Part shown: in pieces, positions 1-64,000 of the stretch
How the letters are laid out: each line of letters starts with the position of its first letter
Position numbering within the stretch: position 1 is the stretch's first letter
Origin: Macrostomum hystrix
Lineage: Eukaryota; Animalia; Platyhelminthes
Reading direction: 5' to 3'
Assembly: GCA_950097015.1 (NCBI GenBank)
Contig: CATNEN010000001.1
Coordinates: 2,852,001 to 2,916,000 of the forward strand
Length of the DNA stretch: 64,000 nucleotides
Program-made: the position numbers and the translations under genes
Notes under the pieces: model-generated
Told to the model about the DNA's origin: nothing
Seen by the model: the letters and a program-made list of their open reading frames with translations, nothing else
Database searches by the model: none

Positions 1-1070
1 AATCCCTAGTTTCCCTCCCACTAATTGCCGCCAAACCTAAAGTGTTAGTCCCTTAGGAGTAATAATTACGAAACCGCTGCGCGGGTTACTTATCTGGATG
101 CTGATTCGGCCGCGTGCTGCAATCCTGTAGCTCTCGGGGAAGGGATAGGGCAAAACAGCAAGGCAGAGAAGGGGGAAACTGCTGCGAGTTGGCAGGGGCC
201 AACACACGGGGAGCACAGTGGCTCAATTTAGAGCTCACCTAAAGAGGTGGCTTGCGCTTAGGGGATGAGGAGCAGGCAATGAGCCTGTGAGCGCTTGTTT
301 GAGCTTATAGCTCTGGGGTCTAAGCCCTAAGTGGATGTGGGAAAAGTGCCTTAGGTCCGGTGGGAGTCCGGTAAGGCAAGGTAAGGCTCCCGGAAGGTTC
401 CGGTAGGGAAAAGGGGTAGGTAAAAAGGTGGGGAGAAGGTTGGTAGGGCGGTCGGTTAAGGAAAAAGGTTCAGGAAAAAGGTTGGAAGGTAGGTTCGCCG
501 GTTCCTAGGGGCAGCGCAGCGCGCTTTCTTAAATAGTCCTGCAGCACGCCAACCCCGACATCCATCAAAATAACCCACATTCGCGCCAGCCTTTCAACGA
601 GGAATCGAAGCGGCGATGGCCACCCCGATTACCCAATGAACCAGCGGCGAGAAACGACAGATGCTCCTTCACGAGCAGCCGCCGACAGTCGGCCAATAAT
701 TGTTACTCCGCCAGGACAATGGGAAGCGCAGGCGCCGACCTGCCTACAGTGACATTTACACGTATCTAAAAGAGGAGGTCATAAAGTCGAGCTGGGCTCG
801 AATACTGTAAAGAAGTGGGGACATGAAGAATTAATGATCACTCATAATGCCCGAGTGATTCCCGATATCTGATCGCGGTTTGGAGGAGAATTATGACCTA
901 AACTACTCATACAATAAAAGCTATAGCCGCGATCAGTCATTCCTACAGGGGTCTAGACAGATCCAGGGAAAAGGGATTCGACGGCTACTTAATTCACCGC
1001 CGCCCAAAACCCGGCCCTAAGATTAATGATCTTGTTTGTGGCCAGCTGCTAGGTGGGTCGCGATTATTAG
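1..1070 (+). ncRNA. Putative large structured RNA, copy 1 (unknown class)
   Basis: Homologous to 3210-4211 and (from 657) to 8911-9324. Helices include 112-121/540-549, 15-21/360-366, 603-607/626-630, 745-750/804-809, 776-784/891-899 and 869-878/927-936, with compensatory and G.U-consistent changes between copies. Confidence 0.55.
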
Positions 1071-1517
1071 GTGGGTCGTAAGTCGCGATGCTTACTTACG
1101 TGTGAAGTGCGTAAGCATCACCTAAATCGCTACAATACTTGTTTGTCCGGAGTACATTGGCCCAGCAGCAACCTGGAGAAGAAAGGTGAGTTATTGCTTC
1201 TACTCGGCCTCCCAAGGCCGGTTATGAAAGGTTAATTGCGAGGGTTATGTCATAATAATTAGGATAACTAGAGTCCCCCTTACCCACGGCACGCCATTTA
1301 TCCCGAGAATCTGAAATTGACCCCGACCCGAAACTGCGAAAAAAAACCCTTCCTGAGTTAGTGATTGATTAAATTGAAAGTTATTTAGTTTGCGATTGCC
1401 ACCACTATTCTTCCACTACCTAATCGGACTACACCACCCTTCGCTTTCAGCAGCTATCTGCCCGGTCCCTATGAGCCAGAGCCTCGGCACCGGACAGCGT
1501 CGGGCGGCCCCATCGCC

Positions 1518-1789
1518 ATGTCATTTGTGATGAGTAAGTTGACATTGAAGAGCCTACATTCCCTCCCAACCTGGGTACCACCCTCGAGACTTCCACCTGC
1601 AAACCGCCACTGCGCCTTACTAGACTACTCATCCACCTTACTCTTGCAGACATTAACGTGCCCGAAGGCCGTGAGGCCGATTTGGCGGCCATCGTGTCCG
1701 GGTTTATTAGGGGCCCGCTGGGCATGGCCCTGGCCGCCGGAATAGCATTCGCTGCCATCACGCTCCTGGTGCTGATTATTCTTCTGTGA
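1518..1789 (+). CDS. Putative spliced 51-aa hydrophobic peptide (exons 1518-1533, 1650-1789)
   Basis: GCCATG start, GTAAGT donor at 1534 and CTCTTGCAG acceptor at 1649 join in frame to give MSFVMNINVPEGREADLAAIVSGFIRGPLGMALAAGIAFAAITLLVLIILL*. An upstream intron spans 1186-1450 and AATAAA lies at 1870. Confidence 0.45.
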
Positions 1790-3209
1790 CGACTACCATG
1801 ATTACCTACTGACTTGCTATTCCGCACCTAACTGTATGCATTTCCGCCATTGTGCCATGTGGCAATACAAATAAAACCGTCACCATTTGAAACGTAAACG
1901 AGAATTCGCTATCTGTGTCCGACTTCCTTTCGTAGATGAAACATTATTGCTCAAATTGAAATAGCTGCGGGTTTGCAATCCGATGATCTGTCCTCGTGAA
2001 GGAAAGGAGTGTGGGGATGGCGATAGAGTCGGAAGTCATACCGCAAAGGCTCGCGAATTGCCGCGGGAAGAGGGATGAAGGGAGAGATGAAGGGAGAGAC
2101 AGTGGATGCAGGGAGTGGTCCTCTCGGCCTCAGGCTGGCCAGTCCCACTCAACCCATAGGCCACAGGCATGACTGCCGTGCCTACCCCAAGCAGTGCTCG
2201 AAACCGGCTAAAAGTCTAAATAGATGTCGGACTACCCGCAGACGGATAGGACAGGGCTATGCAGCCTACTGTCATCAGTAGCATGTTCGTAACTGACCCC
2301 TAAACTCGGTAGCAGTGGTCGACTCGGCCTAGGCTCTTGTCTTAGAAATGCGGAAAGGCTATCGGCAAAGCGGAAAATGATCTAGGGTAGCGCCACCACC
2401 CAATGCGCCTACGTGGCCACCGCAGACATTTGGGAACTTGGGTCCCCGGAGCTCGCGGCTCCTAGTTTGTCACACAGATCTTAGACAAGCCGAAAAAATA
2501 GAGCCTTCTGTAACTTCCGTTTTAGACTAGGGTGAAGACCCCAGAATGGATCGAGACACGCCTCACCAGGGGATTCCTGAATTTGCGCTACAGTGGTCTA
2601 GAAAGGTGGTACTCCGAACCCGAAAGAGAAATCCATAGCCAGAATCCTACTCATGGGACATCAGACACATTCGGTACATTAGACTGCAGCCTACACATTA
2701 GATAACTAGCAATCCGAGTCTGTGTGAGTTGAGGAAAACAGAGGCAGGAGAGATTAAGCTGAACACTGGCTGAGTGATTATGCGAGCGTAAGATTAAAAG
2801 ATCATCACCCCCCACTTCCCTGGCGGTGGAAGCGAGAGGGGGAACGGAAGGGAAACTCAATTGGCAGGGGAGCTTGACACGCATTCCCAGTTCCGCCAGG
2901 AAACGGGGAAAACCCGCCAGGGAATTCCCCACCCCTGGGCAGAAAGACAACACGTGCTACACTCCGCATTTTACTTGCAAATCCCTAGCTCCCTATTGCT
3001 CTCATGCGCGCTTACAATTGCCTTCCTGCCGCAGCTTTCAGCTCGGCTGTGCCAGAGCCCACCCCCTAGGCGATTAGCCACTCATGACCGAGGGCTGTCT
3101 ATTGATAAAATAAAGGTAAAAAGGAGACATAATAAAAGAAGTTAAGTTGTTATAAAGTTAAGCCCAATAAGTTAAAGGTGCTTAGAATGGGTAGTTTATT
3201 AGGCGAAAC

Positions 3210-4280
3210 AATCCCTAGCTTCCCTCCCACTAAAATGCCGCCTAACTAATAGAAAGCCCCTTAGGAGCAATAATTGCAAACCGCTGCGCGGATTACTTAT
3301 CTGGAGTCGCTTCGGCCGCGTGCTGCAATCCCGTTGTTCTCGGGGAAGAGGATGGGGTAAGATAGCAAACGCCGGGAAGGGAAAGATGCTGCGAGTCGGC
3401 AAGGGGGCCAACACGCTTGGAGCTCAAGGCTCAATTTAACAGCTCACCTAAAGAGGTGGCTCGCGCTCAGGGGGAATGGGGACAGGCAATGGGCCTGCGC
3501 TAGCTGTGGAGCTATGAGCTCTAGGGTCTATGCCCTAAATGGGTCTGGGGGATGAGTCCTGGGTCCGGTGGGAGTCCGGCCCGGCAAAAGTAAGTCCGGC
3601 AGGGGAGAAGGGGAAGAGCCGGTGGGAGAAAAGAGGTCCTAGAGGGAGCAGCGCAGCGCGCTTGCTTAAATAGGCCTTGCAGCACGCCAACCCCGACATC
3701 CATCAAAACAACCCACATTCGCGCCAGCCTGTCATCGAGGAATTGAAGCGGCGATTGCCGCCCCAATTGCCCAATGAACCGGCGGCGGGAAACGACAGAT
3801 GTTCTGCGCGAACAGCCGTCGGCAGTCAGCCAGCGATTGTTACTCCGCCGGGACAATGGAAGCGCAGGCGCCGACCTGCCTACAGTGATATTTACATGTA
3901 TCTAAAGGAAGGAGGTCATAAAAGTCGAGCTGGGCTCGAATACTGTAAAGAAGCGGGGACATGAAGAATTTTATGATCACTCATAACGCGTGAGTGAGCC
4001 CCTATATCTGATCGCGGTTTGGAGGGGAATTATGACCTAAACTAGTTCATACAGTAACATTATGGCCGCGATCAGTCATTCCTACGGGGAGTCTAGACAA
4101 CTCCGGAGAGAGAGGATTCGACAGCTACTTGATTCACCGCCGCCTCAAACCCGGCCCTAAGATTAATGATCTTGTTTTGTGGCCAGCTGCTATGTGGGTC
4201 GCAATTATTAGTTACTTAAAAATTTGAAAAATTATGCTGGCTCACATTCCCACTCGATTCCCGCAGCACACTCCACATCA
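3210..4280 (+). repeat. Diverged copy 2 of the structured repeat, plus the LTR-like terminus (4212-4280)
   Basis: Aligns block by block to 1-1070. 4212-4280 is almost identical to 9325-9393. Confidence 0.9.
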
Positions 4281-4613
4281 AAATTTTATAACTGCCTAGC
4301 AACCAAAAAAAAAGTGAATTTTTAGACCGCTAACAATTTTTTTCGACCCGTCTGGAGACCTTTCTGCACGATTTATTACTATTCTATTCCCCCAGATGCC
4401 TAGAGTTGAATGCCCAGCTGCTGTCTTCTGGCGTCCCAAATAATAATTTTTTTCTGTCCCTCCTAGTCCTAGCAAAAGGAAACTTATCATTCAGATCTGT
4501 CATTCATTGAAACAGCCAGATTGTTTCCCATAGAATTTGAATACCTAACCCTACCGGCCTCTTGATTTACAACCGCCCACTCTTTAAACAAATATTAGAA
4601 AAACTCCCGAAAC

Positions 4614-5232
4614 ATACCACCCCGCTCACTTTAGCGGGTTGGTATTCCCCCTAAGATAGAAACGGGTATAACTAAACTCCCGAAAACCAAGCACAATGAA
4701 CATGTGAGATAAGCAGATCACGAAAATGTAGGTGCGAACCCTAGTTTGCGGCAATTATCAAGAGAAATCTCATGCGAAAATTCTTACAAAGGGGAATTTC
4801 ACCCCACTAAGTATGTTTTTGGGTTTTGATTAGTTTATATAGATTTTTAAGAGGTTTTGGCGCCGAGATGGCCTTTTTTTTATTTGAAGCTGCCCTCCCC
4901 CCTTAAAGAATTATGGAATTTCCCGGTGTATACCACCCCGCTCTCTTTAGCGGGTTGGTGTCCCTCCTAAATTAGAATTTATCCTAGCCTGAGTTCCCAC
5001 AGACCCACTAGAGGCAGAAGATAAAAAAGGTGCCATTCACGAAACAGTGCAAATAAGGTTATAGGCGTTTACGAAAGAGAAGGTGCAAACCCTAATATGC
5101 TGCAGTTATCAAACAATCTCATGTGAAACTCATGTGATACGAGGGGGATTTCACCCCATTAAATATGTTTTTGTGATTTTTTTGGCTAGATTGTAATAGT
5201 TTTTAAGTGGATTTTTTGGCGCCAAGATGGCT
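4614..5232. repeat. Diverged tandem duplication of a ~260-300 bp module (4614-4872, 4930-5231)
   Basis: Shared blocks ATACCACCCCGCTCWCTTTAGCGGGTTGGT, AATCTCATGYGAAA, GGGGA(A)TTTCACCCCA and TTTTGGCGCCRAGATGGC. Confidence 0.85.
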
Positions 5233-5409
5233 TTAGATGAAAAAAGGAAATCACAACGATGCGAGGAAGAAGGTGCTCGGTGCGAAACGTTACTAAAAGG
5301 GAGTTAGGGAGTGGGTCCAGGGATAGGAAGGATGAAGGCACGTAGGAGTCTTACTTATGCTGTCCGCGGACACCCTCTCTTTGTCCAAGCCTTGAGCCCT
5401 CCCACCTAC

Positions 5410-5991
5410 CTACTCTTCCTTAATGGCCGTACTCTCTGCTAACACCCCGCTTTCGTATTCTCCTTCCACCTGTCTCACCATTTGGCCCAGCGTGTAGTCC
5501 CCTGGCGGTGTCTCTTCGGCAGGGCCGTCCTCGGACAACTCGCGCCACCAGGGTGCGTGGCCCGGGCCATGCACCGTCCGTAGGGCATTCTCGTTGCCTC
5601 CTACCATCCGCACCACCAGCTGATGTTCTAGCTCTGCCTCGCCGGGAATCCGCGCGGCCTGTAGCCATGAAACAAGCTCCCTTGGCACCGACATGGCCCA
5701 GTCCGCAGGCGGGCTGTAGGCAGGCCACCGCAGGTTCCACGGCAGCGTAGCCTCGTCCTCTTCCTTCGGCGGGAGGGGGTCTCGCTCCTCGCACCACGCT
5801 TGTGCCAGCCACCGGGCTTCGGCCACCCGGCATGCGAGGGCGAGATCCGTGCCAGCCTGAGCTGCGCGACCCAGGGTGGGGAGCAGCCACAGGCGGATTA
5901 CGAGCCATGTCCTTTTGTTGGCCAGCTCCCGCCGATAGTCAGTCGCAGCCGCTTCCATCCACCAGGCTACTACAGCTCCCATTCCGGCCAT
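5410..5991 (-). CDS. Orphan Trp-rich ORF (~193 aa from the first ATG) downstream of the protease
   Basis: Open frame 5410-6042 preceded on the minus strand by a ~50-nt polypyrimidine tract (6110-6061) and a TTTAG acceptor near 6055. No motif recognised. Confidence 0.5.
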   Translation of the reverse strand: MAGMGAVVAWWMEAAATDYRRELANKRTWLVIRLWLLPTLGRAAQAGTDLALACRVAEARWLAQAWCEERDPLPPKEEDEATLPWNLRWPAYSPPADWAMSVPRELVSWLQAARIPGEAELEHQLVVRMVGGNENALRTVHGPGHAPWWRELSEDGPAEETPPGDYTLGQMVRQVEGEYESGVLAESTAIKEE

Positions 5992-6135
5992 TTCTACTAG
6001 ACGTGAATTAACTCTCTGCTCTTCGAAACCACCATTCCGCACCCTCGCCTAAGCCTAAATAAAGGGAAAAGGGGGAGAAAGGGGAGAAGGGAAAAAGGAG
6101 GGGGGTTGGGGCATTCTGCCTTGGAAAGCCAGGAC

Positions 6136-6783
6136 CTAGCGGACAGCCTTCCGCCTGAGCGAAAACGGGAGAAATTGGCGGTAAATGATTAGTTGGCGCG
6201 AGTCAAAGTCGAGGATGGCATGATGATGAGCCAACCAGGAGGCGCCGAGGAGGGGAGAGCAGTCGCCCTCGACCACCAGGAACAGCGTGTCCAGCGCTTC
6301 GGCGCCAACCTGTAATTTGACTTTGACCTGCGCCCGTGCAATAATAGGGGTGCCATTATACGCAATCAGAGAGAATTGAGGGGGTTCGAATTGACAGTGA
6401 TGGAAAATTGGTGACAGCGAGTCCGGGACCACATTAACCATAGACCCCGTGTCGATGAGGAGGTCTAGGGGCGCCCCTTCCACCTCCAAGGCGACCCACA
6501 CCTCACTAAGCTGCTCAGAGCGATTGGGGCGGGTTCGCACTCGGGTGGGGACTCGGCCGAGTGAATTCACTCGGACTTCTCGTTGGGCGGAGGCAGCGGG
6601 TGCCGCCGCTCCGATTGTCGGGCCGCTGGCTGGGTCGCGGAGCCGCTGGCCTGCCTCCAATTGGAGGCAATGGCCTGCTGGCCCGCTGGCCTGCCTCCTG
6701 CCTCCCGTTTCCCATCGCCTGCTCTGCACCAGCCTCCCTAGCAGCTCCCTTCTCCGCGCGCTTTGGGTGCCATTGATGCCCAT
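6136..6783 (-). CDS. Retropepsin-like aspartic protease
   Basis: LLIDTGS catalytic motif, LIAYNG flap-like segment and PLLGASWL. Stops right after the domain. Frame is +1 relative to gag. Confidence 0.9.
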   Translation of the reverse strand: MGINGTQSARRRELLGRLVQSRRWETGGRRQASGPAGHCLQLEAGQRLRDPASGPTIGAAAPAASAQREVRVNSLGRVPTRVRTRPNRSEQLSEVWVALEVEGAPLDLLIDTGSMVNVVPDSLSPIFHHCQFEPPQFSLIAYNGTPIIARAQVKVKLQVGAEALDTLFLVVEGDCSPLLGASWLAHHHAILDFDSRQLIIYRQFLPFSLRRKAVR

Positions 6784-7654
6784 TCGGATGCGGGCAGAGA
6801 GGGGGAATGGGGTTAGGTCGGACTTCTAGCAGCTGCTGAGCAATCTCGGCTAGCTGTTGGGTCACTCTAGCCAACTCTTCTGTGAGCTGGTGCGGCTGCC
6901 CTGGCTGGCTCTGTTCTTCCTCAGGTTCTGCCCTAACTTGGCGCACCCGTCGGCGAGGGTCGCGCTCAGCGTCCATCTCGAAGGCCTGCGTGGCGGCTCG
7001 CAGTTCGGCTGTAGCATCCTCGGCCGTGGCGAATTCCAGTCTCATGACCGGCGCCAGGACCTCCGGGGCGACTACGATTCCCTCCATAAAGGAAGCCAAA
7101 AGGGCCCGCTCAAAGTGCACGCCGCGGCCATTAGGGGTGGCCTGCAGAGCGGCGGTTCTCAGTCGGTCCGCGAAGGAGGTGTAAGTCTCCCCACGCTCCT
7201 GCTTCAAGTTTCGCCCACTCAGGAGCCGGGCGTAAGGGGTGCAGGCACCACTGAGGCTCTCGGTCAGGTCCTGCACAAACCCTGCATAGGTTCCACCGCG
7301 GGGCAGACCCATCGCCTCGGTGAGGGGTTCGCCACCCAAATGGGCCAAAAGGGTAAGGATCTTTTCTGCATCCGCCTCCAGGCCCTCCGCTTCCAACTTC
7401 AGGTCGAAACGGCGCAGCCAGAGGGGGAACGAATCCTTTCGGGATTCGTAGGGTTCAATGGCGACTTTAACCCGATGATTCCGGGGTCGCCGCAGGTCGA
7501 TGCGCTCTAAAAGTAGCGCCAAACGCTCTAAGGGGTCGGCGTGCTGAGCTGCAGCAGCCGCTGGGGGTTCGGCGCGCGCCGCTGCTGCGGCGCGGCCTCT
7601 TGGTGGGCGGCTTGTTCCAACCACCTCCACCACCTCATCCTCCTGGTCGGACAT
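6515..7654 (-). CDS. gag: Ty3/gypsy-type Gag (capsid)
   Basis: FPLWLRRF and the major-homology-region-like LKQERGETYTSFADRL. No CCHC knuckle visible. Confidence 0.85.
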   Translation of the reverse strand: MSDQEDEVVEVVGTSRPPRGRAAAAARAEPPAAAAAQHADPLERLALLLERIDLRRPRNHRVKVAIEPYESRKDSFPLWLRRFDLKLEAEGLEADAEKILTLLAHLGGEPLTEAMGLPRGGTYAGFVQDLTESLSGACTPYARLLSGRNLKQERGETYTSFADRLRTAALQATPNGRGVHFERALLASFMEGIVVAPEVLAPVMRLEFATAEDATAELRAATQAFEMDAERDPRRRVRQVRAEPEEEQSQPGQPHQLTEELARVTQQLAEIAQQLLEVRPNPIPPLCPHPNGHQWHPKRAEKGAAREAGAEQAMGNGRQEAGQRASRPLPPIGGRPAAPRPSQRPDNRSGGTRCLRPTRSPSEFTRPSPHPSANPPQSL

Positions 7655-8139
7655 TTTCGGCCAAAAGAGCGAATGAGGATTTTGCGAATTGAAGGGGGGG
7701 TTTTGTCGCTACTGCAACAATGGGGGAGAGAAGGATGGGGGTTGAGCAGTGCTCTGCGCACGACCAGGGGCCGTGGGAAATAGATAAAGAAAAAGAAGCG
7801 GGCCCGGCTGACTTACGTCACCCGACCTAAACAAATGATCAAGGAGAAAACCCCGGCCTAAAATAATCACTGCGATGCAGTGGCCGAAAAGCGAACAAAG
7901 AAAAGAATGAGGGAGAAAAGGGTCTGGGGCCCTGGCTAGCTTTTGCTTCCAGCCAATACCTGCTTGCGCGCACTCAAGTTTGGGACATAGAAGTCTAGGT
8001 TTTAACTTAGCACTCATTCTGCAACCCCATAGCGAACTGTTACACTATAGGTACGGCGGGGTCAGTGCTACTGCGGGCTCGCGCCTGCGGCAGCCCATCA
8101 CCCTACCTTGGAAAGCACACGCCTCTATAAGATACTCAG

Positions 8140-8575
8140 AGAAAAGACAATCCCCGACTCGCTCAGAGAGTCATCGATTCCCGGCTGCATTGCCGGGGGC
8201 CCCCCTCGCGATTTACGAGACTGGGAAGCCCAGGGGGGATATACCTGGGATCTCGCTCGGATAAGGGTCCATGGCTAAAGCCTGGTTGCCCCGTTTAGAA
8301 TACCCTTCAGAGAATTTCTTAGAAAGACGTGCTGACCGAATTCTAGCCCATACTTGAAGTAGGCAGCTTCGAGAGGCGGGCACGGGTGCTGCTAGGCTCC
8401 CTCAAAGTCCCACCTCCCTAACTGTTCCCCACCTAAGTTAGACTTGGTCAAAGCTACGTGGCACTTTCAGAATCAGATACATGTAAGCAGGCCCTGCGTG
8501 CTGCCCAAGAGAACCAATCCCCGGTGCTCGGCGAGTCATCGATTCCCGGCTGCATTGCCGGGGGCTCCCCTCGCT
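8140..8575. repeat. Duplicated ~65-bp hairpin motif in the gag leader
   Basis: GAGTCATCGATTCCCGGCTGCATTGCCGGGGGC occurs at ~8168-8200 and ~8533-8565. Confidence 0.9.
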
Positions 8576-8910
8576 CGGTTAGAAGGCCGAAAGGCGTTGC
8601 CCGGTCCCTCGTTAAGAAAGGCCCCTCCCAGAATAGTCACGCGGGAAACCCCAAAGACAGTCCCTGACTCCTGCAGCAGCCACATAACCCGAAGACACTC
8701 TAGCATGAAGTCCGCTCACACAGCCTACTCATAGTAGAAAGTCACTAATCAGAATTTTGGAAATTCTAACAAGAACTAAATTACATTGAGATCAAATCGT
8801 AACTGTTCGGAAATTAATTGACAGTCACTAGAACTGAGATTCACTATTTAGAGATAAGATTTCGGCATACGGAAAATGAAATCTAGAAGGAGCCCTTTCG
8901 GCTAGCTACC

Positions 8911-9393
8911 ACAGATGCTCCTCGAGAGCAGCCGCCGGCAGACGGCCAATAATTGTTACTCCGCCAGGACAATGGGAAGCGCAGGCGCCGACCTGCCTAC
9001 AGTGACATTTACATGTATCTAAAGGAGGGAGGTCATAAAGTCGAGGTGGGCTCGAATACTGTAAAGAAGTGGGGACATGAAGGATTAATGATCACTCATA
9101 ATGCCCGAGTGATTCCCGATATCTGATCGCGGTTTGGAGGAGAATTATGACCTAAACTACTCATACAATAAAAGCTATAGCCGCGATCAGTCATTCCTAC
9201 AGGGGTCTAGACAGATCCAGGGAGAAGGGATTCGACGGCTACTTAATTCACCGCCGCCCAAAACCCGGCCCTAAGATTAATGATCTTGTTTGCGGCCAGC
9301 TGCTATGTGGGTCGCAATTATTAGATACTTAAAAATTTGAAAAATTATGCTGGCTCACACTCCCACTCGATTCCCGCAGCACACTCCACATCA
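8911..9393 (-). repeat. LTR-like terminal repeat (partial copy 3 of the structured repeat)
   Basis: 8911-9324 is near-identical to 657-1070, and 9325-9393 is near-identical to 4212-4280. Confidence 0.85.
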
Positions 9394-9437
9394 CTACATA
9401 CTATACTACTGCTGTACTATTTCTCATTCATACGCAG

Positions 9438-11098
9438 GCAGTTTCTAAAGACGGAGCCCGCGCAATCTCCCACTTTGCAACGCAACGATTTGTTAGCTCT
9501 GCCATGTCCCAGTGGGAGACAATCCTGAAGTCGTTTGGCGAGCTGCACGCGGCTTTTCGGAAAGAAAATCCGTTTTGCACAGCAGACGAGACCCTCCAAT
9601 ACGAAATGTTTGGAGACGGCTTTGCCTTCGACTTGCTATGTCTGCTCGACTTGCTCGGTCCAATTAAGTAAGTTCTGTTGACCATAGCTACTGCTTACAT
9701 TTTTGTTAAAACATAATGATAAACAACTATAAACCATTTTGGCACAGGGCCCTGATGGAGATGGCGCAGAACCTCCAGCTACATCACTGGAAGGTCCAGC
9801 TCCACTGGAGAACTGTCGCTAGTTTTCTAGAGCGGCGGGCCAAGGAGTTCCGTGTCTCTGACTACCCGAGACTGGAGCAGTGTCTCAAAAACAGTGACTC
9901 CGTACAACCAGGTGGCTCATTCCGTGGCGTACGGCTGCTACGTGGCTGGGTCATTGACAAAGACCAGCCTGCTAGAAACACCCCTGGCATTAATTCTCAT
10001 GGAAGAATTAATGGAAGAATCAAAAATCGAAAGATTTTCGATCTTTCGAAAATAGCTACCTGCATCACCATTTCCTTTGATTTTGCTTAAGACATGCGCG
10101 AGGACATGCGAAGACTTGCTGGTGCTCTGCACAGTGCACTTGTTTCCCGCATGGACAAAGCCGCTAACGCAGATGTTTTAAACTGCGTCTGCCTCGACGC
10201 CGAGCGTGCTATTCGCTGTATAGCTGCAGCGGATTCCGAGGCCGAGATCGAAGAGGTGACTCATGCACCTGCCTGTCGGCAGCTTGTGACGGCAGCGGCA
10301 AAATTTCCGCAACTTGCTGACCTCGACCCACGTGTCTGCCGAAAGTACATAGCTTTGTACATTGAGACCATCCAGCACGTGATGCTATCCGGCGAAGGTC
10401 GAGACGGCTGGCTGAACCCTGTCATTGAAGGGCCAATCGAAAGAGTTGCTCTGGCTCCACCGCACGGTCCCGCCGACATGGCTCTTCGGCTAACCTGCAC
10501 AACTGCCAATGGTCAGGTGGAGTGTACTGTTGACGAAGCTTTTATCTACCGCGCATTCTATTCAACTCCGTGCGTTTATCAGCAGGCTGGTCAGCAAACC
10601 TGTGCTCTGTTGGACTTCGCGCTTAACCATAGTGGGACTGGTAATCCACTTTACCTTGTGCATTAAGCTGTACTGTACTGGGCTATTAGTATCGATCGTA
10701 TACATTATCTAGTACAGCTCAATACGTCATATCGTACGTCTATTGATCAGTCCATCTCCAAGTATTTTTTCAACCCCAAATTCTTAGAGGCCATCGTAGA
10801 GTCATTCTACACCACCATGTGGTTGCAGCAACAGCAAGGGCCTCAGTCCAATAACACGTTGCAGCTTCGGGCCAAGCTGCAATGGATGCTGCCTCCCGTT
10901 GGCAGCAATGCTCTTGAACGTTTCTTAGATACTGCTGCGAAGCTGTATTATAAGGGGGACAGTTCGCGTGGAATTCGGCCCTATTTCCACCCATTCTTTG
11001 CCGATCTAACGAAGGCGAAAAAACATTCCACAAGCAAAGTTGTCAACAAGCGACTAGATCAATTGTCAAGCTGCTGCTTCATCGGTGTTGACAACTAA
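9438..11098 (+). pseudogene. hAT-like transposase, C-terminal part, intron-containing
   Basis: In-frame splices 9667/9748 and 10640/10788. FATQRFVSS resembles the TRW motif, and TEAIVESFYTTM resembles the hAT catalytic E / dimerisation region. In-frame TAA at 10088-10090. Confidence 0.55.
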
Positions 11099-11845
11099 AT
11101 GACTATGTAACGGATTGACTGAGACGGCTCTGTATTATAAGTTTTATAACAAATCCACTGTAAACATGCTGAACGATTATAAAGTTTATTACTATATCTA
11201 TGCTGCATGTGATGCTCATATATAGATTTGGATACATTGTTATTTTCGCAATGATCCTCGCATTATGCCTGACTTCGATTGTATCCCTATTTGAAGTATG
11301 GAGGCGCTCTGTTTTTCTGTGAAGCGTGGCATAGCGTGGTGGCTTGGCACCCTGGCTTGTACCTAGGCATAGGCTCTGCTAGAGATTGGAGACCCGTGAC
11401 ATGTTGCTGAATTTCTAGTAGCCGTTTTCCACATTTGAACACCACCCACTTGAACCAGTTCCACGCCAGACTAGGCCTTGCTTTATCGAAGCCACTTGCC
11501 CACTTGTAGTCCTTGTAGTTGTAGACCATTGCCCGATCATTGGACAAAAAGGGGCAGTCTCAGGTTAATGCAACCGGCATATGCCACTGGCCTATTCACA
11601 ACCACAAGTAGAGAGCGTCCATCTTCGCTCACGTCTGACACTCTGACACTGCATCAATTAACTGCATGTAATGTACAAGTGACTCGCCAATAAACGGATC
11701 GCTACTTCACTACTTTAACTTGCGTCACTGTGTGACCACTATTTACTGTGTTTTCATGTTTTAAATTAAAAAAATATCATATTTTCATATTAGTTGGATT
11801 GTGGCTTAATAATAATAATACTTCGTGTTTATTTCTTTGTAATTT

Positions 11846-14800
11846 CGAGCGGAGCGAAGCGGAGCGAGTCTTTAGGTTTATGATGCCCCGGTAGGTCTGA
11901 TGTGCCAAACCCCCCCCCCTTTTTCTCAGCTCGTACCCTACCGATTTTCTTGGGACTTGCGCCATTCGATTCGTCGTCGAAAATTAGTTTGGGATCACCA
12001 AAACAGACTTGCAACATTTCCATTGCTTCCTGCTCAAAATTGAGTATTTCCCTTTCTGAGCTATTTTTAGCATCAAGGTCAGAAGTCAGAGCCTTTTTAA
12101 CTTTCCTTTCCTTCCTTCCTTAAGGAAGGCAGGCTCCACGCAGCAGGGGGGCAGTTAATGTACATTGAATTCACTGGCCTAGCACAGCAGCGGGCATCAG
12201 CCAGCCAGCCACACTAAGGCTCCCGACCTCCCCTTCGCCCCTTAACCAATTGGCCTGCACTTGCCAAAGCCACACACCACTGACACTAAGGAAGGAAGGC
12301 TGGCTGCTATTCAATTGTGCAGCACACACCAACCCCAAATCCTTTCGGGCCAGTTAATGTGCATGTGAAGACAGAAAACACAAAACAACCCCACACCACA
12401 CCACACAGCACGAAGCAGCCCACATAAGGACCACCACCACTACTGCAGCGACATTGTTAGCTGATATTGTTGTACTGACTTAGTATTATAAAATAATAAA
12501 TTAGTCTATTAAAATGTAAAAATTAAATTAGAAACAAAATGAGCCCTCCGAAGTTTCCAGCTAGTTGTCCAAAATGTGGACTGTTTTGGAAGAAAGGTCG
12601 GCAGTCATGCTGTAGGAGAAGCTGCAATTTCAATTTACTCGGAGGGCTGAAGGGTCCAGAGTTTGGTGCACGAGGAAAGCAATTTGGCGTTCAAGGAAAA
12701 CAATTTGGTGAAAAAGGGCGTCGTCAGTTTGGACACGAAGGACGTGACTTCGGATTGCTCGTCGGTCGTCGGGTTGCAAGTAAGTTTGTGTTTTTATACT
12801 TTCACCACACAAGAGATTAGGGTCCGAGACCCGATGATATATTTAATTTCTCTATAACGTTCTACACATGCTCCAGGGAATTCTTCTTCTGCTTCACCTC
12901 TGCCTATTTCGCGGCCAAACACGCGTTACGTTTGCTTTGCAAACAGTGCGCTCACCAGTCTGATATCCGGCACTGTCCTGGGCCAGTTGGCATCTGACAT
13001 CGGAGAGCAAGCTACTGCCACGAATGTCGAGTTATTATTGGCGAATTGTAGCAGATCAGGACAAGAGCAGAATGTGCATCGACTCATCAATGCAGTGGCT
13101 GCGGTAGGTGCAGCGGGTCCGCAATTCGTTGTTGGTGAGTTTGGTGATTGTGCAGAATTTTTGTCGGCTTTGTTGCAGCATCTGGCTGTTGGAACTAGGA
13201 GTGATGCTGTACGCCATTTGTTTGAGCTGCCAATTTTTATCAGGTGTGATACCTGCTTATCAGTGCTATATGAAGGCCGACATTTACTGCTTTCATTGCC
13301 AGTGCCTTCGACAGCGAATAGTATGACACTGCAGGATTTAATTGTCAGATGGATGACGATTTCTGTCGCACAGCAATGTTGCCCCAATGCCCAGCCAAAT
13401 TTGGAATTTAACCAAGCACCTAAGCACATAGTAGTTGAGCTGTCGCGCATTACTGAGTCATTAGAGCCCGTGCGGTCATTAGTAAACTTAGTCGCTGAAT
13501 TTAGAATTGGAAATCGAGTCTATTATCCTACAGCAGTAGTGCATCAAACCGGAAGCCAGCAGCTTGGTACATCACACTTTTTCTGTGATGTGTACAACAA
13601 CGATTCCTGGTATCGATGTAATGATTTCTCTGTCACATCCATCAGCAAGGAAGAAGTTGGCCTCGGCGGCAGAACCTGCTGTCTTTTGATTCTCACAGCT
13701 GATCTACACTCATCTCCTTTCTCTGCTAACGTTCAGCAAGTGCGTTTTAGTAATGCCGCTACTACAAGTGTTCACGCAGATCCACCGGATGCTGCTTCAG
13801 CCTCTACGAGTGTTCCCGTGGATTCACCATATGCTGCTTCTGGTGAAGCTGGTAATGCCTCGCAAGATGCAGCTCCTTTTTGCTCACAGATTTACGACGA
13901 TGCGCAGCTTCCGTCACGGGCACAACATGCAGCCAACGACAACGAAGAGGTTGGTACCAACTCCACCCCCCAGAGGCCTTCTGTGTATGATGAATGGATG
14001 ATGCAGAAATCGCTACAACCGACATTCAATGATTTCATAGAATATCGGCAAATGGAGTTCGACGCGATGCGGTTGCATGCTGATGCTGTCGATTTTAAGA
14101 GCTACTTACCAGACTTCAACCCATTTTTGGGCTTAGGAATTAAATTTGACGCCAATATTGCCGAATACGCGACTTGGAAAAAGTGCAAAGTTTGTGAACG
14201 ACAGTGGCCCAATCTTGATGTAGACAATAATGGAAAGTGTAAACATTGCAGAGTTCCAGACACCCCACTATTTTCACCAGCCAATGGATTCAGTCTGGAA
14301 GATGTGCCCCCTGACCTGAATGATCTGACATGCGTGGAGCAAGCTTTGATCTCGCGGCTGCATATTGTGAAAACGGTATATCTACTGCGTGGATCTTCAT
14401 GTAACTTAAGCCGTGGTCATTCTATTGCATTTGAGCAGGATGTGCAAGGGTTTATTAATCGCTTGCCCTGCAGTGCAGCCAACCTGCCTTTCCTCGTGGT
14501 GCGGATGCCTGGAACCTGTGTAACCAAGGTTAAAGACTTTCGAGTAAGGCGACATCGTGTGCTACGAGCACTAAATTGGTTGCGCTTAAATAACCCAGAG
14601 TATAAATCTATCGAAATTGACGACCACTTACTTAACACCCTTCCCGAAGATGGCTGCATTTATGAAGTGCCGCACATTGATATTGGAGTTGAAAATTCAG
14701 CCGACTCCGGTCCCAAAGACAGTTCCGACGATATTCATATCGATCGGAGTGCCGCTCAGCCAGGTGGGGATTTCTCGGGTCTACGTCAAGAGAAGTTGAT

Positions 14801-17800
14801 TCTAAGAGCTTTGCAGAACATTTCCGTTCCGTACCCAGCTGTCGGATCACATGCAGTGCAAGAGAAAACCCCTGGCTACTTTACTTGTGCTTTTCCTTGC
14901 CTCTTTCCTTACGGCCGATGCGACATCACTCGCAGTGGGCGCTTGAAACAGCCACAGCTGACAACAGGCACTTATCAGAAATACTTTCAGTTTCTTGTAC
15001 AGCTCGACAGAAGATTTGCACAGCATCACCTGTTTCCGTTTGTGGCTGCAAACATGCTGCAGCGTCATCAGGCAATGCAGATCGGTGGAGTGTTCTGCGA
15101 TCGTGCTGTTGCTGGACTTTCGGCTGAGGAACTGGCTCGACGTTATCAAAATGGAGACCGAAGTATCATTAACAAGCTGTCACATTTTGCATCTGTAATA
15201 AAAGGTAGTCCATCTTACTTTCAACAGATGGCTCGGAAATCTCTTTCGTACTGTGCCTACAATAGAATTCGTGGCGATCAAATGTTCAACGTTTTCATGA
15301 CTTTGTCGGCTGCAGATCTGCAGTGGAAGGATTTACATCTTATTTTAGACAGGGAAAATAATTATGTAGATAAGAACGTGATCCGTCTCGGCGTGGGTGA
15401 CACGCTGCCTCATGGCAGTCTGGATGCTAAGTCGGATATGGCGATGCGCATGAAGAATCTGCGAAACAATTCTGATGTGGCTGACTGGTTTTTCTGCGAA
15501 AAAGTGCGACACTTCATGAAGCACGTGATTCGTCCTGCATTCGGCGTCATTGATTTTATTATTCGGTACGAGTATCAATTCAGGGGATCTGTGCATGCTC
15601 ATATCCTGCTGCAGGTCCCAAATGCTGTGACCGCTGCGGATCTCAAACTGGCATCGTTACTTTGGAAGCAGCATGCTGGCATGGTAAATTATAACGACGA
15701 TGAGTCTACGGCCATTCATGAAAGCAAATTGCGATACGAAAAATTCACGATGTTGATGGGGGTCAGAGCGGTTCATCCGGAGTGCAATGTGAAGCAGTGG
15801 CCGCCTCCATTGGGAGAAAATTTTCAGGAACCTCCAGTCAATTGCCTTCGAATGCGCTATTCAGATGTCGCTGCCAGTGCCAAGGAGCGTTCTGCACTAA
15901 AAGACGTTTTGCGTCATGACTACACTCTCTTAACAAACCGAACCCTGCTTCATGACTGCCGGAAGGGCAAGTCGTCCTGCTTTAAACATAATAGTGATAA
16001 GTGCCGTTTTCAGTTTCCTCGTGATTTGGTCGATTATTTTCTTTGGCCCTGCAATTCTGGCGTTCGTGAAGGAGAATCCAAACCAGAAACTTTTTATCGT
16101 AGAGGAGGTACGCACAGTAACATAGTTTTTGACCGGAGTGGGATGCTTGTAATTCGTAATCACCCTTTCGTTGTTTCACACGTGCCAGAATTAGCGCAAA
16201 TTTTCAGAAGCAACGTTGATGTCCAGTTGGTGCAATCTTATTCGTCGCTGCTAAAGTACCTCATGAAGTACACCCTGAAAGGCGAAGGAAGCTCAGATGC
16301 ATTTTCCGTTATTACTGCCGACGTGCTGAAAAGTTCAAGTAGTGCACTGGATAAAACACGCGCATCTGTGTACCAGAAGCTGCTGATTCAGTGGACTGGA
16401 AAGCGCGACTACTCAATGCAAGAAGCATTTCACCTAATATTTAACCAACACTTTGTTGAATTCGGACGCGAATTTCGTACGGTCAGCTTGGGTGGTAAGA
16501 AACTTCTAGCAAAGAACTCAATTGATTGGGCAGAACTTTACTGGAGCAAAGACGAAGACCCAAACTTTTTTAATCTCTTGCAAGCTTTTATCAGTGGAGA
16601 TGTTACTACGGACCCTCGGCTTGTCACATTGTATGAATTTGTGAGTAGCTACAGTTCCAAGTGGAGGCCACTAGGCAGTGGTGAACGAGGTTCGCACAAC
16701 ACTGCCTACATTCCACATGTGGTGCCTTCAATTGTCAAAGCACCCGTGAAAGGCTCGCCACAGTATAAACAATTCTGCTGGCAGCAGCTGATTCTGCACC
16801 TACCGGGTGCCAAGCCAAGCGAATTAGAAATCGATACAGCCGATGTGATGCTCGCTGAATTCGTCAAAAACAACTCGAGGTGTCCATCTTATGTTAAGGA
16901 ACAGTTCTATCAACTTCAGCTGCCGCAGAGGGGACCTAAGAAGGTTGTCGACGACATTGCAGAAAGAATTATCAATTGTCGTGACGACTCCAATGAAGCT
17001 GAACTCGTTCCCGATGATCTTCCCGTGCCAAATAATCTGATTTTCCAGGCGGACTGGACTGGTGTGCATAGGAATAATCCAAACGAAGAGCTTCAGGTTG
17101 ACTCCGACGATGAACAAGAGGAGCTGGAAAAAATGGCTCGAGCATCTGATTACGCTTGCTGCAATAGAAGGCTCTCTCTTCAGCAAATTGAAGCTGGTGT
17201 TCATTGGTTGAAGAATACAACTAAACAGTATAACCAGATTGGTGATAAAGCAAAAGTTACCGATGATGTCCACATGATTGACCCAAATTCGCTTAACGTA
17301 AAGCAGAGACAGATTTTTACATATATTACACAAAAACTCGATGAATATGTCCGTTGCAATGTTGATCTGCAGAGTGAATGGCCTAAACCTATTTATGTTG
17401 ACATTTCTTGAGCTGCTGGTTGTGGCAAGTCATTCACATTGAAGTGCATTCTTCAACATCTTACAGAAAGTTTGCGTCAGAGAAGCTCTGCTTCCTTGAA
17501 TGACAGCTCTGTGGCTCAAGTTGCTGCCTACTCAGGCTGCGCAGCAAATCTTATTGGTGGTTGCACGCTTCATAGCCTGTTGAGCTTGCCACTGAAGCCT
17601 AAAAATATCCAACCGTTATCAGCAGAGCAGCTAGTGCGTTTGCAAGCGCAGCATAAAAATTTGCGCATGCTGTTCATTGACGAGAAAAGCATGATGGGTA
17701 AATTAGCTTTTGCATGCATTGATCATCGGTTGAGAGAGCTTTTTCCAGCCAATGCAACAAGGCCTTTTGGTGGGATTTCCATCGTTCTGTTGGGTGACTG

Positions 17801-19361
17801 GTGTCAACTACCGCCTGTGAAGGACACTCCGTTGTTTGCTGAAAACCCAAAATACGCCACCAAGATGCACTCTGATGCTACTATTCTCTTCGAGCTTTTC
17901 ACAGACTGTTTTGAATTAGCTGTCAATGAGAGACAAACGGGCCAGTCAGAGTTGCAGTTTCGCGATGAATTACAGCGGCTTCGTGATGGCACGTTTACAA
18001 TTGCCGACTACAGGCATTGGCAGGAGAGACTATTCAACTCTGTTGCTGTAGATGAGCAGCTGGAATTTGCTGGAGCCACGCACATTTGCATGGTGAATTC
18101 TGTCAAGAATGTATGCAATCGAACAGCACTGATTTCAATGCAGGAGCCTATCATTGGAATTCATTCATTTAACAGCCGAGGAACTGTGCGCATCGAAGGA
18201 CTAAGTAATAAACTTTATCTGGCAGTTGGAGCCCAGGTCATGTTGACACGCAACATCTGGGTTACTGCTGGTCTGACGAATGGAAGTGAAGGCATAGTGT
18301 ACGACATCTGTTATCTTCCTGGACGCAGCCCTCCCGATCTGCCTGATGTCATTGTCGTGTGTTTTCCTGGATTCTCTGGACCTCCATTCCTGCCTGAAAT
18401 TGCTCACTCTGTCGCTCTAGTCCCAGTGACGAGCGTGGCAGACGATGACACCAACGTCAGATATAGGAAGCAGTTTCCTCTAAAGCTTTCCTTTGCAATG
18501 TCAGTACACAAGGCTCAGGGAAAAACGTTGGAGAAGGCAATTTTACACCTGGATCGCAGAGAGTTCACACCCGGTCTGTTGTACACTGCCTGCACTCGGA
18601 CTCGCAGAATACAGGATCTGCTGTTCATGTCTCTGCCGCCTTTCATAGTATTCCAGCAAATGGCCCAATCGTCTTCGTTCAGGCTTCGACGAATGGTGTT
18701 CGAGCAATTTCACCAACGTTGCAGGATTACAGCGGAACGTCTGCAACAGCTTTAAAGTGAGCATTTTTATTCCTTTTGAACGCTGTCCAGGATTTTAGCT
18801 TTTGAGGCGCTCATGGAATGTGGGGTCGGGTCGCCATGAATTCAGTTAACTCACGAATTACTACCTTGGCTTCCTCATACTTCTCTCGTATTTATTTCAA
18901 TTGGTGAAACTACTGTAGTCGTCATTCCTCGCGAACTACAGGCACTCATCAGCAGCAGCAGCAGCATCACTATGGTCAGCCGAACAAACAGCACCCGACA
19001 GTTGCACGGTGTTAAGCAGGACTCTGAACTGATTCTCAGACAGTGCTTTCGACCAGCTAATAAGGCCCGACTGACTGACTTGCAATTCGACCTGATGACC
19101 AAGGCTCTGGATAGCTGGATGTCTATGTCTATGACTATGACTAAATTACTATGAAAATGACACTGACTTTGCCTATTAACCCTGACTATGACTATGGCCA
19201 TGTATACACAACTCTAAACCTATTTGCACTATTTGCAATCTTTATGATAGGTGGCTAATGAGATTATTGAGTCCATCCCATTCCCAAATGGGGAAAGATC
19301 TGTCACTTCTGTCATAGCTGTCAGGGGAACTATCGTAATGCAGTTCCTCACGCTCCGCTCG
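11846..19361 (+). mobile_element. Helitron-like rolling-circle element, Helitron2/Helentron (HLE2) type
   Basis: Contains the Rep-helicase gene. An 11-bp inverted repeat CGAGCGGAGCG lies at 11846-11856 and 19351-19361 in T-rich flanks, with a hairpin GGGGAACT/AGTTCCTC at 19324-19349. Confidence 0.75.
12539..18755 (+). CDS. USP(C19)-Rep(HUH)-PIF1 helicase transposase, ~2040 aa; exons 12539-12779 and 12877-18755; interrupted by TGA 17409-17411
   Basis: The phase-1 intron joins in frame. USP boxes NTRYVCFANSAL, DCAEFL and HQTG..SHF..WYRCND. DUF6570-like VRRHRVLRALNWLRLNNPEY. Rep motifs FMTLS, EYQFRGSVHAHILL and YLMKYTLK. PIF1 motifs (G>*)AAGCGKS, FIDEKSM, GDWCQLPPV, QFPLKLSFAMSVHKAQGKT and YTACTR. 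Confidence 0.92.
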
Positions 19362-19988
19362 TTTTTTTATTTCAATTGGTGAAACAATTGAAATAACTTC
19401 AGTGTATGCTATTTATCAACTTAAAGTGATCTGCTTCACTGCGAATCTCGCTCCACTCCAAATCAGTGGGCCACCCAAATCATATTTTTAAGGATGTTTT
19501 TTCTTTCACTTACTTTATTTTTGTGGCTTAATCATAATAAACTTGCGATAGGCCAGTAGCACAGTTTTTGTTGGCGCACATTAAGAAAGTTGGCGTACAT
19601 TTAAAATTTGTTGGCGACGTTGGCGTACAATTGAAAATTCAATGAAAATGTGTCTGGCGTACACAGAAAACCTTCCGCAATATGGCCTGGCACCCTTTTT
19701 CGGCCGCTGGCACCCCCTCTGTGATTCTCATGGCGCTCCCCTGACAGACCGCCCCAAAACAAAATTCCTGGATCTGCCACTGACTGTATAGAGGAGTGGC
19801 TAAGAGACATGTTTCTAAAGAAGTAATCAAGAGGGGGCTGTTTGGACAAACTTTTCACTTATTTTTTACTTAAAACGCCCTTAAACAAACTCTTCATTTT
19901 TCATTAATGCAGTAAATAAATAAATGGTGACCTTCACTATAAAGTTAATACAGAGACGTGAATTGCTTACTGCTTTGCTTTAAATTTC

Positions 19989-20019
19989 TGCCCCAAAAAC
20001 AACGGGCATAAAAAGCTAG
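19989..20019 (+). other. Canonical Helitron-type 3' end (hairpin + CTAG/T)
   Basis: TGCCC..GGGCA stem followed 7 nt later by CTAG (20016-20019) and T. Confidence 0.45.
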
Positions 20020-20851
20020 TATAATAATAGAGGTAGGGGCCTCTCACATATTGAATGATTTTTATAGTCAATTAAGGCTTGAGACAGAAAAACAGCAGAT
20101 TTAGATTGAGTTTAAGAGTTCGAAAAATATTTAAACTAGCTTGTAAAAGTCTAATGTAGCTAGAAAAAGAAAATAAATGTACTATGGATACACTGCTCGA
20201 AGCAATGCTTTGACTTAGTAATAAGAATAGCTTAGCGAAAAAAGATTTAGGATAATATAAAAATACAACAGGTTTTCTATTACTATTACTTACCTAAAAC
20301 GCCAAGGAAGAAGCTAAGCTAGGCCAAACCTAGCTATACAAACACATGCCTTCTGAAGGCACCGGTTGTTGTTACTAAGTATGGGGTAAAACACTAGGTT
20401 TTTAAATCCCTGTTCGCCGCACGTCAGCCGAAGCGCTTGCGCTCTGTCCTGTGCGCAAGTGTATATAGATGGAGGTTTGGGTTGGGGGGCTGGAAAAATC
20501 GATATCACACACGCACACCCACACACCCACCCCAAAAATATTGCAGCCAGACGCACATGGTGGCTGAACTGAAACGAAGGGGGTAAAGTTCAAACCAACA
20601 AGTTAGGGGAAATAATTCAAACCGACAGTTGCCCAAGCATCTAGCACGGCATTTACAACTTGCCTTCCACACAGGCCAGAATTGGCTGACTAAGCTGTCC
20701 TAAAAATACACTAGCAAGACCAAGATAACTTTCGTTTCTTTCAAAACGATTTTTTTCTATTTCGAAAATCTTTCTTCTATCTAGAAAGTTGGAAACACTC
20801 CGAGTTCCAGTAAAAATTTACTAAGTAAAGAATAGTAATCTAAAAATGAAT

Positions 20852-21022
20852 CAGGGGTGTAGCCAGGATTTTTTGGGGATATCGGTTTTGGTTCTATCCA
20901 GCGTTTCCATAATAAAAAACAATTAATTAATTTCTTTCGAAGAAACTAAATGCGAAAAAAATTGAGACATCAAATTTTGGTGGTATCGGCCGATACACCG
21001 ATACCCCCTCTCTACGCCACTG
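20852..21022. mobile_element. Short MITE with CAG termini
   Basis: Imperfect TIR CAGGGGTGTAG / CTACGCCACTG, with GAAT duplicated on both sides. Confidence 0.65.
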
Positions 21023-21049
21023 GAATAAATACTTATCAAGCAATAAGTA

Positions 21050-21875
21050 CACTCAGCAACATTAAAAACCGCCACCCTAGAGCGAGGGAAACGATTCATC
21101 TCAACTCACTACCACAAATGACGCAATGCACTCTGCTCACCCACCCCGACTCCGTAACCAGAGAAACGAAAGAGAGTCAAACTACCTGACAGTAGCATGG
21201 AAATTCGGGTGTGTTATTAAATAACTGCTGCCTCCAGTGAATTCGCTGCATCGCCCACAGCTCTCGTGTGGCATCAGTCGGGGTCGCTTGCGCATCTTCC
21301 GGCAGCGCAGCCCAGCCGCCCAAATTCTCCGTCGAATTGTTTGGGCGCTCAAGATGTTCCCGCGCCTGCTTCTTTCACCCCAGATGAGTCGAAGCAATGT
21401 GGCAGGCAAGGTGGGGTTTCCAACTTTCCACTCACAATTCGCAGCAGTCGCCGATCAGCCATTGCTGTGCTGCGCAGATGACGGCGCTGGACTCCACGAC
21501 TTGCGTGCGCGACACTGCCAGTGTCTCTGGACTTCTGCAGAAGGCTGCGAATCGTCGAACGTGATCTGCCGAATTGACGGGCTACTGCTCGGATGGACAT
21601 TCCGGCCTCAAGCATGCCTATGGCTCGCCATCGTTCACCATCGGTCATGTGGCGGACCATTTTGGAGATAACGAGTAATACTGGTGACTCGTTAGCTGCA
21701 TTTTGACTGAGTGTGCTAAATCGTCCGTTTTGAACTTCGCGATAACCCTTTACCCACCCCACTCTCCCACGGTAGCTCTCCTTGCAGTTAGGTGCACATT
21801 ACGTAATTTGCGGCAGTGAGTTGAGATCAACCGTTCCCCTCGCTCTAGGGTGGCGGTTTTTAATGTCGCTGAGTA
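21050..21875 (-). mobile_element. Internally deleted Tc1/mariner transposon
   Basis: ~80-bp TIRs and TA flanks. Frameshifted HTH transposase N-terminus (ERWRAIGMLEAGMSIRAVARQFG; SAQTIRRRIWAAGL..RKRPRL). No DDE domain. Confidence 0.92.
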
Positions 21876-22189
21876 TAAATAATATGGCATTCATTACTCC
21901 GAAATCCTAGTATGCCATTCAGAAATCTAAAACCCCAATCTGCTATCCATTAATTCAAAATCCCAATCTGCTATCCATTAAGACGAAATCCCTAGCTGCC
22001 ATCCATTGTGGTTTAGTGCTGACAGTTCCCTGCAATTAATACCCTATATTCCCATTATCTAACCCTCTTCCCAATCCTCTACCCTCTTAATTCCCGGTCC
22101 TCACAACCTTTTCCCAATCCTGTCACCCTCTTCCCTGCTTCAATAAAGCATCTTTGAGACTTCAGACTATTTATAAGCATGTCAGACTG

Positions 22190-22570
22190 TTAGGTCAGTG
22201 GAATCGAATCTAGGTCAGTGGAATCGAAGCTAGGTAAGTGGAATCGAAGTTAGGTTAGTGGAGTCAAAGCTAGGTTATAGTGCAAACGAAGTTATTTTAA
22301 GGGAATCCAAGCTAGATCAGTGAAATCGAAGCTAGATCAGTGGTATCGAAGCTAGGTAAGTGGAATCGAAGCTAGGTTAAGTGGAATCGAAGTTGGGTTA
22401 GTGGAATCAAATCTAGGTTATAGTGCAAACGAAGCTAGGCTAGTGGGATCGAAGCTAGATTAGTCGAATCCAAGCTAGATCAGTGGAATCGAAGCTAGTT
22501 CAGTGGAATCGAAGCTAGGTCAGTGGTATCGAAGCTAGGTTAAGTGGAGTCGAAGTTAGCCTGGTCAGTA
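22190..22570. repeat. ~19-bp minisatellite (GTGGAATCGAAGCTAGGTCA-like)
   Basis: Direct tandem units. Possibly internal to a non-autonomous element at ~22179-23228 with weak TIRs. Confidence 0.9.
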
Positions 22571-23384
22571 TCGCAGAAGCCGCTAGCAAAGTCAGTTTCC
22601 CTGATGTCTATTATCCAATCGCAGGGCACCTATTGTCAGCAACGCGAAGTTGAAGCTATTCGAATCGCATTTGAAGTGGAAAGCGAAAAGTGCCCCTATT
22701 GCACTATGAAACACCATCAGGTCTGGCCTTCATTGGTCGCTGGTACACCTGGTACCGAATGAGCGAGCCCTATGTATTAGAGCTACTCGCGCAGCCAGAA
22801 TTCTTTGAGCATAGTGCTCAACATGGGTGGCTATGATCTAAGGCGTTATATGATTCGACTGCACATCAAGTGTGTGCTGCTCTTTGCGGCCAGATCGTCG
22901 CAGTCCTGTCGCTGGCTGGCCTCTGAAGCCATTCAGCTCCGGCCAGGGTCGGAGCCGTTGATATGGAAATCATTTTTAGCGCCAATGTTGACTGCGACTT
23001 TGATCCGGAGCTTCGCGGTGTGTCCTCGCGCAGGTAATACAATGAGAAAGTGAAACTCACTACTACTATTACTATAAATAGTAGATGCATTGATTTACAA
23101 TTGCGTCACAGATTCTATTAAACTACGAAGACTTAATTATGGGCTGGCGAGCAGATAGAGCGAATCTTCTTTCGCAATCAGAACTCGGAAAGTGGCTCGA
23201 TTCATGCGCTCCTAATCAGACTAGCATGCTGCACAATATTATTACCTCTTCCTGCGAAGAATTACATCCTGCGACGTGTCACCTCTGCTGACGTCATTCT
23301 CAACCAGGTCGGCTCTGTAAACTCGCTCTTTGGGACCTGGGTGGTCACTTAAACATTTCTTTAATTCTGCTTTGGTGTGCTTAT

Positions 23385-23716
23385 AATAATAATAATTGCA
23401 GGAGGCCTGCGGGCAGTGGCACATCATTTGGTGACACTAGAGACCCGCAGCCAGCGAGGAGGCAATTCTGCCCATTTCGCTGACTCCTGAGCACACACTC
23501 ACACAGGTGAGGACATCTGCCCTGACTTTCTCGTCGTCAGGCAGTGTACACTCTCACTGTGCCTTGGAGGTTGGCCCTCAAGGGCGTAAATTGCACGTCA
23601 AGCCACCAAGCCGCTCCGCGGCTGCGCCCCAAATAAATGTGGCCTCGCCGTGGAATCGAACTTAGGGACCTTGGTGCGAGAGGCCAACGCGATAACCGCT
23701 CCGCCACTGACCCCCT
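23385..23716 (-). mobile_element. tRNA-derived SINE, family A
   Basis: A box TGGCGGAGCGG, B box GTTCGATTC and a (TTA)n tail. Homologous to 26279-26646 and 30845-31175. Confidence 0.9.
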
Positions 23717-24269
23717 GCTTGGAGGTGCTTACTGGCCTGCGCTTTGCACTGCCACACTTTGGATAACAATCCTAGCAGTTGTCCACCGCAGCAGCAGCAG
23801 CAGCAGTTGTGTCAGGATCTTCAACAGCAGCAACAGAGAGCTTCGAGTCTTTGCTCTACAGCCAGTCTATAGCTGGATTGAAGTGCCCTAGTTAGGCCAG
23901 CGAGTCTATCCGGACCCGACCAACAGCTAGCTAGTCAGCAATCCCAGCTGTAGCAGCATGCAATCCGATTGTAACAAGCCAGCTTTTACAAGCCTAGGCA
24001 CGAAGCGGTTCTAATTTAAAGGCAAGCAGCAGTCAGGATTAAAAAAATTCATTTGTCTGCTTTTATCGGTTTTTAATGTTTACATTGATTTCTATTTCCT
24101 TTAATTTTGTTGTTTTTTAAACGGATCAGCTAATAAATTTCGTCTTTCACTTGTGTAGCTGCTCATTTAAAATAACTATAACTTTAACTATAAAATAGCT
24201 GCTCATTTACATAAAATGCTTTACTATCTTTTTGGCTATTATAATGTAGAAAATAATATCTCTTATCTT

Positions 24270-25385
24270 GCTCTCCCCTAATTCGTTCTCTCTCCCATCT
24301 TCCTCTTCCCTCGTCCTCTCTCCCATCTTCCTCTTCCCCAGTCCTCTCTCCCATCTTCCTCTCCCCTCGTCCTCTCTCCCATCTTCCTCTTCCCTAGTTC
24401 TCTCTCCCATAATTCGTTCTCTCTCCCATCTTCCTCTTCCCTAGTTCTCTCTCCCATCTTCCTCTTCCCCAGTCCTCTCTCCCATCTTCCTCTTCCCTAG
24501 TCCTCTCTCCCATCTTCCTCTCCCCTCGTTCTCTCTCCCATCTTCCTCTTCCCCAGTCCTCTCTCCCATCTTCCTCTCCCCTCGTCCTCTCTCCCATCTT
24601 CCTCTTCCCTAGTTCTCTCTCCCATCTTCCTCTTCCCCAGTCCTCTCTCCCATCTTCCTCTTCCCTAGTTCTCTCTCCCATCTTCCTCTTCCCCAGTCCT
24701 CTCTCCCATCTTCCTCTTCCCTAGTCCTCTCTCCCATCTTCCTCTCCCCTCGTTCTCTCTCCCATCTTCCTCTCCTCTTATTCTCTCTCCCATCTTCCTC
24801 TCCCCTCGTCCTCTCTCCCATCTTCCTCTTCCCTAGTTCTCTCTCCCATCTTCCTCTCCTCTTATTCTCTCTCCCATCTTCCTCTTCCCTCGTTCTCTCT
24901 CCCATCTTCCTCTCCCCTCCTTCTCTCCCCCATCTTACTCTTCCCTCGTTCTCTCTCCCATCTTCCTCTTCCCTCGTTCTCTCTCCCATCTTCCTCTCCC
25001 CTCGTCCTCTCTCCCATCTTCCTCTTCCCTCGTTCTCTCTCCCATCTTCCTCTTCCCTCGTCCTCTCTCCCATCTTCCTCTTCCCTCGTTCTCTCTCCCA
25101 TCTTCCTCTTCCCTCGTTCTCTCTCCCATCTTCCTCTTCCCTCGTTCTTTCTCCCATTTTCCTCTTCCCTCGTCCTCTCTCCCATCTTCCTCTCCCCTCG
25201 TCCTCTCTCCCATCTTCCTCTTCCCTAGTTCTCTCTCCCATCTTCCTCTCCTCTTATTCTCTCTCCCATCTTCCTCTTCCCTAGTTCTCTCTCCCATCTT
25301 CCTCTTCCCTCATTCTCTCTCCCATCTACCTCTTCCCTCGTTCTCTCTCCCATCTTGCTCTTCTCTCATCCTGTCTTCCATCTTC
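24270..25385. repeat. 28-bp polypyrimidine/polypurine minisatellite
   Basis: Roughly 40 units of TCTCTCTCCCATCTTCCTCTTCCCTCGT. Confidence 0.97.
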
Positions 25386-25768
25386 TGTGCTCACAATCTT
25401 TAAAGCTCTCCTGGGTAATAATTTTTGCATAATGGCAGAATGACAGAAACGAAGGCTCCACTTCCTAGCTGTTTAAAAATCGAATAAAAAAGTAAAAAAA
25501 GTAGTTTCTAGGAAACTAGTGAATTTTGTTTTAGCCAGTAACCATGGTAACTAGGCCCAACTGTTTCTCTGTCTGTTAGTTTTTAGCATCCAGTTTCATT
25601 TTTTCTATTTGTCGTCCTACGGTGCGGGATCTGAATTTTAGTTACACTGAGTCCTTTTAATATTTTTTTGGGATAAAATGCTAACTACAAGTCTATATAA
25701 TAGTAGGACTTACCTGCGGCTTTAGTGAGCTAGATTATCACAGTTAGATTTCTATTAAATATCAATAA

Positions 25769-27192
25769 ATGTTTTCCCCCTTAGTGGCGTTACTGTTAGC
25801 TGCCATTTGTGGCAGCCTGGCTCATGATGTGCTGTACCAGGCGGTTGTTAGGCAAGGCACATTGACAAAGCCTTCTGTCATGAGGTCCAGTTCAGGCGCA
25901 GCTAAAATTGCCTGCGCATTCAGCTGCAGCAGAACACCCGCCTGCTTTGGCTTCGTCTGGCTGATGCAGTCTTATCTCTGCCAGATGTTCAATCGGTCCG
26001 CTTACAGCAGCAGCTTCGAGTGGCAGCCGTGTTCGGAACCATGCCAAATGTACATTCACGTCAGCAGTGAGTTAATCAGCCCCTTCATCTGGCACAGCCA
26101 GGGGCACAGACAAATTTGGCTGTGTACAGCTGTTCAGTCCATGGACTGGGCAGGCTTCCCCAGCTAGTACCCATTCCATTGCTCCTGAAGGAATGGGAAA
26201 TTATAGTGTCTTGCCCAAAGACACAACTTGTCAGAAGGCTCTAACCACTAGCTCCTTAGTGATAACATTAGTGAGTTATAATAATAATAATAATAATTGC
26301 AGGAGGGCTGCGGGCAATGGTACATCATTTGGTGACACTAGACGCGCAGCCAGCAAGGAGGCAGTTCCTCCCATTTCGCTGACTCCTGAGCACACACGCA
26401 CACAGATACCGTACGCAGGCACACGCTCACACAGGTGTGTACATCTGCCCTGACTTTCTCATCGTCAGGCAGTGTACACTTCACTGTGCCTTGGAGGTTG
26501 GCCCTCAAGGGCGTAAATTGCACGACAAGCCCCCCAAGCCTTCTCTTCGCGGCTGCGCCCCAAATAAATGTGGCCTCGCCGTGGAATCGAACTTAGGGAC
26601 CTTGGTGCGAGAGGCAAACGCGTTAACCGCTCTGCCACCGACCCCCAACATTAGTGAGTTAGTAAATAGTAATGGTATTGGCACCAGCCGAAGTCATCTG
26701 GCACCCCCAGTATACGCAGCAGAGATTGAGTAGCAGGTTTGGTAAGAGTCGAAGACTGCTCACAAGTTTGCGTGCTTGAATGCAAACTCCACATTATCCG
26801 CAGAGCCGGAAACACCTCGCTTTGTCAGCTGCCAGCAGAGCAGCACACCGAATCCAATCAACGACGACTGCACCCACGCCATCGACGGAAACAGGAGCCA
26901 AGTGTTCACTGCCGGTTCGTGCACCCACACGAGCTTCAACCCCAATCAATGGTGGGAGGGTCAGCTTGCCAGTTCAGCTGTAGTGTCCTACGTCACCATC
27001 TACAACAGAGCCGACTGTTGCCAGCAGAGACTCAATGCCTTCTCGCTGCAGATGGACGGCATTGAATGCAACCGGGTGAACCTGACTTCGCCATTCTCTG
27101 TGGCCAACTTCACCTGCAACTCGTTCGGCAGTCGGATCCGCCTGCTCAGTCTCGTGTCTGACCTGAACCAGTTCGAACCTGTTTGGGAATAA
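25769..27192 (+). CDS. Secreted PAN/apple + F-type lectin (fucolectin) domain protein; exons 25769-26066 and 26804-27192
   Basis: Signal peptide, then the CAFSCSRTPACFGF..C PAN pattern. In-frame phase-1 splice. AIDGN, CTHT, WW and NRADCCQQRL give the fucose-binding signature. Confidence 0.85.
26279..26646 (-). mobile_element. tRNA-derived SINE, family A, full length
   Basis: 15-bp TSD AACATTAGTGAGTTA (26264-26278, 26647-26661), A/B boxes and a (TTA)n tail. Confidence 0.95.
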
Positions 27193-27811
27193 CACTCAGC
27201 CATAACCAACATAGTGTAAATCAAAATCGTTTGATTTCACAAGTCTACTTCTTTTTTCAGTTTCAAATCCACGCATGCATGCATATTATATGAAGTAAAA
27301 TACACATTAAAAGTTGACAATATCAAATACGATAGAGTTATATTGCATAGACATCAGGTGATTTGACTGTAGGGGCAAATTACAGTTCATGCAGAATCGG
27401 GCGAAAAAAGGGAAAAGCTGCTTTTTGGAAGAATTCACTCAATACTTCAATTGCCAATATTTCCTTCAAAAGAATAAAAAAATATGGCAAAAAAATTTTG
27501 GCGCTCTGAAACCCAGTCGCTTACTTCTGGTCTTTATTTTTTTCTCATTCTTGTCTCATTTCTTCCGGGTTGGGATGACAATCAAAAACCAAACCAAAAA
27601 CCAATACATGCGCCCTGATTCAGCTTGAGTTGCTTGCGATTGTGTGGCCTCACAATGGTGTCGTTTGTTGCTGGAAGCTGCCTTCCCACACTTCTGACTT
27701 ATGGTCTCTATTATTTAGAATCTTTTTGAAGTCATGCCGCCGATCAAATCCTTCTGACAATTTCACTTTCCGCTATTTCAGCGCCTTCTATGCCATCATA
27801 AAGGCTTTCAG

Positions 27812-28295
27812 TCATGTGCCATGTGCCATGTGCCATGTTCCATGTGCCATGTGCCATGTGCCATGTTCCATGTGCCATGTTCCATGTGCCATGTGCCATG
27901 TGCCATGTTCCATGTGCCATGTTCCATGTGCCATGTTCCATATGGCACTGGCATTGTTATCACTTGCTATCATACACAGTGATTTGATAGTGACTGCACA
28001 GCGATTAAATAGTGATCGGACAGTTTTGGGTGGTGATTAGACAGTGATTAGATATAGATTGGACAGTGATTAGATAGCGATTGATTAGTGATTAGATAGT
28101 GATTTGATGATGATTGGGCAGTGGACAGTGATTATATAGTGATTGGACAGTGATTAGATAGTGATTGGACAGTGATTATATAGTGGTTGGACAATGATTA
28201 GATAGTGATTGGACAGTGATTAGATACTGATTGTGATATCTGTGATTAGATAGTGATTTGATAATGATTGGATAATGATTGGACAGTGATTGGAT
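27812..28295. repeat. (CATGTGC)n 7-mer array followed by a degenerate 11-mer (GATTRGAYAGT) array
   Basis: Visible tandem units at 27812-27940 and 28010-28295. Confidence 0.9.
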
Positions 28296-30589
28296 AGCAG
28301 AGATGGGCAGCAGATGTTGAAATTTTGGCACACGCACTGCTGAGTTCCGTGCGAGTATAAAACAGAAGCTTGATGAAGATGTAGTCAGATAGGTTGGATA
28401 GGTTGTGCGGCACGAGTGCCCACAGTTCTGACACTCTGAGAAAGAAGAATCTGCCGATAAAAGAGCCCTTTGGTATAATCGTCTTTTTTACTCGATTTCC
28501 GGAATACCTGTATAGTCCAGTATTATCTATAAGGTATCACAGAGTTAAAGTAAATATTAAACCTTTAAGGCTGCTTCAGCTCACCTGATGGAGAAGCTCA
28601 CAATCGTTGTACAAAATTGCTCCAAATTCCATTTAGCATTCTTAAAGTGACAGCTGTGACATAATGTCACTACTAAATTGATGAAAGTTAATCATTTGGA
28701 GAATGAAGTTAAGTATTTTAAACTTAAGGATTTTGAACCTCGGAAGATGGCATGAGCGCTCAGGACATGGTTTCGTGTTCCTCCCCCGATTTGACAGCGT
28801 GAGTGACCGCCATGGCGCATTTGAAGTTCGGAGACTGCGAGACTTGCGATGGAGCTCCAGAGTCACAGAGTTCAGAGAGGAATAAGGCCGTGTTATCGGA
28901 GATTGTCGGATGCCATCAGACCAGACTCGCGGACTGGGCGTGGAAGTTCTGCCTCCCCGCAGACACTCCGCTTCGATTCCCATTCCTTCCAGCGTTCACG
29001 CAGACTCTGCTGTCGCAGCCTGTCAAGACTGTCCTCGCACCTGTACGCAAACTTCCGCTGCCTGAGCTGGAGTCTCCAAGCTGAGCTGCTCCGCAATCGC
29101 ACAGCAATCGACTTCGATGCGTGGCTCTCAGAGCTGCAAGAGGACCCGGACTTGGAGGAGCTGCTCACCTGCAGGCTCACAACAGCGACCAAGTTGAGCA
29201 CGTGGAGTTCAGCCTGCGACAGATGGAGACCGTCAGGGACGAGAGGCGCGTCGCCATGGAGACGCAGGATGAGGAGAAGATCCGCTGCGTGATGGAGAAG
29301 CTGGGGCGACTAAGAAATTCAAATCTATTACATGCAGTTTCTATGGAAACGGAGTGACACCGTCTGAATGTAAGGTCGAGCACAGGGGCAGAAGCCACAT
29401 GACAGCTAGTGAAGACAGCTGCCGAGGTCCCCGCCTGTCATGAAGCTGAAGGTGGCGGGGCGTCTCATTCAGCTCATCGCTGGACAATGCAGCATGCTGT
29501 GGCGCTGACTTTGGTGTACTTTTATTTGACCGCTTTTTCCGTAATTTAAGTGTAAAATGATTCTGCTTTTTATCCTTGCCACATTTGGTTTTTATATCTT
29601 AACAATACTGGCTTGATTTGCATTGCTAAACGCCGCAGTCTGTCATTTCGCATGCTCTCTAATGTAAATTCAAAATCTAAGCTGGTTTGGCAGCTTAACA
29701 GAAAATTAGACGATAAACTAAAATAATTCTCTCAAGCATTAAGGGCATAAAAATTATATTTTTATGTTCGTCATTGACGACTGCACCATTGTAAATCAGT
29801 GATTTCAGTTGTAGCGAATTCATGATTCATGATTCATGTTTAAATAGATTATAATCAACAAATTAGCTATCTTAGTGTAGTAATTGTTGTGCTAATATAG
29901 ATAAACAAAGGCTTCAGCACACACTATTTATTTTTGGGACACGTCGAAAAAAATGAAAAAAACTCATTAAGCCTTTAAAAATTCGAAATTTATAGATGGC
30001 ATTGTGATGGACAAGCAGCACACAAACACAGAAAAAAGAAAACACAAAAGAGAAAACTAAGCGACAAGCTCACACACAATAATACTACTGTTGCTGAGTA
30101 AGCATCCGAGTGCATGCAGCTAATTATAAAAAGAAAAAGCGTTTTCAGGCAAGTTAGCATGCTTAAAATTTAAACTTTGTTTAACATAAAGAAAATGATT
30201 CCTTTTGCTTTTAAGAACGAAAAGATTCGTTGTAGAAACCAGAAACTTGTGTACACAATATTGAGGTAAAATTCCTGTCAAGCTAAAAAACTATAATTAA
30301 GAAACAAAGACTAGAGCGAAGTAAGAACGACAAGTAAAACTTCAATGAATAGTTTTCAAGTCAAAGGGTAGTTTGAGTCCGTAGAGATTAAATATGAACA
30401 GGGAAGCACTGAACTCATTTGCTCAGCTTTAACGAAAGCAGAAAAACTGAATTCCTGATAGTGATTTTAATTGATTGCAAAATAGGACCATTGCATTGCG
30501 GGTTTAACAATCAACTCAATGTGGATTCGAACTCATGACTCATCACTAAAAAGCGCGTCGAAATTTTTATTTCAGTTTTAACGCTTATT

Positions 30590-32791
30590 TTAAACCTTCG
30601 CAGTAGTTTTCTCATCGTTTGACCTGCTTCCATTAGAAGGCGTTTGACAGTCAACTAGCTGCTGCTGCTGCCTCTGTAGCAATGCTTCACCGGCTCGTGT
30701 CAGTTGCGCCTTGGTTCGCTGAGTCAATGGATGCTCAGGACCCAAGCTAGCCGTGTAGATCTCTGACGCACGTCTATAGTGATTGCTGGCCTCGTTAGCT
30801 CGACCCTGAAATAGTTAAATGAAATTATGACGAGGCATTTAATAGGGGGTCGGTGGCAGAGCGGTTAAGGCGTTTGCCTCTCGCACCAAGGTCCCTTAGC
30901 TCGATTCCGCGGCGAGGCCACATTTATTTGGGGCGCAGCCGAGGAGAGAAGGCTTGGGGGCTTGTCGTTCCCTTGAGGGCCAACCTCCAAGGCACAGTGA
31001 AATGCACACTGCCTGACGATGAGAATGTCAGGGCAGATGTACACACCTGTGTGAGTGTGTGCCTGCGTACCGTATCTGTGTGCGTGTGTGCTCAGGAGTC
31101 AGCGAAATGGGCAGAATTGCCTCCTCGCTGACTGTGGGTCAAGTGTTACCAAATGATGTGCGATTGAACAGCGCTTATAACTTGTATAATTATCAATTCT
31201 CACCTGACTAAGACACAATGCCGCCAAGCCGCACAGTTGCCTAGCAACATCCGGATGCTGATTGCCAAGCAGAGATTCTCTAATAGATAGCGCCCTGGCG
31301 CACATAGACTCAGCCACAGCCGGCCTACCCATGCGACCCTGCAGAGCGGCTAGATTAGTGAGGCTGGCGGCTACAGCCGGGCTGTCCGCACCGTAGGCTC
31401 GTTCGCGTATTCTCAATGCCTCGGAGCATTGGGCTGCGGCTTCAGCTAGGCGGCCGCGCCGGCGGCTGATACTAGACGCCAGGCTAAGCGCGGCGGCCAG
31501 ATCCGGATGGTCGGGTCCCGGATCGCGACGCAGCTGAACTAGGGAGCGTTGGCAGACACTGGCGGCCAGGTCTAGACGACCCAAGCTGACGCATTGGCCA
31601 ACCTGCATTAGGGAAGGCGTGCTTTTTGGAGTCCAGCTACATGAAGATTTAACCTAGGTCGAGCTGTATAACTTGACGATTTATCACATACATATTAGAC
31701 GCTCCATCATACACCTCATATATACGATTAGATGTAAATATTAGACGCTGTGTAATTTACCGCATACATTCGACGATGAGTAATTTATCTACCGTATCTA
31801 TTCGATGTTGTGTCATTTAGTACAGACATCGATTCCACATTGTACTACCGTCGTTGATTCGACGTTGTGTCATTAAGTATAGACATCGATTCGACGTTGT
31901 GTCATTAAGTATAGACATCGATTCGACGTTGTGTCATTAAGTATAGACATCGATTCGACGTTGTGTCATTTAATATAGACATCGATTCGACGTTGTGTCA
32001 TTAAGTATAGACATCGATTCGACGTTGTGTCATTTAATATAGACATCGATTCGACGTTGTGTCATTAAGTATAGACATCGATTCGACGTTGTGTCATTAA
32101 GTATAGACATCGATTCGATGTTGTGTCATTTACTACAGTAATTGATTCGACGTTGTGTCATTTAGTACAGTCACTGATTTGACCTTGTGTCATTTAGTAC
32201 AGACATAGTAGCGAACACGCGAAAACAGTGATAGCTGTTCATGTTAGACCTGGTTATTTTTTTACTTACTGTGCGGTGCAGGCCTTTCAACCTAGCTGGC
32301 ACACCTTCTGAGTCAACAGAATCCAGCGAGGTCAAGGAAGTCAGCGGTGTGGCAGCCAAGGCGGACACAGATGTAGTGGTTGCAGAGGATGACTCCAGTC
32401 CAGTTACACTAGCACTAGCCGAGATATATTTGCCAGTCGGCAAGTCGTACAGCTCTCGAAGAAATCTAAGCTGTTCACATTCGACAATTAGTTCAACAGT
32501 GCGGCATTCGCGTTGACGCAGTGCGTCCTGAGTGTCAGTTAAGCTACAGCGCAGGTTGGTATTTTCGCGCGCTAATGAACGTGCTTCGGCGCGTAATGCA
32601 GCACGCTGCGATTCTAATTGAAGTAGGCGCTCAACTGATACTGCCAGAAGTTGTGCGGCATCGTAGGCCTCGGCGACTGCATCTGGCTTAGAAGATTTCG
32701 ATGATTGAAAAGAATTGGTTGGCGTAGCTGACAGCGCTTTTAGACGCTCAAGTACTGAGCGAGCAGTCTGAAGAAGCTGCTGCAGGTCAGA
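30590..32791 (-). CDS. klc: Kinesin light chain-like protein; exons 32791-32270, 31602-31204, 30805-30590; first exon not located
   Basis: Heptad region ESQRAALRAEARSLARENTNLR, VPARLKGLH and TPRs (HPDLA, SPAVAASLTNLA, HPDVARQL). All three exons are phase 0 with GT-AG boundaries. Confidence 0.85.
30845..31175 (+). mobile_element. tRNA-derived SINE, family A (in a klc intron)
   Basis: Reverse-orientation homolog of 26279-26646. Confidence 0.9.
31800..32205. repeat. 32-bp intronic minisatellite
   Basis: CGATTCGACGTTGTGTCATTAAGTATAGACAT units. Confidence 0.95.
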
Positions 32792-33045
32792 CTGAAATAC
32801 AAGAATATTCAGCATAACCACTTTTTGCTTTAAAATAAAAAATACTTGTGATTTACTTAAAATCAGTAGCTTTCACATATTTATTGGCAGAGAAAGCTTC
32901 AAGGTAATTTAATAAAAATGCCTAAACTATAACTACACAAACAGCTGAGTACTTTTATGGCAGCATTAATACCTAAATCCATATATACATACATACTTAA
33001 CAAGACTAGAACTATAGACTCGGATAGATTCTAATATGTAAATAA

Positions 33046-33367
33046 TGTGGGCACTGGCACACTATTTAGTGACACAAGACCCACAGCCAGTAAGGAAGCG
33101 ATGCTGCCTAATTTGCAAACTCCTGAGCACACACACACACACAATATGCAGGCACATGCTCATATAGGTAAGTATGTACATTTGCCCTATTTTTATTATT
33201 GTCAGAAGTATACATTTCACTGTGCCTTAAGGGCATAAATTGCACAACAAGCCCCCCAGCCTTCTCTCTGTGGCTGCACACCAAATAAATGTGGCCTTGT
33301 CATAGAATTGAGCTTAGGGACATTTGAACAAGAGGCAAAGGCAGTTAAACTGGTTTACCGCTGACCA
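33046..33367 (-). mobile_element. Degraded SINE, family A
   Basis: Diverged match to 26300-26646. Confidence 0.8.
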
Positions 33368-35708
33368 CATAAAGAGATTGTCTAGGTTATTCTGAAATTT
33401 AGCAATAATATCTAAAATATAACTCAGCTGTTGAGTACTCAACAGCTGAGTACTTTTGTGCTAGCAATTACATCTAAATCTATTCTGTATCTGAATATAT
33501 GTAGATTCTGATGTTAAAAAGCAACAATAAATCCATATATTTTTAAAGATAGAATATTACTGACATATTATTTATATAAATTTGTAATTATATTTCTGTA
33601 TGCTTAAAAACTGTATTAAAGATCTTTTTTTGTGAGAATGACTGCTTGGCTTAGTTAAATGTAAACTATTTTTTATATAAAGTATAATAGATATTATGAT
33701 TTGATAATGGAAGTAAATAGGCATAATGTGTTTCAAGACATTCAAGGCAATATTTTTTGTTTTCATATTTCTAGCTTATTGTTCATACCTAAGGACCAAT
33801 CACCTGATTCATAGAAAAAAGACAATTTGAAAACCTAATTGTGAGATAGTATAACAAATAGAATTAAATATGAAAAAAACAAATATGATTAAAAAGACAG
33901 TTGACAAAACAACCTGGAATCACATGTTCTATTAGGCCTACTTTATTAGTATTTTATTTTAAGTAAAAAAATAAACAAGTTACTTGTTAAAAGCTCTCTA
34001 AGCTTTGTTGCTTTAAGTTTAATTTCTTATCTAAAATCAGTCTTTGAAAGAAGAAAACTATTATTAGGCTTGCAAATCAAAATTGCAATGCTTAAATAAT
34101 GTATGTCTCTGTAGATGTTTCTGTACACCATAGGCCTAGGCTACAGCGTAGGCCTAAGACTTTTCTAAATGGATATCACTTTCTCAAAAACAATAGAGCC
34201 ATCATCACTGGATTTTTTCAGCAAGTTAAATTTTGCTGCATGCTAATAAGGTGGTAATAGAGTAGACACAAATGATACAAAAATGTACAATGGCTAGCTA
34301 GGCCTAGTAGGAGCAATTGCCAATTATGACAAACTGTTGACTTGGCATTCGGAGCATTTACAACTACGAAAGCTACTGCGGTCTGCGACCTTTGTAACAC
34401 GATCGTATGTTGTCTGCAGGTCCGCGTTTTAGGAATAAATTCTATAACATAATCAGCAATCGCCGATCGTGCTATACGCTGCACAATCATTAGGGGTGGC
34501 CACTGGCCAGATACAGAGTCACGAAAAATACGAAGTGGTGGCATCTCAAATTGTTTCGTATTATTTGGTTTATCTTAAATTTTTAATTAAAAAACACAGT
34601 TTTACAATTTTTGAAGTTTAAGAATTTTTATTTTTAAAGCCTAATTTTATATTTTATATGAAATAATACAATAAAAGCTATAAGTTTCGTTTATTTTCTG
34701 AAATCATGGTTGCACGTCTTTAAAATAAGTTTTTACGTATTTTTCTATGATTTATTCAGAAACGTTTGTCTTTAGGCCTATGTATTACAGAATACAGCTA
34801 CGTGTATCAGAGCAAAGCCAATGTGTTTTGGTGCTAGTAATTTCGTAAACTGCCATTGCGTCAAAGTGTTGATGGACTGACAAAAATATTTGGTTTCCCA
34901 CAATGACGTGTTGAATGCTCAATAAGCTCAATAAGATTCCAGGGACCAGTTAACCGTATTTGGTATTTGTATGTGTTACTTGTAAGGTTTCAAAGTCAGC
35001 TTAATATGCTGAGCTTATCTTATGTAAGCCACTTCTGTATTAGGTGAAAATGTCCACATTTTTGCATGTTGCTTGTAAATTCACAATTATTTAAATATTT
35101 TTATAGGTCCATTTAAAATTAAGCTCTACATTGCTAGGCCCTATGGAGTAGGCCTATTGGCATAATCAGCACGCCTAGAGGGACTTAAATGGATATAATA
35201 TAAGGTTTGTTACATTAAGTTCATCATCATCTAATATTTAGTCCAGTACCTTACTCCATTACAGTACTGATCAATATATTGTATTATATTATTATTAAAT
35301 ATTGAATGCTTTAATACCATTTATTAATTTAAATTGGATAGGCCCCCCTATTTAGCGTTTACAAAATATTGAAATATGACAACAAATGAGAAATGAAAAT
35401 TGTAAACAAATATATAAGGGTCCAGACACAGAGGCAACCAGAGAACAATAAAGCCAACTTAGACAGAGATAGGATAAAAGATAAGGAAGCTGCTAAACAG
35501 GAAAATAGACAAAGGAATGGCTGAGGGTTGAGAGCCAATGCCATGAGAACTGTCAAGACTGGAGAGGAGTAGTAGAAGAAAATTTGATCAAGAATAGAAT
35601 GCCAGTAGAGAAGCTGAACTCAATAGAGGAAAGAAAGAGCTAAGATTTGAGAAGCCCCAGTTTGTAAGAAAGGGTTGCAAAAAGGTAAGAAAAAGGGGTA
35701 GGTAGAAA

Positions 35709-36294
35709 GCCATAGTCAGGAAGGTGTTGTGCACGCTGGAATTTTCTGGCATGCACTTTGGACAGCACAAGGAATTCGGCGGGCATGGCGTGCATTTTAA
35801 TGCATGTCGCATATCGGCGTACATTCGGGTGTGCACATAAAGAATGACAAAAAAGTTGGTATACACAATTCATGGTAAGAAAGTATTCTTGTGTGCATTT
35901 CTTTACTTAAAAGCTTTTCAAGGCAGTTTTTATTTCTTCATTAAATATCATAAAAGTTTCCGATGTCTCTTTATTACGACAATCGTTATCAAATTTGTCA
36001 TTATCTTACAAAAATTTATATTTAAATATGCCTGTTGATTTAATTTTTACAATACCACATTATGAATATGAAATTACCACATTCATGGAATTTTGTAAAG
36101 TCCATACACCAAGACCAATGACCAAGTCAACTTAGTCAAGTCACCAATACCAACTAACTAGCTATTAATAATTTATTAGTTGTTACGGCGTGCATCCGGC
36201 GTGCATCGCTTTTGCCTTGGTGTGCGCTGGTGTGCAAACAAAAAACTCTTGACTTTTGCTTCTGGCGTGCACCTAGCATGATCCGGACTATGGG
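35709..36294. mobile_element. Probable non-autonomous TIR element with subterminal GGCGTGCA repeats (CACTA/EnSpm-like)
   Basis: CCATAGTCAGGA / TCCGGACTATGG termini. GGYGTGCA motifs are clustered at both ends. Confidence 0.5.
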
Positions 36295-37272
36295 TACAAA
36301 AGTAAGTGCTAGGCTAACTACTAGTGAAGCCAAGACTACATAGCTAGGCTAGTAGCTAACTTTCTAGATTAAGTCAAGTCAAATCAAATCAAGTCACAAT
36401 TACATTGCCTATTGTTATTGCTTACTTTATTCTTTAATACTGTTCACTACAACCCATAACTACCCTTGCTGAGTACTATTTCCTCAGGTTGGTTGTGATT
36501 ACATGGTGACAAAACTATAACAAGAAATTTAGCTGTTAATCTACATTAAAAAAATAATTCATTCAGTTGTTTCTTGCTTTTTTTACTTTTGAAGTTTACA
36601 CAATTTAAATGTAGCAAAACAAGTAATCAAACAATTTTATAGGATCATCTCAATGCCTTATTCTAAAACTAAAAATTTTTAGCATTCCTTGTTCTTGCTG
36701 TTTTTCCTGAATTCCATTAAAATGTTTGTAAATATATATATTTTTCGAAAATGTTTTGGTAATTGGTACTTGTTTACTTTAAGTCATATTATTTTTTAGT
36801 TAAACAGGCTCTTTTTTCATTAAATTTCATCATTTTTCATCATTTGATACTATTTTAGAAGTTTTAATGTCTATATTTGGATACTTGGATACAATTGGAT
36901 ACAAATGTTATCATGTCAATAGGCAATAGCAGAAAAAAGTGTGCAATAATTTTTTTGCTGTGTATCCAAAATCAATGAGAAGATTTTAAATAAATAAATT
37001 ATACTAAATAAAAAACTGAAAAGTTACAAATATATATTCCCCCCCTAGTTAGGTTTAATAAACAAGTTTTGTATAAAAGCATATCATTTAATATTATTAG
37101 TTATAAATACTGTTATACATATTTCAAAACTTATACTTTTATTTCTAGGCAGTTTTTTTGTCAATATTCAAAGTTAGAATTTTAACAAAGAAAAAAAAGA
37201 TTTTGTAATATTGCTAAACTTGTTACAATTCCTGTCTTTTACAGAACAAAACAATAAACTGTCATATAAGAT

Positions 37273-39579
37273 ATGGAAGATCATCACCAGCAGCAGCAGC
37301 ACATGATGAGTGCGGGTGTTGGCTATCATAGTATGGCCGAGTCCAGTGGCCTGATGCCACCAATGGGCCATGTCAGTATTGGCGATGTTGACAATCAATC
37401 GCGTAAATTTGAAATGCTAGAAGAATTGAAGAACATTATGACTATTTCGGACTTGACACTGGAGCAGGCGCAACAGAGGTACTGTGTTACTTTTTGTTAA
37501 ATTTTACTGCGTTTTTCAATGTGGATAGCATAGTTAATGAGTTCAATAGTGCTAAATCTACTCAAGATTAAGCATAATCAGTGATACTACTCAATGGACT
37601 ACAGATAGAGCTTAATTGGTCCTACTAATTGATGGACTCAATTTCAGCATAGTTGGTCCTACTACTAATCAATCAACTCAATATTAGAGCATAGTCAGTC
37701 CTACTACTCAATGGTCTGACCGATAATAGCTTACAAGTTATGCCAGTATCACAAAAGCCTAATATCGAACTCACAGGAAGCAGCACCTGAACTGTCACCC
37801 CCTGAAGCCGGCCCTATTCTCGGTGCTCTGCGAAATCAAAGAGAAGCAGGGCCTGTCATCCGCTGTCAGTCTTCGCCAGTGTCCGCCAGGCTCCGAGCTA
37901 GACGATGTCAGTGGCGGCAGTTCAGATCCGCAGCTTCTACGCCTGGACAACATGCTTCAAGCTGAAGGTGTCTCAGGCCCAGAGAAGCCTAGTTTGAGTA
38001 GCGGCGGCGGCGCCGGTAGCGGCAGCGAGTCTCAAATTGAGCACAGCGATTATAGGCAGAAGCTAGACCAGATTCGCGCTATATACAGGGCCGAACTGGA
38101 GAAATATGAGACCGCCTGCAATGAGTTCACTACTCACGTTGTTAACCTGCTGCGTGAACAGAGTCGCACTAGGCCAATCACGTCCAAGGAGATCGAACGA
38201 ATGGTGGCCATTATCAGAAAGAAGTTTCAGGTCAGATCATCATGTAGCTTGGCTCTTTTATGTTATCAAAGCCTTTGCCTGTCAATCTTCTGGTCAGCTT
38301 TCTGGGGAGAAATGAGACAAAGAAGATGTAAAACAATTAGGAAAATTTAACAAAGGGATAAGTAGTACAAGGTAGAGATAAGACCGTAGAGTAAAGAAAC
38401 AGGAGAGAGTTAGGACAGGGGAGAGATAAAACAGGAGAGAGATAAAAAAGGTAGAGAATGAAAATTTGCGTTCCTATGTTCGAATCTGCGTCCCATGCCA
38501 GTAAAAAATAATATCGCAATACAATTGATGCAAAAATATCAAATTCCAGGCTATCGAAATGCAGCTTAAGCAGAGCACGTGCGAGGCTGTAATGATTCTT
38601 CGCTCACGATTTCTCGACGCCAGACGAAAGCGACGCAATTTTTCTAAACAGGCCACGGAAGTACTGAACGAGTATTTTTATTCGCACCTGTCCAATCCTT
38701 ACCCGTCTGAGGAGGCTAAGGAAGAGCTAGCCAGAAAGTGTCACATCACCGTGTCCCAGGTGAATACACTGCTTTATGCGACTCATATTTGGCTAGTTTG
38801 TCATTTGATTATTCGCCAATGACCGCCAGTTCGGTCCCGAAAACGATTGCTCAAACGTCATCCGAGATGACTGCTCATTACCCTTCACAATAGCTGCTCA
38901 TTTGTCTACACAATGACTGCCCATGTGCCTACACAATGACTGTTCATTTGCTTGAACAATGACTGCTCATTAATCGACACAATTACTGCTCATAACCCTC
39001 CACATGGATTGCTCATTCCCGACACAAAGACTGCTCATTACCCTACACAATGACTGCTCATTGCCCTACACGTAGACTGCTCATTGCCCTACACAATGAC
39101 TGCTCATTACCCTACACGTAGACTGCTCATTACCCTACACAAGGACTGCTCATTACCCTACACGTAGACTGCTCATTACCCTACACAAGGACTGCTCATT
39201 ACCCTACACAATGACTGCTCATTACCCTACACAATGACTGCTCATTACCCTACACAATGACTGCTCATTGCCCTACACATAGACTGCTCATTACCCTACA
39301 CATAGACTGCTCATTACCCTACACATAGACTGCTCATTACCCTACACATAGACTGCTCATTGCCCTACACAATGACCGCTGATTCTTCGCCAGGTGTCCA
39401 ACTGGTTCGGTAACAAGCGCATTCGCTACAAGAAGAACATCGGCAAAGCCCAGGAGGAGGCAAATATGTACGCGGCTAAGACTGCCGCTGCTGCTGTTGC
39501 TGGCCAAATGCAGGACGGAGACGCCGGCGGTAGCGGCTACGCTGATTATCCCGATCCCGGCAGCTATGGCGACCAATGA
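37273..39579 (+). CDS. pbx: PBX/extradenticle TALE homeodomain transcription factor; exons 37273-37478, 37777-38230, 38550-38759, 39394-39579
   Basis: PBC domain ([46 protein letters not shown]) and homeodomain [34 protein letters not shown]...[15 protein letters not shown]. Splice phases are consistent. Confidence 0.98.
38870..39380. repeat. ~24-bp minisatellite in the homeobox intron
   Basis: GACTGCTCATTACCCTACACAAT units running to ~15 nt before the acceptor. Confidence 0.95.
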
Positions 39580-39734
39580 GTTTGATTGACAATTTGACAG
39601 GTTATGGCAATATATAGATAAAAAGCGATTGCATGTCTATCATCAGTTACTGATTGTAGCTTTTAAATGAAAGAGAATCAGTATCCTTAAATATCCCTAA
39701 TTATAAGGCTAATTTCGCTAATGGGAAATGAGTT

Positions 39735-39972
39735 TCTTTAAATATCCCATAATACCTTCTATGGCAAATCATGGTCTTTAAATATCCCATAATACCGTCT
39801 ATGGAAAATCATGGTCTTTAAGCATCCCATAATACAGTCTATGGCAAGTCAGGGTCTTTAAATATCCCATAATACCTTCTATGGCAAATCATGGTCTTTA
39901 AGCATCCCATAATACCGTCTATGGCAAGTCAGGGTCTTTAAATATCCCATAATACCGTCTATGGCAAGTCAG
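39735..39972. repeat. 40-bp tandem repeat downstream of the pbx stop
   Basis: TAAATATCCCATAATACCGTCTATGGCAAGTCAGGGTCTT-like units. Confidence 0.9.
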
Positions 39973-40859
39973 TATGTTCAAAAACAGGTATTAACACGTA
40001 TGACAAGTCAATGACGTCCGATGTCATTTCATTTGTGGTTTGCATCGTCTATGGGATATTTATTTATCGAAATATCCTATTAAGTTAGATGATCCTTCAG
40101 AAAAAAATAATTTGCCCTAGTTTTGAATCGTGACTAGTTTCAGTGCAGTGTTTGGTTTGTTGTTTTTTGTAGATACACAATTATGTATTAACTGTACTGC
40201 AAAGGTAAAGTTTCCACTTTATTTGCTGTTCTTTTTCTCCTATAATTTTGTAGATTATGAAAAATGCTTTTATTTAAATGAAACAAATACAATGTTTTTT
40301 AAGTCATTGTAAGTGAATTTTTCTGTCAAGTTAGAAATCGTTCTCTTAACTTTATCGCTTCATTGACCATTGACCAGTCGTATTTGGCCCCAAAAGCGTT
40401 ATTCAACGTCTATTCAACTTTGTCCTTAGACACTTTAGCTTGTCTCTTAAACGAATATCGACATGTCGATGTTGATAGTCTAACGATATATATTTTAATG
40501 ACTTTGTTGGTCTCCTGTCATTTTTATGCTCTTGTTTCACTATCGTATTCTTTGTTGTTTCGCTGTTGCTTTATTTGTCGCTAGCTACTGCTTTTTGTGT
40601 CGTTAAGAAAACTATTTCGTAATCCTTAATTATTTGCCATTTTCTTTTGTTTTTTTAACGCGTCTCACGTTTTGTTGTGTTTTTGGAATCTTAGAAAAAG
40701 AAATCGAGGCATCTAGTTAAAACGTTATAGTTGCTATGGCAACGCTTGCTTAACGAGCTAAATACTCATTGCCTGTCGTGAATTTTTATCGAAAAATTCT
40801 GATGATAATGGACTTCACGTTTGGACCTTATTTAGACACATTTGAACGTTAAGATTGAT

Positions 40860-41085
40860 ACCCTAGTAATCTCCCTAGTAACTGAATAATCTCCCTAGCA
40901 ACTGAATAATCTCCCTAGTAACTGAATAATCTCCCTAGCAACTGAATAATCTCCCTAGCAACTGAATAATCTCCCTAGTAACTGATAATCTCCCTAGCAA
41001 CTGAATAATCTCCCTAGTAACTGAATAATCTCCCTAGCAACTGAATAATCTCCCTAGCAACTGAATAATCTCCCTAGCAACTCTC
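40860..41085. repeat. 20-bp minisatellite
   Basis: AATAATCTCCCTAGYAACTG units. Confidence 0.95.
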
Positions 41086-41714
41086 CCCATATTACATGTA
41101 CAACTATAAAGTAATATAGAAGACTTCAAATATGCGAACGAAGAGTGCCGCTTCTTTTGTGCGTCGCCGGGAACAAAGAAAGACGACAGATACTAATAAT
41201 TAATTATGTAAAAACTGCGTTCATTATTGATATAATGGAGACAAATTATTAATACGAGAGTTCTCCATGTCGCAATTAGAATTCGGATAAAAAAGCAGGC
41301 AAATATTTTTCTTTAAAACATGAATTAAAAAAACTAGGTAAGGGCCATAAAGCTCACGAAAAAATATTATTGATAATGAAGTAATCAGGATACCAGTCAC
41401 AGTAGCATTTGGTAGGAATTTAGCACCTATGCCTTGCTAATTAGCCTAGAACCGCAGTGTAATTTCTATTGAAGCTTGAAAAACTACAAAACTGAATATT
41501 TAGCTTGTGGTAAATAAGCTTATATATATACGAGCTATATGCATCTACTAAGAAGTCTGATAAATAGCACAAAAAAGCACAAAAAATTCCGTTTAAAAAA
41601 TCCTCATGCCTCTTTGGAGTTTAGAGTTATACCTAGTCATACTCAGCTTCACGTAAGCCTAGGAGTACGGATTACCAAAATAGTGTGCTAAAAACTGCAC
41701 ATTGAAAGTTAAAG

Positions 41715-42330
41715 GAAGTGGGATTATCGAGAAAGGAGTGAACATTGAGGGAGAGGGTTTGTCGGGAAAGCAGTGTACATTGGGGAGTGGGGTTCTCGGG
41801 AAAGGAGTGAAAATTAAGGGAGAGGGTTTGTTCGGGCAAATGAGTGTATTTGAGAGAGAGGGTTGCTCGGGAAAGGAGTGTACATTGAGGGAGAGGGTTT
41901 GTCGGGAAAGCAGTGTACATTGGGGAGTGGGTTCTCGGGAAAGGAGTGAACATTCAGGGAGAGGGTTTGTCAGGATAGGAGTGTACATCGGGGAGTGGGG
42001 TTCTCGGGAAAGGAGTGTACATTGAGGGAGAGGGTTTGTCGGGAAAGCAGTGTACATTGGGGAGTGGGTTCTCGGGAAAGGAGTGAACATTCAGGGAGAG
42101 GGTTTGTCAGGATAGGAGTGTACATCGGGGAGTGGGGTTCTCGGGAAAGGAATGTACATTGAGGGAGAGGGTTTGTCAGGATAGGAGTGTACATCGGGGA
42201 GTGGGGTTCTCGGGAAAGGAGTGAAAATTAAGGGAGAGGGTTTGTTCGGGCAAAGGAGTGTATTTGAGAGAGAGGGTTGCTCGGGGAAGGAGTGTACAAT
42301 GAGGGAGAGGGTTTTTCGGGAGAGGTTTAA
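41715..42330. repeat. G-rich ~30-bp degenerate minisatellite
   Basis: GGGAAAGGAGTGTACATTGAGGGAGAGGGTTTGTC variants. Confidence 0.9.
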
Positions 42331-43361
42331 GGAAGGGGCGGCCGTCAACCAATGGTAAACATGGATGTATGCTTAAGGTTTGTTTGTGGGCAACACGGCA
42401 TTAGCAGCATGTGAATTTCTTGTAACAGTTTAACATTAGAAAAAAGATTTCACTGTAAAATCAAGTCAATTTTAAGCTACCTGGCCTAAAATATGCACGA
42501 AGGTTTTATTGCATTAATAAAGCGTGAATTTATTGAAAAGACAAAAAACTTGAAATTTGATGCTTGCAAGTTTAAATATATAAAAAAAATCTGGCGATTT
42601 TACTGGAAAGATTCTCAATTTAAACAGCAATGACCCCAGTTATGTAAGAATACCAGTTTTCAAGTTAAGTAAAGCTTAATAGCAAATGTCTATAAGTATA
42701 TCTGAATAATTTAAATTCGATTTTATAGTGCAAAAAAGGTAAAAATACAAGTTTAAAATTGTCAGTGAAAGTGCTTGGACTCGAGGATATATTGACCATC
42801 TGAATATTGATAAAATGAAGCGTGAATAAAATCAACTTAATTGAGTCACCTTTGAAACAGCTAAAACGGAAATGGCGTTCACAAACGATAGCCTTAATAT
42901 ACACAATAGGCTACTGAAAGTAGTCATCACAAAAGCGCAAGCGGCAGCGAATTATTTTATTAGAAATATATATAATTGCTAATTGGGGCTAAGAACAAGG
43001 GAAAAAGTGAGAATAAATTAATCACAATTTAATATTTCATGCTTATTGTATTGGATAAAATACAACCTTTGCCAATTTACAAATATACTAAAAATAAAAA
43101 AATTTTAGATACGGTAATATACACGTGAAAAAAGTTTTTCAGATTTTTATTAATGAGCACTGCAGCTAACGGAAGTAGCATAGTAAAATTTCTTATACTG
43201 CTCGGTATAAAACTAAAATGAAAATATATAATATACATTTGCCGCGTAAAAATGTGCGTGAAAATAAATTTGATAGCAAAACAAAGTGTGGCATTCACAA
43301 AATTGAATCGTTTGGCTAATGTGGAAGTAAGAAATACTACAAATTCGTATGCTGTCATTTT

Positions 43362-44195
43362 AGGACCTTGTCAATGACTATCTTATGACCTTGTCACTGA
43401 CATTCTTATGACCTTGTCACTGACATTCTTATGACCTTGTCACTGACATTCTTATGACCTTGTCACTGACATTCTTATGAACTTGCCACAGAAATTCTTA
43501 TGACCTTGTCACTGACATTCTTATGACCTTGTCACTGACATTCTTATGACCTTGTCACTGACATTCTTATGACCTTGTCACTGACATTCTTATGACCTTG
43601 TCACTGACATTCTTATGACCTTGTCACTGACATTCTTATGACCTTGTCACTGACATTCTTATGACCTTGTCACTGACATTCTTATGAACTTGCCACAGAA
43701 ATTCTTATGACCTTGTCACTGACATTCTTATGACCTTGTCACTGACATTCTTATGACCTTGTCACTGACATTCTTATGACCTTGTCACTGACATTCTTAT
43801 GACCTTGTCACTGACATTCTTATGACCTTGTCACTGACATTCTTATGACCTTGTCACTGACATTCTTATGACCTTGTCACTGACATTCTTATGACCTTGT
43901 CACTGACATTCTTATGACCTTGTCACTGACATTCTTATGACCTTGTCACTGACATTCTTATGAACTTGCCACAGAAATTCTTATGACCTTGTCACTGACA
44001 TTCTTATGACCTTGTCACTGACATTCTTATGACCTTGTCACTGACATTCTTATGACCTTGTCACTGACATTCTTATGACCTTGTCACTGACATTCTTATG
44101 ACCTTGTCACTGACATTCTTATGACCTTGTCACTGACATTCTTATGACCTTGTCACTGACATTCTTATGACCTTGTCACTGACAGCCTTATGATC
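43362..44195. repeat. 23-bp minisatellite
   Basis: About 35 TTCTTATGACCTTGTCACTGACA units with three variant units. Confidence 0.97.
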
Positions 44196-44593
44196 TACCA
44201 GTGGAATTGTCATATGATTTTTCACTAGCTTGTTCATTTATTAGCGGAACATACAAAAACAAAATAAACGATCATAATTCATTATTTAGAAGGACTTCAT
44301 AAAACCCACAAAACACGGAAGACTGTCTAAGAAAACATTTTTCACTTTTTAGTGAACGCTCTTCACTAATTAATTAACGGAGCACACTATAAACGAATTA
44401 TTGGTGAACATATAAAAATGATGTGAATGAGAACCATGCATGGTGTAATAGACACAAACAGATAAAAGACAGTCAAGGCACTGGTTTTTAATGAAAACAA
44501 GAATAGGCTAAGCAAATTTGTGGGAATTGGTGGACTGTGATATCAAGTTTTCAGAGTTAGTTTAGCCTAAAACTTAGCCTAAAACATGGCGTG

Positions 44594-47500
44594 TCACAGA
44601 TCGGCCATGTAAGCAGTGGGCACATATCCCTGCTCAGCGGTATTGCCTACAGACCGCCTGACCAGTGTCCAATCAGCATCCCTGTTCAGCACGAACAATC
44701 GTTCCCCGGCCACTACGGCCAGATTGTCCGGCTGGCTGGCATCGTTGAAATCGTACAGCATGGCTACCATGGGCTGCGAAGGAGCGGCCGAAACAGCCGG
44801 GGGTGGTGGAACAGCTGGGGCGACAGGTTTCTGCGTCGGCGTTGGCGGATCGTCAGCGAATTCGTCAGCAAAAGCGGACGGACCGCTGACAATATTACTG
44901 CGGGTGGGTTGGTACTAGGGTATGCGCTGGGGTACACTCTGTCACTCTAAGGGTGGATTCTGTCACTCTGAAGGAAGATTCTGTCACTCTGAAGGAAGAT
45001 TCTGTCACTCTGAAGGAAGAATTTCACTCTGACGGAAGATTCTGTCACTCTGAAGGAAGAATTTCACTCTGACGGAAGATTCTGTCACTCTGACGGAAGA
45101 TTCTGTCACTCTGAAGGAAGATTGTCACTCTGAAGTGAGATTCTGTCACTCTGAAGTGAGATTCTGTCACTCTGAAGGAAGATTCTGTCCCTCTGAAGGA
45201 AGATTGTCACTCTGAAGTGAGATTCTGTCACTCTGAAGTGAGATTCTGTCACTCTGAAGGAAGATTCTGTCCCTCTGAAGGAAGATTGTCACTCTGAAGT
45301 GAGATTCTGTCACTCTGAAGGAAGATTCTGTCCCTCTGAAGGAAGATTGTCACTCTGAAGTGAGAATCTGTCATTCTGAAGTGAGATTCTGTCACTCTGA
45401 AGGAAGATTCTGTCCCTCTGAAGGAAGATTGTCACTCTAAAGGAAGATTCTGTCCCTCTGAAGGAAGATTGTCGCTCTGAAGTGAGATTCTGTCATTCTG
45501 AAGTGAGATTCTGTCACTCTGATAGCTTGTGTCATTCTATTATTTATCAACTGAAGGGCAGGTCGTCATCTTAGATTAGGAATTTAGAACAGGCAGAAAC
45601 AATAGCAGAATATTTACGTGTTGACGCTTATTGGCTGCTGCTGCTGCACTAGAATAGGATTGCTGCCCGCAACAACAGCCGTCGGAGCCGCGCTTAAATT
45701 GGCAATGTCCACACCAAGCGACTCCAGCTCTCTCTGTTCAAGGTGAAGTTTTTGTCATTTAAAGAAAGTTTTACTTTACTTTAAAAAAGTTTTTACTTTT
45801 AAATTTACCCAACTATTATTAACAATGGTTTAAAAAACAATAATGCCAGGCCTAGTAAAAATAGAGGTTGATGTGCAATGAAAGGCAGTGTGCTTTTTTG
45901 TTTCATTTTAGTGACCATTACACCGTATTTACACGTGTCCCTTAGAAATAATTTACAAGAAAAATAGCACAAAACCAAATAATATACAGTTAAAAATTGG
46001 TGGATGAATAATTATCTAACTAAGGACTCGATAGAAAATGAACAGTAGCCTACTGGACTGCAATTCTGCTGCCCTGGCTGGCTAGTGGTAACGCTAAAAA
46101 ATTGCGAAATTGATCCAATGCGAGGACAACAGCGATGCAAATACTGCTGCTGCTGCTGCTGTTGTAGTTGCTGCTGTAAAATTAATTAGCACCAATTCAA
46201 GTAATTCTTTTTATGGACATAAATTACCTTCTTATCTCAGAGACCTACAACACTATGACCTAAATTTGTGACGTCTTAAATCATGACCTATCAAAATAAT
46301 GACCTACGAAACAAGCAATTAAATGAACAATAGAAATCGTGACCTGTCTGGCCATGACACATTTTGATCATGTATTGAAACGATGACTCATCTTTATCAT
46401 GACCCAAGACCACGAGCCACTATGATTAAGACCTGAATCCATGAGACATTTTGAATATGACCTGAGTCCGTGAGAAATCTTGATCATGACCCATATTGAT
46501 GATTAACAGAGACCATGAGAAATCTTGATCATGACCCATATTGATGATTAACTGAGACCATGAGCAGTCTTGATCATGACCCATATTGATTATTAACTGA
46601 GACCATGAGCAGTCTTGATCATGACCCATATTGATGATTAACTGAGACCATGAGAAATCTTGATCATGACCCGTATTGATGATTAACTGAGACCATGAGA
46701 AATCTTGATCATGACCCATATTGATGATTAACTGAGACCATGAGAAATCTTGATCATGACCCGTATTGATGATTAACTGAGACCATGAGAAATCTTGATC
46801 ATGACCCATATTGATGATTAACTGAGACCATGAGCAGTCTTGATCATGACCCATATTGATGATTAACTGAGACCATGAGAAATCTTGATCATGACCCGTA
46901 TTGATGATTAACTGAGACCATGAGAAATCTTGATCATGACCCATATTGATGATTAACTGAGACCATGAGCAGTCTTGATCATGACCCATATTGATGATTA
47001 ACTGAGACCATGAGAAATCTTGATCATGACCCGTATTGATGATTAACTGTGACCTTGAGAAATCTTGATCATGACCCATATTGATCATGACCTGAAACTA
47101 TGACCATTTTATCATGAACTGAGCCAATGTTCACGAATTTTTCACTTACTCTTGAACAGCACATCTAAGACAGAATTTATTAAGACAGCGCGTCTTTTGA
47201 CTTAGTATTAAAGCAGCATATAAAATGGCATGCAAAATCCAGTCACGAATAACCAAAAGTTACTTCAGTTCTGATAATGAATAAACAATTCTAATCTAAA
47301 TGTAAGAAAAGTGAACCAGCAGTTCTTAAATGCCTACGAGTATGTGTGTCAGAGTACATTTCCAATGTGCAGTCTTGGAGTGTGTAGTGTGTAGGCAGTT
47401 AAGTTAAACTAGTTGTGGTTATAGATAAATACTGTCAGCAGCTCACCAGAATTTCGGTTCGATCTCGAACGATTTGTTCGCGCTGATCAAAAGCCTGCTG

Positions 47501-50500
47501 CATCTGCTGCTGAACCATGCCAGAGTCGCCAAGTTTCGGATTCTGCTGATAGGTTTGCAGCAATTTCTGCATCGCGTCCACCGTCTTGTTGGACTTATCT
47601 AGTTCTTCGTCCTTCAGTTTTAGTTGCTCTTCAAGGCGCCGCCTGTGCTGGGCCGGCTAAAATGAAAATATTGTGGAGAATGAATAAGGCATTGTAGAGA
47701 ATGAATAAGGCATTGTGGAGAATGAATGAGGCATTGTGGAGAATGAATAAGGCATTGTGGAGAATGAATAAGGCATTGTGGAGAATGAATAAGGCATTGT
47801 GGAGAATGAATGAGGCATTGTGGAGAATGAATAAGGCATTGTGGAGAATGAATAAGGCATTGTGGAGAATGAATGAGGCATTGTGGAGAATGAATAAGGC
47901 ATTGTGGAGAATGAATGAGGCATTGTGGAGAATGAATAAGGCATTGTGGAGAATGAATGAGGCATTGTGGAGAATGAATAAGGCATTGTGGCGAATGAAT
48001 AAGGCATTGTGGAGAATGAATAAGGCATTGTGGAGAATGAATAAGGCATTGTGGAGAATGAATGAGGCATTGTGGAGAATGAGTAAGGCATTGTGGAGAA
48101 TGAATAAGGCATTGTGGAAAATGAATGAGGCATTGTGGAGAATGAAGAATTGGTTACGGGGAATGAAGAATTGGTTATGGAGAATGAAGAATTATTTACG
48201 GAGAATGAATAATTGGTTATGGAGAATGAAGAATTGGTTACGGGGAATGAAGAATTATTTACGGAGAATGAATAATTGGTTATGGAGAATGAAGAATTGG
48301 TTACGGGGAATGAAGAATTATTTACGGAGAATGAATAATTCATTGACAGCTAATAATTGATTGACAGATGAATTGATAAGGATCATTAATGCGCACCTTC
48401 TTTTCTCTGATCGTATTTCCTTTCGGCAACTTATTGATCTGCTGCTGGCTGATGCTATCGTTAGATCCGAGGTCTTCAAATGGCACATCTGGTGGCACCG
48501 GATTGCCAGACGCAGTCACGCGAAGGAACTCAGCAATGTCAGCGTTGGCATTGACCAGGTTGGCTTTGTCGCGCAGAGACTGAGCACATTTAGTCCGAAT
48601 ATTCAATGCCTGCAGTTCTGAATCGCCCAAGAATTGGAACTGCAGCTGGCAGACAGAGGCTAGCCGTTTCTCGTGATCCTCTAGCATTGCCAGCTGTTCC
48701 GGCAGCTGCTGCATGTAGTAGCGCTGCTGTGATGCATTGTAATCTGTTAGCTCCTTGGCGTAGCCGTTCTTGCGATCTTCGAATTGAGATTGTTTCTGCA
48801 GATAGACCTGGTGAAAGCGCTCCTCTTCATTCTTGGTGATGTCTTTGTTGTCCTACAACAGTTTGAACAGTACAGTAACCAGTAACCTTTGTAAATGAGA
48901 ACCCTAAAAACTTAGTTTTTTTCCTAAGAAGTTAATAAGAGAGAGCTTCAAAACGGAATAAGAGAGAGCCTCAAAACTGATAAAGAAAGAGCCTCAAAAC
49001 TGATAAAGAAAGAGCCTCAAAACTGATAAAGAAAGAGCCTCAAAACTGATAAAGAAAGAGCCTCAAAACTGATAAAGAAAGAGCCTCAAAACTGATAAAG
49101 AAAGAGCCTCAAAACTGATAAAGAAAGAGCCTCAAAACTGATAAAGAAAGAGCCTCAAAACTGATAAAGAAAGAGCCTCAAAACTGATAAAGAAAGAGCC
49201 TCAAAACTGATAAAGAAAGAGCCTCAAAACTGATAAAGAAAGAGCCTCAAAACTGATAAAAAGCCTCAAAACGGATTAAGAAAGGGAGCCTCAAAACAGA
49301 TTAAGAAAGAACCATAAAAACTGATTAAGAGAGAGCCTCAGAGCGGAATAAGCGAGAGCCTTAAAACAGATTAATACAGAACCTATAAACGCAATAAAAG
49401 ATAGCCTCAAAACGGAATAAAAAAGTTGACAAAACAGAGCCTCAATCGGATTGAAAGAGGAAAAGACAGTATAAGATCAGGTGAAGGATCCTTGCAAGGT
49501 TTAAAAAAAGTAAAGTATCACTAGCACAGAGTACAAGACTTAAGTGGGAGCCCCTAACAATAGTCTGGTGCAATTAAACGGGCCCTGTCTTCTCACCTTG
49601 TTAGCATTATAGTCATCGCGAGCTTTGCGTAATTCAGCAAAGGCCCGCTGATACTGCTGCCGCACGCCCTCTAACTGTGAACGATTGCGATCCAGATCTC
49701 TCACTAGACTGGCAATTTTCTTTTCAGCCAGGCTCGACTGGCCCTGCATCTCTTTTAAAGAGGCCTTCACATCCTTGGACGATTTGAGTAGCTCATCGCG
49801 CAGGGTTTCGTGCTGATTAGCCGATGACGTTAATTCGGTTAGCATGTCATCGAATGCCGACTGAATGCTAAATCTGAAGTTTTCGAGGGTAGAATCGAGG
49901 TTAAAAGGAATATTCCACAACCAGTAATATAAGGATATTCCACAACCAGTAATATAAGGATATTCCACAACCAGTAATATAAGGATATTCCACAACCAGT
50001 AATATTAGGATATTCCACAATTGGAACAGACAATGGAATATTTCACAAGTCATCGAAACTAAATTAGATAATGCGATCAGACAATCGAGTTTAGAAGTTC
50101 GGGCAAGTTAAAATAAGGTAGTAGAAAGATGGCATTAGAGGAACATTATTATCTACGAACCTTCACTGCTTGTTTTACTATCCAAGTTTAAAAGCAAGCA
50201 AAGATAAAAGACTTACTTAATTTTCTCTTTCTTGTCAAATTCCTTGGGCTTAAAGTCTTTGCAAATTTTTCTAAAAAATAATAAATAATATTAAATAGTC
50301 GGGTTATATGGTTTAAAATGTCCAACACACAGAAAAGCAGAAGTAAAAACTCCCTTACCTTAATTCCCTGGCATACTTCTCTTCAACTCGACTTCTTCTC
50401 TCTAGAAATTCGGTGTACTGCTTGAGAAAGTCCTGATTGTACTTGGTGAAATTGTACAATTGTGGATTGTAGGTGTCCTAAAAACATAAATTATGTAACA

Positions 50501-52270
50501 TTGCATTTGAATCTAAGAACATTGGAATTGTTTAGGACATCTAAGTTGTAAACAACTGATAGAGTATTTGTGCATAGCTATTGTTATCAAATAAGTTTTA
50601 TACACACTGATCCCCTTCCAAAAGAACTAGGTAGGGGGTTAGTGGCAAAGGAGATAACAAAGTAACATGTTTTCTGCTGTGAAAAAGTTTCCTTAGCGAA
50701 ACTATGTGGCAAGGAAACTGAGGTGTCATTTGTTAAAATAGTGATTAGTGGCAGCCTGACAATATGCAACTAGCAAGCACCAATTTATTCGAACTCATAA
50801 AGTCAAAACTGATGTATCATTGAGATGGGGGTTTGTGCAACCAGCCAGCCTACTCACTAAACCCAAGGGGTTAGCAAAGTCTGTCACACCACCTTTTGAA
50901 TCTCACTATGCCTTACAATCCTGCACTGGTTGTAAATAAAAATTACGCAAAATGCAAAGCAAAACACTATCTTTACTGCCACTCTAACTCATGAACAGGC
51001 CTAAAGGCCTAACATAGTAAAACCTCAATTGTATTTTTGTAGCAAATTTAGAGTCTACTTTTTAGCATATAAATCTTAATGCATTCAAAAAGAGCAGCTT
51101 CATAGGTTATTGAAAAAATGAAGCCATTGCTTAAAAGTAATGCCAATGACAATCATTGTCATGTCAACTCTGGTATGTGGTCATTAGTAAATTTTTGTTG
51201 ACAAGCTAATATACCTAGTGCTGTAGTGGCTATTAAAAATTTGGCAATTTTGACATGCATTTACCACTTTATGTTTATTTGTAATGTGAGTGTTCTTAGA
51301 GATATTGAAAAAAAACATGTGAAAATAAGCAAATTTAGATATGCATGCCTAGACCATTATATTAGCTAGCTCGGCGTAAATTTACTTTTGTTTGCAAATT
51401 ATTTTCCGCTTTTAAAATGGTGCCAATGATGCGGAATGACGAATGGAAGTTGTCTATAGCCCATAGTAGCAGCATTGAGTTGATTGGGGCATAGAAAATT
51501 GGCTGAGTTTTATTGAGCCCTCACTATAGTTTGGATTTTAGAGACTTCAAGACTTTTCTGATTTGCAAATGGCTGGGCAGCCCCCAAGACCATCATGGAT
51601 TGTGCCACCGAATGAAGTTCTGCCGGCACAGGCACTGATGGAACTAAATATGAATTCAAGGGATCTGATGGAAGTGATGGCAAGTACTGACAAGACTATG
51701 TATCATGGCACTAGCGATGCCCTCTTTGAATCGCACATCCAAGAGTATGGCCTATCTATGGACACACTTTCACCCGGGGCCTGCCAAGGCTTTTGGCTGC
51801 ATTCTGTACTAGATTCGTCATTATTACCCAGTTTAGGAATCTGAGACAGTCAAGACTGCATTGAACTGAACTGAGCAATGCTCAGTGCTGTTTAAAAATG
51901 TTTCCCACTAGTTGTGTTACCAGTTGACGCTATCCGATTCATCGTTCAACATTAAAAAAAAAAGAAAATAATTTTGCAAAGGAAAGTAAATTTACGCCAC
52001 TAGCTCACCTAAGAATATAATTCAGCTCAAAGTAAATCTCTAAGTAGTAGTTAGTTTAGATGTAATAACATTTGTTGATGTATCGATGCAGCTTTTCAGG
52101 ACTAAGGTTAACTATTGAATAATGATAATATATATATATCTTTTTAAATACTAGAAAGACTTATTTTAAAACACCTTACATTAAAAAAGAAATGAAGCAC
52201 AAAAACCACTAATAATTTGATATAACTGTACACAACTTACCCAAAGCTTATGATCCCAGACTGCCGTCAT
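44594..52270 (-). CDS. F-BAR/HR1/SH3 protein, CIP4/FNBP1/TOCA-1 family; exons approx. 52270-52241, 50477-50359, 50270-50218, 49873-49597, 48852-48397, 47656-47447, 45733-45618, 44897-44594
   Basis: MTAVWDHKLW|DTY..FLERRSRVEEKYARELR (F-BAR start), DITKNEEE..KNGYA, PPDVPFEDL, HR1 (PAQHRRRLEEQL..YQQNPKLGD) and SH3 (MLYDF..DWTLVRR..GYVPTAY*). Confidence 0.92.
44935..45525. repeat. 21-bp intronic minisatellite
   Basis: TTCTGTCACTCTGAAGGAAGA units. Confidence 0.95.
46430..47100. repeat. 45-bp intronic minisatellite
   Basis: GATCATGACCCATATTGATGATTAACTGAGACCATGAGAAATCTT units. Confidence 0.97.
47668..48345. repeat. 21-bp minisatellite filling most of an intron
   Basis: GGCATTGTGGAGAATGAATAA, switching to a GAATTGGTTAYGG variant at ~48145. 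Confidence 0.97.
48940..49445. repeat. 23-bp intronic minisatellite
   Basis: GAGCCTCAAAACTGATAAAGAAA units. Confidence 0.95.
49907..50020. repeat. 25-bp intronic tandem repeat
   Basis: GGATATTCCACAACCAGTAATATAA, about 4.5 copies. Confidence 0.9.
51373..51998. mobile_element. Non-autonomous TIR transposon (GG termini, 8-bp TSD; Merlin- or MULE-like)
   Basis: ~35-bp TIR GGCGTAAATTTACTTT..TTTGCAAA.TTATTTTC, flanked by GCTAGCTC / ACTAGCTC. Confidence 0.8.
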
Positions 52271-53225
52271 CCTGTTATCCTGTAGCTAGCAAGTAAGCAA
52301 ACTTGTATTTTGCACAATTTATACTTATAGAAACAGAAAAAAATGGTGAAAATGTATTGAGTCACTTAAAATTGACACCAAAGCAGCTCATAAACTAAAA
52401 ACTAAGGAAATTATAGCTAATAGGTTATATACTGGGAAAGATATATACTATTGGTCTGGTTGGCTACCAATCAATAGTTAAGTATGAGATAACAAAGAAC
52501 TCCAAATGTAAAAAAAATTGTTTCGAAAATAAAATACTACCGACTTGCAAGTAAGGCTATAAAGTATAGCTTAGTTTTAAGGTTTAATAATTACAAAAAT
52601 TCGTGTCCGTTCTAAAATTAGAAACAAAATTATAAGCAAAAACACACATCCTAGTAGGAACAACGCAAATCAGGAAAAGGATGCGCTGTTTAATTTATTC
52701 CAAGAATTTAGTACAAAAAACATAAAGTAAAACAAATAATATTTTCTATAAAACCTTTTAGAAACCAATGTAACACAAAAATCTGCCGCATAGGCCTAAA
52801 TTTAAGTTTTTCCATATCTTCTTGTTTTTTTATATATTGTACCTTCGTTAGCCAATAATTGTTTGACATTAATCCATACCAATAATAACAGCTTGAAGAC
52901 TATCGCTACTGTACTGTGATAATAAAGCCCGTTTATCTGCACAGTTGACTAGATAGATACTCCTACAATAATGCCATGGGAATAAGACATAATTAATACA
53001 TTTTAATAGGTCAATTGTTGTCTGAAAGTTGTAAAATCCAATCCAAACAAAATAGGCCTAAGTCTAAGAAACATTGTACATAGCTATCTCTAAAATGAAG
53101 TTTGAACAAAAAATTAAACATATATTTTTAATTTTATATAATTCACTCAATTCTTTCAGTTTCTTTTTCAAGTGCTTAAGTCTTCTGACTTCTGTTTTGA
53201 TATTTAAGGCTTGTTCCATGACCGT

Positions 53226-53852
53226 ACATTAGCAACATTTTACTGTGCGGTAAAAACTGCTAACTCGATCACATTGTAATGTCAATGGAATTGTTGACTG
53301 GCTTAAGGCAGTACTGAACTCGCTACCTAGCTACTGCCTTCCTTATATCTGTACATCTGAGAACTGGTCACTTTACATTACCTTGTGCCTTGGGTCTGCG
53401 GTCATTTCTGCCGCCTTTTCGTCTGCCAAAGAACTTAGGGCTTAGACTAAGGCCTAGCAGTTTTTACGACATGTAACATGTTAAAAAACCACACTGTTAA
53501 ACAAACCTCATTTCAAGCTTGGACTATGCAGTGGACTTTTCAGAATTTACTGCACTTTTTAAATAACCTCATTTCAGGCTTGGACTATGTGGTGGACTAT
53601 TTGCATTTTCTACATAGTCTACTGTCTACTGCATAGTCCAAGTCTGAAATGAGGTTCTTTAAACAGTGCAGTAAATTCTGCAAAGTTACACACAGAATAG
53701 GCCTAAGGTTTGTTAAATAGTGTAGTTTTTAATATGTATAGGGGCCTAAACAGTGGGGTAAAAACTGCTAACTTCACGGCAAGGTAATGTGTTGACATTA
53801 CAATGCAATAAAGTTAGTGGTTTTTGCCACATGGTAAAATGTTGCTAATGTT
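53226..53852. mobile_element. Foldback/MITE-like inverted repeat
   Basis: ACATTAGCAACATTTTAC..CATTGTAATGTCAA is inverted at 53791-53852. A second inner inverted pair lies around 53490-53690. Confidence 0.7.
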
Positions 53853-55553
53853 ATGACCTTTACAAAGAAGATGCAGGAGCCTATCTCTATTTGTTGACTG
53901 TCTAGTCTTCCATACCAATAAGTGGGCATTTTTGCCACAGCATAAATGCTGAAGATGTAGCATCTGTTTAGTCCTCTATGCCAATAAGTGGGCCTTATTC
54001 ATTATTATCATGATGGTAGGCTTACTGTTGCAAGGTACTGGTCCACTTTGTTTTGGTGACAAACCACTTTGGTGACAGCCTACAAACATTTCAACAACAA
54101 CCAATTATTTTTGTAGCAATAGTAGGCTATGGCATGTTGTTTCCATGGCAATAAGCATTGACTTTAAAAACTTTTTTGAATTAAAATAAATAAGCTTAAA
54201 TTAAAATAAATCCCTGTCTATTTCCCCATTCTAATTGGGAAAATTATTTCATTGTGAAGGTGTCTGGCAAGAACTTAAATTTAGTTTGTTTATTTACCTG
54301 CTTGGTAGTATAATAGGTTCGAACATTTAAGTTGGAGAGGTTACAGGCTTATAGGCCTATAGTCAGAAAAATTATACATTGGAAGATAGTATACCTGAAT
54401 ACCTGCTTTGCTTTGTTTCACGTAGCTGTTAAATGGGTTACTAGCATTAGCAGGGATAATCGTGGGTTTGGTGTCTTCCAGTCCATATTCATAGACTGAA
54501 CAGCCAAAAATGTCAAAATTGTGTATTTTTTGTTGGTCCATGTGAACACTAATTGGACACAATAGACTATAGTGGGACCAAGGCAATAAGTTTTTTTATA
54601 CTTTATTATATAATAAAGCTTAAAGAGCTGTTGATGTTTTGATGTTGGTTGTATTCTCCAATCTCAATAATGATTATTTTGCAAACTTTGTGTTGTTTTA
54701 TCATTAACTTGAAAAAATATGTGCAATTTCAGATTTTATACCTGATATGATTCATTGTTTAAAAATAGTGAAAAAGGCACCAAAAATCTTGATATCTAAA
54801 TCATCAAATTACCTTTGTCTAAAAACTGACTTGAAGACATCAGTATGAAGTAAGCTAAAAATTAAATGTTTGAAATAATAAAGACAAGGAATCATTAAAT
54901 TAAAATCCTTAGCTAGTTGATATTTCTGTACAATTTTTTTATTTTGTTTGTACTTTTGATAACAACTAATATTTACTAGAAATCTGACAGAGCTCTTAAA
55001 GCTACATAAAAAACTACTTGGTCCTAACAATAGTCTGTTGTGTTCCCATTGCAGTCAATTGTGGTTGTTGCAGAATTAAGTTTAAAGTACAAAAAACAAG
55101 ATTAAAAGGTTCATTTTGACTTTATCATTAATTTGTAATGGCTACCTAAATATCTCAACCTAAACAATACATGTATATATTAAAGTATTCTTTGGTTTGC
55201 ATTTGTTAGGCCCTAGCCTAAACTATTAACAGTAGGACTGCCACGCCATTTTGCCGCCTGTTTTTATACCAAGGGGGGATTTCCCCCCTAACAATTTTTG
55301 GCAGCGCCTGAATGCTAACAGTGTTGGGTGGTGACTGATTGGTTGACAGACTAGACAATGGTATACTATAGTTGAGCTGTGCCTAATATTTAGGCTTAAT
55401 CAGTGAAATTAGATAAATTCACCTCAGGGTTTCCATAGAGGCCTAGTTCCAACTGTTGAAGCCCTTGAAGGTCCAGCAGTCTGTCTAGATAAAGGTAGGT
55501 GACCACTGAAGACAGAGATGATGCAGGCAAATTCGGGTGAAATGCTGATAAAG

Positions 55554-55775
55554 TTTGAAGGCCTGGCAAGGCGGCACTGAGTCGCAGTGCAAATTTGTAT
55601 ATAGGGGTGTATGAAATACACTAGCTCTTATGGGAAAAATCCGACCTTCGGCCAGAAACATTGCATATCTCGACGGTCTGAAAAGCTGGTGACTTGTTTC
55701 TTGTTTCAGAAGATGCGCAACAAAAAGTTGGTCCGTGTTCTTGAGTTTCGTGTGCTTGCATTGTTCTGTTCGGGT
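55554..55775. repeat. Dispersed repeat, second copy at 60195-60410
   Basis: TTTGAAGGCCTGGCAAGGC..ATAGGGGTGTATGAAATACACTAGC is shared between the two copies. Confidence 0.85.
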
Positions 55776-56149
55776 GCAGCAAAAAAAAATTGTCAGGGTG
55801 GGGGAAATTCCCCCCCTTGCTAGTTCTACTGTTAATTAGACCACTGGTAGAACTTTTTATATGCATATTAAACCTGCTTACTTCAATAATTCAATTATGA
55901 AAAGTTTAAACCCATTTTAAATCTGATTAGCCCTAAAGATAAAATAGCTTAAGATAGAGCCAGAAGCATTGAAGCAAATTTAGTGAAGTTAGTGGGATTT
56001 TTCTGAAATTAATTTAAGTTTTATACAACATATATTTTATTAGGCCTATTCTCGACATATAAATAACAGCAGTGCCAATTCTAAAGAATCAGTCTTATCA
56101 GTTTTGCTCTACTGTCTTCCTGGTTAAATTTCAGCTTGATTCTTAATCC

Positions 56150-56562
56150 ATGGGGTGTACACCATCAAAGACAAGTAAGTAGTGTAATACTTATTTATAA
56201 TACTTAATGCATTCTTACATATTATGTTGCTATATTCTGACTTTTTTTGAAATTCATCAAATAATCTAAATATGAACACTGTACTTGTCTGCCAGTTTAT
56301 CTATATATGCCTTTTTATCCCAAATTCAGGGCCTATTCATTTAGGTCTTCAGAATAACGGTGGTCATCAGTCGTCATTCAGGCCAACTAATAATCAGCAA
56401 CCATACCCACAGCAACAGTACCCGCCTCAGCAGTACCCTCCTCCACAGTACCCTCCGCAGCAGTACCCTCCTCAGTACCCTCCGCCACCGCAGCAGCAGA
56501 TGCCACCGCCACCGCCATATTCAACTCAGCCAATGATGCCTCCATCAGTTTATCCGTATCCT

Positions 56563-56606
<44 letters not shown>

Positions 56607-57350
56607 CATGCCTCCACAGCAAATTGTCATTCACCAGCGAGGGCACAGGCGTCGTGGCCACGGCAGCGATATGGCATTGCTGGCTGGCGCTGCTATGGTT
56701 GGCGGTGTTGGTGGTGAGTTTTTGCTGTGGGCTGTGGGCACTGGCACATTATTTTGGTGACAGTAGACCCGCTGCCAGCTAGGAGGCAATTCTGCTCGTT
56801 CTGCTGACTCCTGAGCGCACACGCACACAGATACAGTACGCAGGCACACACACAGATGAGGCCACATAATAAACAATTTGAGTTCTTATAAATCTCTTTT
56901 TACAACTAATGTCAATCCACAAACCACCAAGTATTCCCTCCGCGGCTTTACCCTAATTAAATGTCGCTTCGAAGTAGATCTCTAAAAACCTTTAGATATT
57001 ATTTGTCTGTCGCCTAACCCCGTTCAAACGTCTAAAACGGAAATATATCTATATTTATTGCACCCATGGGCACCTATATCGATGCTATATATAGATTTTC
57101 ATGATTATACCATAGCAGAGCAATACAGTGTACCGGGGACCAGAAAATGTATGCCCGCTGTAACTGTCAATGTTAAAAAACGTCACGGACAGACGTGGCT
57201 CTTGTTGCCACGGACTCTAAATTACGTATAAATAATCATCAAGCGCCTTTTTCCTTGCTAACAGGTCTAGCTATGGCAGGCATGATGCATAGAGGCTTTG
57301 GTAGTTGGAGCAGCTTCAGCAGTTTCAGCTCCTGTGGTTCTTGGGATTGA
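56150..57350 (+). CDS. Small Pro/Gln/Tyr-rich protein (~160 aa); exons 56150-56174, 56345-56713, 57265-57350
   Basis: Two phase-1 GT-AG introns join in frame: MGCTPSKT..QQYPP repeats..polyQ..GSDMALLAGAAMVGGVGGLAMAGMM..SCGSWD*. Confidence 0.75.
56727..56865 (-). mobile_element. 3' fragment of SINE family A
   Basis: Matches 26310-26440. Confidence 0.8.
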
Positions 57351-57749
57351 AACAGAGACTAATTCATGTTTATTCTGTGCGCAGCGTGCTTCGTTTCAGG
57401 ATAAATTTTTATACCCTTATATTTTTTTACAGATTTATACATATTCTATGTCAAACAGATGGTCGCTGTACCTTGCCCTGTTTCTTTGCATGTTTGTTGA
57501 CATATTAATTTGCAGATAAAATTTCTAAACATATATAACATATATACATCTTTGTACTCTTTCTAACGAAGCACTTTCATTTATCTCTGATTTGCTAAAC
57601 TGTTAAAAAGTCTATCAGCTATTTTAACTGCTTATGTGTGTGTGTGTGTGTTTGGATGTAAACTTTTACCCTATGAACCAGAGAGAGGCGCGCTATAAAT
57701 GATAAAGTAGAAGCTGTCTTCTTCTCTAGATCTATTCAGTACCTTCGAA

Positions 57750-58058
57750 GGGGTTGTAGCCTAGTGGTTAGAGCGTCGGACTCACGACTTGAAGGTCGGG
57801 GGTTCGATTCCCGACTCCACTGGAACTATTTGCGTCCTTTAGCAAGACACTTAACTCTGCATTGCTTCAGTTCACCCAGCTGTGAAATGGGTACCGGCAT
57901 TAGCTGGGATAATTAAAGGTGGGTGTGGCGTCCCCCAGTCCGTGGACTAAACAGCTGCACGCAGCCTTCAGATGCGCCGCGCAATAGCTGCGGCTGTGCT
58001 GTCGGCTGCACATCTAGCCCAATTGGGGCAGGTGAATTGATTATTATTTATTATTATT
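57750..58058 (+). mobile_element. tRNA-derived SINE, family B
   Basis: A box TAGCCTAGTGG, B box GGTTCGATTCC, central CACCCAGCTGTGAAATGGGTACC domain, (TTA)n tail and 12-bp TSD AGTACCTTCGAA. Confidence 0.95.
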
Positions 58059-58941
58059 AGTACCTTCGAAAATTGAAATCAACCTTTCTAGCATATCGCT
58101 TTCTAGCTTTCAGCTAGATTTTGCTGTAAAATTCTATCTAGTCGTAAAGAGAAATTAAATAGTTTTTGCGTTCGAATTTAAAACTAAATAAAACATTCCT
58201 TATATTTTTTAATGGTAAGCTCATTTTATTTAGATTATTTAAATTTTATTCGAGAAAAACTTTTTCTAGCCTAATTAAATGTTTTCAACTATTTTGTCAA
58301 ATATCTAGGACAAGGTTCTACTGTCTACATCCCAGAATTTTTTGTCGTGACTTTTTTTAATGTGGAGTTATCCGTCCCAATTTTTTAGTCATTGTTTTAT
58401 TGAAGATTTTGTTTTACTAACAAAGTTCGGAATTATAAATAATATTTGTTAGATTAGATTCATCTTTACTATCAATATTAATAGTTTCTCATAAACTCTA
58501 AGAATAACAGCTACTTACGTATTATCAAATCATACGTTGTTTATTCCAGTCAAAATGTGAGTGCTTTTTGTTATAACTATTTAGCGCAAGTTGCGCCACT
58601 GATTTCTCCACACTACAAACAAATTAAATTTCTACAAACTTGTTTTACAGAGCACAAATATATAGATAATGTCGTTTAAGTGCATATTTTTGTTATATTA
58701 AAATAATTATCATTCGTTGATTCGTACAAGAAGCGTTAGTGTTCTGTGTACTTATCGAGTTGTATTTGAAAGAACCCCAGCTTCTATCGTATTGCGAAAA
58801 GTGCACTGATTAGAAAAGCATATTACTAAAACATATTAAGCTTATCGTGTGATTTCAAATCACAGTTTTCCCGCCTACATCCGTAATGCATGCCCTAGCT
58901 TTTATTTTTGGCTAAGATCAAAATTTAGTTCTTCGTTTTGG

Positions 58942-60105
58942 TATAACTTTTGCCATTCAATCTCAGTGTTTTGTCATTCATACTCAGCCCCCATAGAATT
59001 AATCCAGCCAGTTGGCGCCGTTTGGCCCATAGACTATCGCTCTGTGCCATTCAATCTCAGTGTTTTGTCATTCAAACTCAGGCTTTAACACAGATTCTAT
59101 ATTACCTAGATTGGTCACTCCAAGAGAAATCGTTCGTTCATCGAAAACCCAGTGTTTTTGCCACAGACGCGAGTTAAATACTGCCGCATTAATATATCTT
59201 TTTAGGAAACTATATGTTATTTGCCTTTAACGCTATAGGCGAGCCAATATTCAGAAATGACTTTTAATTGGAGAAAACGCGAGTAATTTCTGAGCCGAAT
59301 ATTTCTTGAATGCGCGGAACAATAAAAACAAATAAAGATAACATGGTGATTAAACAAGCAAGTATGACAGGCAAGCATGACAGATAAGCATGACAAGCAA
59401 ACACAGATTCAAGAAAGCGTGTCAAATAAGTAAAAAAATGAAGCACAGTGAGTACCCTAACCATGCATCATGTCACAACTTTTTGAGCTTGCGGTTAGCA
59501 ATAGCGCGATCTCTTTCTTTCCTAGGTAATATAGAATCTGTGGGCTTTAATGTGGAGAAGGAATGTGGATAAGGAATGAACAGGTTATTATTCCTCAGCT
59601 CGGCTCATGTAACACAGGACCGAAAAACTGACTTGTTTAACTTGTTAAACATAATGCAGTTCATACACATTACAAGTCAAACACCTCTAGCATCATAGTG
59701 AGGAACATACGGATTTGAGCGGAATTGTTAAAGTCTTGGATCAGAATAGTGACTCAGAGAAAAGGAATTTGCATAATGCACCGTGGATGCAGTCGGATGC
59801 AGGCAATCTCCCAGTTTGCGGCCTGTAGAGGCGTCAGGGTGTCCAGTGCAACGTGGCCCAGACGCTCCATGTAAGCATTTGGCCCATGTAAGCAAATGCA
59901 ATAGAATAAATTTGTAATTTAGCTGTCTTTTGGAGGACTGCGTTTGAGAGACCGAGCTTATAAAGCCTGAGTTTGAATGACAAAACCCGAGATTGAATGG
60001 CACAGAGCGATAGTCTATGGGCCAAACCGCGCCAACTGGCTGGATTAATTCTATGGGGGCTGAGTATGAATGACAAAACACTGAGATTGAATGGCAAAAG
60101 CTATA
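58942..60105. mobile_element. Non-autonomous DNA transposon with ~145-bp TIRs
   Basis: 58942-59088 is the near-perfect reverse complement of 59961-60105. Each TIR has an internal direct repeat (GCCATTCAATCTCRG..TTTTGTCATTCA). Confidence 0.9.
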
Positions 60106-63100
60106 CTATATATTTCATCATTATTTATATTTTGAAGTTTTTGAAATTAGACGATGGCATAAATCTGATTACAAGTGTATAGGCTTGATACATTTTGAAG
60201 GCCTGGCAAGGCCGCACTGAGGCGCAATGCTAATTAGTGTATAGGGGTGTATGAAATACACTAGCGCTTATCGGAAGAATCAGACCTTCGAACCGTTCAA
60301 TATCTCGATGGTCTGAAGGGCTGGCGATTGGTTCTTGTTTTAGAAGATACGCACCAAAAAGTTGGCCTGTGTTCTTGAGTTTTTCCGTTCGTTGCGTTGC
60401 TCCGTTCGGGTAGAAGAAGCATTCACAAAGAAGCATCGCGCTTAAAAGCCAATTTCGACTGTATGCTATTGTTTCTAAACTTCACTGTTACGCGGTTTTT
60501 AGTATTGATTGATTACGTATTTAATACTTATGCACAAACTAGTTGATTGCAACATGCAGAAACATAAAATTAGTAGTTCATTTATCAATTTTGAATTACA
60601 ACACGTATATACAGCGCCAGTAACAGATTTCGGTAAAACGCTTAACTTAATATATTAATTAAGTTAATTTAAACGCATTTATAAGTGGTTAAACAAAACT
60701 TTTGTGCTTAAAGTCGCCCGCATTATAAAATGTAATAAAAACTCAATAAAATTTAAAATATAAAAAGTTACAAAAAGGTCAATTGTTTTTCGGTACTTAA
60801 GAATACTTTAATTGTTCAAAGAAAAAGCAGTTTCCTAAATCGCAGAAGAACAACAATTATATAATTGTCTTTGCGTCTGAGCTAATTTCATTATAATCGC
60901 ATAAAGGTAACTCAGGTAGCAAGTGCAATGGATTATTTATCCATTGCCAATTTTGCAGAAAATCAACTGTTTTGGTTTCGGTAATTTTCTTTTACGCGAT
61001 ATATATATTACTTTACGCATATTTTCATAGAGACACAGAGTAGAGCTTTGTTTGATTTCCTCTGAGAACTCTTAAAAATCTAACATTACTGATTACAAAC
61101 TTCATCAACTTGAAGTCCTCAAAGTAGCTCCGATTAAGTGGATGGCCAAACTGTATCTATGCAATAGTGGTTTCATTGCAATAAGGGAACTGTAAAGAGA
61201 TAAGTGTTATTTTTATGCATTCTACACCATGTAACATGACACCTATTTATATATTTGATTAAAAACGAGGACTTTTGTCACTTATAAGTTATATACTTTT
61301 AGTGCCTAATTCTTGTATGTATTTTTAACAATTTTACTTTCTTTATTGAAAAAGCAACTTGGTCCTATTTGGTATTCATCTCTTCGACTGAATTGATTTG
61401 TATAGTACATATACAGATATGCAAATCATGCAGCATAGCATTTCTAGGCCTACCATATTTTTGTTTATTTTAAATTATTCATTGCTTCAAACTAATATTT
61501 AGCACTACTGTAGGCCTAGCCTAGTATTTAATTAATAGCTATATACAGCAATGTTGGACTTTGTTAACTTTTTTGTTTGGCATAGGCCTAATCATTTTTA
61601 ATATAGAAAATAAACAAACAATAATTCTCAAGAAAAAAACACTAGCAGTGGGCATGTTAGGTAGGTATTGCCTCAGTTATATCACTAAAATCATTTGCTG
61701 TGGATCATATGCAGTAAGCAATCCAGTAGAGCATTACACAAGACAAATTGTTAAGGTATAGGCCTAGCCACTTCCATTGGAACTCTTCTATGTTACTATG
61801 AACCATTTGATTTTAAAGGTGCAGTTTTTTATTTCCTATTCAAATTTAGTACAACTATTGCTTTTTATTTGCTGTTGTTGTTTGACATATGTATAATCTC
61901 TGGCTCAGCATTGACTTAGCTTAGTATTTTGGTGCATAGCATTCTTTTAGCAGTAGCAAACTCTCTTTGATTGATAGCAAACATTCAAGCACTAAATGCT
62001 AGTACACATGCAAACTAATGAGGCAGGTGTATAACTTCATCAGCTTTCTTTAATGAAACACATTCACCATAGCATCAAAAATCATTGTAATGCCAATGGA
62101 CACTTCAGTTTGTCTTCCTAAAAACTCCAAAAATACTTATACAAATTACATGTTGGAACATCAGTACTCCTACAGTATTTGGTAGCAAATATATTCCAAT
62201 ATAATTAAGATTGACAACTTACACATCATCAGGTACATTGGGTTATGGTATTTCTAGTACCAACTAGGCTTCATGGGTAGGATCTTCAGCACCAATCAGC
62301 ATCCTCTGAGTGGTCTATTGCATTGAACAGAAATCCCTTTTGTTAGCAGATTGGTCAATTGGCAAGTTTTTCCAATATATTAGAGGCATTTTTTATCAAT
62401 AGACAGAGTAGCTGTCTAGTTTAATACAAATCCTTTGCAATTATCAACTCCATTTCTCTCCATAGTCTATGGCACAGCTTAGCTGATATTTAACCTCTGT
62501 ATTTCTCTACTGCTTTTCACCCATTTGGCACAGCTGTAGCCATAGACACACACTGTGCTGTCTAGAACATTTCTGATTTTATAAGCCACCATTAAGCCAT
62601 TGGAGCAAAACAATGCTTCAGCAATAATTTCGAGTAATGCTTTAAGTCTTATTAATATAAATATTCGTTTTCACTTTTATATTAAACCATTATAAAAATA
62701 AAAGATTTTTGTGTAGCTGTCAAGGTAACAAATATACCCATTTACAAATATAGTCCTGTATACATAGGAAACACTTTGTCAAACAAATTTGTCAATCCTT
62801 ACATTTCAAAAATTTTATTTGTGGTTTTTAAGCTTTATAATAAAAGTATTTTTGTACCACTGCTAAATAAGTCAAATTATTTTTTTACCAGAAATATAAG
62901 TAGTCCTTCATCCACAAACTGCAAATTTTCTGACTTGTCCATAAAGTATTTAATAGCAAGCTAATATAGATTTTTTAATTTACAAATATACTTGTAATAG
63001 TTTTTCTCCATAAAAGTTTTAAAAGGCTACAATACATACAATGCAATACATACAATGATGTCTTATTTGCAGTTGGATCTCAATTAACATTAGCACTCCA

Positions 63101-63114
63101 GCATCAGCTTGTGA

Positions 63115-64000
<886 letters not shown>

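Follow-up and report, generated by a model that had tools for sequence, protein, structure and literature searches.

The window analysed here is a stretch of 64,000 nucleotides from the flatworm Macrostomum hystrix (contig CATNEN010000001.1). It begins with nested remains of minus-strand LTR retrotransposons that belong to one family (Table 1). The repeated 1-kb stretch, which a preliminary description had treated as a unit in its own right, turned out to be part of a larger one, namely half of a terminal repeat (LTR) of ~2.33 kb. The segments 1-1070, 3210-4211 and 8899-9324 are diverged copies: the identity between copies A and B is 80.6% in 1-371 and 88.6% in 507-1070 (372-506 cannot be aligned), and between copies A and C it is 95.8%.

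Copies A and C represent the damaged LTR pair of a single old element; another member of the family inserted into this element and left the solo LTR, copy B. The LTR represented by copy A starts 1287 nt before the window, where homology to the other copies begins (TGAAATGG...). It is broken at 1070, and its last ~70 nt are deleted, all other copies running ~70 nt further to ...CCACATCA; the shared unit ends in this way at 4280 in copy B and at 9393 in copy C. Copy C lacks ~1.9 kb, the PBS-side end of the LTR being among the deleted parts, and its flank reads CTAC vs. CCAC at the far end of copy A. Within the remnant that separates copies A and B, the segment 1158-1259 matches the internal region of a full-length relative upstream, and another genomic copy carries this same sequence beyond its LTR. 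Copy B has its own target-site duplication (TSD), AAAT, which can be read at 1943-1946 and 4281-4284, and both its termini are common to other copies. Copy B was rejected as a 3′ LTR belonging to the gag element, since this duplication flanks it on either side and no purine tract is present at 4281.

Table 1. Coordinates of the features discussed in the text (positions within the window)
Feature	Position	Strand	Remarks
Copy A	1..1070	-	in-window part of the 3′ LTR of the old minus-strand element
Arm of the 10-bp long-range complement	112..122	.	partner 539-549; invariant except the adjoining 122/539
Candidate structured RNA domain, copy A	568..696	-	closing stem and hairpins HP0 and HP1
Internal-region remnant adjoining the 3′ LTR of the old element	1071..1946	-	homology to relatives
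Copy B	1947..4280	-	complete solo LTR (2334 nt; TG...CA) inside the old element
AATAAA	3195..3200	- (sense)	single occurrence in the 2334-nt LTR, sense position 1081
Candidate structured RNA domain, copy B	3706..3833	-	-63.5 kcal/mol, z -4.28
Internal region of the old element	4285..8898	-	ORF3, aspartyl protease, gag, leader
ORF3	5410-6042	-	
Aspartyl protease	6136-6783	-	
gag	6515-7654	-	
Copy C	8899..9393	-	truncated 5′ LTR of the old element

A genome search for the LTR returned 278-281 candidates, i.e., at least ~280 copies, and the paired LTRs are spaced ~8.6 kb apart. The LTR has TG...CA ends (TGAAATGG...CCACATCA) with discrete 5′ and 3′ boundaries common to many copies, and the TSDs in the family are 4 bp long (AAAT for copy B; CAAT, CAAC and GTTT for solo copies; CAGG for a full-length copy). 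The idea that the repeat is the 3′ end of a LINE was rejected on account of the discrete 5′ boundaries and the TSDs. In the full-length copy, two direct-orientation LTRs of 2.33 kb, 97.7% identical to copy B, stand on either side of a 6.3-kb gag-protease region; another full-length copy is situated upstream of the window. The sequence TGGTGGCATCGAGG... (TGG...), which is PBS-like, begins 1 nt beyond the 5′ LTR of the full-length copy, and the purine tract GAAAGTGAGCGAAGGAGGAG abuts its 3′ LTR. The position of TGG... just after the 5′ LTR and of the purine tract just before the 3′ LTR fixes the orientation of the element.

Among the six ORFs of at least 72 aa in the full-length copy, the only Pfam match was an aspartyl protease (gag-asp_proteas). 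The proteins that an autonomous element would encode, i.e., reverse transcriptase (RT), RNase H and integrase, were found by Pfam and ORF analysis neither in the window copy nor in the young full-length copy, and a long pol ORF is absent from both. A Gag-protease query against a protein atlas returned generic retrotransposon gag/aspartyl-protease clusters only. The family is a pol-less, non-autonomous LTR retrotransposon comprising gag, protease and ORF3. It shares with other non-autonomous LTR retrotransposons (gag- or gag-protease-only, mobilised in trans) the TG...CA ends, the 4-bp TSDs, the PBS-like site, the purine tract, the occurrence of both full-length and solo copies, and the presence of gag and protease without RT or integrase; the difference lies in the LTR, which is unusually long here (2.33 kb).

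The studied stretch corresponds to the sense positions ~70-1070 of this 2334-nt LTR, and the plus strand of the preliminary description is antisense to the element. The orientation that had been given relative to gag was correct, though there is no overlap between gag and the stretch. From sequence features, we infer that the stretch represents the U3/R-side half of the LTR, and in the same way we place its transcription, the transcribed strand and the U3/R/U5 borders. The AATAAA found just 3′ of the studied stretch on the sense strand is present in 46 of 58 copies and is a candidate poly(A) signal; if this conserved motif does serve as such, U5 would take up more than half of the LTR. Parts of the LTR are contained in seven public runs, and those examined were short fragmentary contigs bearing neither strand nor end information.

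The preliminary description had proposed that the antisense (plus) strand folds into a selected pseudoknotted RNA of more than 1 kb (a ribozyme, an IRES-like element, a scaffold or a packaging domain). All the complementary segments that it named do exist where it placed them, and the plus-strand consensus folds of the region A105-436 beat column shuffles (z -4.6 and -6.1), the minus strand being nearly as strong. However, the data obtained show neither excess folding nor covariation on the plus strand. When compared to shuffled sequences, the plus strand folded no better (z -1.03), the 200-nt windows examined gave z values between +1.0 and -2.5, and the hairpin score of copy A was 21 vs. a null mean of 20.7. 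Complementarity between k-mers, and with it the long-range pairing, stayed at the chance level: against dinucleotide shuffles, we counted 37 vs. 35.4 complementary 7-mers, 5 vs. 2.0 complementary 9-mers (P = 0.075), and 2 vs. 0.48 complementary 10-mers (P = 0.125).

The multi-copy alignment that had been suggested as a check was made with 58 copies out of at least ~280, and all the variant and covariation statistics refer to these 58. Analysed on both strands, it revealed no plus-strand covariation and brought out a 129-nt domain on the minus strand. For the plus-strand fold, shared and singleton variants kept pairs equally (OR 1.0-1.3, n.s.). Clean double changes were not enriched in helices, since only 13 of 334 fell within stacks of at least 4 bp vs. 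5.7% for random paired columns. These 334 apparent double changes come from relatedness alone, a caution that, between two diverged copies of a repeat, inherited complementarity mimics compensatory changes.

Of the compensatory changes reported earlier, only the one at 664/675 proved to be a clean double change (CG in 37 copies, TA in 21). In the helix AATCG/CGATT (603-607/626-630), the pair 606/627 occurs in all four combinations (CG 20, CA 15, TA 14, TG 8; 58 copies) with no association between the two positions (Fisher p = 0.18), and at CG sites such as this one, the changes look like CG>TG and CG>CA arising independently of each other. The replacement of GGGTCT/AGATCC by GGAGT/ACTCC is a register shift rather than a compensation, the original register being broken in 26 copies. 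The long-range (112-121/540-549) and pseudoknot pairings, presented as selected, never vary and so carry no evidence of covariation; next to the 10-bp helix, the pair 122/539 (A-T in 41 copies, G-C in 13) is one possible compensatory pair. A search of 1-10000 against Rfam 15, covering both strands, yielded no match at E<=1. Moreover, the best hairpins give A·C on the plus strand where the minus strand has G·U. We consider a selected plus-strand RNA of this size highly improbable. The copies are alike through descent from a replicating family and not through the upkeep of a plus-strand fold, and most of the helices described are short complementarities that any 1 kb contains, passed on unchanged.

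As for the strand that is folded, the evidence favours the minus strand over the plus strand named before. Two helices of the preliminary description, 603-607/626-630 and 663-666/673-676, have a place in this picture as the tips of the adjacent hairpins HP1 and HP0, respectively, in the 129-nt domain, though on the opposite strand. The domain is assigned to the minus strand because its many G·U pairs would turn into A·C mismatches if the plus strand were the folded one: with 45 pairs predicted, G·U was found at 16 vs. A·C at 1 (p = 2.7e-4, a value which, like the other p-values here, overstates independence because the copies are related).

The 129-nt minus-strand fold combines such strand-specific wobble with excess folding and with stems that are kept while the loops vary. 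In copy A, the domain reaches -61.4 kcal/mol (z -4.61; none of 200 shuffles was as stable) vs. -38.2 for the plus strand, and RNAalifold gave -56.7 kcal/mol for the minus strand vs. -21.0 for the plus strand. When consensus folds were compared to column shuffles, the z values were -4.1 and -6.4 for the minus strand and only -0.05 and -0.2 for the plus strand. Single sequences gave z values of -4.3 to -4.6 in three subfamilies, and one subfamily folds the domain less well (z -1.6). HP1 is an imperfect hairpin of ~75-90 nt with about 35 bp, small bulges and a stability of -41 to -48 kcal/mol, which is kept in 58 of 58 copies; in a strand-neutral inverted-repeat search, HP1 of copy B scored 31, higher than all 200 shuffles (maximum 27).

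Pairing in the domain was kept by 12 shared variants and broken by 1, the corresponding numbers for singletons being 6 and 9 (p = 0.006), a comparison that favours the domain since its structure was derived from the alignment that also supplied the variant counts. With structures predicted from single sequences, the domain region showed no more than a trend (10-11 kept vs. 5-6 broken). The above-mentioned 664/675 is the single clean compensatory double change in the domain; the pair 606/627 is doubly changed in some copies but occurs in every combination. What remains of the signal consists of wobble-type changes, which mutation or editing bias on the sense strand could also yield. These data suggest that the two-hairpin fold predicted for the sense strand may be real.

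A bias of this kind belongs to another explanation, in which selection maintains no RNA structure at all. The inverted repeats would then work at the DNA level, if they work in any way, as palindromic factor-binding sites of the LTR promoter, and the G·U excess would stem from strand-biased mutation or editing (A>G, C>U) that affects the RNA or the coding strand of the element. Such an explanation would accord with the location of the stretch in the likely U3 promoter part of the LTR, with the short perfect palindromes common in A105-436, where the two strands score alike, and with the single clean double change in the domain. It also has a precedent in the genus, as the LTR retrotransposon promoters of Macrostomum lignano bear heat-shock elements, i.e., functional DNA palindromes in U3, the families concerned being autonomous Ty3/Mdg4 and Ty1/Copia elements (PMC12801592). 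The case studied here likewise concerns the likely promoter part of a Macrostomum LTR, but neither a canonical heat-shock element (three-unit, sought on either strand) nor a TATA box was found in the LTR. Furthermore, the other chance inverted repeats of this LTR are free of a minus-strand bias: with HP1 left aside, copy A has 2 plus-type vs. 1 minus-type mismatches, and copy B has 4 vs. 1. Over its whole length, the minus strand exceeds in keto bases by a mere 2-5% or so, and the domain hairpins keep their stems though their loops are hypervariable. We regard the explanation by DNA sites and mutational bias as rather unlikely.

Taken alone, HP1 might be viewed as a hairpin of the LTR that yields small RNAs, pre-miRNA-like or of another kind, in keeping with its size, the number of base pairs, the small bulges, the stability and the conservation in all 58 copies. 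The closing stem and the adjoining HP0 point to a larger domain and not to a lone precursor, and no miRNA family in Rfam was matched; this role for HP1 appears improbable.

Taken together, the results lead us to believe that the stretch is very probably the U3/R-side LTR half of a minus-strand non-autonomous element, where the evidence for a maintained fold is confined to the 129-nt domain of the sense strand. The domain belongs to no described family (no Rfam match). It would be transcribed as a segment of the element RNA, with a place in U3-R at the 3′ end and, if it lies within R, a second one at the 5′ end, and it could act there as a cis-acting signal of the element RNA, with packaging, strand transfer or 3′-end formation as candidate roles. 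RNA hairpins derived from LTRs are familiar from retroviruses, such as the TAR and poly(A) hairpins in R of HIV-1 and the Rex-responsive element in U3/R of HTLV-1. Like these, the domain described here is predicted to form a stable local stem-loop structure in the sense transcript of an LTR, upstream of a candidate poly(A) signal; it shows no sequence or Rfam similarity to them, and the analogy would be functional only. We tentatively propose, with slightly less than even confidence, that selection maintains the two-hairpin sense-strand domain in the replicating lineages, and that it serves as a cis signal of a pol-less parasite mobilised in trans, be it as a packaging tag for its own Gag, as a way to borrow the reverse transcriptase of a partner, or as a strand-transfer hairpin in the R region.

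The stretch is an ordinary though unusually long LTR and not a new large ribozyme-like RNA. Its sense-strand hairpin domain resides in an element that is unable to copy itself and, if real, could reveal how parasites of parasites are recognised and mobilised.

Comparison of the three repeat copies named in the preliminary description bore out their presence: copy A (window 1-1070) is 80.6% identical to copy B (3210-4211) over A 1-371 and 88.6% identical over A 507-1070, with a purine-rich, unalignable middle between these blocks, and is 95.8% identical to copy C (8899-9324). All complementary segments listed there were likewise found in place. The repeat unit, taken for a stretch of about 1 kb, proved to be much longer when copies and flanks were compared. 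A search of the source genome itself (220 Mb, 42 contigs) gave about 280 candidate copies. The similarity sets in abruptly with TGAAATGG..., at 1947 in copy B and, in copy A, 1287 nt ahead of the window, and ends with ...CCACATCA at 4280 and 9393; the sequence outside these boundaries varies copy by copy. Copy B is bracketed by a 4-bp duplication, AAAT (1943-1946 and 4281-4284), and other copies by CAAT, CAAC or GTTT. Sharp ends, differing flanks and 4-bp duplications mark the repeat unit as a long terminal repeat (LTR), of which most copies are solo LTRs.

Features of the window, with copies A, B and C as parts of an old LTR element and a later insertion
Feature	Position	Strand	Description
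Copy A	1-1070	-	3′ LTR of an old minus-strand element, broken at 1070
Interior of old element	1071-1946 and 4285-8898	-	holds ORF3, protease and gag
Copy B	1947-4280	-	solo LTR from a second insertion into the old element
Copy C	8899-9393	-	5′ LTR remnant of the old element; ~1.9 kb missing, including the PBS side
129-nt domain	568-696 (A), 3706-3833 (B)	-	core of the folding signal, by consensus folding
Direct repeats	4594-5179		spaced 316-352 nt, 78-87% identical; element interior, downstream of ORF3
Helitron-like transposon	12987-18755	+	two long ORFs; Pfam matches DUF6570, Helitron_like_N, UCH protease domain, PIF1 helicase
Strand-composition block	24001-26000		extreme: GC skew -0.57, AT skew -0.43; probably low-complexity or satellite
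220-aa ORF	46426-47088	-	weak match (29.2 bits, cut-off 27) to PIF6, per os infectivity factor 6 of large insect DNA viruses

One full-length element is found 30-41 kb upstream of the window. In another, younger one on the contig of the window, both LTRs are 97.7% identical to B, and a CAGG duplication flanks the element; TGGTGGCATCGAGG... begins one base past its 5′ LTR, and the purine tract GAAAGTGAGCGAAGGAGGAG directly adjoins its 3′ LTR. The repeat thus occurs at both ends of an interior, has TG...CA termini and lies between target-site duplications; the positions of a putative PBS and a purine tract at the internal borders show that the sense strand of the element is the minus strand of the window. 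In the full-length interior of 6.3 kb, Gag is encoded as a fusion with an aspartyl protease, in addition to a third ORF; this interior yielded no reverse transcriptase, RNase H or integrase, and for want of reverse transcriptase and integrase the element is not autonomous. The LTRs of young copies are about 99% alike although the family (Gag-protease and ORF3; window 1-9393, G000:C1:2810600-2821496) is pol-less; reverse transcriptase and integrase would therefore have to be supplied by an autonomous partner. The stretch consists of LTR DNA from a pol-less family with many past transpositions.

The stretch first described corresponds to sense positions ~70-1070 of the 2334-nt LTR. Since it lies directly upstream of the sole AATAAA on the LTR sense strand (kept in 46 of 58 copies), we infer that it falls in U3/R. 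Diversity among copies is 0.015-0.14 in A501-1070 vs. 0.13-0.26 in A1-400, the former being far better conserved. The purine-rich, indel-rich A401-500 in the middle of this LTR half (3580-3640 in copy B) is hypervariable (diversity 0.41-0.47, gaps in 52-73% of alignment cells) and is adjoined on both sides by much better conserved sequence. This profile fits a constraint, acting in cis, over the outer ~640 nt of the LTR.

The proposal of a selected, pseudoknotted plus-strand RNA of more than 1 kb was examined in an alignment of 58 copies of the stretch. The supposed compensation AATCG/CGATT to AATTG/CAATT dissolved: pair 606/627 (copy A numbering) occurs in all four combinations (CG 20, CA 15, TA 14, TG 8) with no association (p = 0.18), a pattern of the kind that two CG sites would give by turning independently into TG or CA. 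In place of GGGTCT/AGATCC, the B-type copies have a helix in another register, and 26 copies no longer pair in the original one. The double change at 664/675, inside helix 663-666/673-676, is clean (CG 37, TA 21). The pairings 112-121/540-549, 15-21/360-366, 776-784/891-899, 745-750/804-809 and 869-878/927-936 are essentially invariant, so that the long-range and "pseudoknot" pairings, adduced for a maintained fold, speak neither for nor against it. The mere existence of long-range complementarities in A is expected, because dinucleotide shuffles hold as many complementary 7-mers (37 observed vs. 35.4), without significant enrichment of 9-mers (5 vs. 2.0, P = 0.075) or 10-mers (2 vs. 0.48, P = 0.125). 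Next to the 10-bp helix 112-121/540-549, pair 122/539 (A-T 41, G-C 13, A·C 3, G·U 1) is one possible compensatory event, judged post hoc.

A strand-neutral inverted-repeat search in A gave a best score of 21 vs. a shuffle mean of 20.7. Plus-strand folding of 71-1070 yielded z = -1.03, and 200-nt windows ranged from +1.0 to -2.5. The division of the family into subfamilies makes 334 column pairs, at any distance, resemble clean Watson-Crick double changes; 13 of these (3.9%) fall in stacks of at least 4 bp vs. 5.7% for random paired columns. Using structures predicted from single copies, we also compared how often pairing is kept by variants shared by at least three copies and by singletons, as shared variants were transmitted via replicating lineages and singletons are mostly post-insertion decay. 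On the plus strand, the odds ratios were 1.0-1.3 and not significant. The Rfam search suggested in the preliminary description returned no family for the stretch. With this plus-strand z value, no enrichment of double changes in helices and no excess of pair keeping among shared variants, the large plus-strand RNA is not supported.

On the minus strand, the odds ratios in the comparison of shared variants with singletons were 1.7-2.3 (p 0.014 to 0.0003) for three of four reference copies, and folding of 71-1070 gave z = -2.73. When consensus folds of 200-column windows were compared with column shuffles, a strand-specific signal mapped to A437-773 (minus z -4.1 and -6.4, plus -0.05 and -0.2). 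Its 129-nt core is predicted to comprise a closing stem of 5 bp and two hairpins, HP0 (10 bp) and HP1 (~75 nt); the columns that vary most within this domain are the loops of both hairpins. Two helices proposed earlier, 663-666/673-676 and 603-607/626-630, survive as the tips of HP0 and HP1, but on the minus strand. For 32 dereplicated copies, RNAalifold gave -56.7 kcal/mol with 45 pairs on the minus strand vs. -21.0 with 27 pairs on the plus strand. Single sequences folded at -61.4, -63.5 and -63.4 kcal/mol (z -4.6, -4.3 and -4.25), with none of 200 shuffles as stable; in a fourth subfamily, z was only -1.6.

Among the 45 minus-strand pairs, G·U occurs in at least three copies at 16 and A·C at one (binomial p = 2.7e-4), and pairing was kept vs. 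broken by 12:1 shared variants and 6:9 singletons (p = 0.006), these p-values overstating independence because the copies are related, and the structure being taken from the alignment used for counting; structures derived from single sequences give no more than a trend in this region. A single clean two-sided compensatory change lies within the domain. Aligning arm against arm without folding rules gave 5-9 minus-type vs. 0-1 plus-type mismatches per copy, an asymmetry absent in other chance inverted repeats of the LTR. The minus-strand folding and this asymmetry reverse the earlier assignment of the folded strand to plus where the evidence is best. The main rival explanation is a combination of DNA-level palindromes and a strand-biased mutation process. 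Wobble-type conservation could be imitated by a bias toward A>G or C>U on the sense strand, through editing or transcription-associated mutation. Public sequencing runs contain the LTR as short contigs of unspecified type, which carry no information on strand or ends. We put the chances that the domain is a selected cis-acting RNA element at about even.

Retroviruses bear hairpins in LTR-derived RNA, such as TAR, the poly(A) hairpin and the Rex-responsive element, to which the 129-nt domain may be likened in function, by analogy only. The LTR promoters of M. lignano retrotransposons bear heat-shock elements (PMC12801592); no canonical heat-shock element was found in the LTR studied here. In sense orientation, the stretch as U3/R would be promoter DNA and would also belong to the 3′ end of the element RNA, and to its 5′ end as far as R extends. 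Candidate roles of the domain as a cis-acting element are packaging by the Gag that the element itself encodes, 3′-end formation and, should the domain lie within R, strand transfer.
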